A stretch of DNA of 64,000 nucleotides from Chiloscyllium plagiosum (lineage: Eukaryota), in contig NC_057718.1 in NCBI RefSeq assembly GCF_004010195.1, positions 74,845,889 through 74,909,888 on the forward strand. The letters run 5' to 3'. Under the pieces are notes generated by a model that had not been told where the DNA came from, did not search any database, and saw only the letters and a program-made list of their open reading frames with translations. Made by a program: the position numbers and the translations under genes. Positions within the stretch are counted from its first letter, which is position 1, and the number at the start of each line of letters is the position of its first letter. Shown piece by piece: positions 1-64,000 of the stretch.

Positions 1-494
1 CACCAACACCTGGATATATTTGGTAATGTTAATACCATGTATAAACATATATAACTATAAAATTACAATCTCAACAAATAATAATTAAATATAATAATAC
101 AAAATAACAAGGGAAAACAACCCTGCTCCTAGAGACAGAGGTAAAATAGAATAAGGTAACCACCTCCCCCCACCAAGATTAACTAAAGCCCCCGGCTTAT
201 ATATTATATATACACACATATATATACATACACACATACATACATAGAATAATTAAAAAAACAACCCCAATGGGGGGAGAAAATCGTTAAATAGAGAACA
301 AATAAATAAATCCCTCTCCCCACCCCCCTAGATAATATTAAACAGTAAGGTAAGAAAAAAGAAAAAGGGGGGATATAAACCGGAGTGGGGGAAAGGCAAA
401 CCAACATCCATTGTCTCTTACAGTTTATCTAAGAGAGTCCAAAAATTCCTTAGCCTTTCCTGGTGATCCGAAGTTATACACGGATCCTTCATGG

Positions 495-1403
495 TTAAAG
501 CGTAGCGTCGCTGGGTAGCGTAAGGAGTACTGAATAGTCCATTAAACACTTCTTCGCCTCATCGAATGCCTTCCTCTTTTGGACCAGAGCTGGGGAAATG
601 TCCTGGAATAACATGATCTTGGATCCTTTATAGATCATGGCTTGGGAATCTTTTCCAAGATTTCTAGAGGCTTCTAGGAGTATCTGCCTCTCCCTATAGC
701 TCTGCAGCTGGAACAGGACTGGGCGACGGCACTGGTTCGAGCCGGGCCCGTGTATTGCAACCCGGTCGGCCCATTCCACCCTTACCTGGCCTGATCCAGC
801 CTCCAGATTTAAAAGCTGTGGCAGCCACTGCTGGAGGAATGCTGTAAGCTGGCCTTCCTCTTCCCGTTCGGGAAGGCCCAGCAAACGAATATTTTTTCGA
901 CGACCTCGATTATCGAGGTCATCAATGTGATTCTCTAAGGTCCGGACTCGCTGTTCGAGAGTCCGGACCTGATCCATGGCCGATTGCGCTGTGGTTTCGG
1001 AGGTCGTGGCCTTTAGCTCCTCCCCTCTGACTCGGCGCTCAATTTCTTTAATGTCTCGGTCGTGCTTCTGCAGCGCGGCCGAGAGTGAGTCCCATCGACT
1101 TCGGGATTCTTCAATGAAAGTGTCATCTTCGCATCCAGTTTGGAGATGATTTCCACAAGGCTTGCCACTGTAGGTAAGTCAAGCTTTTTATTCCTGATGA
1201 AGGGCTTTTGCCCGAAACGTCAATTTTGCTGAAGCTCCTCGGATGCTGCCTGAACTGCTGTGCTCTTCCAGCACCATTGATCCAGAATCCTCCACTGTAG
1301 GTAAGTCCCCCGGGGCGGCTGTGGATGCCTCTGCTGCAGCTGGAGAGGGTGGGGGAGGGGTTCCTGCTTGCTGAGAGCTGCGGGCTCCCTTCCCTTTAGT
1401 CAT
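495..1403 (-). pseudogene. L1 ORF1p (RNA-binding/chaperone), disrupted
   Basis: N-terminus MTKGKGARSSQQ... starts at 1403. It is interrupted by the 1181-1291 insertion and a frameshift. The C-terminal part is track ORF 495..977. Confidence 0.8.
1181..1291 (+). mobile_element. Short Penelope-like pseudo-LTR fragment (family A) with hammerhead-like core, inserted in L1 ORF1
   Basis: Flanked by a 16-bp direct repeat CCACTGTAGGTAAGTC (1165-1180 and 1292-1307). Contains CTGATGA-A-GGGC-TTTT-GCCC-GAAA-CGTC (1194-1221). The same sequence terminates PLE copies at about 25300 and 56700. Confidence 0.85.
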
Positions 1404-1574
1404 TTTTACTAAAGATTAGATTGTTTAAATTCAATACTATGCAACTAATTAAATTAAACAGCTATTTTAAATGATTTGGTGAGTGTGGTGGGGGTGGGTG
1501 ACCCACTTTGCCCAAGTCTTGGGAAGAGCACTATAGACTCAGACTTGCTGGGTCGCCGCCATCTTGGATCCCCC

Positions 1575-3168
1575 TGCAGTACTTCTAATACCTCTTCCTT
1601 GTGAACCTCAATCTCTTCTAGTCTGGATGCAAGTATCTCTGTATCTTCCTTGCCAACATTTTCATTTTCTATAGTGAACACTGTCGAAAAATATTTATTT
1701 AGTGCTTCCCCTATCTCCTCTGACTCCACACACAACTTCCCACTATTATCCTTGTTTGGCCCTAATTTAACTCTTGTCATTCTTTTATTCCTGACATATC
1801 TATGGAAAGCCTTAGGGTTAACCCTGATCCTATCCACCAACAATGTCTCATGCCTCCTCCTGGCTCTTCTGAGCTCTCTTTTTAGGTCTTTCCTGACTTC
1901 CTTGTAACCCTCAAGTGCCCTAACTGAGTTTTCACATTTTGTCCTAACATAAGCCTTCTTCTTCTTCTTGACCAGGGATTCCACTTCCTTAGTAAACCAC
2001 AGCTCACGCGTTCTATATCTTCCTCTCTGCCTGATAGGTACATACTTATCTAGGACACATAGGAGCTTTTCCTTGAATAAGCTCCACATTTTTAATGTAC
2101 TCATCCCCTGCAGTTTCCTTCCCCATTCTACGCTTCCTAAATCTTTCCTAAGTGCATCATAATTTCCCTTCCCCAAACTGTAACTCTTGCTCGGTGGAGT
2201 ACACCTATACCTTTCCATCACTAAAGTAAACCTGACAGAATTGTGATCGCTGTCTCCAAAGTGCTCACCTACTTCCAAATCTAACACCCGGCCAGGCTCG
2301 TTACCCATTACTAAATTTAAAGTGGCTTCACCCCTTGTAGGCCTGTCTACATACTGTATCAGGAAGCCCTCCTGCACACACTGGCCAAAATCTGACCCAT
2401 CTATCGTACTCGTACTGTAGTGATCCCAGGTCAATATTTGGATAGTTGAAATCCCCCATGACAACTACCCTGCCTCTCTCACTCCTATCGAGACTCATCT
2501 TTGCTATCCTTTCCTCTACATCTCTGGGACTATTCGGAGGCCTATAGAAAACTCCCAGCATGGTGACTTTTACTTTCCTGTTTCTAACCTCAGCCCATAC
2601 TACCTCAGTTAACGAGTCCCCAAACATCCTTTCTACAACTGTAATATTGTCCCTGGTCAAGAATGCCACACCTCCCCCTCTTTTATCATCTTCTCTGTTC
2701 TTACTGAAACATCTGAATCCCGGAACCTGCAACAGCCATTCCTTTTCCTGCTCGATCCATGTCTCCGTAATGGCCACAACATCGAAGTCCCAGGTACCAA
2801 CCCACGCTGCCTGTTCACCCACTTTGTTTCGGATGCTCCTTGCATTGAAGTACACACACTTCAAACCACGTTCTTACTTGCCAGTGTCAGATACTTGATT
2901 TTGAAACTCCCTAATCTCATCCTCTTCTGTACCTATCTTACAATTTTGGTTTCCATCCCCCTGCTGTATTAGTTTAAATCCACCTTAATAGCTTTAGTGA
3001 ATTTCCCACCCAGGATATTGGTACCCCTCTGGTTTAGATGAAGACCATTCTGCTTGTAGAGGTCCCTCCTACCCCAGAAAGAGCTCCAATTATCCAAAAA
3101 CCCGAAACCCTCCCTCCTGCACATCCCTGTAGCCATGTGTTCAACTCCTTTCTCTCCCTATTCCTCCT
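1575..3168 (-). mobile_element. CR1-clade LINE fragment (end of ORF1 esterase, ORF2 APE endonuclease and linker)
   Basis: ORF 2328..2864 MKCVYFNARSIRNK...AITETW...YRPP...MGDFN; ORF 1454..2464 SDHNSV...NPKAFHRY. Cut at 1575 by the L1 5' end. Confidence 0.9.
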
Positions 3169-3659
3169 TGACAAACAGATTACAGTGGCTTGGAAGAGCA
3201 CAAAACATAGCTTAAACAAAAAGATACTGACACAGAAGGAACTGAATTTAAAATACTAATAGTGAGCTGGAGTGAAAGGGCCCAAAATGATGACATACAG
3301 ATACTTCGGCAAAAGATGGGAAGCATAAACTGAAGGTAAAGCCTGATGAATGTGCTGTAATTTGTTACAGCTGTATTGAGACCATGAACATTGCAGCCCT
3401 GAGGGAGTACTTAGATATAGAAGTAGTTACCACTGAATGACACAATCATTTATAAAATTAGCAGAGAAGGAAAAGTATTGAAGAAATATCCTCAAGATGG
3501 ATAAAGATAAGAGAACTGGGGAAGTTTGAGTCCCCGGTTAATGATGTTAACGAGCAATCAGTGTCTGAACTTGAAGCTTGATAAGAACTGTAACATTTAA
3601 TTCAAAATGCATACATTAAAGATTCTCAGGACTTTAACACATGAACTAAAGGATACACA

Positions 3660-4660
3660 CAGTCAATGCCCCTGAGAGAAAAAAAGCTTTCTTGGATTGA
3701 GGCAAAAATCAAACTGTGCGATGAGCGTATTTGGAGACAACGAGAAGCAGACAAACCCATTGCTGCACAGTCATTAATGCTCTTATTGGTACAACAGATC
3801 CACTCATGGGGACATTTGGCTCTGCAACAAATGATAGCATGATTCCAGAAAAGCTGGTGTAGTCGATGTTTTTAAAAAAACTTGCCCAGATGATAGCAGA
3901 CCATTGTGTGACCTGCCAGAAGAACAACTCTGGACCGATCACAGCCATGCCCCAAGTGAGACCCCACTCCAGCAGGACCGTTCCAGCACCTACAAGTCAA
4001 TTACATATCGCTCCCACCATACTGAAGTCCTCATTATCATCGACAAATTCACCAGATGAGTGGAAGCCTCTCTTACCCAACAAGCCACAGCCAATCATAC
4101 AGCTAAAGTTTTGCATAAGAATTCCATCGCTCAATGGGGAGTTTCACAGGTGCTGTCTGCTAGGAAGTTTGCACAGTGCTCATCACCCCCAGTTATGAGG
4201 GCAAGTGAAATGAATCAACTAAGGCTCGCTAAGCACCACCAAGAGGGAGTGTCCTAGCCACAGGCCCTGACAATACAGCAGTACTATACAGCAGCCAGGT
4301 AACCCCCAATTGAACAAAAGATCTAAGCCCTTTTGAAGTAATCACTTGGAGGCCTATGTCACTGCCGGGAGCAGTTTAATTATGGAAAACCGATTGTCAA
4401 TTAATGAGTGATGTACTGTTGAAGTATTGTCAAGTCCTAATCAATGTTGTCAGGTCTGCTTCCCTACAGATATCGGTTGCTTGGGGTGATCTGCCAGAGG
4501 GGTGATACAGTATTGTCAAGGGAACATGGATCTATGTAAACAAAATCCATAAAGAACCATGAGGAGCCAAGTGGGAAGGATCCTACCAAGTACTGTTGAC
4601 CATTCCAGTGGCAGTAAAATTCCGAGGGAAGAAAATTTGGATCCTTGCATAAGAATTGTT
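3660..4660 (+). pseudogene. pol: Retroviral integrase (pol 3' end), frameshifted
   Basis: Manual translation across frames: QQIHSWGHL...IADHCVTCQKNN (HHCC); GPFQHLQVNYI...DKFTR*VEA...AKVLHKNSIAQWGVSQVLS; LSPFEVIT.RPM; C-terminal WEGSYQVLL (GPY/F-like). Confidence 0.8.
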
Positions 4661-4689
4661 ACATTTAGCCTAAGATGTGGAAATTGTAT

Positions 4690-5723
4690 GACTAACAATG
4701 TGTATTCTAAATGATTGCTTGCTAGTAACTTACCAACCCCCTGCACCAGAAGGGAGACGAAGAAAAAAGGAATTATATGTAAATGCCTTTTTGTCTATGT
4801 CCAGTTGTCAGGTGTATGTGCCCACATACTCATCCACTCAAAAGAAGATATCCTCTTAAAATTCATCCCCTTTAATGCATCCGCAATAGCAGAATGCGTA
4901 ATTCACCAGAACATCTCCCTAGAGCATCCAGCATGACTGACACAGCAATCCTCAGCAGCGAGAGGGGTGTATTGCGTGCGCATGACTGACCCCCAAGAGC
5001 AGTGGGAGTCAGCAGGTTACAACCTGACCACCTTTCAAAGGTGGTGTCAGCCTAATTACAATACCTCACAACGACTTGCTTTCTTGACTCTTTCTGGAAT
5101 GGGGAGACCAAACAGCAGGGATATGTTTATTTAAGACCTAGACAAGAGGGCAGGAGGTGGGATACAGTAAGTGTTACCGTCATCATGGTTTTTGAGTTAT
5201 GCTGTCCCCTTTGTCCATCACTCGTTCTCCCTACCTGGGAGATCCCACTGGCAAAGATTTTAAAAAGGTCCATTACAGAGACAGAGAGATTCTTTACCAC
5301 CTTGATCCTCTGACACGGGACCGCAAAACTGGCCAGGGAATCTATCAACATGGCAGATGTCCAAGAACAGATGGCCAATGATACAGCAGAAGCCTTTGAT
5401 AAAATAAGCATTGAAATGGTGGCCATCCATAAAATAGCATTGCAGAAAAGAATGGCTCTTAATTGGATACTGGCTGAAGAGATACTTGTGCCCTAATTAG
5501 GGCCAAATTATATCCCAGATAACTCTGAAGCAATCACCAGTTAGCAAAACATATATGAAAAGAGATGAACAAGCTAATCCAACCCCCATCTTCCACTCTG
5601 TTTTCTTGGGCAACTGGCTGTTTGGGATCCTTGGGAACCTCCTTGCTGCAGGGTGTGATGTTATTTATTGTAGTAATTCCCATTTTGTATTGTTTGTTTT
5701 TATTAATCGAATCTTGTTGCTAA
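4690..5723 (+). pseudogene. env: Retroviral envelope (env), decayed
   Basis: VCAHILIHSKE near 4810. A (R)xLKR/SITETERFF furin-like junction at about 5255-5295. Heptad ...EMVAIHKIALQKRMALNWILAEE (ISD-like, from 5440), then YPDNS-like. Hydrophobic TM GSLGTSLLQGVMLFIVVIPILYCLFLLIESCC* ends at 5723. Confidence 0.8.
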
Positions 5724-5852
5724 CAGGTGGCTTCTGCTGGAGCCCCACAGGTTAGAATCCTGAAAGATAAGCATAAAAAGACTTGCATAAAAAGCCTATC
5801 TCATATACTTTCATGCTTTGTGATTCACTTAAGTGTGAATCAAAAGGGGGAT

Positions 5853-6594
5853 TGTTGGTGCTGCCCATTACTGAATCACAAAATGACTGTTAGGGCTGCC
5901 CATATCTAATGCTGACAGTAACAAGGTTGCTGAATATGCAATCATTCATGCAAGAACTTGGATGATAACATGTAACATTTGATAACAATGGCAGCACTGT
6001 ACATAGCAGCTAACAAGTCAAGGTTGCGGAATTAATCGTTTATCTTGAATTGTTTAATCAATCTGTTATATATTAAAAAGAATGCCTCAAAGATTCAAAC
6101 CAGTTTTGTACAATAAAAATGTGCCACCCCCACATCATTGCATAGAGGAATGTGGATTGAACATTAAGGTGAAAACTATATAAACCAAATAACTTTGTTG
6201 GAACTGATACATTTCTAATTATATGGCAGTTCTGACAAATGCTACTTGAATACAGTAAGCCTAAAGGAGAAAGATAAAAGAAAACATCGTGACAGACCAT
6301 GATTGGTCCATCTCAGTGAAGATGCTATACGAGAGAGCCAATTACAGAGTGACAGCTCAGCTCGCTGACCAAGAATAATCAAAGTGGGGAGGGGGTGGGG
6401 GAGGAAGGGAGGGGCGGTGGTGCCTGTGCGCTCTAAGCTAAAATGTATAAGTTAAGACATTTTAAAGCTTTGTGTGAGCTTTTGTATCTTTATGCCTTTT
6501 TGCTATAGGCTCTAACTGAGCTGTAAATCACAAATAAAGGTAACCTGAATCCGCCTCGCGACTCAGACTCTCATTGAAAATATGAGATCTAACA
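5853..6594 (+). repeat. ERV 3' LTR
   Basis: Preceded by PPT AAAAGGGGGA (5842-5851). Starts TGTTGG and ends CTAACA. Contains CCAAT (6338), a G-rich/GC box (6386-6417), TATAA (about 6446) and AATAAA (about 6533). Confidence 0.8.
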
Positions 6595-6729
6595 TTCCCG
6601 CTGCACATTTTACGATATACACCAAAAAACCTGATAGCTAATGCCATAGGAAACATGACAGATATTCAAATTATGGTATTGATTGTCTTAAATTTGATAT
6701 TGCTGTATAACAATATGGGAAATAGTTTT

Positions 6730-6940
6730 CATTGACTACACTTCAAAATGATTGCTTTGGTGTGTCCTGATGAAATGAACTATTCTGCTGCATTATTGGA
6801 TGTGCCATATTTCAAATGTAACATTCAGTCAAAGCTCTTTCCTGCCTGCTGAGGTGAATATGCTATTTGAAAATTAGTCCAAAGCTTTCCTGGTGTACTA
6901 ACCAATATTACTCTTTTAATCAACAGCACACAGAATAAAA
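6730..6940 (+). mobile_element. DeuSINE (SacSINE1/AmnSINE1-like) relics
   Basis: GACTACACTTCAAAA and GATGTGCCATATTTCAAATG...CCTGGTGTACTAACCAATATT...ATCAACAGCAC resemble the Deu-domain consensus as I recall it. Highly diverged. Confidence 0.5.
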
Positions 6941-6959
6941 GGAGATAGCTGAGTCACCT

Positions 6960-7310
6960 ACCTCTTCTCCTCCTGTGGTCATCCCTCCACGCATTCTCAT
7001 CCTGTAGCTTTTCAACCTTGTCTGGCTTACTTATACCTCCTTTATCAGAATTGTCCTGGCTTACGTATTACTCCAGACTGTTCTTGCCCAACTGAAGCTT
7101 GACGTTTATTTTATCTGTTCTTATTCAGTCTCATGACTCTTGCGTGGCTCTTCTGATGTCCTTTGTCACATTAAAAGTTCCACATATCTGGCCCGGACCT
7201 CTTCTCTTCACCCTGGATATCCAATATTCAAACAGTCTACACTTCTACTCCCCACGAGGTCAACGTGAGGGATAACCACAACCCTCTTCCACCTGGTCAA
7301 ATATTTCATT
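6960..7310 (+). mobile_element. Old Penelope-like RT relic
   Basis: PGPLLFTLDIQ...LYTSTPH resembles the PLE RT motif (FTMDVQSLYTSIPH) seen in the 60287-60925 copy. Confidence 0.45.
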
Positions 7311-7479
7311 GAAGAAAGATATTTTAGTTGAAATCCTTATGTGGCCAACACTTGCACCACAGAAAAAGAAGCATTAAATGAGTACAATGTTAAGACATTT
7401 CATGTGTAACATGTGCTTCACACCTGGAGTTTGAAAACTATTTAAATAAGCAGTTGTTTGTCAGTGACTGCCTAACTCA

Positions 7480-8460
7480 GGATTATGGGTGCAGCTGGCT
7501 GGATCAGAATTTATTGTCCATCCCTAGTTTTCCTTGAGAAGGTGATGGTGAGCTGCCTCCTCAAATTGGTGTAGGTACACTCAAAATATAATAGGAAAGA
7601 AGTTCAAGAGTTTGACTCAGCAACATTGAAGGAACAATAATATATTTCCAAGTCTGAATGCTCAGTGTCTTAATGGTAGAACTTGGAGGGGATGGTGTTC
7701 CCATGTATCCACTGCACTTGACCTTCTAGATAGTAGTGGTCATGAGTTTGGAAGATGCTGTCTTAGGAGCATTGGCAAATTTCTGCTATGTATCTAGATT
7801 GCTGCTACTGAATAGTGGTAGATTAAGGATTTTGCTTGTGTTTCCAAGCAAGAGTGTACTTTATTGTGGCTGGTAGCCTGCTGCTTGAGTATTGTTGGAG
7901 CTACACTCATCCTGGCAAATTGAGGAATATTCCATCACACACCTGACTTGTGCCTTGTAGGTGGTGGACTGGCTTTTGAGAGTCAAGAGGTATGTTAGTC
8001 ACGGCAAGATTCCTAGCCTGTGATCTGCTCTTGTCACCACAGTACTTATATAACTCATCTAGTCAGTTTCTTATCAATAGTAAGTTGATAGTGAGAGATT
8101 AGGTGATGGTGATACAATTGAATGTCAAGGAGAGCTGATTTGATTCTCCCTTGATCATTGTCTGGTATTTGTCTGGCATGAATATTACTTGCCACTTTTC
8201 ATCTAAGCCTGGATAGTGTCCAGGTCTTGCTGCATTTGGGCATGGATTGCTTCACACTGATGAATCACAGATGGTGCTGAACATTGTGCAGTCATCACAA
8301 ACATCCGTACTTTTGTTCTTCTAATGATGGAAGGCCATTGATGAAGCAGCTGAAGATGTTGGGGCACAATGCTACCTTAAAGGACTCCTTCAGAGATTCT
8401 TGGAGCTGAGATGACTGACATCCAACCACCACAATCTTGCTTTGTGCCAGGTATGACTTG
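7480..8460 (-). mobile_element. L2/CR1-group LINE 3' fragment
   Basis: Homologous to 44572-45750 (TTTATTG.CC.TCCCTAGTT..CCTTGA.AAG...). RT remnant IFSCFINGLPS. Confidence 0.7.
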
Positions 8461-8461
8461 C

Positions 8462-8815
8462 ATAGAAAGTAGGAGCAGAAGCGGGCCTTCTGATTCTTCA
8501 ACCCATTCTGCCATTCAATATTATTATGATTGATCGTTTAATTCAATACCCTATTCCTGCCCCATACACTTTGATCCCTTTAGCCCTAAGAACAAAATCT
8601 AATTCCTTGAAAACATTCAACATTTTGGCTTCAACCACTTTCTGTGGCAGAGAAATCCATATTCTCTGGGTGAAGAAATTTCTCCTAGTCTCATTCCCAA
8701 ATGGCCAAACTTTTATCCTTAAATTGTGACCTCTGTTTCAGGACTTCATGATCATTGGGAACATCTTTCCTGCAAGTACTCTGTATTGCCCTTTTAGATT
8801 CTTAGAGGTTTTGGT
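8462..8815 (-). mobile_element. CR1 3'-end fragment
   Basis: CR1-type tail and C-terminal ORF2 remnant (reverse of RNFFTQR..W). Confidence 0.65.
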
Positions 8816-8871
8816 CTTGTGTAAAGATCAGATACTTACATAAGAGAATATTAGCAACTAGAATGCTGTGT

Positions 8872-8970
8872 GATTTTCCTGTTCCCTGGATGCTGCCTGA
8901 CCTGCTGCGCTTTTCCAGCAACACATTTTCAGCTCTGATCTCCAGCATCTGCAGACCTCACTTTCTCCTG
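8872..8970 (+). mobile_element. PLE pseudo-LTR fragment (family A, 3' part)
   Basis: GGATGCTGCCTGACCTGCTGCGCTTTTCCAGCA...CTCCAGCATCTGCAG, shared with 1241-1290, 16003-16090, 25345-25390 and 33228-33310. Confidence 0.75.
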
Positions 8971-9022
8971 CTGTGTGAAGAGCTCAGCCTAGTGTCAACT
9001 TAGTAGGATTCTGATGTTAGTA

Positions 9023-11085
9023 CATAAGAGTCATACAGCACAGAACCAGGCCTTTTGGCCCACCATGTCTATGTCAACCAACAAGTAACAAGCTATACTA
9101 ATACCATTTACCTGGTCAATAGCCTGTTGCGCCTTGGCATTTTAAGTGCACATTCAGATGTTGCTTAAATGTTGAGAATACTTGCCTCCGCTATCTTTGC
9201 ATATTTCTACTGCTGTACGGGTGAAAAATTATTCCTCAGATCTTCTCTAAACTACTTGCTCCTTGATTGTATGCTCTCTAGTCTTAGATATATCTGCATG
9301 GGGAAGTAATTCTCCTGTCCGCCATCTCTACTCCAGGGAAAACAAAGCCAGCCTATCCAGTTTCTCCTTATAGCTGAGATGTTTCATCTCAGGCAATCTC
9401 CTGGTGAATGCTCTGCCCCCTCTCCAGTATAATCACGTTTTTCTGATTGTGATTTGGAGATGCCAGTGTTGGACTGGGGTGTACAAAGTTAAAAATCACA
9501 CAACACCAGGTTATAGTCCAACAGGTTTAATTGGAAGCACACTAGCTTTCGGAGCGACGCTCCTTCATCACCTGATGAAGGAGCGTCGCTCCGAAAGCTA
9601 GTGTGCTTCCAATTAAACCTGTTGGACTATAACCTGGTGTTGTGTGATTTTTAACTTTCTGATTGTAACATGCCTTCTACAGGTAATGCACATAACAAAC
9701 AGCAACACTGCTGATCCCAGGCTTCCAATTACAAAAACAACACTCTATTGCTGTTTTCTATTTTTAAGCCAGTTTTGGTGATCCAGTTTGTCAGCTTGCT
9801 TTGGATCCCATAGGCTCTTATTGCTCGGACCAGCCTTGTATGCGAGATCTTGTCAAAGGCCTTTCTAAAGCCCATGTAAAGCATATCCACTGCACTACCC
9901 TCACCAATTTATTTAGTCAGCTTTTCAAAAAATTCAAGTAACCAGGCTGGATCTCCCTCCAAATCCATGTTGACTATAACCTGATTAATAAAAACCTAAA
10001 TAGTTACAGGTGCTATGAATCAGAAACCAAAGTTGCTGGAAAAGGCCTGCAGGTCTGACAGCATCTGTGAAGAGAAATCAGGGTTAATGTTTTGGCTCTG
10101 GTGCCCCTCCTCAGAGCCTTGATGCATGCCTGTTTTTCCAAATATTGATTAATCATGCCTCAGAATTTTTCCAATAATTTCCCTACCACAGACATCTGCA
10201 ATTACCTGCCTAACACTACTGCCGTTTGTGAACAAAGTAACTATGTTAGTTATTCTTCTGTCGTTTAGCACATCGCTTATGACCAGTGAAATATCTAAAT
10301 ATATTGCCAGGGTCCAGTATCTTCTCCCTTACCTCCAACAGCAGCCTGAGTACACTTCTTCAGGGAATTTATGTACCTATATTCCCACTAAAACATCTCC
10401 TTAAATATCTCCTCCTTATTAATGTTAATGTGTTCTAGAACCTCACCATCCCAGCTCAAATCTACAACTACAGTGTCTTTCTCTTCTGTATACAGTGTTA
10501 TTTAAAATCTCACCAATGTCACTGGCTCCACACACAGTTTGCCCCTTTGGTCTCTACTGGGTCCCACACTTTTGTTGGTAATTCTCTTACTGTTAAAATG
10601 CTTAAAGCTTTGGGGTTGTCTTGATCCCATCTGCAAAATAGATTTTGTTGCCCCTCTTCACCCTCCCAGTTTCCTTCTTAAGCAACCTCCAAAACTCTAA
10701 CTTTTTGAAGGCCTGCCCCTGTTTTGAAAGCATTGCATCTGACACGCACTTCCTCCTTTTTTTTTATAAAGTCTCTATTCCTTTATAGCTGGGTTTACGG
10801 ACTTACTGCCCTTGCCTTTCACTCTTAGAGGAACATGCTGGCCCTAAAAGTATGACTTTTAAAATAACTTCTACTTTCCAAATATTGGTGCTCCCAGACA
10901 ATGTAGGTTACATTCTGTCTAATGATATTGAAGAGGGCCTTCCCCTATTATTGACACTTCTGCACTATCCTTATTCCTTTCCATAATGACTTTGAAACCT
11001 AAGTTATGGTCACTATCCCCCTCACTCGCTGAAACTTCAACTACTTGACTGGTTTCATGCCCTAGGACTAGGTTTAGCAATGCCC
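9023..11085 (-). mobile_element. Old fragmented CR1 LINE (host of the 9451-9658 insertion)
   Basis: CR1 tail at about 9023-9070. RT remnants at about 9780-9960. SDHN endonuclease motif in ORF 10919..11101. Confidence 0.6.
9451..9658. mobile_element. Fold-back Penelope-derived element (family B) with minimal hammerhead core
   Basis: Perfect 86-bp inverted repeat 9485-9570 / 9573-9658 with a 2-nt spacer. Flanked by direct repeat TTTCTGATTGT (9440-9450, 9656-9666). Core CAC-CTGATGA-A-GGAGC-GTC-GCTCC-GAAA-GCTA-GTG at 9569-9603. Confidence 0.85.
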
Positions 11086-11199
11086 ACGAGATATTATACA
11101 AATTAGGCCTGCTTTCTCTAGAATTTTTCTCTCGAAGGTCAAAGGGTGATCTGATTTAAGTCTTCAAACGGTTAACAGGAAAAGACAGGGAGAAATATT

Positions 11200-11550
11200 G
11201 GGGATGCACATTCAGTCAGTGGTTAGCACTGCTGCCTCACAGCCCCAGGACCCGTGTTTGATTCCTTGGGCAACTGCCTGTGCCTGTGTGGATTTCCTTC
11301 TCGTGCTTCGGTTTCCACCCACTGTCCAAAGATGTGCAGATTAGATGGATTAGCCATGCTAAATTGCCCATAGTGTCCAAGGATACGCAGGCTAGGTGGA
11401 TTAGCCGTGGGAAATGCATGGCTACCGGGATAAGGTGAATGGGGGGGGGGGGCGTTGGTCTGGGTGGGATGCTCTTCAGAGGGATAGTGTGGACTAGATG
11501 GGTGAATGGTGAATGGCCTCCTTCCACACTGAAGGGATTCTATGATTCCA
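11200..11550 (+). mobile_element. Older HE1-like tRNA-derived SINE
   Basis: A-box-like AGTGGTTAGCAC head, conserved body CCAAAGATGTGCAG..TAG.TGGATT.GCCATGCTAAATTGCCC, CR1-like tail. Confidence 0.8.
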
Positions 11551-11639
11551 AACTCTCTTTTAACTTATCTCACATTTTTTCAAATAAAATGTGTTGCTAT
11601 GGGCCCCAACTTTTCTTGTCTTTTTGTCTGATATTTTAA

Positions 11640-12060
11640 CATTTCGTATTCTAAACCTACTGAGGCCCCCTCCCTAAACTATTTTTCAGGTGCACTGATG
11701 ACTCCATCATTGTTAAGTCCTGCTCTCACCTTGAACTGAAAATAATTAATCAATTTTGCTTTCATTTTCCACTCATTTCTCAATTTCAGATAATCCATAT
11801 CTAACTCTTCACTTCTCTTCCTTGACTTCCCTGACTCCATTTTGAGTGCTAGGCTATCAACTCATTGTGTAGATTCCGAAAGAATGGCCCACAGCTTCCT
11901 GTAGCCTGTCAATTTAATTCCCATCTTGCTCTCACTTTGACATTTCTGACCTTTGCTTACTGTACTATTCCAATGAAGCTTAGTGTAATCTTGAGAAACA
12001 GCACTTCATCTCTCAATTAAGAACTTTACAACCTTCTAATCATACTTCGCCGTCTAAACT
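11640..12060 (+). mobile_element. Old PLE relic (RT end and GIY-YIG end)
   Basis: Diverged similarity to 20060-20260 and 24900-25080. Confidence 0.5.
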
Positions 12061-12228
12061 TGACACCCGTTATGTTCTTTATCTTTTGCATGTTTCAGTT
12101 TTTCTCATAATATTTTGCTTACAGTCAGCTGAACAACAGTTCCAAGTACATTTTTTCTTTGTTTCCTTTGACCCTAGTGGACTATTTCTTCTATCATTAA
12201 TCATTCAGGTGCACTGAATGTGCACTGG

Positions 12229-12481
12229 CGACTGACTGTGTGGAGTTTGCACGTTCTCCCCGTGTCTGCGTGGGTTTCCTCCGGGTGCTCCGGTTTCCTC
12301 CCACAGTCCAAAGATGTGCAGATCAGGTGAATTGGCCATGCTAAATTGCCCGTAGTGTTAGGTAAGGGGTAAATGTAGGAGTATGGGTGGGTTGCGCTTC
12401 GGCGGGTCGGTGTGGACTTGCTGGGCCGAAGGGCCTGTTTCCACACTGTAACGTAATCTAATGTAATCTAATCTAATCTAA
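12229..12481 (+). mobile_element. HE1 SINE, 5'-truncated
   Basis: Near-identical to the other HE1 copies. (CTAAT)n tail. Confidence 0.9.
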
Positions 12482-13209
12482 TTCCTGTCTTCTGCATTAT
12501 CACAGGCTTTTATTCTTCTCCCACCTATCCCTTGCACATAACATAGAACATAGAACAATACAGCGCAGAACAGGCCCTTCGGCCCTTGATGTTGTGCCAA
12601 CCTGTGAATTACCCATTACATTTCTGATATTCTCCAGATCTGATGAAAAGACATAGGCCTCAAATTGAAATAATCTTCTGGGCCCGCTGATGCTTTGCAA
12701 AGGACTGGAAATCTTAATTGGGTAGGAGGCAAAAATTAAAACTTCCTGACAGCAGGTAAAGGTTTTGCTGTTCTGTTGAGGTCTTTGAACCTTTCGGTGC
12801 ACTGGCTTTCCTGTTTTGCATTCATCAGCATGTCATGAATACTGAACCCTGGGCACCTGGAATTACATTCACAGGCACATTCTTGTTAGGTAAAAACAAG
12901 AAACTCGCATGTTCACTAACCTGACTGTATATATGAGTATTTGCCAGCATAGACCGTTTTCTCCAATATCTGGTGAGTACAAACACCTTCACTGACTTGG
13001 CACCATCATAAACAAACCAAGTTTCTTTGTGCAAATGCTTACAATGTAAAGGATGGAGCCTTACCAGTCATCCATCTCATGAGCAGTCTCAGAGATAAGC
13101 GATAAAGAAAAATAGAAAATGCTGGACTCTCCTGCATTTTCTTTTTATTTCAGATTTCCAGTAGCTGCAGTATTTTACTTCTTTATCAGTTGTATTCTGA
13201 CTTGCTTGT

Positions 13210-13424
13210 TAGAATAGAATCCTTATCGTGTGGAAAACAGGCCCTTCGATTCAACAACTCCACACAGACCCATTCCATTACCTGATTACTCTACATTTAC
13301 CCCTGACTAATGCACCTAACCTACACATTCCTGAACACTATGGGCAATTTAGCACGGCCAATTCACCTAACCTGCACATCTTTGGACTGTGGGAGGAAAC
13401 CGAAGCACCCGGAGGAAACCCACG
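13210..13424 (-). mobile_element. HE1-like SINE, 5'-truncated
   Basis: Reverse HE1 body and tail. Confidence 0.85.
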
Positions 13425-14642
13425 TTGTACTTAAAATACTTACAATGGAAGTGATGAAGGCATATTGGCACACTACCTTGCTCAAGCAAGTCTGTTACAC
13501 TGGCTGGCCACAGCAAACCTAATGCAGCAGGCAAACAAGGCTCAACTGAGAAAGGAGTTTAAATGAAATGGTGTCCGAAATGAAAAGTGGGCTCAACTGA
13601 AAACGTTTACTGGAAGTTGGGCTGAATGGAAAGGAGCAATAAGTATTATAACTTAAAAGACAAGGTTGCCAGGGACATGATCCAGGTAAGAAGAATGTGA
13701 TATGAAGGTTGTTGGGTGTTAAAAAAGTATAAATGAAAGGTGTCATTAAAGTTGATGAAAATCAATAAAGCATTATATGATGTGTGTGCTTCAGATATCT
13801 GACAGGTATTTATCTCAAAGTCATCTTTTGTGGTGGTGCCCTTGTTCCATGCAGCCTTTGATTAATTAGATCTGCACATTCTCTTAATCATGACAACAGA
13901 TCAGTGAGCTGATGTACAAGAGCTGCTTAATGTTGCAGTTCCTTTTATATTTTATGTTTTATGTGTGAACTTCAGCAAATGTGTGACAGGCAGAAACACT
14001 GGGGTGCAAGTAGTGCAATAAGTAATTGCAATGAAGTAACAAGCATTGACTGCATGTGAGGTATCTGGTGCACTACTGGTGAGTCTGACACCCAATCTTG
14101 TGTGTGACAATCCTGTGCAGTGACTAGCTTTTGCCTGGTTTCCCAAATTACCAGAAAACCTCTAAGAATGATGAGCAGAGGTTGCTGCTCTCAAGTTGCA
14201 GAGAGTGAATTGTTTTCCGAGTGTCTTTTAAATATGGTTAGAGTAAAGAAGGTCCCTTGTTGGGGTTCAAGTGCACAATGTCCAGCCCAATTGTTCAAAG
14301 AAACTTTGGATTTTTACCTGCACCTGTATGTCCGATGACTGGAGACAAACAATAATCATATGAGACCACCTGATCCATCCTTGATTAGAAGTACCTCCTG
14401 CTTTTTGGCCATTCTCTAAACTATGTCTTCAAACATGGAAACTCTGTTCTTTCTACAGATGCTGCCATAATCTGCAAAATATTTACAACATTTTCAGCTT
14501 TTATTTCACACAACTGGTCTTAGTGGAGTTATATTGATAAAACATGTGTAGCAACTTCAATGTTCCATTTCTTGCCCTTTATTTTTTACCTTGTCCTCTT
14601 TTCCTGAAGATTTTGACTCTTTGGTATTGTCCTTTAGACAGT

Positions 14643-14962
14643 AGATTAGATTACTTACAGTGTGGAAACAGGCCCTTCGGCCCAACAAGTCCACACCGAC
14701 CCACCGAAGCATAACCAACCCAGACCCATTCTCCTACATTTACCCCTTACCTAACACTACAGGCAATTTAGCATGGTCAATTCACCTAACCTGCACATTT
14801 TATGGATTGTGGGAGGAAACCGGAGCACCCGGAGGAAACCCACGCAGCCACGGGGAGAATGTGCAAACTCCACACAGATAGTCGCCTGAGGTGGGAATTG
14901 AACCCGGGTCTCTGGCGCTGTGAGGCAGCAGTGTTAACCATTGTGCCACTGTGCCGCCCACA
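14643..14962 (-). mobile_element. HE1 SINE, full length
   Basis: tRNA-like head with B box (GGTTCAATTCC on minus), body, tail. Confidence 0.9.
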
Positions 14963-16002
14963 GCAATCATCCTTTGGATGTTTGTATAAATTGCCTTTAC
15001 CATATGTGAACCATCACAGTAGACTATACAACCTTGTGAAATATCAAAGTAAAACACCACATCACCCTGGTTCAACGTCAACACGTGCAATCTTCAAGCT
15101 GGGGTCAATGTGTGGTAATGATGAGTCTCAGGTTAATTTTCCCTGTCCGAGATACTGTAACTGCTGCCTGCTGACGTCACCTAGCTCATTGAAAACTAGG
15201 AAACAAATTGATTTGAGCATCATTTTTGTTCAACTTCTGAATCAGAAGGTCCATTGTTCAAACCCTATTTTAAAATATGATTATAATTTACAATGATAAT
15301 TCTGTGCATTATTAAGGGATCATAACATATACATAGATGTCTTGCTGGTGGAATGCGAACTTGAAATAACCAATTATTTGTTTTGATCTGAATGCTAAAT
15401 ATTGGTGAGTTATTATTAGTTGCTTGCTAAAGACTTTGTAAATACAAAACTTCATTGCAGAATCCATACAGTTAATTTTGATTTTATAAGCAGCAACCGC
15501 TTTTTGCGAGTTTCCTACTTCTCTCCCTCAATCACATTATTGTTAGTCATACTTTCAGTTACTAGATACCCCCCTCCACTTTACCCCCATTCTGGTACTT
15601 CCTCTTTAAAGATTCACCTTAAAACTTATCTCTTTTAGTTTCCTTTTCTACCTTGGGTTTAAGTCTTTGTAGAGTGCTTTGGGATTTATATCTACGTTAA
15701 GGTTGCTGCATTAGCAGAAGCAGTAATACCAGTAGTAAGATTACCTCCAGGCAAGATTTCCATACCTACCCATTTTTGCCTCCTCTATAGATCAATTCCA
15801 GCACGCTGTGAAGTTTGACAAATACTTCGTTTTGATTTTTGTGTTTTGCCATGATAACAAGCTGTTAGTATTCTAAAAGTTAATCAGTTAATTGGGCAAA
15901 ACTGGGTGGGTGCCAATAATATAATCAAAGCAAATTTCCTTGATGAAGTTGATTCACTTGTGAAACCCATGTCACATATGTAAGCCTGTGAGCATATACA
16001 AC

Positions 16003-16760
16003 TAGGAGAAAGTGAGGACTGCAGATGCTGGCGATTAGAGTGGATAAGTGTGGCCCTGGAAAAGCACAGTCAATCAGGCAGCATCTGAGAACCAGGAGAA
16101 TTGGCGTTTCGGTCAAAAGCCCTTCATCAGGAATGTGGGGGTTGGTAGGGTCGGTGGGGGGTGGAGGGGTGCGTGGAAGGGGGCTAAGAGATAAATAGGA
16201 GAATGGGGGTGAAGCTAGGTAGCTGGGAAGGCAATAGGTACATGCAAGAGGGGAGTGAGGGTGATAGGTCAGAGGGGAGGATGGAGTGAATAGGTGGGAA
16301 GGAAAATGGACAGATGGGACAGTATAAGAGGGTGGTGCAAACTTGCAGGCTTGGTTCTGAGATGAGGTGTGGGGAGAGTAATGAGGAATCTGGTGAAATC
16401 AACATTGATGCCATGTGGTTGGAGGGTACCAAGGCCACTTCAACTCCTCCTCCCACTCCGCCAAGGACGTGCAAGTCCTGGGCCTCCAGCCCCACCAAAT
16501 CCAAGCCATCTGAGCCTGGAGGAAGAACGCCTCATCTTCCGCCTTGGGACCCTCCAACTGCACAGCATCAACATTGATTTCACCAGTTTCCTCATCTCTC
16601 CTCCCCTCACTTCATCCCAGATCCAACCCTCCAACTCAGCACCGCCTTCTTGGACTGTCCTACCTGTCCATCTTCCTTCCCACCTATCTGCTCCACCCTC
16701 CTCTCTGACCAATCACTATCACCCTCGACCTACATCTGCTTATTGACCTCTCAGCTACCT
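16003..16760. mobile_element. PLE 3' end in inverted (back-to-back) configuration
   Basis: 16003-16430 is the PLE 3' end/pLTR on minus (hammerhead-like core about 16103-16133). 16431-16760 is a homologous GIY-YIG end (LEEERLIFRLGTLQ..INIDF) on plus. Confidence 0.8.
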
Positions 16761-18210
16761 GGAAGCTCACAAATAAACCTGTTGGATTATAACTTGGTGT
16801 TGTGTGATGTTTGCCTCACTGACCTAGATATGGTCCCTTGAAATTTCAAATTTACAATTTCTAATCTTATGTCTGCCTATCATTAACGTATGCTAGGAAT
16901 CAATTATTGTAAAAGTTTCTTGTTTTATATGTTCATCTTATCAGGAGGTTGGTAAGTCCAACATATTCCTTCTTTGCTTCTTAATTATCTTCTAGCATCA
17001 AATCCTTGAATTCTGCATTCCTCCAACATCTACTTCTTTGCACGTCCTCTCCCTTCATACCACCATTGGTGTTTATACCTTCAGCCTGGAAGACTCTTTG
17101 TAAACTACAATTATCAAGTGATGGTTTCACTTGTTATTTGTATAATCCTGTGACTTGTTAGATGAAAGTGAGTTGTCATATTTGCCTGTCTAAGAACAGT
17201 GACTTTTCAAAAGTGATCAATTTCTGGTAATGGACTACACGATTTGCTAAGGATCAAGTTTCTTCTTCTGTACTCTTCTATTTCTAGGGCATATGCGCTA
17301 TTTGTTTGAATGTGCTAGTCGTTTACATATATGCTATTTGTTTGTTTGAATGTGCTAGTCACTTACATATTTTGGAATGACTGTCAAAACAAATTGATTT
17401 AAAGTGAATAAGGTTAGACTGAAATAATAATTGTGGAGCTAATTTTAATGTGGGCTTGGATGGAACATTGAGGGATTAAATCTGGGAAAAACCTGAGTGC
17501 GTTGAGAGGCCAACTCTATTCTGTCAATTTCTGCATTTTACTGTAAGTGTATGCTTTTGTGGAGCCCCAATGGGGAGAAGCATTCACAGTTTTAATATAA
17601 TAATTGCAAAACTAGACTTTTGCAGTTGATCTTTGGTTTCGTGTGTTTCTTGTGCTTCTGGGAGGTTGCCAGTGAAAGCAAGGTAAGTACATTGTTCCAA
17701 CTGAGAAGGCTAAAGCCACGACAGCAAAATATATCAAAGTGCACTTTATACTCACAGCTACTTTCTTACTTGAAATGAAATCAGAAAATGCTACAAGTAT
17801 TCAGCAAGTCTGGCAGCAACTGTATGTTCAGGTCTATGACCTTTCATCAAAAGCCATATGGTCCTGAAAAAGCTTTGTTTTTTCTCTGCATAGATGCTGC
17901 CACTTGCTGGAAATATTTCAGTCTTTTTGGCTTTATTTCAAATATGCAGCATGGTCAATATTTTGTTTTGTGCTGGCTTATTTGTTTAGAATTTTTGATA
18001 ATACTTGTGTTGAAAGATTTCTTTGCCTACTTTGGAGAGTTTGTGTTCCAATCTGCATTTTGCTGAATATCTGCTCTGCAGCATATCCTGTATGACATAG
18101 GAACTCAGACAGGAGTTGCAATGACCAGTATCATTGGGACAGCAACACCAGCAATGAGTGCCTTTCAGCCATGGCAACACAAGCATCAGAGGTAACAACT
18201 TGTGGCCTGT

Positions 18211-18540
18211 GGGCAGCACGGTGGCATTGGTGGGCGGCACGGTGGCACAGTGGTTAGCACTGCTGCCTCACAGCGCTGGAGACCCGGGTTCAATTCCCGC
18301 CTCAGGCAACTGACTGTGGAGTTTGCACGTTCTCCCTGTGTCTGCGTGGGTTTCCTCCGGGTGCTCCGGTTTCCTCCCACAATCCAAAGATGTGCGGGTC
18401 AGGTGAATTGGCCATGCTAAATTGCCTCTAGTGTTAGGAAAGGGGTAAATGTAGGGGTATGGGTGGGTTGCGCTTCGGTGGGTCAGTGTGGACTTGTTAG
18501 GCCGAAGGGCCTGTTTCCACACTGTAATGTAATCTAATCA
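18211..18540 (+). mobile_element. HE1 SINE, full length with duplicated head
   Basis: GGGCAGCACGGTGGCA-TTGGT-GGGCGGCACGGTGGCACAGTGGTTAGC...GGGTTCAATTCCC... tail. Confidence 0.9.
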
Positions 18541-18599
18541 TAAACCTTCATTTCAACAGGTCGGGGAAATAGAGATCCCTATATATAGGAAAGGGTATA

Positions 18600-18960
18600 A
18601 ATCAAAAAATAATAGGAGCATGTAAAAAGAATAGAGCAATAATTATGGGTGACTTTAATCTTCATTGATTGGGTCAATGAAGTTGGAAAGGGTAACTCTG
18701 TCAATGAATTCATAGAGTGTATTAGAGATAGTTTCCTAGAGAAATATATCATGAAGCCACGCAGGAAACAGGCTATCTTGGATCTAGTAATGAGGAATGA
18801 GGTAGGTTTAATAAATGCCCTCAGAGTAAAAGATCCCCAAGAAAGCAGGGTTCATAATATGAGAGAATTTAATATTCAGTTTGAGAAATCTGGGTCAGAA
18901 ACAACTGTGATTAAATTAAATAAAGGGAATTATAATGAAATGAAGATAGAGTTAATTAAA
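18600..18960 (+). mobile_element. CR1 endonuclease fragment
   Basis: IMGDFN...FIECIRDSFLEKY...AILDLVM (ORF 18649..18963). Confidence 0.75.
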
Positions 18961-19554
18961 TAAAAAAAACCTGAAAGAGCTGCGGATGCTAGAAATCTGA
19001 AACAGAAATTGCTGAAAAGTCTAAGCAGGTCTGGCAGCATCTATGTAATAAATGTTCATACTGATTGCAGCAAATCACAGGCTTGTCAAAACTAGGAAGG
19101 AAGACTAGTGCAAGTTTATTGGCTTCTAGCTACATAGCACAATTTTTTAGATTAACAGATCAGAATGTTACAGGATCCCTTCCTTCTGTCCTGGCTCTAT
19201 GATCTGCTGTGCATCCAGTAATGTACCATGAGGTCTCTACCCATTCTGGCCCATTCTTCAAACCCTGACATACTGAATGACATGACTACACATTTTACTG
19301 TTTGAAAGGTGTCAATTATGGGTTCAATCATACAACCTCCATCGCTTGTAGATGGTTGGTAGATCCCCCAATCTTATCCTAAATACTGACTTTGAGGCAA
19401 ATACCTAAGCTGTCTCCTGATGTAGGAATGTTGACACCTGAATCAGCACCATTGTCTTTATCACATACTCTAGTTTTGCAGTGCCCAGCATAGGGCTCCT
19501 ACTCCAAAACATCTGATCCAACCTTACAGCTTTGCAATCCAGTCCTGACCACAT

Positions 19555-20058
19555 AGCACTGCTATTTCTTGCAAAGGGGATGGATATAAAAGTAAGGAAT
19601 TTTTGTACATGGATTTGGTGAAACTTCACCTTGTGTACTGCATAGAATTTTGGCCTCTTCACTTCAGGAGGACATTTTTGCTATAGAAGCATTTCAAAGA
19701 ATGTTCCCGAGGATAATTCCTGTAATAAAAGCTTTGTACTATGTGGAAAGGTTGCGCAGGCTGGGCCTATATTCATTTAAGTTTAGAAGAATGAGAGGTG
19801 ATTTTATTCAAACATAAGATTCTGAGCAGGCTTGGCAGAGTGGAAGCTGAGAAGTTAAATGCTGCCTCTCAGCGCAGTGGCAGTCTTTGGAATTCTCTTC
19901 CCACAGAGAAGGAGGCTGGATCGTCTCATATATTTAAGACTGGGTTAGACAGATTTTTGTTGATAAGCAAGTTAAAGGTAATGGGAGGCAAGCAGTAAAA
20001 TGGAGTTAAGGTTATATCAGACCAACCATGATCTTATTGAGTTGAGGAGTAGACTCCC
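19555..20058 (+). mobile_element. CR1 3'-end fragment
   Basis: ORF2 C-terminal remnant (LWNSLP...IFKTGLDRFL) and tail. Confidence 0.7.
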
Positions 20059-20899
20059 CACCTTTTCATCCGCTACATTGATGACTGTATCTGCGATACC
20101 TCGTACTCCGATGAGGAGGTTGAACAGTTCATCAATTTCACCAACACATTCCACCCCAACCTTTCAATTCACCTGGACCACCTCAGACACCTCTCTCCCC
20201 ATCCTGGACCTCTCCATCTCCATCAACAGTGATCAACTCAATACTGACATCTTCTACAAACCCACCGACTCCTACAGCTATCTGGACTACACCTCCTCCC
20301 ACCCTGCCTCATGTAAAAATGCTATCTCTTATTCCCAATTCCACCACCTCTGCCACATGTGCTCCCAGGAGGACCAGTTCCACCACAGAACACACCAGAT
20401 GGCCTCCTTCTTTAAAGACCGCAATTTCCCCTCCCACGTGGTTGATGATGCCCTCCAACACATCTCATCCACTTCCCACACCACCGCCCTCAAACCCCAC
20501 CCGTTCAACCGCAACAAGGACAGAACACTCATGGTCTTCACGTTCCACCCCACCAATCTGCAGATACATTGCATCATCCTCCGCCATTTCTGCCACCTAC
20601 AAATGGACCCCACCACCAGAGTATATTTCCCTCCCCATCCCATCTGCATCCCGTAAAGACCATTCCCTCCATGACTCTCTTGTCAGGTCCATGTACCACC
20701 CCACCAACCCACTCTCCCCTCCCGGCACCTTCCCCTGCCACTGCAAGAATTGCAAAACCTGCGCCCACACCTCCCCCCCTCACGTCCATCCAATGCCCCA
20801 AAGGAGCCTTCCACATCCATCATAGATTTACCTACACTTCCACACATTGAACAATATAGTGCAGAACAGGCCCTTCGGCCCTCGATGTTGTGCTGACCC

Positions 20900-23640
20900 A
20901 TGAACTAATCTAAGCTCACCATCCTGCACTATCCTATCATCATCCATATGCTTATCCAAGGACTGTTTAAATGCCCCTAATGTGGCTGAGTTAACTACAT
21001 TGGCAGGCAGGCATGCCCTTACCACTCTCTGAGTAAAGGACCTGCCTTTAACATCTGTCTTAAATCTAAACCCCCTCAATTTGCAGCTATACCCCCTCAT
21101 ACAAGCAGGTGTCATCATCCCAGGAAAAAAGATTTTCACTGTCCACCCTATCTGATCCTCTGATCATCTTGTATGTCTCTATTAAATCACTTCTTAGGCT
21201 TCTTGTCTCCAATGAGAACAGACCCAAGTCCCTCAGCCTTTCCTCATAAGACCTTCACTTCAGACCAGGCAATATTCTAGTAAATCTCCTCTGCACGTTT
21301 TCCAATGCTTCCACAACCTTCTTGTAATGGGGCGACCAGAACGGCACACAGTACTCCAAGTGAGGCTGCACTAGCGTTTTGTACAGTTGCAGCATGATAT
21401 CACAGTTCCGGAACTCAATCCCTCTCCCAATAAAAGTTAACACACTGTATGCCTTCTTAACAGCACTATCAACCTGGGTGGCAACTTTTAGGGATGTATG
21501 TATATGGACTACCAAGAATCTTTCCATTGACCCAGTATTCTGCTTTCCTGTTTTTCTTCCCAAAGTGAATCTCCTCACATTTATCTGCATTGAACTCCAT
21601 TTGCCATCTTTCAGCCCAGTTCTGCAGTTTATCCAAGTATACCTACAACCTACAACATTGTTCCACACTGTCCACCATTCCACTGACTTTAGTGTCATCT
21701 GCAAACTTACTAACCATTGCATTTATGCCTGCATCCAAGTCATTTATAAAAATGACAAACAGATCCTTGTGGCACACCACTAGTAAACGGACTCCAGGCT
21801 GTATATTTTTCATCAACCACCACTCGTTGCCTTCTTACAGAAAGCCAATTTCTAATTCAAACTGCTAAATCACCTTCAATCTCATGCCTCTGCATTTTCT
21901 TCAGTAGCCTACCATGTTGAACCTTACCAAATGCTTTGCTGAAGTCCATGTACACACGTCAACTGCCCTATCCTCATTCACATGTTTGGTCACCTTTTCA
22001 AACAACTCAATGAGGTTTGTGAGGCATGACCTGCCCTTGACAAATCGATGTTGACTATTTCCAATCAAATTGTTGCTTGCTAGATGATTATAAGTCCTAT
22101 ATCTTTTAATCCTTTCCAAAACTTTTCTTACAACAGACGTCAGGCTTACTAGTCTATAATTACCTGGGTCATCTCTACTGCCCTTCTTGAACAAGGGCAC
22201 AACATTTGCAATCCTCCAGTCCTCTGGTACTAAACCTGTAGACAATGATGACTCAAAGGTCAAGGCCAAAGACTCAGCCATCTCCTTCCTAGCTTCCCAG
22301 AGAATCCTCAGAAAAATCCCATCTGGCCCAGGTGACTTATCCACTTTCACTCATTCTAGAATTGATAACACCTCCTCCTCTCTAACCTCAATCCTTTCAA
22401 GTCTAATAGCCCATGTATCAGTCTCCTTCTCTACAATATTCACCTTTTCCTGAGGGAAAACAGATTAAAAACATTCGTTTAGCACCTCTCCAATCTCTAC
22501 TGGGTCCACACACAACTTTCCACTTCTGTCCTGGACTGGCCCTATTCCTACCCTAGTCATCCTTTTATTCCTCATATATCTATAGAAATCTTTAGGGTTC
22601 TCTTTTATTCTACTTGCTAAAGACTGCTGATGTCCCCTCCCTCCTCTTCTTAACTCTCTCTTTAAATCTTTCCTAGCTAATCTGCAACTCTCCATCGCCT
22701 CGTCGGAACCATCTCATCTCAAGATCACATAATCCTCCCTCTTCTGCTTAACAAGAGATATAATTTTAGTAAACCATGGTTCCCTTACATTATCACTTTC
22801 TCCTTGCCTGACAGGGACATAACTATCAAAGGCACACAATATCTGTTCCTTCAACCAGCTCCACATTTCTATTGGCCCCATTCCCTACATTTTGCTGCCC
22901 CATTCTATGCCTCCTAAGTCTTGCCTAATTGCATTATAATTGCCCTTCCCCCATCTATAACTCTTGCCCTGTGGTAATTAACTATCCCTTTCTGTTGCTA
23001 AACTAAACGTAGCGGAATTATGGTCACTCAGTCCAAAGTGCTTACCTCTCACTAAATCAAACACCTGGCCTGGTTCATTACCAAGTACCAGATCCAGTGT
23101 GGCCTCCCCTCTTATCAGACCCTCGATGTACTGTGTCAGGAAACCCTCCTGCTCACATTGGACAAAAAGTGATCTATCAGATGTAGTAGAGTTATAGCAT
23201 TTCCAGTCAATGTTGGGGATGTTAAAGTCCCCCATCATGACCACCCTGTTCCTTTCATTCCAACCCAGAATCGATTTGCCAATTCTCTCCCCCACATCCC
23301 TGGAACTTTGCAGAGGCCTATAAAAAACTACCAGTAGTGTGACCTCTCCTCTCCTGCTTCTAACCTAAGCCTGTACGACCTCAGTAGATGAGTTCTCATC
23401 AAATGTTCTTTCAACCACTGTTATACTGTCCTTGACTAACAAACCTTCCCCTCTTTTACCACCTTCCCTGATCTTAATGAAAGATCTAAACCCTGGAACC
23501 TGCAACATCCATTCCTGACCTTGCTCTATTCATGTCTCAGTAAAAGCCACAGCATCAAAATCCCAGGTACCTATCCATGCTGCAAGCTCACCTACCTTAT
23601 TCCGGATACTCCTGGCATTGAAGTAGACACATTTCAAACC
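20900..23640 (-). pseudogene. CR1 ORF2p (APE endonuclease and RT), multiple frameshifts
   Basis: MGDFN, SDHN, KSPGPDG, PGNYRLVSLTS, KGRSCLTNL and PHLEYCVPFWSP motifs across the track ORFs. Confidence 0.85.
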
Positions 23641-23753
23641 AGCTTACTGTCTGCCAGCACACTCCTGTGACCATGAAATCGTGTCCATGTCCTCCCTACT
23701 CTCATCCAACTGTGTACTGGAACTACACCTCAGGTTCCCATCCTCCTGCTGAG

Positions 23754-24660
23754 CTAGTTTAAACCCACCCAAATTGCACTCGCAAATTTCCCACCCAGGA
23801 TATTAGTATCCCTCTGGTTCAAATGAAGACCGTCCTGTTTGTAGAGTTCCCACCTTCCCCAGAATGAGCCCCAATTATCTATAAATCTGAAACCCTCCCT
23901 CCTGCACCATCCCTGCAGCGACATGTTCAGCTGATATCTCTCCCTGTTCCTCATCTCGCCATCACGTAGCACGGGTACAACTCTGTTTGATCTTGCTCTC
24001 AGCTTCCAACCTAGATCCTTGAAATGCTGCCTTACATCCCTATCCCTCTTTCTACCTATATTGTTGATACCTATGTGGACCACAACTTGGGGCTGGTCAC
24101 CCTCTCCCTTCAGGACATGACCTGAGACATCACGGACCCTGGCACCTGGGAGGCAACACAACAACCATGAGTCTCTTTCGTTCCCAACAAGCCTTCTTTC
24201 TGACCCTCTCAAGATTGAGTCCCCAATGACTAACACTCTCGTCTTTTTCCCCGTTCCCTTCTGTGTAACAGGGACAGTCTCTGTGCCAGAGACCTGCACC
24301 CCAGTGCATGCCCCTGGTAAGTCATTTCTCCCTCAACAGTATCCAAAACGGTATACATGTTTTTCAGGGAAACGACCACAGGAGATCCCTGCACTGACTG
24401 TTTTTCCTGCTTCAAACAGTTACCCAGTTTTCTTTATGTCTAGGAGTGACTACTTCCCTGTAACTCTTATCTTTAACAGCCTCTGCTTCCCGAATTATCT
24501 GAAGTTCATCCAGCTCCCGCTCCAGTTCCCTAATGCGGTCTTGGAGGAGCAAGAGTTGGGTGCACTTCCTGCAGATGTACTTGGATGGAACACTAATGGC
24601 GTCCCTCACCTCAAACGTCATGCAGAAGGAACATTCCTCTCCCTGCACTGCTATCCCTGC
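23754..24660 (-). pseudogene. CR1 ORF1p (CxxC-CxxC, leucine zipper, SGNH esterase), frameshifted
   Basis: ECSFCMTF...YICRKCTQLLLLQDRIRELERELDEL; VIGDSILRG...HIGINNIG...QDGLHLN. Confidence 0.85.
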
Positions 24661-25981
24661 TACTGCCCTGATCAGAAAGTAAAAAAACGAAGAGAAGCTT
24701 ACCTGATGTGTCCCTTGTGTTTAAGGATAGAGGAGGTGGATGGGTGGGAGGCCCTACAAGGATAGGGTTTCGGGTTACGAAAACACTAATGTCATTTATG
24801 TAACGTCATCCGTTACTCCTGATGTGGTCTCCTTTACATTGGAGAGACAGGATGCCTACTTGCAGGGTGCTTCAGAGAACATCTCCGGGACACACGCACG
24901 AAGCAACCCCACCACCTTGTGGCCAAACACTTTAACTCCCCTTCCCACTCTGCCAAGGACACGCAGGTCCTAGACCTCCTCCATCGCCAAACCCTAACCA
25001 CCTGACGCCTGGAGGAGGAATACCTCATCTTCCATCTTGGGATCCTCTAACCACTTGGGATTAATGTGGACTTCACCAGTTTCCACATTTCCCACCTTTT
25101 CCCAGTTCCAACCTTCTAACTCGGCACCGCCCTCATGACGCTCTTGTCCATGTTCCTTCCCACCTATCCGTTCCATCCTCCGCGCCAATCTATCATCATT
25201 ACCTCCACCTAAATCTACCTATTGCACTCTCAGCTACCTTCCTCCCAGCCCCAAAATACTCCCATTTATCTCTCCACCCCCTTGGCTCACAAGCCTCATT
25301 CCTAAAGAAGGGCTAATGCCCAAAACGTCGATCCTCCTGCTCCTTGGATGCTGCCTGACCCGCTGTGCTTTTCCAGCATCACTCTCGACTTGAGAATGAA
25401 TAGTCTACTCCTGTTCTGTGTTTTAAATTTTCTTATTGTCTTAGGCTGTATTTGTTCTGGAGTGCATTTTGATGCAAACAAGCTTTTTGCATTTTTTTCC
25501 TCTTGTTGACTTTTTGACATTGTTGTTAATATAATAAAGAAAATTTGATGAACAAAGAAAGAAAAGAAGTCACACTCTCTGGTGACTGGAGCCCTGTTTC
25601 CCAGCAAACGTAGTCACGTTGTATTGGTCCTTGATTTTGTGGTTTAATGCTCAATGTTTCCACAGAAACACAGTCAACATTATGTTCCAGTTCATGTACC
25701 AACCTGAAGGCAAACACAATCTATGGACGTTATGATTTCAAAAGCTTGGAGAAAGGATATGACTATATCAAAGAAATAAACTTACCATCCATTACAGCCA
25801 TTAATCCTCTAGAGTGGGAAGAGCTCTGAATGGTCCTTTAACTTTGAAAGCCTGCAATTCCCATGCCATAAAGAGGCACCGTAAAAATCCCAATAAGTGA
25901 ATGCTATTCCCACAGGACAGATTCAGGACTTGGACACACTGTATTTCCTGCCACCCAAGGGAGAATCCAGCTCTTCCAAAA

Positions 25982-26470
25982 GAGTCATAGAGTTGTACAG
26001 CACGGAAACAGACCTTTCAGTCCAACCTGTCCATACCGACCAGATATCCTAATTAATCTAGTTCCATTTGCCAGTATTTAGCTCATATCCCTCTAAACCT
26101 TTCCTATACATGTACCCATCCAGATGCCTTTTAAATGGTGTAATTGCGCTTACTTCCATCGCTTCCTCTGGCAGCTCATTCCATGCACACCACCCTCTGT
26201 GAGAGAAAAGTTGCCCCTTAGGTCCGATTTAAATCTTTCTCCTTTCACTTTAAACCTATACCATGTAATTTTAGGCTCCCTTAGTCTGGGATAAATATTA
26301 GTAATTTACCCTATCCATGTCCCTCATGATTTTATAAATCTCTGTAAGGATAGCCTGCAATCTCCGATGCTCCAGAGAAAACCACCTCAGGCCATTCAGT
26401 CTCTCCCTATAGCTCAAACCCTCCAACCCCAGCAACGTTCTTGTAAATCTTTTCTGCATATTCAAGTTTA
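25982..26470 (-). mobile_element. CR1 3'-end fragment
   Basis: CR1 tail (GAGTCATAGAG...) and ORF2 C-terminal remnant; same family as 29025 and 49143. Confidence 0.8.
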
Positions 26471-28312
26471 ATCAACATATCTGAATGTTACTTCTAGAAC
26501 TGATTGCTTTCGGAGTGATTTAAATTGCTAAAAAACATCTATTGATCAAGTACTTTCAAATGTCCATGTATTCAGAAATTCTCCTATAAGGACTAATGAT
26601 TGTATTATGAAGAAGTGTGATTCAAGTATTAGTCTTCAAAAGATTATGCAGACCCATTAAATAAGGTGGTTTCTGCTGATACACAGAACCATAAGCAACT
26701 GTACATAGGCACAATTCTAGACAGATTATGCCATTGCATAAATATTTGTTGGCCTTTTGCCTCATTCACAGCCCTTCCTCTCCATTCCAGGTATCCATTC
26801 TCCACCACCTCTTCCTTTGCCCCCTGCTTCCTCTCCACACCCATTCATTATCTGAGGTTACCCCTTTCCTCTCTCTCACTCGTCCCTCTATTCTTCTGTC
26901 TCCCCTTCCCGCCATTCACAGCTGCATCCCATTTAAACCCAAATATGTTTAAGCAGTGTGTTGTGTTTATGTGCTGGATCAGTAGGCATGGCTTATCAAT
27001 ATATCTTGAACTTTTAAACATTTAGTAAATTGGTGCAACAACAATAATGTTGCATCTGCAAGAAATGGAAAGTTGAGGCAGAGTAATTCAGTCAGGAGAA
27101 CTTTCAGAAAGACATAACATGACCCAGTTTGTGAAAGGTATTTCATTTCTGAATGCACAGAGAAGTTATGACCACCCATAGAAGCTACAGTTCATTGTTC
27201 TCTCTTTTTGCAACGCCTCTCAGCAAAATATGAAAGCTGTAAACATACCAAAAGTCACCTTTACCATTTCAGGGAGAATTTCGAGAGGATTTGCTTGAAC
27301 TCTACCAGACTGTGTGGAACAAAAGGAATTCAATAAACTACTGTTCTAAAAGAAAGTCCCATGGTTAGCAGCTTGTGCAGTATATCTTTGGAATCAGAAC
27401 ATCATTTAGGACAATCTTTGACTTATCTATTTTTCATGAGTTTAATTATTACTTGACTAAAACAGTTTAAAGTTACCTCTGCAGAATTTTCATTCTTTTC
27501 TTTTTCCTCAGACTTGTGTGTTAATATTTTTATAGATATTTCTAGTCACAATTTAAGTTTTTGTCAATAATGTTTGAATTTTGTTTGAGTAAGCTTGTAT
27601 TTGGTAATAAACTAGTAAATTGGTGCTGACTAAAGAAACATGGATGCCTTGTTATTAAGAATAAACCTGACACCGTCTCACACTTCCAATTTAAAACTTG
27701 TTGTGACCTGTGAAAGAGTGAGACTCAAATGGAGCAGTGCATTGCACCAATCTCAGTTGTAGCAATTGTTATAATAACAGATACATTATAAATAGCATCT
27801 AAATATAAACTTTCTTTCCTTTCAGATGGCAATTCATACCATGGCAGTCATGGAAGTAAAGGGTGTTTTGAGAAGCATATTCTACACATTAACTTAGATT
27901 CATGTGGTGAACATACAATTCTTAGTGCACCTTCATTACATCAATGTAAAATTGCTAAGATCAACACTTCTTGTAGAAAACACAGAGTTTAATTTCAGCA
28001 GGATGAAATCGAGACCAAGGATATTAATATTCAGAGTATTCTCAATATTGGCCACCTGTGAAAAACATGCTCTGCAGCAAGTCCTGGAATTTAAAGCAGC
28101 AATGTTATAATCAACCACTACATGCATGAAAAGTACTTTAGATGGCACAGTGATGAGTACATTGTAACATCATTAGTTTATCTCTGAGATGTAGAGAAAA
28201 GGCCCTCGGAATTACTTAGATGTCTTCTCAAAATGGAATTCCAGCCTAAATGTATCATAAAACATAGTTAAACTGAACATAAGACTCAAAACAGGACTGA
28301 AATTTATTTATT

Positions 28313-28635
28313 TGTGGGCGGCACGGTGGCACAGTGGTTAGCACTGTGGTTAACCCAGAGACCCGGGTTCAATTCCCGCCTCAGGCGACTCACTGTGTGG
28401 AGTTTGCACATTCTCCCCGTGTCTGCGTGGGTTTCCTCCGGGTACTCCGGTTTCCTCCCACATTCCAAAACTGTGCAGGTCAGGTGAATCGGCCATGTTA
28501 AATTGCCCGTAGTGTTAGGTGAAGGGGTAAATGTAGGGGAATGGATCTGGGTGGGTTGCGCTTCGGTGGGTCGGTGTGGACTTGTTGGGCCGAAGGGCCT
28601 GTTTCCACACTGTAAGTAATCTAATCTAATCTAAT
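28313..28635 (+). mobile_element. HE1 SINE, full length
   Basis: Head, B box, body, (CTAAT)n tail. Confidence 0.9.
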
Positions 28636-28876
28636 GATAGGAGGATATTATTAAGGGTTAAACTCAGGACTATTATGCGAGTGGTCTCTAAAACATGCCA
28701 TCAAATCAAATTTTGAACCTTTTGCTTACAGAAAAGATAAATTGTCTGATTTATTTAGGTATTTGTGCCTCATTATCTTTGACAACTTCAAAGACATTTA
28801 GGTAACTGAAATAAAAACAATAACAAGCCTTCTTGCAGATGTGGCACCTATTTGATAAATTTCACTTTAATATATA

Positions 28877-29016
28877 CAGAGGAATCTTGATTATTCGAAT
28901 GACACAAGTGAGAAGTATTTTGTCGGATGATCGAATGCCAAGCCTCAGGACCTTGCAATCTTTCTGGATAATCCAAAATTCGGATAATCGAATGCTGGAT
29001 AATTGAGGTTCCTCTG
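28877..29016. mobile_element. Tc1/mariner-pogo (Tigger-like) MITE
   Basis: TA|CAGAGGAATCTTGATTAT ... ATAATTGAGGTTCCTCTG|TA: imperfect TIRs and a TA target duplication. Internal GGATAATC repeats. Confidence 0.75.
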
Positions 29017-29024
29017 TATAGGAA

Positions 29025-29530
29025 TGTGTCATGAAGCCATACAACGTGAAAAAGACCCTTCAGTCCAACTGATCCATGCCAACCAAGTTTCCCAAACTAA
29101 ACTAGCATTAGGTCTATATCCCTCTAAAACTTCCCTTTTCATATACCCGTCCAAAAGTCTTTTAAATGTTGTAATGGACCTGCATCTATCACTTCTTTTG
29201 GCAGTTCATTCCACATTTGAACCATCTTCTGTGTAAAAATAGTTGCCCCTCAGGTCTCTTAAATCTTTCTCCTCTCACCTTAAAAATATGTCCCCTAGTT
29301 TTGAACTTTCCCATATAGGAAAAAGACCTTTGTTATTCATCTTATCCTATGCCTCTCATGATTTTATAAACCTCTATAAGGTCACCCCTCAACCTCCTGT
29401 GGTCCAGTAGATAAATGCCCCAGCCTTGGGTCTTACTTTTTAACTCAAACTTGCTAGGCCTTGGAACATCCTGGTAAATCCTTTCTGGTCCTTCTCCTAT
29501 TTAATAATATTCTTCCTATAGCAGGGTGTT
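29025..29530 (-). mobile_element. CR1 3'-end fragment
   Basis: Homologous to 25982-26470. Confidence 0.8.
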
Positions 29531-30133
29531 GTACAAAAATTGGTGTGGGAGAAATATGTTTCAATTCATGGGGAATGGGCATCAGTAATCATGTAGAAGC
29601 AAGCTGCTCTGTTAGGACAGGCTTCACTTAAACCCTGCTGAATTGAATAACTAGGGCTGTAGCTTGGTATATCTCTCATTAGACTTTCTTTATCTCCATT
29701 AAATGCAGGTTCTCTTCGTTGGTTGGAAAAAAGATTGATCTCCTCATCCCTTACAGCTAGTGGATGAGGATACTTTTACAAGTACAAAATACATTTCAGG
29801 CTAATAGTAAAAGTTTATATAACTTAAATTTATATCTACACTCATCACTTTCAGGCAGAGATAAGTATTGCAATTGCAAGTTGTCTGTGATCAAGGAATG
29901 AGAGAGTAAAGTTAACTATCTCTTTTCACAATTACACTTAGATTCAGCAAGAACACAGGTTCCTAGTGGAAAATATAACCTCATAATTTTAATTGGTCAA
30001 CTACTTAAAGAGACTGTGCCAAGGGCAATCTCTCACTTTTCAACAACCCAAGGCATTGGTCCCAGTCATAATTTGATAGTCACCAACCTAGTTAACTTGA
30101 ATTACTGTGATTTCTGATCAGCCTTTAACTATT

Positions 30134-30233
30134 GGGTAGCATGGTAGCTCAGTAGTTAGCATTGCTTCCTCACAGCACTAAGGATCTGGGTTTGACTCCA
30201 CCTTAGGTGACTTTTTGTGTGGAGTTTGCACAT
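30134..30233 (+). mobile_element. HE1-like SINE head fragment
   Basis: GGGTAGCATGGTAGCTCAGTAGTTAGCATTGC...GTGTGGAGTTTGCACATT. Confidence 0.65.
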
Positions 30234-31746
30234 TTTGTATGGTGAATCACACAGCTATTACCATCTTGTATTGTGTGGTTTGATGCAACACTATGAGTTT
30301 GGGTTTAGGAGAGGTTGATTGAAATGAAGTGAAAGTCAAGAACTGTCTACAAGCTTAGACTTCAATGTAACGTTATTTATTAAACTTTAAGACTACGTAT
30401 TACTGTACGTGGTATTTGATTTGATTTGATTTATTGCAGTTATGTGTACCTAAGTACAGTGGAAAGCTTTGTTTGCAAGCAGTATAGGCAGATCATAGTA
30501 ATCAAGGACATACAGATCACAGGGTGCTTAGACAGAGTGAGGCTTCCAGGTTACACTGTACAAGAGGTGCACAAAGCTAGATGAACATTAACAAGATCAA
30601 CATTATTTGAAGTTAGAGAGGCCATTCATCAGTCGACTAACGGTAGGGAAGAAGCTGCCCTTGAACTTGTTGGTGTGTGTGTTCATGCTTCTGTATCTTC
30701 TGCCTGATGGAAGAGGTTTTTCCAGGGTGGAAGGGGTGTTTGATGATGTTGGCAGCCTTTCTGCAGCTACAAGAAGTGTAAGTGAACAGAAGGTTCACTT
30801 CTATGATGGTCTGGGCTGAGCACGCAACTTTCCTGGATAAGGCAGTTGTTGTACCGGGCCTTTGTGCACTGGGATAGTAAGCTTTCTATGGTGCATCTGT
30901 AAAAGTTGTTGAGGGTCCTTATGGACATTCCAAATTTCCTGAGTCATCTGAGGAAGGAGAGGCATTGCTGTGCCTTCTTGACCATCGCATCTATGTGGGA
31001 AGTCCAGGACAGGTTGTCATCTCTCCTAGGAATGTGACCCTCTCAACCCTCTCACTCTCTGCTCCACTGATATAGGTGGGGATGTGTTCTCCTCCTTTCT
31101 TTCTTAAAATCAAAGCTTACTTCATTTGTTTTGCTGATATTGAGAGAGAGAGGTTGTTATCATTGCACCACGACAGCAAGCCCTCTATCTCCTTCCTGCA
31201 TTCTGACACATCACTGTTCGCTATCCGTCCTACCATGGTGGTGTTCTCAGCTAATTTGTAGATGGCAATTGTTTGGAATGAGGCTACACATTTGTGGGGA
31301 TACAGGAAGTACAGTAGTGGGTTGAGAATGCATCCTTGGGAGGTCTTCAGTGTTGAGTGTTTTCATAGAGGAGATGCAGTTGTCTATTATCACTGATTGT
31401 GGTCTATGGGTCAGGAAGCTGAGGATCCAGTTTCAGAGGGTAGAGCCAAGACTGGTTCTTGGAATTTTAATATCAATCTGGAAGGGATAACGGTGTCCTT
31501 TTGTCCAGATGTTCCCGGGATGAGTGCAGGGCTGGGGAAATGGCATCCACTGTGGACCTGTCATCTCAGGGGGAAAATTGCAGGGAATAGAGGCAGGCAG
31601 GGAGACTGAGGTTGATGTGGGCCATGACAAGCCTCTCAAAGCACTTTATGATTATGGAGATCAGAGCCACTGAGCAGTAGTCATTAAGGCACGTTTAACA
31701 TGCTTTCTTTGGTACTGGAACGATGGTGGTCTTCTTGAAGCAGGTA

Positions 31747-32073
31747 GATTAGATTAGATTAGATTACAGTGTGGAAACAGGCCCTTCGGCCCAACAAGTC
31801 CACACCGACCCGCCGAAGCGAAACCCACCCATACCCCTACATTTACCCCTTACCTAACACTACGGGCAATTTAGTATGGCCAATTAACCTAACCTGCACA
31901 TCTTTGGACTGTGGGAGGAAACCGGAGCACCCGGAGGAAACCCACGCAGACACGGGGAGAACGTGCAAACTCCACACAGTCAGTCGCCTGAGTCGGGAAT
32001 TGAACCCGGGTCTCTGGCGCTGCGAGGCAGCAGTGCTAACCACTGTGCCACCGTGCCGCCCACCGTGCCGCCC
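31747..32073 (-). mobile_element. HE1 SINE inserted in the Rex LINE
   Basis: Full length. AGGTAG repeated on both sides (31742-31747, 32079-32084). Duplicated head GGGCGGCACGGT-GGGCGGCACGGTGGC. Confidence 0.9.
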
Positions 32074-32549
32074 AAACAAGGTAGGGACTTCAGCTTGTAC
32101 GGGGGAGAGATTGAAGATGTTGATGAATATCTCCACCAAATGGTCTGCACAGGATCTAATTACACAGCCGGGGATACTGTCTGGGTCTGTCGCTTTCCTC
32201 AGGTTGACTCTCCGAAAGACCAATCTAATGTGATGGAGGAAACAGGTGACACTATGCCACTGGCATTCTGCTCAAACCAAGCATAGAAAGCACTGAGCGC
32301 CTTAGGGAGGGATGTGTTTTTGTCTGCTTTCTTACTCTGCTTCATTTGGTATCTCCTGATGTTGTTTAGGTCTTGCCACAGATGGCAGGTTTCTATATGG
32401 TTGGCTTAGGCCTCTAATTTGGTCCAGTACTGCCTCTTAGCATCTTTGATGGCTTTGCGGAGATCATATCTGGATTTTCTGCACAGGTCTGGGTAGTCCG
32501 ACTTGAATGCTGCACGCTTGATCTTCAGCTGGCAGTGGATTTCTCAGTT

Positions 32550-32717
32550 ATAGAACATAGAACATAGAACAGTACAGGCCTTTCGGCCCACTATGTTGTG
32601 CTGAGCATTTATCTTAATCTCAGATCAATCTGACCTACACACTCCTCCATTTCCTGCCATCCATGTGCTTGTCCAGCAGTTGCTTAAATGTCCCTAATGT
32701 CTCTAATGTCCCTAATG
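32550..32717 (-). mobile_element. CR1 3' tail fragment inserted in the Rex LINE
   Basis: (AGAACAT)n tail plus GGCCTTTCGGCCC motif. Confidence 0.75.
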
Positions 32718-33227
32718 CTCATCCAAGGTTTCTGGTTGTGCGACACACAGATTGACTTCATTGCCATGCAGTCCTCCACGCACTTGCTAAAGAAGTCAGT
32801 GACTAATCATAGTTTTCAACAATTTGACTCATAGATTATATAAAACTGTTTTCTTCACATGTTTGTAACCTGATTTAGCTTGGCTCATCATGTCTCTCAG
32901 ACCAAAATAACTATCAGCTTTTCTCTGTACAGTGTCCCATAGAAAACCTAAACCTAAGGCAAGTTTTCTAGAGTGGAACTCATGTGCAACCTCATCCCAT
33001 ACGTTGTTTTACCCCAATCGTGCCCAATTACTCAGCATATTTCATCTCACCTCAATGCTGTCCTCTAAAACTGTATAAAGCCTATCTGTAGTGTATATAA
33101 GACATTTTTGGGATTTCATGGCAGAAATTGTCTAAGAGTGGATTTAAAGCCTAATTGAAATAGTTTTGCTTCATCTTCTCTTCTTCCATGCTTGTGTAAA
33201 GCAAAAAAAAGACAGTTCCATATATAT

Positions 33228-33350
33228 AGGTGAAAGTGAGGACTGCAGATGCTGGAGATTAGAATCAAGAATGTGGTGCTGGAAAAGCACAGCAGGTCAG
33301 GCGGCATCCGAAGAGCAGGAAAATCAATGTTTAGGCAAAAGTCCTTCATC
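33228..33350 (-). mobile_element. PLE pLTR fragment (family A)
   Basis: Reverse of the GATGAAGG.CTTTTGCC.AAAC...GATGC.GCCTGACCTGCTG unit. Confidence 0.75.
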
Positions 33351-33632
33351 TGTTTGTTATCATTTTTCTACATGGAAGGACATGCAGAGTAGTCCAGGGC
33401 TAACTGGCAGGCTTGTGATGAGGTGACAAGTCAGAAAAGCAGAAGTGTTACAATGCAAAAGGAGGCCATTTGGTTTATCATCTGTACACTGGCTTCTTTA
33501 ATGAGTGTCATTATCCAGTACTGTTCTTCTGCTTTCTCTCCACATCACATAATCTTCCGCATCATTTCTGTACAAATAATCATCCAATATCCTCTTAAAT
33601 ACTTAACTTAAACCTGCCTCCACCACACTTCT

Positions 33633-33789
33633 ATTATGTTTGTGGTTCACCAGGGACTTGAACAGGGAATACTTTTATGTAGATCTTTTAGCTCCACAGT
33701 CGGTTTTGTGTCTGCTGCTGGTGGCCCCTGCATTCAGGTCACCTGACCCACTCTCTTAAAGGAGCCACGCACACCCAACTACATACACA
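33633..33789 (-). repeat. Short Gypsy 3' LTR
   Basis: Follows the PPT. Starts TGTGTATG, contains CCTTTAAGAG and ATAAAAG. Right boundary firm, left approximate. Confidence 0.6.
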
Positions 33790-36700
33790 ATATCCCTCCC
33801 CCTTTATTTCAATACTTGTCTTAACAACATACCCAATAATTATAGCTATTATACAAGCTTTGTAGTTAGCATTTGTAAACTGCCTGGGATATTTAAAAAA
33901 ACATGGAAAAAAAAACAACCCTTCCATAGACAATATTGACATGATCAGTCTCTAAGGGAAATGGTGAAACCTAGAAGACTGCCCTCTCATCTCAGGAGCC
34001 TTTTCGAGTGTAGTGTCCCAGGCTTCAATAGGTTCTTGTTGTTCCGCAGATACACCCTTCTCTGGCTGTTGTTGCCCTGTGATGCACTGTTGTCTCCTCC
34101 CTGGATATGGCCAACACGGGCACGGACTCTCATGACTCAATTGACACTACTGGTACCAACTGGATTGGCTCAGTACTTTGAGGGACATCCCTTCACCACC
34201 CCACTCCTCCAGCCATCCCCATTGGTGAGGTGTAGTGGTCAGCTAGCACACTGGTCTCCTCCAGACCAGTTCATCCCTAGTCTACACTATAGATGTATAA
34301 TTCTAGGCCAGCATGGTGTCTCCTCTTTGGAATACCCTTGAGCATGTGGTTTTTATTACCTCCCTGCTCTTTTCCAGCTAGTAAAACAAACATCGTTCTC
34401 AGATCGTGGTTGAACATTAAGGACACCTGCGAGCAATGTGTGATTGCGGTGTGGCATGCTCCTGTCCATGTTGATGGACTTTGTTGATTCATTATCCCAG
34501 TGACTCTATGAGGCCCGCTTCAATGTTTGTACAAATCTCAGCACCTGGTCCTTTGTCAACAGGTGATAGGGAGTTGCTCTCACAAGTCTGACACTGTGAT
34601 TTCCCAGGTACTTCTCCAACTCCTGAGCCACAAACTTTGGACCATTGTTACTCATGACTTGTTTGGGGTTCCCAAACCTGGCAAAGAATTCATCCAGCCA
34701 GACTATCATTGCTTCTGCTGATACTGATTCCGTAACCACCACCATGGACCACTTGGAGTGAGCATCTATGACTACTAGTAACATCAGTCCCTCTACTAGT
34801 CCCACGGACACAAAGCGAATCTGTTGCCATGGTGATTGAGGCCATTCCCATAGGTGAAGGGGCAGCAATGGTGGCACCTTCCTTACTAATGCACACGATT
34901 CACATGATCCCGATTTCTCCTCAATCTGGGTGTCCACATTCAGTCACCAAAAATAGCTTCTGCTTATTTCTTTCATTTATACCTTGCCTGGATGCCATTG
35001 GTGCACTTGTTCCAGCACCTTTCCTCTTAATGGGGAAAGGATAATAACTCTTATTCCCAACATTAACACCCATTTGATATGGATAACTCCCACCTTTTGG
35101 ACAGGTTAGGGTGTAATTCTGGGCAGGTTCTGTGACAAGTCCTTCCTCTCAGGACCAAGTCCACCACTTGGCTCAAAACCAAATTATTCTGGATAGTGTT
35201 CCGTACCTGACTCATTGACACTGGTACCTTGTCTTGCTGGGAAAAGTCTATACATTTCTGGTTCCAGCCAAGAAATATTTATTTCCGGTAGTGGTAACCT
35301 TGATGGGGCATTTGTATTCCTTCTCTGCCTGTTGGTATCTGATTTCACATGAGTGGTCTGGCATAGCCAGTACCCATCTCTGCGGGCATTGATATTATTA
35401 CCGTACACGGACCAAAAATGAAGGTTAGCAACCTGTGATTTGTCAGCAGCATGAAGTGCCTGCCGTAAAGGAAATGAGTAAACTTCTTAACACGGAACAC
35501 GATGCTTAATCCTTCCTTTTTCACTTTGGAATTTTTTTCTTCCATCTTCGTTAATGGCCTAACTGCAGATGCAAATGCAATGGGCCTTTCCTTTCCATTC
35601 AGCAAGATGTGTGACAGTACAGCACCAACACCATAAGGAACGTTGCTACAAGTTAACTATAGTGGTAACTTCTGGTCCAAATGCGTTAACACCTCTGCCT
35701 TTCTTTGGGTCTTGCTTCACCTCCTCACATTCCTGGGTCCATTTCCACAGTTGCCCTTTTTCAGCAACCAATGCAGGAGTTTTAGCATGGTTGCCAGAGC
35801 AGACATCTCAATTCAGACATATTCTCTGCCTATGAGCTTCCGTAATGGCTTCCATTTTCCTGGGTGCTTTGTGTTGTCCCTTGCCAAGTACTTTATGACC
35901 CAGGTACTTTATGAAGATTTTAATAAAACTTGCAATTTTCCTTCTTCGCTTGTAGGCCATGGTCTTGCAAACTTTTTATGGTTTCTACTAAGATTTTCAA
36001 ATGCTTCACTTCAGAGAATCCAGTTCCCAAAATATCATCCAAATAACTCTAGCCATCTGACAATACACTCAAAAACAGTTCTATGGCCCTCTGGAATAGA
36101 CGCAGAGCTGGTATGATGCCAAAAGGATGTCCCTTGTAGTGGAACAGTCACCTGTGTGTCACTATTGTCGGCAGTGGCTGGAACTCCTTTGCATCCCCAT
36201 TTGCAAACTGGCCTGAGAAAGATCCATTTTTGAGAATTTCTTTCCAACTGAACAGGTTCTCAGTGAGTGGAACTGGGTATTGATCCGCACTCAGGGCTGG
36301 GTTGGCCATGATCTTAAAGTCAGCATAAATCCTCATCTCACAATCTGTCCTTAAGACTGAAATGATTGGCATTTCCAATGCTCTCAAGTTCACTAGCTGT
36401 TCCAATTCCATCTCCATGTTAGACCTGTCTGGTGGATAATGTGGACAGTGCCTTCATGCTCCTTGGACAAGCTTCCTGCTTCATTCAAAGTTTAATTTCT
36501 ACTCCTTTTATTTACCCCAGGGTCATGTGAAAACATCTTTATTCCTTCCAAAATCTTTTGCAAACGCATTTTTGACTCTACCAGCCTATTAATCATGCCC
36601 CAATTTAACTTTAATTTCTGTAACGAGGAACATCTGAATAAGGCAGAGTAGTTGCCTTTCACTCCATACAAAGGCAATTTCGGCAACTGGTCCCTTAGTT

Positions 36701-37600
36701 ATACTTATACCAGTACATAACCCTTCAGTGGCACCACTTGTTCTGTGTATGTCCATAGAGTAATCTTGATAGGCTCCAATGGTAGTGCCTTAAACCCTTC
36801 CCTATATCTTGATTCAGGAACCAGAGACACCCATATCCATTACCCCTCTAATTTGAGAAGAAACAAGAAATGATCAGTTTCACCTTGTACTGATAGGATG
36901 TTTAGCCAAAACTCTGCTGACTCTGAACCTTCTGCTTCTCCCACAGACGTGGCTGGCACATGGTATAGTCCCTGGCTGGTGGCATGGACCTTATGCCTTG
37001 TCTGTTGAATTGTCTCCTTTACATGCCTTTCTTTTCTTTGATTGTACTCAGAAATTTCAGGCAATATAGTCCACTCACTTGCACCTCCAGCACTGGGCTT
37101 CTTGAGTCTAACATGTTGATTTATGTGGCTACTCTCACCACATCAGTGGTAATCTCCAGTTGGTACCACACTCTGCTGAGTTTCCGCTATTTTATGCACA
37201 TGGGCTTCATCCCTCAACCGTATTATTTCACTGGCGGTCAACTCCAGTGAGGTAGCAATTTTGAAAGTTGCCTTGAAATCTAGGCCTCCCCTTGTTGGAT
37301 GACTTTGAGTCAGAGGCCACAAACCAAATGGTTCTGCAAGGCACCTTGGAGGAACCATCTGAATTCACAATATTCTGATAACCTCTTTAAGGTGGCCACA
37401 AATTGGGGAATGTAACTTTTCATTAAAATGGAAATTTTCCACAATCATCAGTGATTTTGGTGCAAAATAACACCCCAGGGCTTCACATTGCTCTTGGTAT
37501 GTCTTCTCCAAGGGTTTTGCTGGTTGCACCAGACTCCTTTAGAACCATGAAGATCTTGTTCCCAAGGTACTCAAGAAAACTGGTACCATTACATATTCAC
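33633..37600 (-). mobile_element. Ty3/Gypsy LTR retrotransposon, decayed (gag-PR-RT-RH-IN-PPT-3'LTR); 5' end replaced by a PLE
   Basis: gag-like PAKPLEKTY..ALGCYFAPK; RT MRIYADFK...DQYPVP; RNase H ERPIAFAS...LYGRHFMLLTNH; integrase PLHLWEWPQSPWQQI...IDAHSKW...FARFGNP..VMSNNGP.F...PYH; PPT AAAGGGGGAGGG at 33794-33805. Confidence 0.9.
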
Positions 37601-37611
37601 TTTGTTTTTAA

Positions 37612-38100
37612 GCAGAGACTATTCCCTCATTAGGTCCACTCCCCCCACCAATCCACCCTCCACTCTCAGCACCTTCCCTTGCCAAAGTAACTGGTGTAAA
37701 ACATGTGCCCATACTTCCCCCCTCACTTCTGTCCAAGGCCCTAAAGGATCCTTCCCATCCAGCAGAGATTTTCCTACACATCCAAACACCTCATCTACTG
37801 TGTCCGTTGCTCTTGATGTGGTCTCCTCTACATTGGGGAGACAGGATGCCAACTCATGGAAAGTTTCAGAGAACATCTCTGGGAGACACACACTGAACAG
37901 CCTCACTACCCTGTGGCCAACCACTTCAATTCTGCCTCCCACTCCACCAAGGACATGCAAGTCCTGAACCGCCTCCACTGCCAAGTCCAAGCCACCCGAC
38001 ATCTGGAGGAAGAACGCCTCATCTTCCAACTTGAGATCCTCCAACCACATGCAAAGTCAATTTTACCAGTTTCCTCACCTCCCCCACTGCCCCCCAGTCT
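37612..38100 (+). mobile_element. PLE GIY-YIG endonuclease fragment
   Basis: CKTCAHT...CGLLYIGETG...FREHL...VANHFNSASH...LEEERLIFQL. Confidence 0.85.
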
Positions 38101-38216
38101 GTTATTCTGAATTTTTTTTTTTAAATTTGTTCCTTTGATCTGTAATCTTGGACTTTTAACATTTTTAAAAAAAAATATTTTCCCTCTAAGAATTAGTACT
38201 GAAGAGTCTATGCCTA

Positions 38217-38434
38217 GGTACCTTTGTACCCAAGATGGCACTGTAAGTGGCAACCTGTACTCATTTGAGCACATGACAATAACCCTAATTCTAATAATTT
38301 CCAGACAGTGCAATCCATATCCTAAGGTACCTTTGTACCCAAGATGGCAATGTAAATGGCAACCTGTACTCATTTGAGCACATGACAATAACCCTAATTC
38401 TAATAATTTTCAGACAGTGCAATCCATATCCTAA
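38217..38434 (+). repeat. 109-bp tandem duplication spanning a Rex/L2-like 3' tail and its flank
   Basis: 38217-38325 and 38326-38434 are nearly identical (GGTACCTTTGTACCCAAGATGGCA...CACATGACAATAACCCTAATTCTAAT...ATATCCTAA). Confidence 0.9.
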
Positions 38435-39647
38435 CTACTTGAGTGAAAAAAATTGTTTCGCACTTTGCATTTGCTTCTTTTGCAAATGACTTCAAATCTG
38501 GGCTCTCTGGTTCTTGATCTTTTCATGAATTTTAATAGTTTCTCTTTGTGCCGGTTGATCAATCAGGATCCATTGTTGAACTTCAAATCATTGATCAGAA
38601 GTCTCCCTGAAGGGCTCACCTTCTCCCAAACCACATACATATGGCAGGATCATCTGGCATGTGATCAAATGCAACACAAAGGAAGAAGAAGCTGTCAATC
38701 TGTAACTTCTGGCCTTTTTCTTGGAGACGCCATCAATGGATTCTTGAATGTATGAGTCTGCAGGCTGGAGGTTATAGGGTCTGGCTGATGATGAAGGAGA
38801 CCAAATTCTAATTAAACAAATGATGAAATTTTCCTCTCCCTTGAGTGGCAAGGGCACTAGTGAGAAAGTTCATCATAAACAGTGAAAGAAAAATCAGATT
38901 CTCAGAGTCAAGAAAGATTGTCTAATTTTCCTCTTTGATTTTAAATAGTGAGTTCAGAATCTTGCAAATGAGCATTGGATAACTTATTTCCATGCATTTT
39001 CTTCTCAAAATTAGCAAAATTGAACTCTTTCTGTACAGCTTCCAATTCTCTTCTCCTTTCCTGAAAACTTAGATGGTGCCAATTGCCAACATGAAAATCA
39101 GAGCAGTGCTTCATGCCAGAATTGCATCGCTTGCTTCTGCTGGACTTCAGACATCTCCACCTTTGCCACAATGACCCTGAATGCCTCATGTGCATAGTCC
39201 TTTTCACCTTTTGTTCATTCAAATGGGAATTGCCAAAGCACAAGCCTCACCTCAACAAAATGCCTGCTGTCAGACAATCTCACACAGCATTTTAGCCCCT
39301 TTGGGACTTCACTTTAGTTCTCAGGGACTTTTATGCCTCTGCTTGCAGACACATATATTCCTCTCATACACCTATACAGGATGCATCTGTAGCTCCTTGT
39401 TTGTTTTTTTAGTGCTCATTCGCTTTGCACTTATTTAGAGACTGGCAATATCTCAGTGTGGAATTTTCCATGGTGTCCTTAGTGCCATAATTAACCTAAA
39501 TTTTCTTTCCAGGCCAGTTCCCAATAACAAGCATTTCTCTTTTATTCTCTCCTATGTTTCAAAATATTAAAAACATATCAAAGTTCAATTCTTGACTTTA
39601 ATTCACAGTTCAAAACAAAAAATGAGAAGAAATAAAAGAAAAATTGA

Positions 39648-41580
39648 GGTCTAAGGTATGGTCATGGGTATCCGCATGGATCCCATTTATGCTTCTGTCT
39701 TTGTAGGGTACATGGAACATTCCTTGTTTCAGTCCTACTCCAATCCCCACCCACTACTCTTTCTCTGGTAAATCTATGATATCATCAGTGCTTCTTTCCA
39801 CTTTCATCCTGAATTGGAAAAGTTTAACAATTTGGCTCCGAATAAGGCTCTCACCTTATTCCAAGATGGCTTATTCCAAGATGATGGCAGAGTAGCAGCA
39901 CTGCATCTGAGCTCCTAACCTAGGGTTTGTCCACTTCTGTTTGCTTTCTGTGCTTCTTTTACTTTTGCTATTATATTTTACTCTTTTTTTCTTGTTTTAC
40001 CTCTTTCAAAACGCTTTCAACATCTTCAGCAGGGCAAGAGCAGGCATGGATCCCCAATCTGCCCCGAGCATGTGCAGCAGCAGTGATAAGAGTTGGCTCC
40101 TTGGGCCCCACAAGCCCAGTGCAGGGAGACCAAATCATTAGAGAGCTCACAGTGGCAATGGGTATGGGGCCAGCAGAGAGAGATGGCACCAGAGTGTGGT
40201 GACTTTTGTGTTGGTGGGTCCACCAGCTCAGGAATGGATGCTGTGGCAGTAGCACCTGCTTTCAAGAGGGCACACTGTGTAGTTGGTGGAGAAGGCGGCA
40301 TTTGTGGTCGGCACCAGAATCAGGATGGTGGGCTTCAGCTGTGGACATGTGACAGGTCCGAATTGGTAGTCCAATCAGATCGAGGGGAGTGGTGGTTGCA
40401 TTGACCTGGGGTGGTATTCTTGGAATGCAGTGGTAGTGATCGTGGACCTGGACTGAGATTCCTGGAATGGTCTGTGATGTGGGGGCAGTGGTGTACCTGG
40501 AGCATATTGTGAGACACCAATCTCCCCCTTCCCTCCCGCCCAACCCAGCCCCCACCCTGATGTTGTGCAGAGCACAAGAAGGAAAAACTCTGTTTTCAGT
40601 TATATTCTAACTATATCTTAATATCTTCTGTACCTCAAAATAGTGCCAGAGTGTGTCAACATATCACACTTTTCACTGCATTTATTTGTTAAATACAAGT
40701 GACAATAAATCATCCAATTCAATTTAACTTTCACCTGGTCCCTCTCTAACTCCTCCCTTCCTCTCCTCAATATCTCGGTTTCCATTTCTGGTGATAGGCT
40801 GGCCACCTTGACTACACATCCCAACACTCTGCTTACTGTAAAGACTCTATTCCATTTTCCAAGTTCCTCCATCTCTGTCACAACTTTGGTGCCAACTTTG
40901 ACAGGAGGCTTCCGAAATGTCCACTTGCTTCTTCAATCGAGGATTCCCCAGTACCATATGATCAAGGCCCTCAACTGAATTTAACCTATCTTCCGCACTT
41001 CGGCACTCACCCCTTCTCATCCCTCCCACAACAGTAATAGGGCACCTCTTGTCCTCAGCATCCACATCTAGAGGATCATTAGCTGTCACTTCCACTACCT
41101 TCAGCAGACACATGTTCCTGTCTCCTTCCTGGTCAGCCTTCCGTAGGGACCATTCCTTCTAGAATACCCTGGTCCACTCCTCCTTAATTCCAGAAAATCC
41201 CCACAATCTCACAACACCTTCCCTTACATCTGCAGAAGGTACAACAACTGTCCCTTTACTTCTTTCCTCCTCACTATCCAAGGCCTCAAACACATCTTTC
41301 TGATGAAGCAACTGTTTACCTGCATTTCACTCAATCTAGTCTCCTGTATTTGCTGCTCATAACATGGTATCCTTTATACTGGGGAAACGAAGCACAGACT
41401 GGGTGACCACTTTGCATAATACCACATTCTGTTTGCAGAAAAGACCCTGAGCCTGTCACTTCAACATACCACCCTGTTCCTTGGCCAGTCTGTCTGTCTC
41501 AGGATTTCTGCAGTATTTCAGTGCAGCTCAGGAACTCTTCAGCTTTCTGAACTTAAAACCAAGTTATACAATTTTAGGAT
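39648..41580 (+). mobile_element. Older PLE (RT to GIY-YIG), split by an insertion at 39857-40727
   Basis: GMVMGIRMDPIYASVFVGYMEHSLFQSY...; resumes FTWSLSNSSLP; later LYTGETKHRLGDHFA. Confidence 0.8.
39857..40727 (+). mobile_element. Non-coding (non-autonomous) retroelement with Rex-like 3' tail
   Basis: Starts with CCAAGATGGC motifs and ends CTTTTCACTG...CAAGTGACAATAAATCATCCAATTCAAT. Imperfect flanking repeat CTCTCACCT / CTTTCACCT (39848-39856, 40728-40736). The host PLE frame resumes after it. Confidence 0.6.
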
Positions 41581-41666
41581 TGGAGGCCATGTCTTAATCC
41601 CATCCCCCATTTACCAGGGTTGCTACCACACACAACCCATTGTTAACTACTAATTGTATTGCCATA

Positions 41667-41872
41667 GTCTTACCAGACCATAGTGCTTCTCTCTCTCAGA
41701 GAGAAGTGACTGGTGATGATTTAATCTGAGGACTACCAGACCTCAGGCAAGGGAAGAGGTTGAGAAGGATGGTCCTTCATGGTAACCTCAAACTGATGAT
41801 GGGAATTGAACCCATGCTGTTGGCATCAGACTACTCTGCAAACCAACCATCCAGCCAACTGATCTAAACCAA
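41667..41872 (-). mobile_element. tRNA-derived SINE, non-HE1 family
   Basis: Minus-strand head TAGATCAGTTGGCTGGATGG (A-box-like) and GGGTTCAATTCCC (B box). The body is unrelated to HE1. Confidence 0.65.
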
Positions 41873-41889
41873 TCCCAACTACAAATAGC

Positions 41890-42165
41890 CCCCATTAACA
41901 GCTAATCATTCCTCCAGACACCGATGTTTAAACACTCCCTTGTCCATCCAATTTTTTTTTGTCTCTTTGGACACCATCTCCATCTGTTTTTCACTCACCC
42001 CCCTCCCAACCCTTCTCCATCTTCTGTATACAAACCATCCTTTTCCTGGCTACCATCAGTTCTGAAGAAGGGTCACCGGACCCAAGACATTAACTCTGAG
42101 TTCTCTCGACAGATGCTGCCAGATCTGTTGAATTTTCAAGCAATTTCTGGTTTTGTTTTTGTTTT
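41890..42165 (+). mobile_element. PLE 3'UTR/pLTR of the older PLE
   Basis: CTGAAGAAGGGTC...GACCCAAGAC (degenerate hammerhead core) followed by ACAGATGCTGCCAGA.CTG.TGA. Confidence 0.6.
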
Positions 42166-43813
42166 CTGAAAGGCAAAATAGTCACGGTCTCAACAGTCAG
42201 AGCAGGTACCTGATGGATGCAACTCACCAACTGTTTGTCCAGGCTATTATGCAATTATTTATTCACAACTATGTCCCTACATGCTCCCTGGCCACCATCG
42301 TCCTTGAGCCTTATCTCTAGAAGTCAGCAGCAAATTACCAGTTCACCATATCAACATGCTTGCTCTTGGCCCAACTCACACACTGCCTAAGTCTTTCAAC
42401 ACTTCACCGTGGACTTCAGATGCACTAAGACTTGCAAGCTTCTGCCAGGTCATTTTGAGAAGAGGGACATAAGCATCTCATGCACCCACACTGGATATAC
42501 CTATGGCTCTTAGTTTGCTTTCTTCATACTCACTCACTTTCCACTTACTTAGAGTCTGTTAGTATCTGCCTACTGCACATTGCTTTCTCAGCACAGACTC
42601 ACTGACTTCAGCACTGGCTTAGAGGCTGTTTACAAACCATTCCATATGAATGGCAGGCTTGCTCCAGATGCCAACAGTTCACTTGGCAAGCACACTGCAT
42701 GTGTGAAAGTCAAAGGAAACAATTCCTTAGTTGGGTAAAGAGGTTTTCTAATCAGTTGGGGTTCCCACCTCACACATTGTGAGAATCATCCAATTCCAGT
42801 CCAGAGTGCTCCCCATGGCCAGTAGACATTTGGTCCTATCTGAGTCCAGGCAACTGTGCCCGTGCAGACAGGGGACTGGGCAATGGTCAAGTGCATGCAG
42901 TCCAGATATTCCTGGTAGGTCAATCTGAGCTGTGTTTGGACATCAGCCCAGGGGTGGGTAGGTCACGATTTGTTGGTTCCTTCTTGGCAAGACAGTCCAG
43001 CAGGTGGGCCACACTCAGTCCTGGGGCTATTGGTTAATAATGGCCTGGGGCTTGTCAAGAGGCAAACCCTGGAGTTTTGGGGAGAAATGAACAACTCAAA
43101 TCTGGGGGTAGTTTCCTTATGCTAGGTAGTTAAGGGAATGATGACAGCGATAGGGAGAAATTGGATACAGTAGCTGATATCTCATAGCAAATGGGATGGG
43201 GGGCTGTTTACTCAGGAAGGCTGGGGGAACATGGAATTCAAATAGGTATCAGTAACTCTCGTCTATATGTACAGAGGGGGTAGAGCCAACAAGGGCATGA
43301 ACATTTCCAAAGTCTTAGGTTCTGAGGTACAGGGACCATAGTTTTATTTATATAAAGGGGCCCAACTGAAATTAGCATTGGGGTGGGGGGGGTGTAGCTG
43401 AAAGACCATCAAGGCCACAGGAATAGCAACACAAAGGGAACACAAAGTATGTGGGTGATATGTGCTACAGGAGGAGCCTGCAAGTCACCCATACTGAAAC
43501 AAAGTTGGAATTTTGCCAGTCAGATCAAACTGCACAGTAACTTATACCACATTCAAAATATATGAAGTCATTTACTGTTTCTTCTTTTGGGAGTGGATAG
43601 TAATAATCTTGAAATCAGAGGCCCTGCTAGGGGCAATTGCAATAATCTGCTCCAACTGATTCAATAATACCATTCATCAGGCTTCAATTTGCACATCACA
43701 ATCAAGGGTTCAAGAAAGCAGTTATGGCCTCAAGCAATCATGACTATTTCATTGTGCAAACTAATTGCCTCCTTATGATATCAGCTAAGCAATTATAATG
43801 AGAACAAGGTACT

Positions 43814-43938
43814 TAACCACCTGATGAAGGAGCAGCTCTCTGAAAACTCGTGCTTCCAAATAAATCTGTTGGACTATAACCTGACGTTGTGTGATTTTTA
43901 ACTTTGTACACCCCAGTTCAAGACCGGTGTTTCCAAAT
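43814..43938 (+). mobile_element. Single-arm family-B PLE-derived insertion
   Basis: Flanked by CAAGGTACT (43805-43813, 43939-43947). CAC-CTGATGA core at 43818-43827. Diverged relative of the 9451 and 61835 elements. Confidence 0.8.
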
Positions 43939-44571
43939 CAAGGTACTGAAAAGCAGAGATGGAAATTCTTATTTCATAACCACATTCCGCAGCCAGCACT
44001 GGAAGGTGATGCCTCACAGCTGCCAGATTTGCAAACTGGAATATAAGAATGCAATAAAATTCTGTGTTATATGCAAGTGTTCTTTTTCGTTGTGCGACAC
44101 TATCATGGTGGCTTCCTGGCAGAATTCTACTCCCAGTGTACCATGAACATTTTGGTTATGTAATGAGCATTTGGTTAAGATCACATACCTCAGTCTTCCG
44201 CCATCATACCTGATTATGATCATCTTGGGAAGCCGCTATACCATACTGTGAGAAGCATAACATGAGGTTTCACTGTGATGGAAGTGAATGCTCAGGAATT
44301 TCTTCAATAAAAGCATGCTAACTTTCTAAAAGTCCTCACAGATTTTCTGCAGATGAGTTTCACATAGAGAATACTGTGGCTAGAGTCTTTGTGGCCTTGT
44401 CAATGTGCTGAAGACAATGTACAAGGAGATTACTGTTTCATCAGTGAGCACAACTATCACCAGTTACTGTTGAACAGCTTTCAGAGAGACAAAAAGCAGG
44501 TGAAAATCCGCTAACCAAATGATAAGTCTGCAGATCTATAAACCTCACTGTCATCTCTTCAACATTCCTTT

Positions 44572-46560
44572 TGTTTTTATTCATTCATGGGATGTGAGCA
44601 TTGCTGGCTGGCCAGCTTTATTGCCTGTCCCTAGTTGCCCTTGAAAAGAAGGTGGTGCGTTGCCTTCCTGAATCACTGAAGTCCACACGTGCTTTAGGTT
44701 CACCCACAATGCCACTGGGGAGGGAATTCCAGCATTTTGACCCAGCAACAGTGAAGGAACGGCAATATATGTATCCAAGTGAGGATGGTGAATTGATTGG
44801 AGGGGAACTTGCCAGTTGTGCTGTTTTCATACATCTGCTGCCCTTGACCTTCTAGATGAAAGTGATAATAGGTTTGGAAAGTGCTCTGTAAGGATCTTTG
44901 GTGAGTTTCTGCAGTGCATCCTGAAGATAGTAAACTGCTGCAACTGAGCGTCAATGGCAGAGGAAGTGGTTGCTTGTGTGTATGGTGCCAATAAAGTAAG
45001 CTGCTTTGTCCTGGATGATGTCAAGCTTCTTGAGTGTTGTTGGAGCTAAACTCATCCAGGCAATTGAGAAGTCTTTTTTCTCACACCGTTGACTTGTGCC
45101 TTGTAAATGGTGGGCACATTTTAAGAAGTCAAGATATGGTTACTCACTGCAGGATTCTACATCTTTCACTTGTTCTTAATGCTGCATTATTTATATAGTT
45201 AGTCCATTTTTGATATTGGTCAATGATAACCCTCAAAATGTTACATTCTGCAATAATAGGCATTCAGCAATGATAATGTCATTGAATATCAAAGGGTGAT
45301 AGTTAGCCTTTCTCTTGTTGGGACTTGGTCATTGCCTGGCATTTTTGTGGCACAAATGTTACCACTTCTCAGCCCAACCTAGATATCGGATATGGACTGC
45401 TTCGGTATCTGAGGAGTTGTGAATGTTACTGAACATTGCGCAATAATCAATGAACATCCTGATTTCTAACATTTTGATGAAGGGAAGATTATTGATGAAA
45501 TAGTTGAGCATGGGACATCACACTGAGGGACTAAGGACTCTTGCTACACAGTGGTAATGTATCTTCCTTTGAATCAGGAAGACTGGGTCCAAGTCCGATC
45601 TGTGCCAAAGGCATATTGTAGCATCATTGATAAGGTTGATTAGAAAATGTCTACCCTGAGGAGCTCCTGCAGAGATGTCCTGGAGCTGACTATCCCCAAC
45701 AACAACAATCTTTCTTTGTGTCAAGTATGACTTTAACCAGCAGAGAGTAATCCCTTTGATTCCCATTAACCCCAGTTTTGTTTGGGCTCCATGATGCCAT
45801 ACTTGATTAAAGGCAGTCACACTCTGGAATTCAGTTCTTTTGTACAAGCTTGAGTCAAGGCTATAATGAAGTCAGGAGCTGAGTAGTCCTGGCAGAACCC
45901 AAACTGGACATCAGTGATTAGGTTTTTACTGAGCAGGAGTTGCTTCATAACACTATTGACGACACCTTGCATCACTTTACTGATGTTCGAGAGTAGACTG
46001 ATGGGGCAGGTTGGCCAGGTTGGAGTTTTCCTGCTCTTTGTTTACTGGACCATACTTGGGCAATTTCTCGCATTGTCAAGTCAAAGCCGTTGCTGTAGCT
46101 ATACTGGAATAATTTGGTTAGGAGTCCGGCATGTTCTGGAACACAGTACTATTTCCAGAAATTTGATAGGGCCCATAATCACCCACATCACCTTCAGCTT
46201 TTTTTTAATATCACATGAAGTGAATTGATGGAATTCCTGTGTTGTATTTTCACCAGCTTGACATCTCTGATTTTAGATATATCTGGTTCTGATCTTGCTG
46301 TGCACTAGAGCTCTCTTCATTGAACCAAGGTTAATCTCCTGGTTTGGTGGTAATCGTAGAATGGGGGTTATGTGGGAAAATGAGGTTAGAAATTAAGGCT
46401 GAATACAATTCTGTTACTGTTGATGATCCACATGAAATCTTATGAAATTTCAATTTGGATTTGGTCTATTTGTTCAAAATTTATCCCATAGTGAAAGTAC
46501 TGCACAATATGGTTGAGAGTATCCTCAAAATGAAGGCAGAACTGTCCAAACGAAAGTGCA
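44572..46560 (-). mobile_element. L2/CR1-group LINE, 5'-truncated
   Basis: RT remnant AFNQVWHHG...WLKSYLTQRKIVVVG...SAGAPQG; CWNSLP; 3' tail ATGAATGAATAAA on minus. Confidence 0.8.
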
Positions 46561-46569
46561 GGCACTAAA

Positions 46570-47330
46570 TAAAGATATACTTTCTCGCCATCTCTGAGTG
46601 TTGTTGCCTGCTGGAGGAGAATTTGTGCTCCGATGGACTGGATGGTAATTCCATCCTGTCAAGGTCACAACTGCACTGATTGTTTGGTCTGGTGGCTCCT
46701 ATGAAGGAGCAAATTAGGGATGGTGTGGCGTCTTCCAATCTTTGACACGTAAATGCATCTAGATGCCATTTTCTCCAGAGCACAAATCTTCATATCCTTC
46801 CCCTTTGATGAGAAGATTTGAGCAGCTTGGGCGGTGGGATTATCCACCATTGCCAGCTTCCTCCAAATGCAGAGCACAATAGACTGCACCCACATTGCTT
46901 GGAGAGTACCCTATCAACAACCTGCAGAGTGTGCCACTCGAGAAAAGGCTTTCACTCCATGAATGTTTAAATCACATCTGACCATTGACACCAAATTCCT
47001 GAGGTATCTTGTGAGCTGCCATGACTCACTTATACTAGAGAATTCATACATTGTTATCTCCTTCCAAGGTCCCCCTGCCACACAGGTATGGCTGGGGAGA
47101 GAAAAAGGTACCTTATTGACCATAACTCACGACACTTATGGAACCTTCAGAATGACTTCACATTTCACCAGGACCATAGCAGAACAGATTATAGGCTTCC
47201 TTAAGAGGAGGTTTTGATACCTGTTGGAGCTTGCAGTATGGGGAACAAAGTATGTGCTGCATCATTGTGGCATGGTCTGTCTATTACAACTGGAACTGAT
47301 AAAATGGGTATGTCCTAGATGCAAATGAAA
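46570..47330 (+). pseudogene. PIF/Harbinger DDE transposase (HARBI1-like family), decayed
   Basis: Across frames: PVKVTTAL..SGGSY; IASFLQMQSTIDCTHIAWRVP; RKGFHSMNV; SCHDSLILENS; VWLGREKG; TRTIAEQIIGFLKRRF. Confidence 0.8.
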
Positions 47331-49142
47331 TGGGACAATGAAACAATTTTCTGAGAATGAAGATGGGACCCAGAATCAGGACATTGACCAGGAGAACCAT
47401 CCCAGATAGCATGACAGAGCAATGTATCATCAAACATGAAAGACCAGAGAACATCTAATTGAAACTTCTTAAATTGTTTAACATTTTGTTTTATTATGGT
47501 AAGTAGCCCATGATTCATGCAAAAGATACATGGACTTCATTATTTTTGCAGACTTTGACCTCTTCTGCTGCTGATTTATGTATCTTGTTATCAATATAGT
47601 ATTCTGTTTGATACCTCCATCTGATTCCACTTAAGGTTTCTCCACATAATGTACTATTGACCATTAGGGGAAAGCAACAGTGAGATAATGCACAAACATC
47701 GACTAAATGGGGCTACCTCTTAGGTAACTCTTATGACATCTGTCAGAATATCATATCAAAATGTTGTGTAGCAAAGTCTGTCATGATAATCAGGAGCCTG
47801 AGAAGAATCCTTTCAACACCTCCATTATTTATAACACTTTGATGTTTCACATATGTGTAGACTATTGATGTTTCCATATCGTTGAGGACAATTTGAGCCC
47901 GAAAGAGCAGGTAAGCAGCACTTTGTACAGTTGTTCTTGGTAGACTGTTGCATTATGTGGGAGAGTGAACATGTGGGAGAGTGAACACTTTAATTCGCAG
48001 TGAATTCCCCTTAGAAGCTGATCAACGGAACAAACCTTTTCCTGTAGAGATGTGTAGACCCATTACTGGTTTCATACTCTCACACATAAGGTGGGTGCAA
48101 ATGTAGAATAATGCAGATGGGTGAGGCCCTAGCACATTCTCTGCCTCAGTAGCTTCATTGTTGCGCATATAGTCATGTAAGGTGCGTGCTTTATATTAAT
48201 CTCATTTATTTTGGACCTTAGGTTTTGAACCCAGTGGCATGTGAGTTTCTGTCTTTGTATATGAAGGGGTTTAATAATTAACTCAACAGGCTTTCTGATC
48301 TATGACTTTAAACCAGTACATATCAGAAAGCAGTTAACTGAGATAATGTGAGTTTGTTTGTATTGTGAGAGTCTTGTGATCAGAGAGAGCAAGCACTGAA
48401 AGGGGATTTCAACTTATTAACATCAACTGGGATCATTTCAGTGTGAAAGGATCAGGCAGGGTGAAATTTTTAAAATGCATCCATGCATTTAAAATGCTCT
48501 TCGTGCCAGTATGTAGATAGTCCAACCAGAAATGGAGCAGTGCTAGATTTGATCTCTGTTGGTCAGTATGGACATGGTGGGCTGAAGGGCCTGTTCCTAT
48601 GCTGTTTGACATTATGATACATAATTCTCGAAATGGAAATCGGAATGGTGACCTCAGCTGGCTTCTGGATGTGAAGAACCTCCACGATCTCACCATGAAT
48701 TAGTATTTCCAGGTCTGATCTATGGGCACCAGCCTCAAGTTTGCATCATTCATGAACATTGAGACATGATACTTGCCAAACCCTCAGGATTCTTACGACT
48801 CGTCTTCTTCAAGACATTAACAGTATACTTAGAAGCACAGAACTATATCACATGACATACCAACGTTGAAGAGCTTGAGACAGCTGCATCCCCATAGTGT
48901 AACTGCATTCCTGCAGCCTTTGGGCTATGAGAGCCACTGTCTCCCATGTACCTGTGTGCTAATCCCTAGCCTCCTTATGCATGTGGGTAAAGTTCCTGAT
49001 TGCTGACACCATATGATCCTTTTCTGCCTTGGGCTTTATCAACATAATGTTTCCACTGAGCTATCAGTATGGTAGCTAGAAGGGAAGTGCAGGAGAAATA
49101 GGATGCTTCTGGCTGCGCAGGCTGTTTCTCTGCTGAGGTTAT

Positions 49143-52100
49143 GGAGTCACAGAATCATACAATATGGAAACAGACTTTTTGGCCTATCTCATCCATGCCA
49201 ACCATGTTTCCTAAACTGAAGCAGTCTTGCCTACATTTCCCACATTCCTCTAAACTTTTTCTATCCATGTATCTGTCCAAACAACTTTTAAGTGTTGCAA
49301 TTGTACTTGGCTCTTACAGTTCCTCTCGCAGTTTGTTCCATATATGCACTACCCTTTGTAGAAAAAGTTACTCCTAAGGTCCCTTTTAAACCTTTCCCCT
49401 GTCACCATGCTCTCTAATTTGGGACTCCCTACCCTAGGGAAAAGACCTTAGCTATTCATCTGATCTATGTCACTCATGATTTTATAAACCTCTATAAGAT
49501 CACCCCTTAGCCTTATACATATCAGAGAAAAAAAATCCCAATCTATCCAGCCTTTTCTTAGAACTCAAACTCTCCAGTCATGCTAACATCCCTGTAAAGT
49601 TTTTTTTAATCCTTTCCAGTTTAATAACATCCTTCCCGTAGCAGGCCTGTGACCAGTGGTATGCTGCAAGGATCAGTGTCGGATCCACTGTTGTTCATCA
49701 TTTAAATAAACAATTTGTATGAGAATATAGGAGGCATGGTTCGTAAGTTTGTGGATGACACCAAAATTGGTGGTATAGTGGACAGTGAAGACGATTACCT
49801 AAGAGTACAATAGGATCTTAGATCAAGTTAGAGAACATGGTATCCAGGGGGAGCTAACAAATTGGATACAAAATGGACTTGAAGGTAGAAGACAGAGCAT
49901 GGTGGTGGGGGGTTGTTTTTCAGATTGATGGCCTGTAACCAGCAGTGTGCCACAAGGATCAGTGCTGGGTCCACTGCTTTTCATCATTTATATAAATGAC
50001 TTGAATGTAAATATAGGCAGTACAGCATAGTACAGGCTCTTTGGCCTTGATGTTATGTCAACCTTTTATCTAATTTTAAGATTAAACTAACCTACATACT
50101 CCTCATTGTACTATCATCCATGTGCCTATCCAAGAGTCGCTTAAGTGTCCCTAATGTATCTGACTCTACGGCCATTGCTGCAGTGCATTCCATTCTCCAC
50201 CCACCACTCTCTGTGTAAAGAAACAACCTCTGACATCTCCCCTAAATCTTCCTCCAATCACCTTAAAATTATGCCCCCTCGTGATAGCCATTTCCACCCT
50301 GGGAAAATGTCTCTGGCTATCCATGCTATCATTGCCTCTCATCATCTTGTACACCTCGATCAAGTCACCTCTCATCCTTCTTCACTCCAGTGAGAAAAGT
50401 CTGAACTCCCTCAACCTTTCTTCATAAGACATGCCCTCCATTCCAGGCAGTATCCTGGTAAATCTTCTCTGAGCCCTCTCTAAAGCTTCCATATCCTTCT
50501 TATAATGAGACAACCAGAACTGAAGACAATATTTCAAGTGTGGTCTAACCAGGGCTTTATACAACTGCAACATAACCTCGCAGCTCTTAAACTCAATCCC
50601 CCTGCTAATGAAAGCCAACACACCATAAGCTTTCTTAACAACCCTATCAACCTGGGTAGCGACTTTGAGGGATCAATGGATGTGGATCCCAAGATCCCAC
50701 TGTTCCTTCACACTATCTTTGATCCTGTAATCTGCATTCAAATTTAGCCTTTCAAAATGAATCACTTTACACTTTTCCAGGTTGAACTCCACCTGGCACG
50801 TCCATCATCTTGTCAATATTCCATTGCAACCTACAACAGCCCTCCACACTTTCCACAACTCCACCAATTTTGTGTCAACAACAAACTTATTAACCCACCC
50901 TTCCACTTTCTCATCCAAGTCATTTATAAAAATCACAAAGAGCAGAGGTCTCAGAACGGATCCCTGCAGAACACCACTGGTCATCGAGCTCCAGGCTGAA
51001 TACTTTCCATCTACTACCACCCTCTGTCTTCTATAGGCCTTCCAATTCTGTACCCAGACAGTCAAATATCCCTGTATCCCATGCCTCCTTACTTTCTGAA
51101 TGAGATTACCAAAGGGAAGCTTAACAAATACCTTGCTAAAATCCATATTTATAACATTCACTGCTCTACCTTCATCAATGTGTTTTGTCATATCCTCAAA
51201 TAATTCAATAAGGCTGTGAGGATGACCTGCTCCTCAGAAAGCCACGCTGACTGTTTCTAATCTGATCAAGGTCCCCTTGTACTATAAGATAATCTTTTTT
51301 GCTGTCTGTAAACTTACTAACCATACCAAGAATGGAAAACTTTTCCAAATAATCATAAATCCTGTCTCTCAGAATCTTCTCCAACACTTTGCCCACCACC
51401 AATGAAAGAATGACTGGTCTATAATTCCCAGGGCTATCCCTGTTTCCTCCAATCATCTGGTACTACTCCAGTGGACAGTGAAGATGCAAAGATCATCGCT
51501 AAAAGTGCAGCAATCTCTTTCCTCACTTCTCATAATAACCGTGGATATATCCCGTCTGGCCCAAGGGACTTATCTATCCATGTTTATCAAAATTTTCAGC
51601 ACATCTTCCAGCTTAACATCAACCTGTTTGAGCATATCAATCTGTTTCACACTGTCCTCACAAACAACAAGGTCCCTCTCAGTTGTGAATATTGAAGGAA
51701 AGTATTCATTAATGACCTCCCTTACCTCCTCTGACTCCAGGCACAAGTTCCTTCCACTGTCCCTGATCAGCCCTACCTACATTCTGGCCATCCTTTTGTT
51801 CCTCACATAAGTGTAGAATGTCTTGGGGTTTTCCTTAAACCAACCCACCAAGGCTTTTACATGCCCCCTTCTCGCTCTCCTAAGTCCATTCTTGGTATGG
51901 TTAGTAAGTTTGCAGATGACACCAAAATAGGTGGTTTTACAGACAGTGAAAAAGATTATCTTATAGTACAAGGGGACCTTGATCAGATGAGTCAATGACC
52001 TGAACAGTGGCAGATGGAGTTTAATTTATATAAACATGAAGTGTTGAATTTTGGTAAGGCAAACCAGAGCAGGATGTATAGAGTTAATGGTTGGACCCGG

Positions 52101-54025
52101 GGGAGAGTTGCTGAACAAAGAGCCTGAGGGGTGCAGGTGCACAATTCCTTGAAAGTGGAGTTGCAGATAGAGAGGGTGATGAAGAGGATGTTTGACACTC
52201 TTATTTTCATTTGTCAGAACACTGAGTACAGAAGTTGGGATGTTATGTTATGGCTGTACTATTGGTGAGACTACTTTTAGAATACTGCATACAATTCTGG
52301 TTGCCCTTCTATAGGAAGGATGTTGTTAAACTTGAAAGAGTGCAGAAAAGATTTACAAGGATGTTGCCATGGTTAGATGGTTTGATTTAAAGGGAGAGGC
52401 TGATTAGACTGATTAGGCTGGTGCTTTTCTCCCTGTGGCATCAGAGGCTGAGGAGTGACCTTGTAGAGATTTATAAAATCATGAGGGGTATGGATAGGGT
52501 GAATTTTCCCAGGGTGGGGAAGTCCAAAACCAGAGGGCATTGGTTTAAGGTGAGAGGAGAAACATTTAGAAGGAGCCAAAGTGATGGTATGTGTATTGAA
52601 TGAGCTGCTGGAGGAAGTGGTGGAGCTAGTACAATTACAACCTTTAAAAGGCATCTGAATAGTTATATGAATAGGGAAGATTTAGGGGGATATGGGCCAA
52701 ATGCTGGCAAGAGGGTGTAGGTCAGATTGGGATGTCTGGTTGGCAGATAAGTTGGACTGAAGATTCTGGTTCCATGCTGTATAACTCTATGAATCTATTA
52801 CTCTGTAACTGGACCAGTGGGCTGAGGAATGGTAGGTGGAGTTTAATTTAGATCAATGTGAGATGTTCCAATTTGTTGAGATTCACACAGTTAATGGTGG
52901 GGGTCTGGGCAGTGCTGTCAAACAGAGAGACCTAGAAATGCTGGTACATAGTTCCTTGAAGATGGCGTCATTGGTAGAAAAGGTGGCGAAGAAGGTGTTT
53001 GGCACATTTGCCTTCATGGGTTAGATCATTGGGGTGTCATGTTACTGGTGTACAAGACATTGATAAAGCCACATTTGAAGTATTGTGTACAATTCTGGTT
53101 GTCCTGCTATAGGAAGGTGATGGAAGTTGGTAACTGTAAAACACAAGGTGTTGTGGCCAATGGTCAGGAATGGTATGCAATGAATGACACTGACAGTGGG
53201 GTTCATGTAAACATTGCAGAGGAGTGAAGAGTGATATTTACTGAATTGGCTGAACATGGATGTCCCAGCATCCCTTCAGGAGTGATCCTGGTTTGGGGAG
53301 TGTTGCTGAACAAAGAGAGCTTGGAATGCAGGTTCAGAGTTCCTTGAAAGTTGAATCCCAGGTAGATAGGATAGTGAAGAAGGCATTTGGTACGCTTACC
53401 TTTATTGGACAGAGCATTGAGTATAGCATTTGGGAGATCATGTTGCGGCTGTACAGGACATTGGTTAGGCCATTTTTGGAATATTGTGTACAATTCTGGC
53501 CTCCCTCCTATCAGAAGGCTAATGTGAAACTTGAAAGGGTTCAGAAAAAATTTACAAGGCTGTTGCCAGGGTTGGAGGGCTTGAGCTACAAGGAGAGGCT
53601 GAATAAGCAGGAGTTGTTTTCCCTGGAGTGTTGGAGGCTGAGGGGTGACTTTATAGAGGTTTATAAAAGCATGAGAGGCATGAATAGGATAAATAGACAA
53701 GGTCTTTTCCCTGAGGTGGGGGAGTCCAGAACAAGAGGGCATAGGTTTAGGCTGAGAGGGGAACAATTTTAAAGGGACCTAAGGACCAGCTTTTTCACGC
53801 AGTGGGTGGTGCGTGTATGGAATGAGTTGCTAGAGGTAGTGGTGGAAGTTGGTACACTTCCAATATTTAAAAGGCACCTGGATGGGTATATGAATAGGAA
53901 GGTTTAGAGGGATATGGGCTAAGTGCTGGCAAATGGGACTAGATTAGATGGGATATCTGGTCGGCATGGACGAGTTGGACCAAAGGGTCTGTTTCTCTGC
54001 TGTACATCTCTATGACTCTTTGACT
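49143..54025. mobile_element. Cluster of nested CR1 fragments in both orientations
   Basis: Approximately 49143-49645(-), 49645-50020(+), 50020-51890(-), 51890-54025(+, several copies). RT motifs GVLQGSVL..LLFVIFINDL, KFADDTK, PHLEYCVQFW. Confidence 0.85.
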
Positions 54026-54420
54026 CCATATAATAAAGATAAAATAGTCATGGTGGGTAGGGTAATGGAGAAATTGATACGGACCAGACTGGGCCTTCGC
54101 ATAAATCCCACATTAACAAGGTTCGGGGGAGTGGGTGGGGTGGGTGGGGTGCAGAAAAGATTTACAAGGATGTTGCCATGGTTAGAGGGGTAGAGTGGAT
54201 CTTTGCTAATAATAAAATTTAGGGAAAAGTGTGAATACATAAACATTGGATTCATTAGTGCAGTAGCAGAGTCCCTTTCAGAATGGAGTGTGTAAAATCA
54301 TTCATCGGTAGATGAGATGGTTTAGAAAATTTTAATGGATGTGCTCCGAAGTGGACAGTCTACCTATTAATATTATTATCTTCCAGATAAGAGCTTAGCA
54401 TGAAATAATTAGGGGATACA

Positions 54421-54735
54421 CGGTGGGCGGCACGGTGGCACAGTGGTTAGCACTGCTGCCTCACAGCGCCAGAAACCCGGGTTCAATTCCCGACTCAGGC
54501 GACTGACTGTGTGGAGTTTGCACATTCTCCCCGTGTCTGCGTGGGTTTCCTCCGGGTACTCCGGTTTCCTCCCACAGTCCAAAGATGTGCAGGTTAGGTG
54601 AATTGGCCATGCTAAATTGCCCGTAGTGTTAGGAAAAGGCGTAAATGTAGGGGAATGGGTGGGTTGCGCTTTGGTGGGTCGGTGTAGACTTGTTGGGCCA
54701 AAGGGCCTGTTTCCACACTGTAAGTAATCTAATCA
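54421..54735 (+). mobile_element. HE1 SINE, full length
   Basis: Head, B box, body, tail. Confidence 0.9.
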
Positions 54736-55229
54736 TATAGATCATATCAATTTGTTTTTGGTAGAGATCCTTTGGTAAAAGCTTACTACAGTAAGCTTTC
54801 CTTTGAGTACTTGAATGTCTTACATACAGGGAGAAGGTCGTTCATTAAGGTTGATATTTCAGAGGAATTTCAGCAAGTCTCATGACATTAAATTTGGCCA
54901 TCAGAAATAAATTTTAATTCAGGGGACCTGGCGTATTTCAAAAGAGAAATACAGAAAATGTGGAAAGGTCTGGATAAGGCAGTGATGGGAAAACAATAAT
55001 TCAATAACATGGTAACAAATAATTAGAATGCATCCCTCTAATTGGCATTGATCACACCCTTATAGAATCTGAACAAATAATAGAAAATAATGCGACACCA
55101 TGCATTTCATATACACATATGTTGGAACGTTATGTGGTTCAGATTATGGTGGATGAAGAGCTGACTGAATATGAACAAAGTGACACAGAGTTGTAGGACA
55201 AGGTTATTTGCCATAGTTCACAGCTTATA

Positions 55230-55533
55230 TTAGATTAGATCACTTACAGTGTGGAAACAGGCCCTTCGGCCCAACAAGTCCACACTGACCCACAACCCAC
55301 CCAGACCCATTCCCCTACATTTATCCCTTCACCTAACACTACGGGCAATTTAGCATGGTCAATTCACCTAACCTGCACATTTTTGGACTGTGGGAGGAAA
55401 CTGGAGCACCCAGAGAAAACCCACGCAGACACGGGGAGAATGTGCAAACTCCACACAGTCAGTTGTCTGAGGCGGGAATTGAACCCAGGTCTCTGGCGCT
55501 GTGAGGCAGTAATGCTAACCACTGTGCCACCCA
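55230..55533 (-). mobile_element. HE1 SINE
   Basis: Reverse HE1. Confidence 0.9.
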
Positions 55534-56656
55534 CTGCCATGACAGAGTAATAAATGGAGAAATAGCATGATCATGGCAAGTGCAGGGAAAGCCTCTGATA
55601 ACTGCAAGCACTGGCTAAGTATATAAGTTGAGGGATAGGATTTAAGGAGGTGAACATAGAGGAGGTGAACATGGCCCTAGGAAAAGATCGAATCTTGCAA
55701 AAAGAGTTCCGATCACTGGAGGGGGAGATCTTATAATCAAAATCCAGAACAAGATAGGAAGAGGAGATAAAGGTTGTAGTCTGACAAGAACAATGGAACA
55801 AGCTGGAATATCATGAAAAGTAGAAACACTTATGATCAAGAGATTTTATTGACTACAACCAAATTAGACAGTAAATTGATAAAAAGAAGACAAACAAAAT
55901 AGTTGGAAAGCTGGAATTTGATATGCATACCAAGGTACAAGACATGGATAGCCAGTCTCAAGATAGGGATACATATTTAATAATTTTTTTGAGTTGAAGA
56001 TTGTGATCAGCACCTCCACAATTTTGACTTTCCTTCACTCAGCTACCTACTTACATCTGATCTGGACTGTCTGACTTATCTTTTCTCTCCAAGATTTTGA
56101 ACACTTCCTCTAATCTACTTTTATCTTGCACTTTATCTCACAAATTCCTTGTTTTCTACAGGCTTGGAAAACTCCTCTCTCTTGGTAAATACTGATAAAA
56201 CGTACTCATTTATTTCCTTAGCCATGCTTTTTGCCCCTACTAATAAATCTCTAATGAAATTAGAAATTGCTGGAGAAGCTCAACAGGTCTGGCAGCATTT
56301 TTAGATAAAAATCACAGCTAACGTGTCACGTTCAGAAATCCACAAATGTTGCCAGGTTTGCTAAGTTTTTCTGAAAATTTCTGTTTTTGTTTCTGATTTC
56401 CAGCATCCATAACTCTTTTGAATGGCTTTTATTTATCAATAAATCTCTATTTTGCTCCAAATGAGACCCCTGGTCTACTTATAGGGATTCTACAGTTTCT
56501 CCACCGAAACAAGAATTTCATATTCCACTGTATGCTTGGTATTAATTTACACAGCTTTATATTGTTTTTGCTTTTCTGATTTCCTTCTTCACTTCTTCGG
56601 ATTTTTCTATGCAGTCAGATTATTCCTTATATTATCACATTATATATGATATTTAA

Positions 56657-58940
56657 TATCTGGATTAGTGGTGCTGGAAAAGCACAGCAGGTCAGGCAGC
56701 ATTCGAGGACCAGTAAAATCGACGCTTCGGGTAAAAGCCCTTCATCAGGAATACAGGCAGAGTGCCTGAAGGGTGGAGAGATAAATGAGAGGAGTGTTGG
56801 GGTGGGGAGAAAGTAGCATAGAGTACAATAGGTGAGTGAGGGAGAGGGTGAAGGTGATAGGTCAGGGAGAAGGGTGGAGTGGATAGGTGGAAAAGATAGG
56901 CAGGTAAGACAAGTCATGGGGCCAGTGCTGAGCTGGAAGTTTGGAACTGGGGTGAGGTGGGGGAAGGGGAAATGAGGAAACTGTTGAAGTCCACATTGAT
57001 GCCCTGGGGTTGAAGTGTTCCGAGGCGGAAGATGAGGCGTTCTTCCTCCAGGCGTCTGGTGGTGAGGGAGCGGAGGTGNNNNNNNNNNNNNNNNNNNNNN
57101 NNNNNNNNNNNNNNNNNNNNNNNNNNNNNNNNNNNNNNNNNNNNNNNNNNNNNNNNNNNNNNNNNNNNNNNNNNNNNNNNNNNNNNNNNNNNNNNNNNNN
57201 NNNNNNNNNNNNNNNNNNNNNNNNNNNNNNNNNNNNNNNNNNNNNNNNNNNNNNNNNNNNNNNNNNNNNNNNNNNNNNNNNNNNNNNNNNNNNNNNNNNN
57301 NNNNNNNNNNNNNNNNNNNNNNNNNNNNNNNNNNNNNNNNNNNNNNNNNNNNNNNNNNNNNNNNNNNNNNNNNNNNNNNNNNNNNNNNNNNNNNNNNNNN
57401 NNNNNNNNNNNNNNNNNNNNNNNNNNNNNNNNNNNNNNNNNNNNNNNNNNNNNNNNNNNNNNNNNNNNNNNNNNNNNNNNNNNNNNNNNNNNNNNNNNNN
57501 NNNNNNNNNNNNNNNNNNNNNNNNNNNNNNNNNNNNNNNNNNNNNNNNNNNNNNNNNNNNNNNNNNNNNNNNNNNNNNNNNNNNNNNNNNNNNNNNNNNN
57601 NNNNNNNNNNNNNNNNNNNNNNNNNNNNNNNNNNNNNNNNNNNNNNNNNNNNNNNNNNNNNNNNNNNNNNNNNNNNNNNNNNNNNNNNNNNNNNNNNNNN
57701 NNNNNNNNNNNNNNNNNNNNNNNNNNNNNNNNNNNNNNNNNNNNNNNNNNNNNNNNNNNNNNNNNNNNNNNNNNNNNNNNNNNNNNNNNNNNNNNNNNNN
57801 NNNNNNNNNNNNNNNNNNNNNNNNNNNNNNNNNNNNNNNNNNNNNNNNNNNNNNNNNNNNNNNNNNNNNNNNNNNNNNNNNNNNNNNNNNNNNNNNNNNN
57901 TGTAGAGGAGACCGCTTCGGGAGCAACGGATACAATAAATGATATTGGTGGATGTGCAGGTAAAACTTTGATGTATGTGGACGGCTTCTTTAGGGGCTTG
58001 GATAGAGGTGTGGGGGGAGGTGTGGGCACAGGTTTTACAGTTCCTGCGGTGGCAGGGGAAAGTGCCAGGATGGGAGGGTGGGTCGTGGGGGGGGCGTGGA
58101 CCTGACCAGGTAGTCACGGAGGGAACGGTCTTTGCGGAAGGCGGAGAGTGGTGGGGAGGGAAATATATCCCTGGTGGTGGTGTCTGTTTGGAGGTGGCGG
58201 AAATGTCGGCAGATGATTTGCGAAGGTTGGTAGGGTGGAAGGTGGGCACCAGGGGCGTTCTGTCCTTGTTGCGGTTGGTGGGGTTGGGTCTGAGGGCGGA
58301 GGTGCGGGATGTGGATGAGATGCGTTGGAGGGCATCTTTAACCACGTGGGAAGGGAAATTGCAGTCTCTAAAGAAGGAGGCCATCTGGTATGTTCTGTGG
58401 TGGAACTGGTCCTCCTGGGAGCAGATATGGTGGTGGCGGAGGAATTGGGAATACGGGATGGCATTTTTGCAGGAGGTAGAGTGGGAAGAGGTGTAATCCA
58501 GGCAGCTGTGGGAGTCAGTGGGTTTCTAAAAATGTCGGTGTCAAGTCGGTCATCATTAATGGAGATGGAGAGGTCCAGGAAGGGGAGGGAGGTGTCAGAG
58601 ATGGTCCAGGTAAATTTAAGGTCAGGGTGGAATGTGTTGGTGAAGTTGATGAATTGCTCAACCTCCTCGCGGGAGCACGAGGTGGCACCAATGCAGTCAT
58701 CAATGTAGTGGAGGAAGAGGTGGGGAGTGGTGCCTGTGTCATTACTGAAGATGGACTGTTCTACGTAGCCATAGTTGGGCCCATATGGGTGCCCATGGCT
58801 ACCCATTTTGTCTGGAGGAACTGGGAGGATTCGAAGGAGAAATTGTTAAAGGTGAGGACCAGTTCGGCCAAACGAATGAGAGTGTCGGTGGAAGGGTACT
58901 GTTGGGGATGTCGGGAGAGGAAGAAACGGAGGGCTTGGAG
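56657..58940 (-). mobile_element. Young Penelope-like element (RT, GIY-YIG, pLTR), 5'-truncated, spans an assembly gap
   Basis: FLHYIDDCIG...FTWTISDTSLPFLDLSI; CHRRNCKTC...IIYCIRCSRSGLLY; LEEERLIFRLGTLQPQGINVDF. The pLTR reads ATTCCTGATGAAGGGCTTTTACCCGAAGCGTC on minus at about 56721-56752. Confidence 0.9.
57079..57900. other. Assembly gap (N run)
   Basis: 822 Ns. Confidence 1.
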
Positions 58941-59235
58941 TACTAATCATGTCAAGTGTCTCCAATAGGCCTAGATGGAGGCCAAGTGCAAACATCTTCA
59001 AACATCCCCTTCTCCACTTGCAGCAGGGTGTATATAGATCCAGATTAACTTAATTTCAAGTGTTTAATCACCCTCTGACCCACAACGCTGGGGTGGAAGA
59101 AAGTCATTCTTGATCCCAAGGGGTTGCCTAAGAAGACGTCATATCTCCTAACTTTCATCTATTTATGTGTGGCTGTTTGAAAAACAAACAGATATGGAGC
59201 TTAAGGAAGTTAAACTTCCAAATGTGTTTGTATAT

Positions 59236-60005
59236 CAAGGATCAGTTTTGGGACCATTGCTGTTTGTCATTTTTATAAATGACCTGGAGGAAGGGCTAGA
59301 AGGTTGGGTGAGCAAGTTTGCGGATGATACGAAAGTCGGTGGAGTTATTGACAGTGAGGAAGGATGTGTCAGGTTACAGCGGGATATAGATAAGCTGCAG
59401 AACTGGGCAGAAAGGTGGCAAATGGAGTTCAATGTAGCTAAGTGTGAGGTGATTCACTTTGATAAGAGTAACAAAAAGATGGGGTACTGGGCAAANNNNN
59501 NNNNNNNNNNNNNNNNNNNNNNNNNNNNNNNNNNNNNNNNNNNNNNNNNNNNNNNNNNNNNNNNNNNNNNNNNNNNNNNNNNNNNNNNNNNNNGTATGGT
59601 AGGAAGATCGTATGAAGAAAGGCTGAGGCAGTTGGGGCTGTTTTCATTGGAGAAAAGAGGGTTTGGGGGTGACTTGGTAGAGGTGTACAAGATGATTAGG
59701 GGTTTAGTTAGGGTTGACCATGAGAACCTTTTTCCACGTATGGAGTCAGCTATTACGAGGGGGCATAGCTTTAAATTAAGGGGTGGTAGGTATAGGACAG
59801 ATGTTAGGGGTAGATTCTTTACTTAGCGAGTCGTGAGTTCATGGAATGCCCTGCCAGTAGCAGTGGTGGACTCTCCCTCTTTATGGGCATTTAAACGGGC
59901 ATTGGATAGGCATATGGAGGATAGTGGACTAATGTAGGTTAGGTGGGCTTGGATCGGCGCAACATCGAGGGCCAAAGGGCCTGTACTGCGCTGTATTTTT
60001 CTATA
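59236..60005 (+). mobile_element. CR1 3' fragment with internal N gap (59496-59593)
   Basis: [17 protein letters not shown]...KFADDTK...; CR1 tail GAGGGCCAAAGGGCCTGTACTGCGCTGTA. Confidence 0.9.
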
Positions 60006-60286
60006 ACTAAGATGGTTTTATTGTATTGATTTGTATTGATTTGAAATACACTAATAAACTATGAAAAGCTGCTTTGCATTCAGATCTATGAGTATATCAG
60101 AGTATATCAGAATTGGTTATGGTGGGCTTTAAGCAAAATGGGGATGAATAATGCTGAAAAGAAGAGCGTTTGAAAATCTTTACATGTAATGTGGTTCAAA
60201 ATGCTGGAATGAAATGAACACAATTTGTGTGGCAGCAGCAAAGATAGGACATCAAGAATACAAGATCAGGAAGGCAAAGTAGGATT

Positions 60287-60925
60287 AGGAAAAAGGGATA
60301 GCGTTGTTACAGGAGGTAGGTTGGGAGGAGGTGTAGTCGAGGTAGCTGTGGGAGTCGGTGGGCTTGTCGCACATGTCCATGGTTAGTCGGTTGCCAGAGA
60401 TGGAGATGGTGAGATCCAGGAAGGAGAGGGACGTGTCCGAGTTGGTCCAGGTGAATTTGAGGTCGGGGTGGAAGCTGATCGTGAAGTTAGTGAACTGTTC
60501 AATCTCCTCGTAGGACCATGAGGTGGCGCCGATACAGTTATCGAAGTAACAGAGGAACAGGTGGGGGGTGGTGCCAGTGTAGGTGTGGAAGATGGACTGT
60601 TCCACGTACCCGACAAAGAGGCAGGTATAGCTAGGTCATGGCTAGCCCATGGCTACCCCTTTGGTTTGGAGGAAGTGGGAGGACTGAAAGGAGAAGTTGT
60701 CAAGGATAAGGACCGGTTCAGACAGGCGGATGAGGGTGTTGGTGGAAGAGTACTGGTTGGGACGACATGAGAGGAAGAAACCGGGGGCTTGGAGGCCTTT
60801 GTCATGGAGGAATGATGTGTACAGACATTGGATGACCATGGTGAAGGTGAGGCGTAGGGGGCTGGGGAAACAAAAGTCTTGGAGGAGGTTAAAGGCATGG
60901 GTGGTGTCCCGAATGTATAAGGAGT
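60287..60925 (-). mobile_element. PLE RT fragment
   Basis: FTMVIQCLYTS...FLQTKGVAMG...MEQSIF...FTWTNSDTSLSFLDL. Confidence 0.85.
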
Positions 60926-60934
60926 AGAAGTTGG

Positions 60935-61692
60935 GAAGTTATGTTGCAGTATACAGTACATTGATGAGGCCGCAATTGAAGTATTGTGTTCAATTTTGGT
61001 CATCTTGTTATAGGAAAGATGTAATTAAACTGGAAAGAGTGCAGAGGAAATTGACAAGGATGTTGCCTGGATTCAATGGTTAGTGTTATAGGGAGAGGTG
61101 GGACAAGCGAGGAGATTTGATCACGACAGGTATGGCTACTGTGAATGCACTCAGTCTTTTTCCAGGGTTGGGGAAGTGAGGACTAGAGGATATCAGTTTA
61201 AGGTTAGAGGGGAAAGAATAAAAGGGAACCTGAGGGCAATGCTTTTACACAGAGGATGGTACACATATGGAATGAGTTGTCAGTGGAAGTAGTTGAGACA
61301 ACATTTAAAAGGCATTTGGACAAATACATGGATAGGAAAGTTTTAGAAGGATTTGGGCCAAGTGCAAGGAATGAGGTTAGCATGGATGGACACTTTGGTT
61401 GGCATGGACCAGTTTGGGCCAATATTGCCTGTCTCTGTGCTGCAGGGGTCTATGATTCTATGACTCGAAGTTACACAGAGAATAGTCCATAAGTGGAATG
61501 AATTTCCCGGTGAAGTGGTGGATGTGAGTATAGTTATAATGTTGAAAAGACAATTTGATAAGTACATAAGTAAGAAATGTTGGGAGGGATAAGGACCAAA
61601 CGCAAGTAATTGGGGTGAGTTTAGTTTGGGATTATGATCGGCATGGAATGATTGGACTGAAGGGTTAGTTTGCATACTATATGTCTCTATGA
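60935..61692 (+). mobile_element. Two CR1 3' fragments
   Basis: ORF2 C-terminal motifs and two tails ending CTATGA(C/T)TCTATGA. Confidence 0.75.
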
Positions 61693-61834
61693 CATGTTAT
61701 GGACAGTTTCATGCTGTAAATTTTAGACTTTAATCTCAGCAAACTAAAGAAACAAGTAGCTGACAAACAAATCACTGCAAAAATATTTGAGAAAATTAAT
61801 TGGTTTGTTTCATGTCACTTAATAGTTCATGAAT

Positions 61835-62030
61835 TTAAAAATCACACAACACCAGGTTATCGTCCAACAGGTTTAATTGGAAGCACACTAGCTTTCGGAG
61901 CGACAATCACCTGATGAAGGAGCGTCGCTCCGAAAGCTAGTGTTTTTCAATTAAACCTGTTGGACTATAACCTGGTGTTGTGTGATTTTTAACTTTGTAC
62001 ACCCCAGTCCAACACTGGCATCTCCGAATC
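61835..62030. mobile_element. Fold-back family-B PLE-derived element with hammerhead core
   Basis: Inverted arm about 61835-61904 pairs with about 61922-61992. Core CAC-CTGATGA...GAAA-GCTA-GTG at 61908-61942. 13-bp flanking repeat ATAGTTCATGAAT (61822-61834, 62031-62043). Confidence 0.85.
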
Positions 62031-62591
62031 ATAGTTCATGAATGATAGCTTTGAGGATAATTATCACTTCACAGTTACAGGGTGACAGCTTGCTGATTGC
62101 CAGCTTTTTTTTAATTAACCTAAAGATCTGTGGTTTATTTTTGATTGATGCATTCAGTCAGTGAGGTATTTGACAATCAGTAAATTTATTTTGACAATTA
62201 ACAGTTATTTGAGGCAATTAGAATTTATTTCCTCTGAATCTCCTTTGAGATGTGCTTCCTTTGAGAGCTGTGACGCTACAGATGTACACTGGAAACAATT
62301 TTGATAATGTGTTATTAATTGCTCTATGACAATTAATGGTAAATAAGGATCAACCAATTATTTAGCTCAAAATACATTTCATCTCCCTTTAAAGAGCAAA
62401 AAGATAAGCATTTTCTGTATGATGATGACAGCATTTCAGGGAGGTTTAGTAAGTAAGAGCTTATAGAGCAATTGAATAAAATCTGGAATCTAATTGAGGA
62501 AATGTGTTTGACATGTTACTAAGAGAGTTATGATAGAGTTCTTTGCAGTATATCTAACCACAATCCAATTGAAAGTTGGACCAAATATTAA

Positions 62592-62915
62592 AGAATCCAT
62601 ACATTGCTGAAAGGGGCCATTCAGCCCATCAAGTGTGCACCAACCTCTGGAGAACATTCCAGCCAGACCCACCCCATCCCGTGACCCTGCATGCAGTTTT
62701 ACTATTGCTGACCCACACATCCGTGGACTGGCACAACTTTTAGCATGGCCAATTCACCTAACCTGCACATCTTTGATCTGTGGAGGAAATTGGATCACCC
62801 GGAAGAAGCCATTACAGATACAGGGAGAATGTGCAAACCACACACAGATAGTCACCCAAGGCTAGAATCAAACCTGGGTCCTTGGTGCTGTGAGGTAGCA
62901 ATGCTAACCACTCTG
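62592..62915 (-). mobile_element. Older HE1-like SINE
   Basis: Similar to the 11200-11550 subfamily. Confidence 0.8.
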
Positions 62916-62922
62916 TTAATTT

Positions 62923-64000
62923 TAGAACATAGAACATAGGATATACAGAGAAGTACAGGACCTTCGGCCCTCGATGTTGCGCCGACCTATGGAACCGATC
63001 TGAAGCCCACCTATCCTACACTATTCCATTTTCATCCATATGCCTATCCAATGACCATTCAAATGCCCTTAAAGTTGGCGGGTCCACTCCTGTTGCAGGC
63101 AGTGCGTTCCATGCCCCTACTACTCTCAGACTAAAGAAACTACCCCTGACATCTGTCCTATATTTATCACCCCTCAATTGTGCAAGCCATCACCATCCGA
63201 GGAAAAAGGCTCTCCCTGTCCACCCTGTCTAACCCTCTGATTATCTTATACGTCTCAATTAAGTCACCGCTCAACCTTCTTCTCTCTAACGAAAACAGCC
63301 TCACATCCCTCAGCCTTTCCTCATAAGACCTTCCCTCCATACCAGGCAACATCCCAGTGATCCCTTAAAGTTGGCGGGTCCACTCCTGTTGCAGGCAGTG
63401 CGTTCCATGCCCCTACTACTCTCAGACTAAAGAAACTACCCCTGACATCTGTCCTATATTTATCACCCCTCAATTTACAGCTATGTCCCCTTGTGCAAGC
63501 CATCACCATCCAAGGAAAAAGGCTCTCCCTGTCCACCCTGTCTAACCCTCTGATTATCTTATACGTCTCAATTAAGTCACCGCTCAACCTTCTTCTCTCT
63601 AACGAAAACAGCCTCACATCCCTCAGCCTTTCCTCATAAGACCTTCCCTCCATACCAGGCAACATCCCAGTAAATCTCCTTGGAACCCTTTCCAAAGATT
63701 CTATATTCTTCCTTATACTGCAGTGACCAGAATTGCATGCAATACTCCAAGTGCGGCTGCACCAGAGTTTTGTTCAGCTGCAGCATGACCTCGTGGGTAC
63801 GAAACTCAATGCCTCTACTAATAACAACCCTATCAACCTGGATGGCAACTTTCAGGGATCTATGTACATGGACACCGAGAGCTCTCTGCTCATCTACACT
63901 ACCAAGAATCTTACCATTAGCCCCGTACTCTTATTCCTTTGGTGCTTCCAAAGTGAATCAACTCACACTTTTCCATATTAAACTCCATTTGCCACCTCTC
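62923..64000 (-). mobile_element. CR1 3' portion with an internal tandem duplication
   Basis: (AGAACAT)n tail; ERVPRRFTGMLPG...YEERL...GDLIETYK. 63066-63358 is repeated at 63362-63671. Confidence 0.9.

What the first reader, a model, noticed from the sequence alone, without database searches (positions are those of the whole stretch)
9451..9658. TSD-flanked perfect fold-back mini-element built around a minimal hammerhead ribozyme
Seen: a roughly 200-bp non-coding insertion with perfect 86-bp arms and a 2-nt spacer, flanked by an 11-bp direct repeat. At its apex on plus is CAC|CUGAUGA|A|GGAGC-GUC-GCUCC|GAAA|GCUA|GUG: a 3-bp stem I (CAC/GUG), a 5-bp stem II, a palindromic AGCU in place of helix III, and a CUA cleavage triplet (predicted cut after 9600). 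Known: Penelope-like elements carry such minimal hammerheads in their pseudo-LTRs, lack helix III and are thought to act as dimers; PLE insertions often have an inverted pLTR copy. Inference: this is a non-autonomous, MITE/retrozyme-like unit of pLTR sequence only. The hairpin would sequester the ribozyme and could yield dsRNA.
Basis: partly seen in the sequence, partly recalled or inferred. Interest (0 to 1): 0.7.

Follow-up and report, generated by a model that had tools for sequence, protein, structure and literature searches.

The report
Stump-sized fold-back Penelope retroelement insertion
This 205-base hairpin is a stump of a common Penelope-type jumping gene in a shark-like genome, laid down in the mirror-copy-plus-tail pattern already described for that class, with its small ribozyme motif trapped in the hairpin, so it is real but mostly ordinary.

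Summary
Observation confirmed, interpretation mostly not. The insert is 9451-9655 with perfect 86-nt arms, an 11-bp TSD and a minimal hammerhead motif (predicted cut after 9600). In public runs the family is huge and its copies end at two sites about 35 nt apart, 9450 and 9485-9488, the PLE signature. Of two sister copies in the window, one folds back at a different apex with the opposite arm longer, and one does not fold back. So the hairpin is built at each insertion and is not a MITE or retrozyme unit. In the hairpin the ribozyme cannot fold; the other strand lacks C3. In one RNA run, 838 of 1,878 laid reads are polyadenylated 12-15 nt after an AUUAAA/AAUAAA in the repeat, upstream of both genomic ends. 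This fits internal initiation of reverse transcription. Best model: two cDNAs primed on opposite strands and joined by microhomology. No RT/GIY-YIG parent was linked to this family. The scan noted the same kind of element four times on other DNA of this genome.

The parts
9440..9450 (+). Left target-site duplication (11 nt; its last T also matches the family's own next base)
   Evidence: Exact repeat of 9656-9666; family continuation from loose ends before 9450
9451..9484 (-). 34-nt PLE 'tail', present on this arm only
   Evidence: Outside the arms; starts at the same base in 3 of 3 tailed copies in the window; family ends cluster at 9450 and 9485-9488; 30-40 bp tail described in PMC8557442 and PMC11167929
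9485..9570 (-). Left (tailed) arm: terminal repeat, truncated inside the hammerhead core; reads G instead of C3 on its own strand
9567..9570 (.). 4-nt microhomology (ATCA) at the head-to-head junction
   Evidence: Fits both the end of the left arm and the family's natural sequence upstream of the core (copy at 61905; loose-end consensus behind 9570); P(>=4 nt by chance) 0.016
9569..9603 (+). Complete minimal type I hammerhead motif; predicted cut between 9600 and 9601; sequestered in the hairpin
   Evidence: Descriptor scan; folding; activity not tested
9573..9658 (+). Right (tail-less) arm; last 3 nt shared with the right TSD
9612..9617 (+). Polyadenylation hexamer ATTAAA (AATAAA in other copies); mirror copy at 9526-9531 on the - strand
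   Evidence: Sequence; variant 9530 A>T in all four runs
9629..9632 (+). Position equivalent to the family's poly(A) addition site, followed by a GU/U-rich stretch
   Evidence: Poly-T loose ends before 9511, 9512 and 9514 on the mirror arm in 454+59+325 of 1,878 laid reads of X21; reads are family-wide, not assigned to this locus
9656..9666 (+). Right target-site duplication
61832..62030 (.). Sister fold-back copy: 13-nt TSD, tailed arm is the longer one and holds the whole hammerhead (core at 61911), other arm starts in loop II, 2-nt microhomology
43814..43939 (+). Older sister copy (85% identical): one arm plus tail, 8-nt TSD, no fold-back
16770..16812 (+). 43-nt fragment of the same repeat at the right end of a fold-back unit of a second PLE family

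Best explanation
The unit is a dead-on-arrival, extremely 5'-truncated insertion of a high-copy endonuclease-positive Penelope-like element (PLE) family. Proposed route: (1) the PLE protein cuts both target strands 8-11 nt apart, giving the TSD (TSD shown; enzyme inferred); (2) reverse transcription starts inside the RNA at one of two sites about 35 nt apart, giving one tail-less and one tailed end (two ends shown; cause inferred from PMC11167929); (3) both nicks are extended, and each cDNA stops near the upstream edge of the hammerhead, probably the 5' end of an RNA starting in the terminal repeat (inferred); (4) the two cDNA ends anneal over 4 nt and are filled in, leaving a head-to-head hairpin (microhomology shown; twin priming inferred). 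The ribozyme motif is a passenger: it sits at the apex because the cDNAs end there, and a transcript through the locus would fold into the hairpin instead.
For: Tail on one arm, inverted copy and 8-13 nt TSDs match the described PLE insertion unit (PMC3846280 passages; PMC8557442 passages). Loose ends in three contig sets cluster at 9450 (457, 793, 145) and at 9485-9488 (714 over three places in X5, 1,007 over three in X11, 57 at one listed place in X17) with heterogeneous flanks (agreement 0.35-0.39). 58,538, 76,179 and 9,018 contigs were laid from X5, X11 and X17. Apex differs between the 2 fold-back copies in the window and 1 further copy has none. The longer arm is tail-less in the finding and tailed in the sister copy; a single snap-back rule does not give both, two cDNAs joined by microhomology (4 and 2 nt) do. 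3 of 3 complete heads start 1-8 nt upstream of C3 and keep the cut site intact. Poly(A) is added 23-29 nt and 60-64 nt upstream of the two genomic ends and the copies carry no A-tail, so the mature 3' end cannot be the template. A second hammerhead-ended family in the window lies directly behind RT and GIY-YIG-like remnants.
Against: No RT/GIY-YIG ORF was linked to this family's repeat; four searches for a link failed. The coding remnants belong to the other family, and their GIY-YIG match is weak (E 0.19, below cut-off). The polarity argument rests on 2 junctions; the 2-nt microhomology has chance probability 0.16. Self-priming of an antisense strand followed by end trimming (PMC3846280 Discussion) also fits. 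Contigs and RNA reads show copies that run at least 20-27 nt upstream of the core, so the head boundary is not universal. No empty site and no independent read across this apex were shown.
Confidence: 0.8

Rival explanations
1. The family is a dedicated non-autonomous PLE derivative: short terminal-repeat-only master RNAs are mobilised in trans by a PLE protein, with the inversion still made at insertion.
For: All 4 family pieces in the window are under 210 nt and 3 of 3 complete heads start within 8 nt of the core. No parent ORF found. Non-autonomous PLE derivatives exist (PMC8557442 passage on Chlamys/MRC1; bioRxiv 10.64898/2026.07.22.740005).
Against: A shared upstream continuation is seen behind 9570 in all four runs (139, 238, 25 contigs; 810 reads), and the loose-end consensus before 9450 implies an ATG right after the tail in three runs, both as expected of a longer element. 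Internal initiation on a 5' repeat gives the same stumps without a separate master (inference).
Confidence: 0.12
2. One reading: the whole hairpin is a MITE- or retrozyme-like unit that is copied as a unit and uses its hammerhead.
For: Perfect arms, TSD, intact motif at the apex. A second hairpin of the same family and similar size is in the window.
Against: Apex and polarity differ between the two hairpins; termini are offset by 34 nt; no tandem direct copies; stem II probability 0.00 in the unit and the hairpin already forms in prefixes ending at 9585, before the cut site is made; the - strand has G3, a change that abolished cleavage of the Anolis PLE ribozyme (PMC11167929). Depth over 9570-9578 is no more than one covered base would give in all four runs, so this apex is rare in the family.
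Confidence: 0.04
3. The hairpin is an assembly or library fold-back artefact.
For: Perfect arms; the apex was not seen among the 15 of 29 joints listed.
Against: TSD on both sides, asymmetric tail, a diverged sister hairpin with its own TSD, and strand-change joints of the same kind at other positions in run X11 (for example 9498/9569 and 9523/9572).
Confidence: 0.03

Closest known systems
Insertion units of endonuclease-positive Penelope-like elements: pLTR, adjacent inverted 5'-truncated copy, optional 30-40 bp tail, TSD (PMC3846280; PMC8557442)
   Same: Head-to-head inverted copy, 34-nt tail on one arm only, 8-13 nt TSDs, palindrome or microhomology at the junction, heavy 5' truncation.
   Different: Truncation is so extreme that only the two repeat ends remain, giving a near-perfect 205-nt hairpin; the parent ORF was not found here.
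Minimal type I hammerheads of metazoan PLEs (PMC4209133)
   Same: CUGAUGA and GAAA boxes, extra nucleotide between 9 and 10.1, G10.1-C11.1 pair, palindromic 15.2-16.2, no helix III, short stem I.
   Different: Stem I is 3 bp and stem II 5 bp (the Schistosoma examples have 4-5 and 7-8); in this copy it is buried in the hairpin; activity untested.
Poseidon element of Anolis carolinensis, PAc (PMC11167929)
   Same: Two ends about 35 nt apart matching two internal RT start sites; uncleaved RNA as template; both target strands cut and extended in vitro would give this shape.
   Different: In PAc the ORF starts in the hammerhead; here the ATG in the core is closed after 8 codons. Clade of this family not determined. 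That paper's main text does not treat inversions, TSDs or polyadenylation.
Animal non-LTR retrozymes (bioRxiv 10.64898/2026.07.22.740005)
   Same: Non-coding, derived from PLE terminal repeats, carry a type I hammerhead.
   Different: Retrozymes are head-to-tail tandems with at least two motifs on one strand; this is head-to-head with one complete motif.
MITEs (definition recalled)
   Same: Short, non-coding, hairpin-forming, TSD-flanked.
   Different: No terminal inverted repeats, variable TSD length (8, 11, 13), apex not fixed, retroelement-type ends.

Membership tests
EN+ Penelope-like element insertion | 30-40 bp tail on one end only | tested here: met
   34 nt at 9451-9484; family ends at 9450 and 9485-9488
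EN+ Penelope-like element insertion | Adjacent inverted, 5'-truncated copy, head-to-head | tested here: met
   Finding and copy at 61832-62030
EN+ Penelope-like element insertion | Short TSD of variable length | tested here: met
   11, 13 and 8 nt in 3 of 3 complete copies
EN+ Penelope-like element insertion | Minimal hammerhead motif in the terminal repeat | tested here: met
   Descriptor match, 0 strict hits in 100 random sequences; not detected by Rfam
EN+ Penelope-like element insertion | Repeat flanks an ORF with PLE RT and GIY-YIG domains in a full-length copy | tested here: inconclusive
   No parent found; no whole genome held; only the sister family is seen behind such remnants
Hammerhead ribozyme (active) | Self-cleavage as monomer, dimer or with protein help | not testable with these tools
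   810 RNA reads of X21 run on upstream of the core and so span the cut site uncleaved; a 3'-end library cannot show cleaved products
Non-LTR retrozyme | At least two head-to-tail units, each with a complete hammerhead | tested here: not met
   One complete motif, inverted arrangement; no tandem array at the locus
MITE | Terminal inverted repeats at both ends | tested here: not met
   34-nt offset between the ends
MITE | Copies uniform in internal structure and TSD length | tested here: not met
   Two apexes and one solo arm among 3 complete copies; TSDs 11, 13, 8 nt

The most novel reading that the evidence does not exclude
These stumps are an in vivo record of how PLEs make their unexplained inverted structures. 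A PLE protein (predicted dimer in PMC11167929) primes on both target strands, one at each of the two internal start sites, on RNA that begins just upstream of the hammerhead; the two run-off cDNAs join by microhomology. Because the family's poly(A) site lies upstream of both genomic ends, the template is the promoter-proximal repeat (or a read-through RNA), not the mature 3' end. A family of this size would give thousands of junctions to test twin priming against antisense self-priming.
Probability: 0.4. Interest if true: 0.5.

Novelty: new member of a known kind. Interest (0 to 1): 0.22.

Why it matters
The single locus matters little: it is one of many stumps of a PLE-type family. Two side results have some use. 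First, how PLEs form inverted copies is still called undefined (PMC8557442 passages), and the junction polarity of such stumps can separate twin priming from self-priming by computation alone. Second, the repeat carries a working polyadenylation site in one RNA run; a family with this many copies could end many host transcripts, and its position upstream of the genomic ends is in vivo support for internal initiation. I found no paper on either point in the open-access library, which lacks most subscription journals and Repbase/Dfam.

Tried and rejected
No whole genome is held, so no copy census. Rfam: no hammerhead model matched; the miRNA hits are generic hairpin matches below gathering score. 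Two family motifs in viral, metagenome and prokaryote collections: 0 matches in 6 of 6 scans. Upstream-continuation motif in the window: 0 matches at up to 3 mismatches. Peptide proxy for the repeat: 0 of 1 candidates passed; the one hit among representatives, P0005, is a weak match (10 of 24 identical) that includes flank-derived residues and repeats three times, judged chance. Pfam: 0 families for 6 of 6 PLE-like frames at E<=0.01 and 1 weak GIY-YIG hit among 4 pieces at E<=5. Covariation on 4 copies: 0 compensatory pairs, uninformative. No RNA holder listed on record for 9200-9900. Empty site: an orthologous left flank exists in organism B (14 differences in 243 nt) but the listing does not show what follows it; 655 loose ends and 14 joints were not displayed. 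Only one arm and the left flank were laid, so a skip across the whole insert could not appear. RNA editing: the A>G and T>C changes in X21 also stand in the DNA contigs, so they are not evidence. No pile-up of ends at the cut site was reported, but the library type cannot show it. Simple snap-back of a first-strand cDNA was considered: from the tailed strand it gives GG, not CC, at the apex; from the tail-less strand it cannot supply the tail.

Full report
Observation. The hairpin is real: arms 9485-9570 and 9573-9658 are 86 nt and fully complementary with CC between them, and an 11-nt direct repeat stands at 9440-9450 and 9656-9666. It folds at -170.8 kcal/mol, z = -28, 0 of 200 shuffles as stable. 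A descriptor (core, optional extra base, stem II, GAAA, paired NN, UH, stem I of 3 or more pairs) gave 2 strict matches in the window, at 9572 and 61911, and 0 in 100 random sequences. Rfam does not detect it. Three details were missed: 34 nt (9451-9484) lie outside the arms; the right arm shares 3 nt with the right TSD; and the minus strand has G in place of C3.

Setting. The window is repeat-rich eukaryotic DNA (self-comparison). No whole genome is held. A coding remnant at 20150-20653 matched 4 of 83 candidate proteins, all named from the shark Chiloscyllium punctatum, 68-78% identical; all four carry PF26215 and two carry RVT_1. So the host is shark-like. These remnants, with RT and GIY-YIG-like motifs read by eye and a weak Pfam GIY-YIG hit (E 0.19), belong to a second family whose own hammerhead-like end lies behind the ORF end (56748, 16130, about 25300). 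Reading them as PLE rests on these motifs and on my recall of PLE signatures.

Sister copies. A search of the window with one arm found three more pieces. Copy 2 (61832-62030, 97% identical) is also a fold-back with a 13-nt TSD, but its tailed arm is the longer one and holds the whole ribozyme motif, while the other arm starts in loop II. Copy 3 (43814-43939, 85%) is a single tailed arm with an 8-nt TSD. Copy 4 (16770-16812) is a fragment. All 3 tails start at the same base, and all 3 complete heads start 1-8 nt upstream of C3. An earlier scan note (e1-7858714) had raised the head clustering and the idea that the template RNA begins there; I reuse that reading.

Public runs. Of 24 runs listed, 20 hold part of 9200-9900, in four coded organisms. 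I laid 4 of them on 9150-9578, one arm plus left flank. 58,538, 76,179 and 9,018 contigs were laid from X5, X11 and X17, so the family is very large and shared by at least two organisms; these are not copy numbers. Loose ends with unrelated flanks cluster at 9450 (457, 793, 145) and at 9485-9488. That is the tailed and tail-less pair of ends. Behind 9570 the listed consensus in all four runs is a common upstream continuation, not this apex, and depth over 9570-9578 is no more than one covered base would give. Strand-change joints in X11 fall at several positions. 655 loose ends and 14 joints were not displayed. The apex of this locus and an empty site were not shown.

RNA. In X21 (single-cell poly(A), about 2% of the run read) 1,878 reads were laid. 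Poly-T loose ends stand before 9511, 9512 and 9514 in 454, 59 and 325 reads. In sense these sites are 12-15 nt after ATTAAA (AATAAA in other copies) and are followed by a GU/U-rich, not A-rich, stretch, so internal priming is unlikely; the signal layout is recalled textbook knowledge. The genomic copies end 23-29 and 60-64 nt downstream of this site and have no A-tail, so the mature 3' end cannot have been their template. 810 reads run on upstream of the core, so they span the cut site uncleaved. These reads are family-wide, come from one sample, and may come from few loci or from host transcripts; the locus's own flank has depth 0-2. A further 198 reads have T-rich loose ends at 9450 with low agreement (0.45), which I cannot explain.

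Ribozyme fate. Alone, the 35-nt motif forms stem II with probability 0.99 and stem I with 0.86-0.89; with the rest of the right arm stem I falls to 0.14; in the whole unit both are 0.00, and the long hairpin is already formed in prefixes ending at 9585, before the cut site is transcribed. Co-folding two motifs pairs the stem II regions between molecules rather than giving the active dimer. Among variants above 5%, none is listed at GAAAGCU (9544-9550 on the laid arm) while loop II varies, partly by CpG decay. Four copies give no covariation.

Mechanism. At the apex, ATCA (9567-9570) fits both arms, a 4-nt microhomology (chance 0.016); copy 2 has 2 nt (chance 0.16). Snap-back of the tailed first strand would leave GG at this apex, and snap-back of the tail-less strand cannot supply the tail. 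Two cDNAs primed on opposite strands, one at each start site, explain both copies. This resembles L1 twin priming (recalled, not read). It fits PMC11167929, where the Anolis PLE protein cuts and extends both strands, starts at two internal sites that define the tail, uses uncleaved RNA, and loses ribozyme cleavage on C3G. The rival in PMC3846280, self-priming on an antisense template, also fits if 34 nt are trimmed afterwards. Two junctions cannot decide. With 0 differences in 94 paired sites (83 arm, 11 TSD), divergence is below about 3%, against 14 of 243 between organisms A and B in the flank, so the insertion is probably young, unless the arms were homogenised.

Comparison. It works like, and by four of five tested features is, an EN+ PLE insertion unit; the fifth, a parent ORF, stayed open. 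It fails the retrozyme test (no head-to-tail tandem) and the MITE tests (no terminal inverted repeats, non-uniform copies).

Papers seen. PMC4209133: parts 1-2 of 4. PMC11167929: parts 1-2 of 4 and 2 passages. bioRxiv 10.64898/2026.07.22.740005: parts 1-3 of 5. PMC8557442: 9 passages. PMC3846280: 11 passages and the Discussion. No supplements were read; those of PMC4209133 and the preprint (which sampled one chondrichthyan) may list this family. Searches listed no paper on a shark PLE hammerhead family, PLE polyadenylation or PLE twin priming, judged from titles and abstract starts.

Earlier scan notes. Four notes on other DNA of this genome reach the same verdict; none was found by sequence, near this place or on polyadenylation. 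They are unchecked and not counted as support.

Verdict. Real feature, known kind, new family member at most. Interest 0.22; the upside is the use of such stumps to test the PLE insertion mechanism.

Noticed in passing
window 15993-16812: Fold-back unit of the second PLE family (arms about 78-82% complementary) whose right arm leaves that family's 3' region near 16760 and ends in a 43-nt piece of the finding's family; chimera at insertion or later deletion, no TSD seen.
   Followed up: partly
window 56627-58900 (minus), 19970-20845, 24790-25385, 37550-38085: Broken copies of a second PLE-like family with RT and GIY-YIG-like remnants; its end carries a related hammerhead-like motif (1194, 16130, 33352, 56748). 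A gap of N covers 57079-57900.
   Followed up: partly
run X21 on window 9511-9514: Family RNA is polyadenylated 12-15 nt after ATTAAA/AATAAA in 838 of 1,878 laid reads; the repeat may donate poly(A) sites to host transcripts.
   Followed up: partly
runs X5, X11, X17 before window 9450: The loose-end consensus implies that the family continues in sense with an ATG right after the tail, a candidate ORF start; overall agreement is low (0.37-0.39).
   Followed up: no
runs X5 and X11, joint 9450/9485: 2 and 9 contigs join the tailed end to the tail-less end on opposite strands (tail-to-tail), perhaps insertion into the family's own ends.
   Followed up: no
window 12227-12470, 14642-14961, 18229-18539, 28314-28633, 31752-32067, 54419-54737, 55226-55531: Seven copies (88-96% alike) of a 240-320 nt SINE-like repeat; the pair at 54434-55531 forms an inverted repeat.
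   Followed up: no
window 51257-51991: Inverted arms (56 and 32 nt, 95-97% complementary) about 550-620 nt apart within LINE-like sequence, possibly an inverted LINE insertion.
   Followed up: no
window 34506-34943 (minus); 495-1178 (minus); 38216-38434: Integrase core remnant (PF00665, E 1e-9); an L1 ORF1-like frame by eye; a 109-nt tandem duplication at 97%.
   Followed up: no
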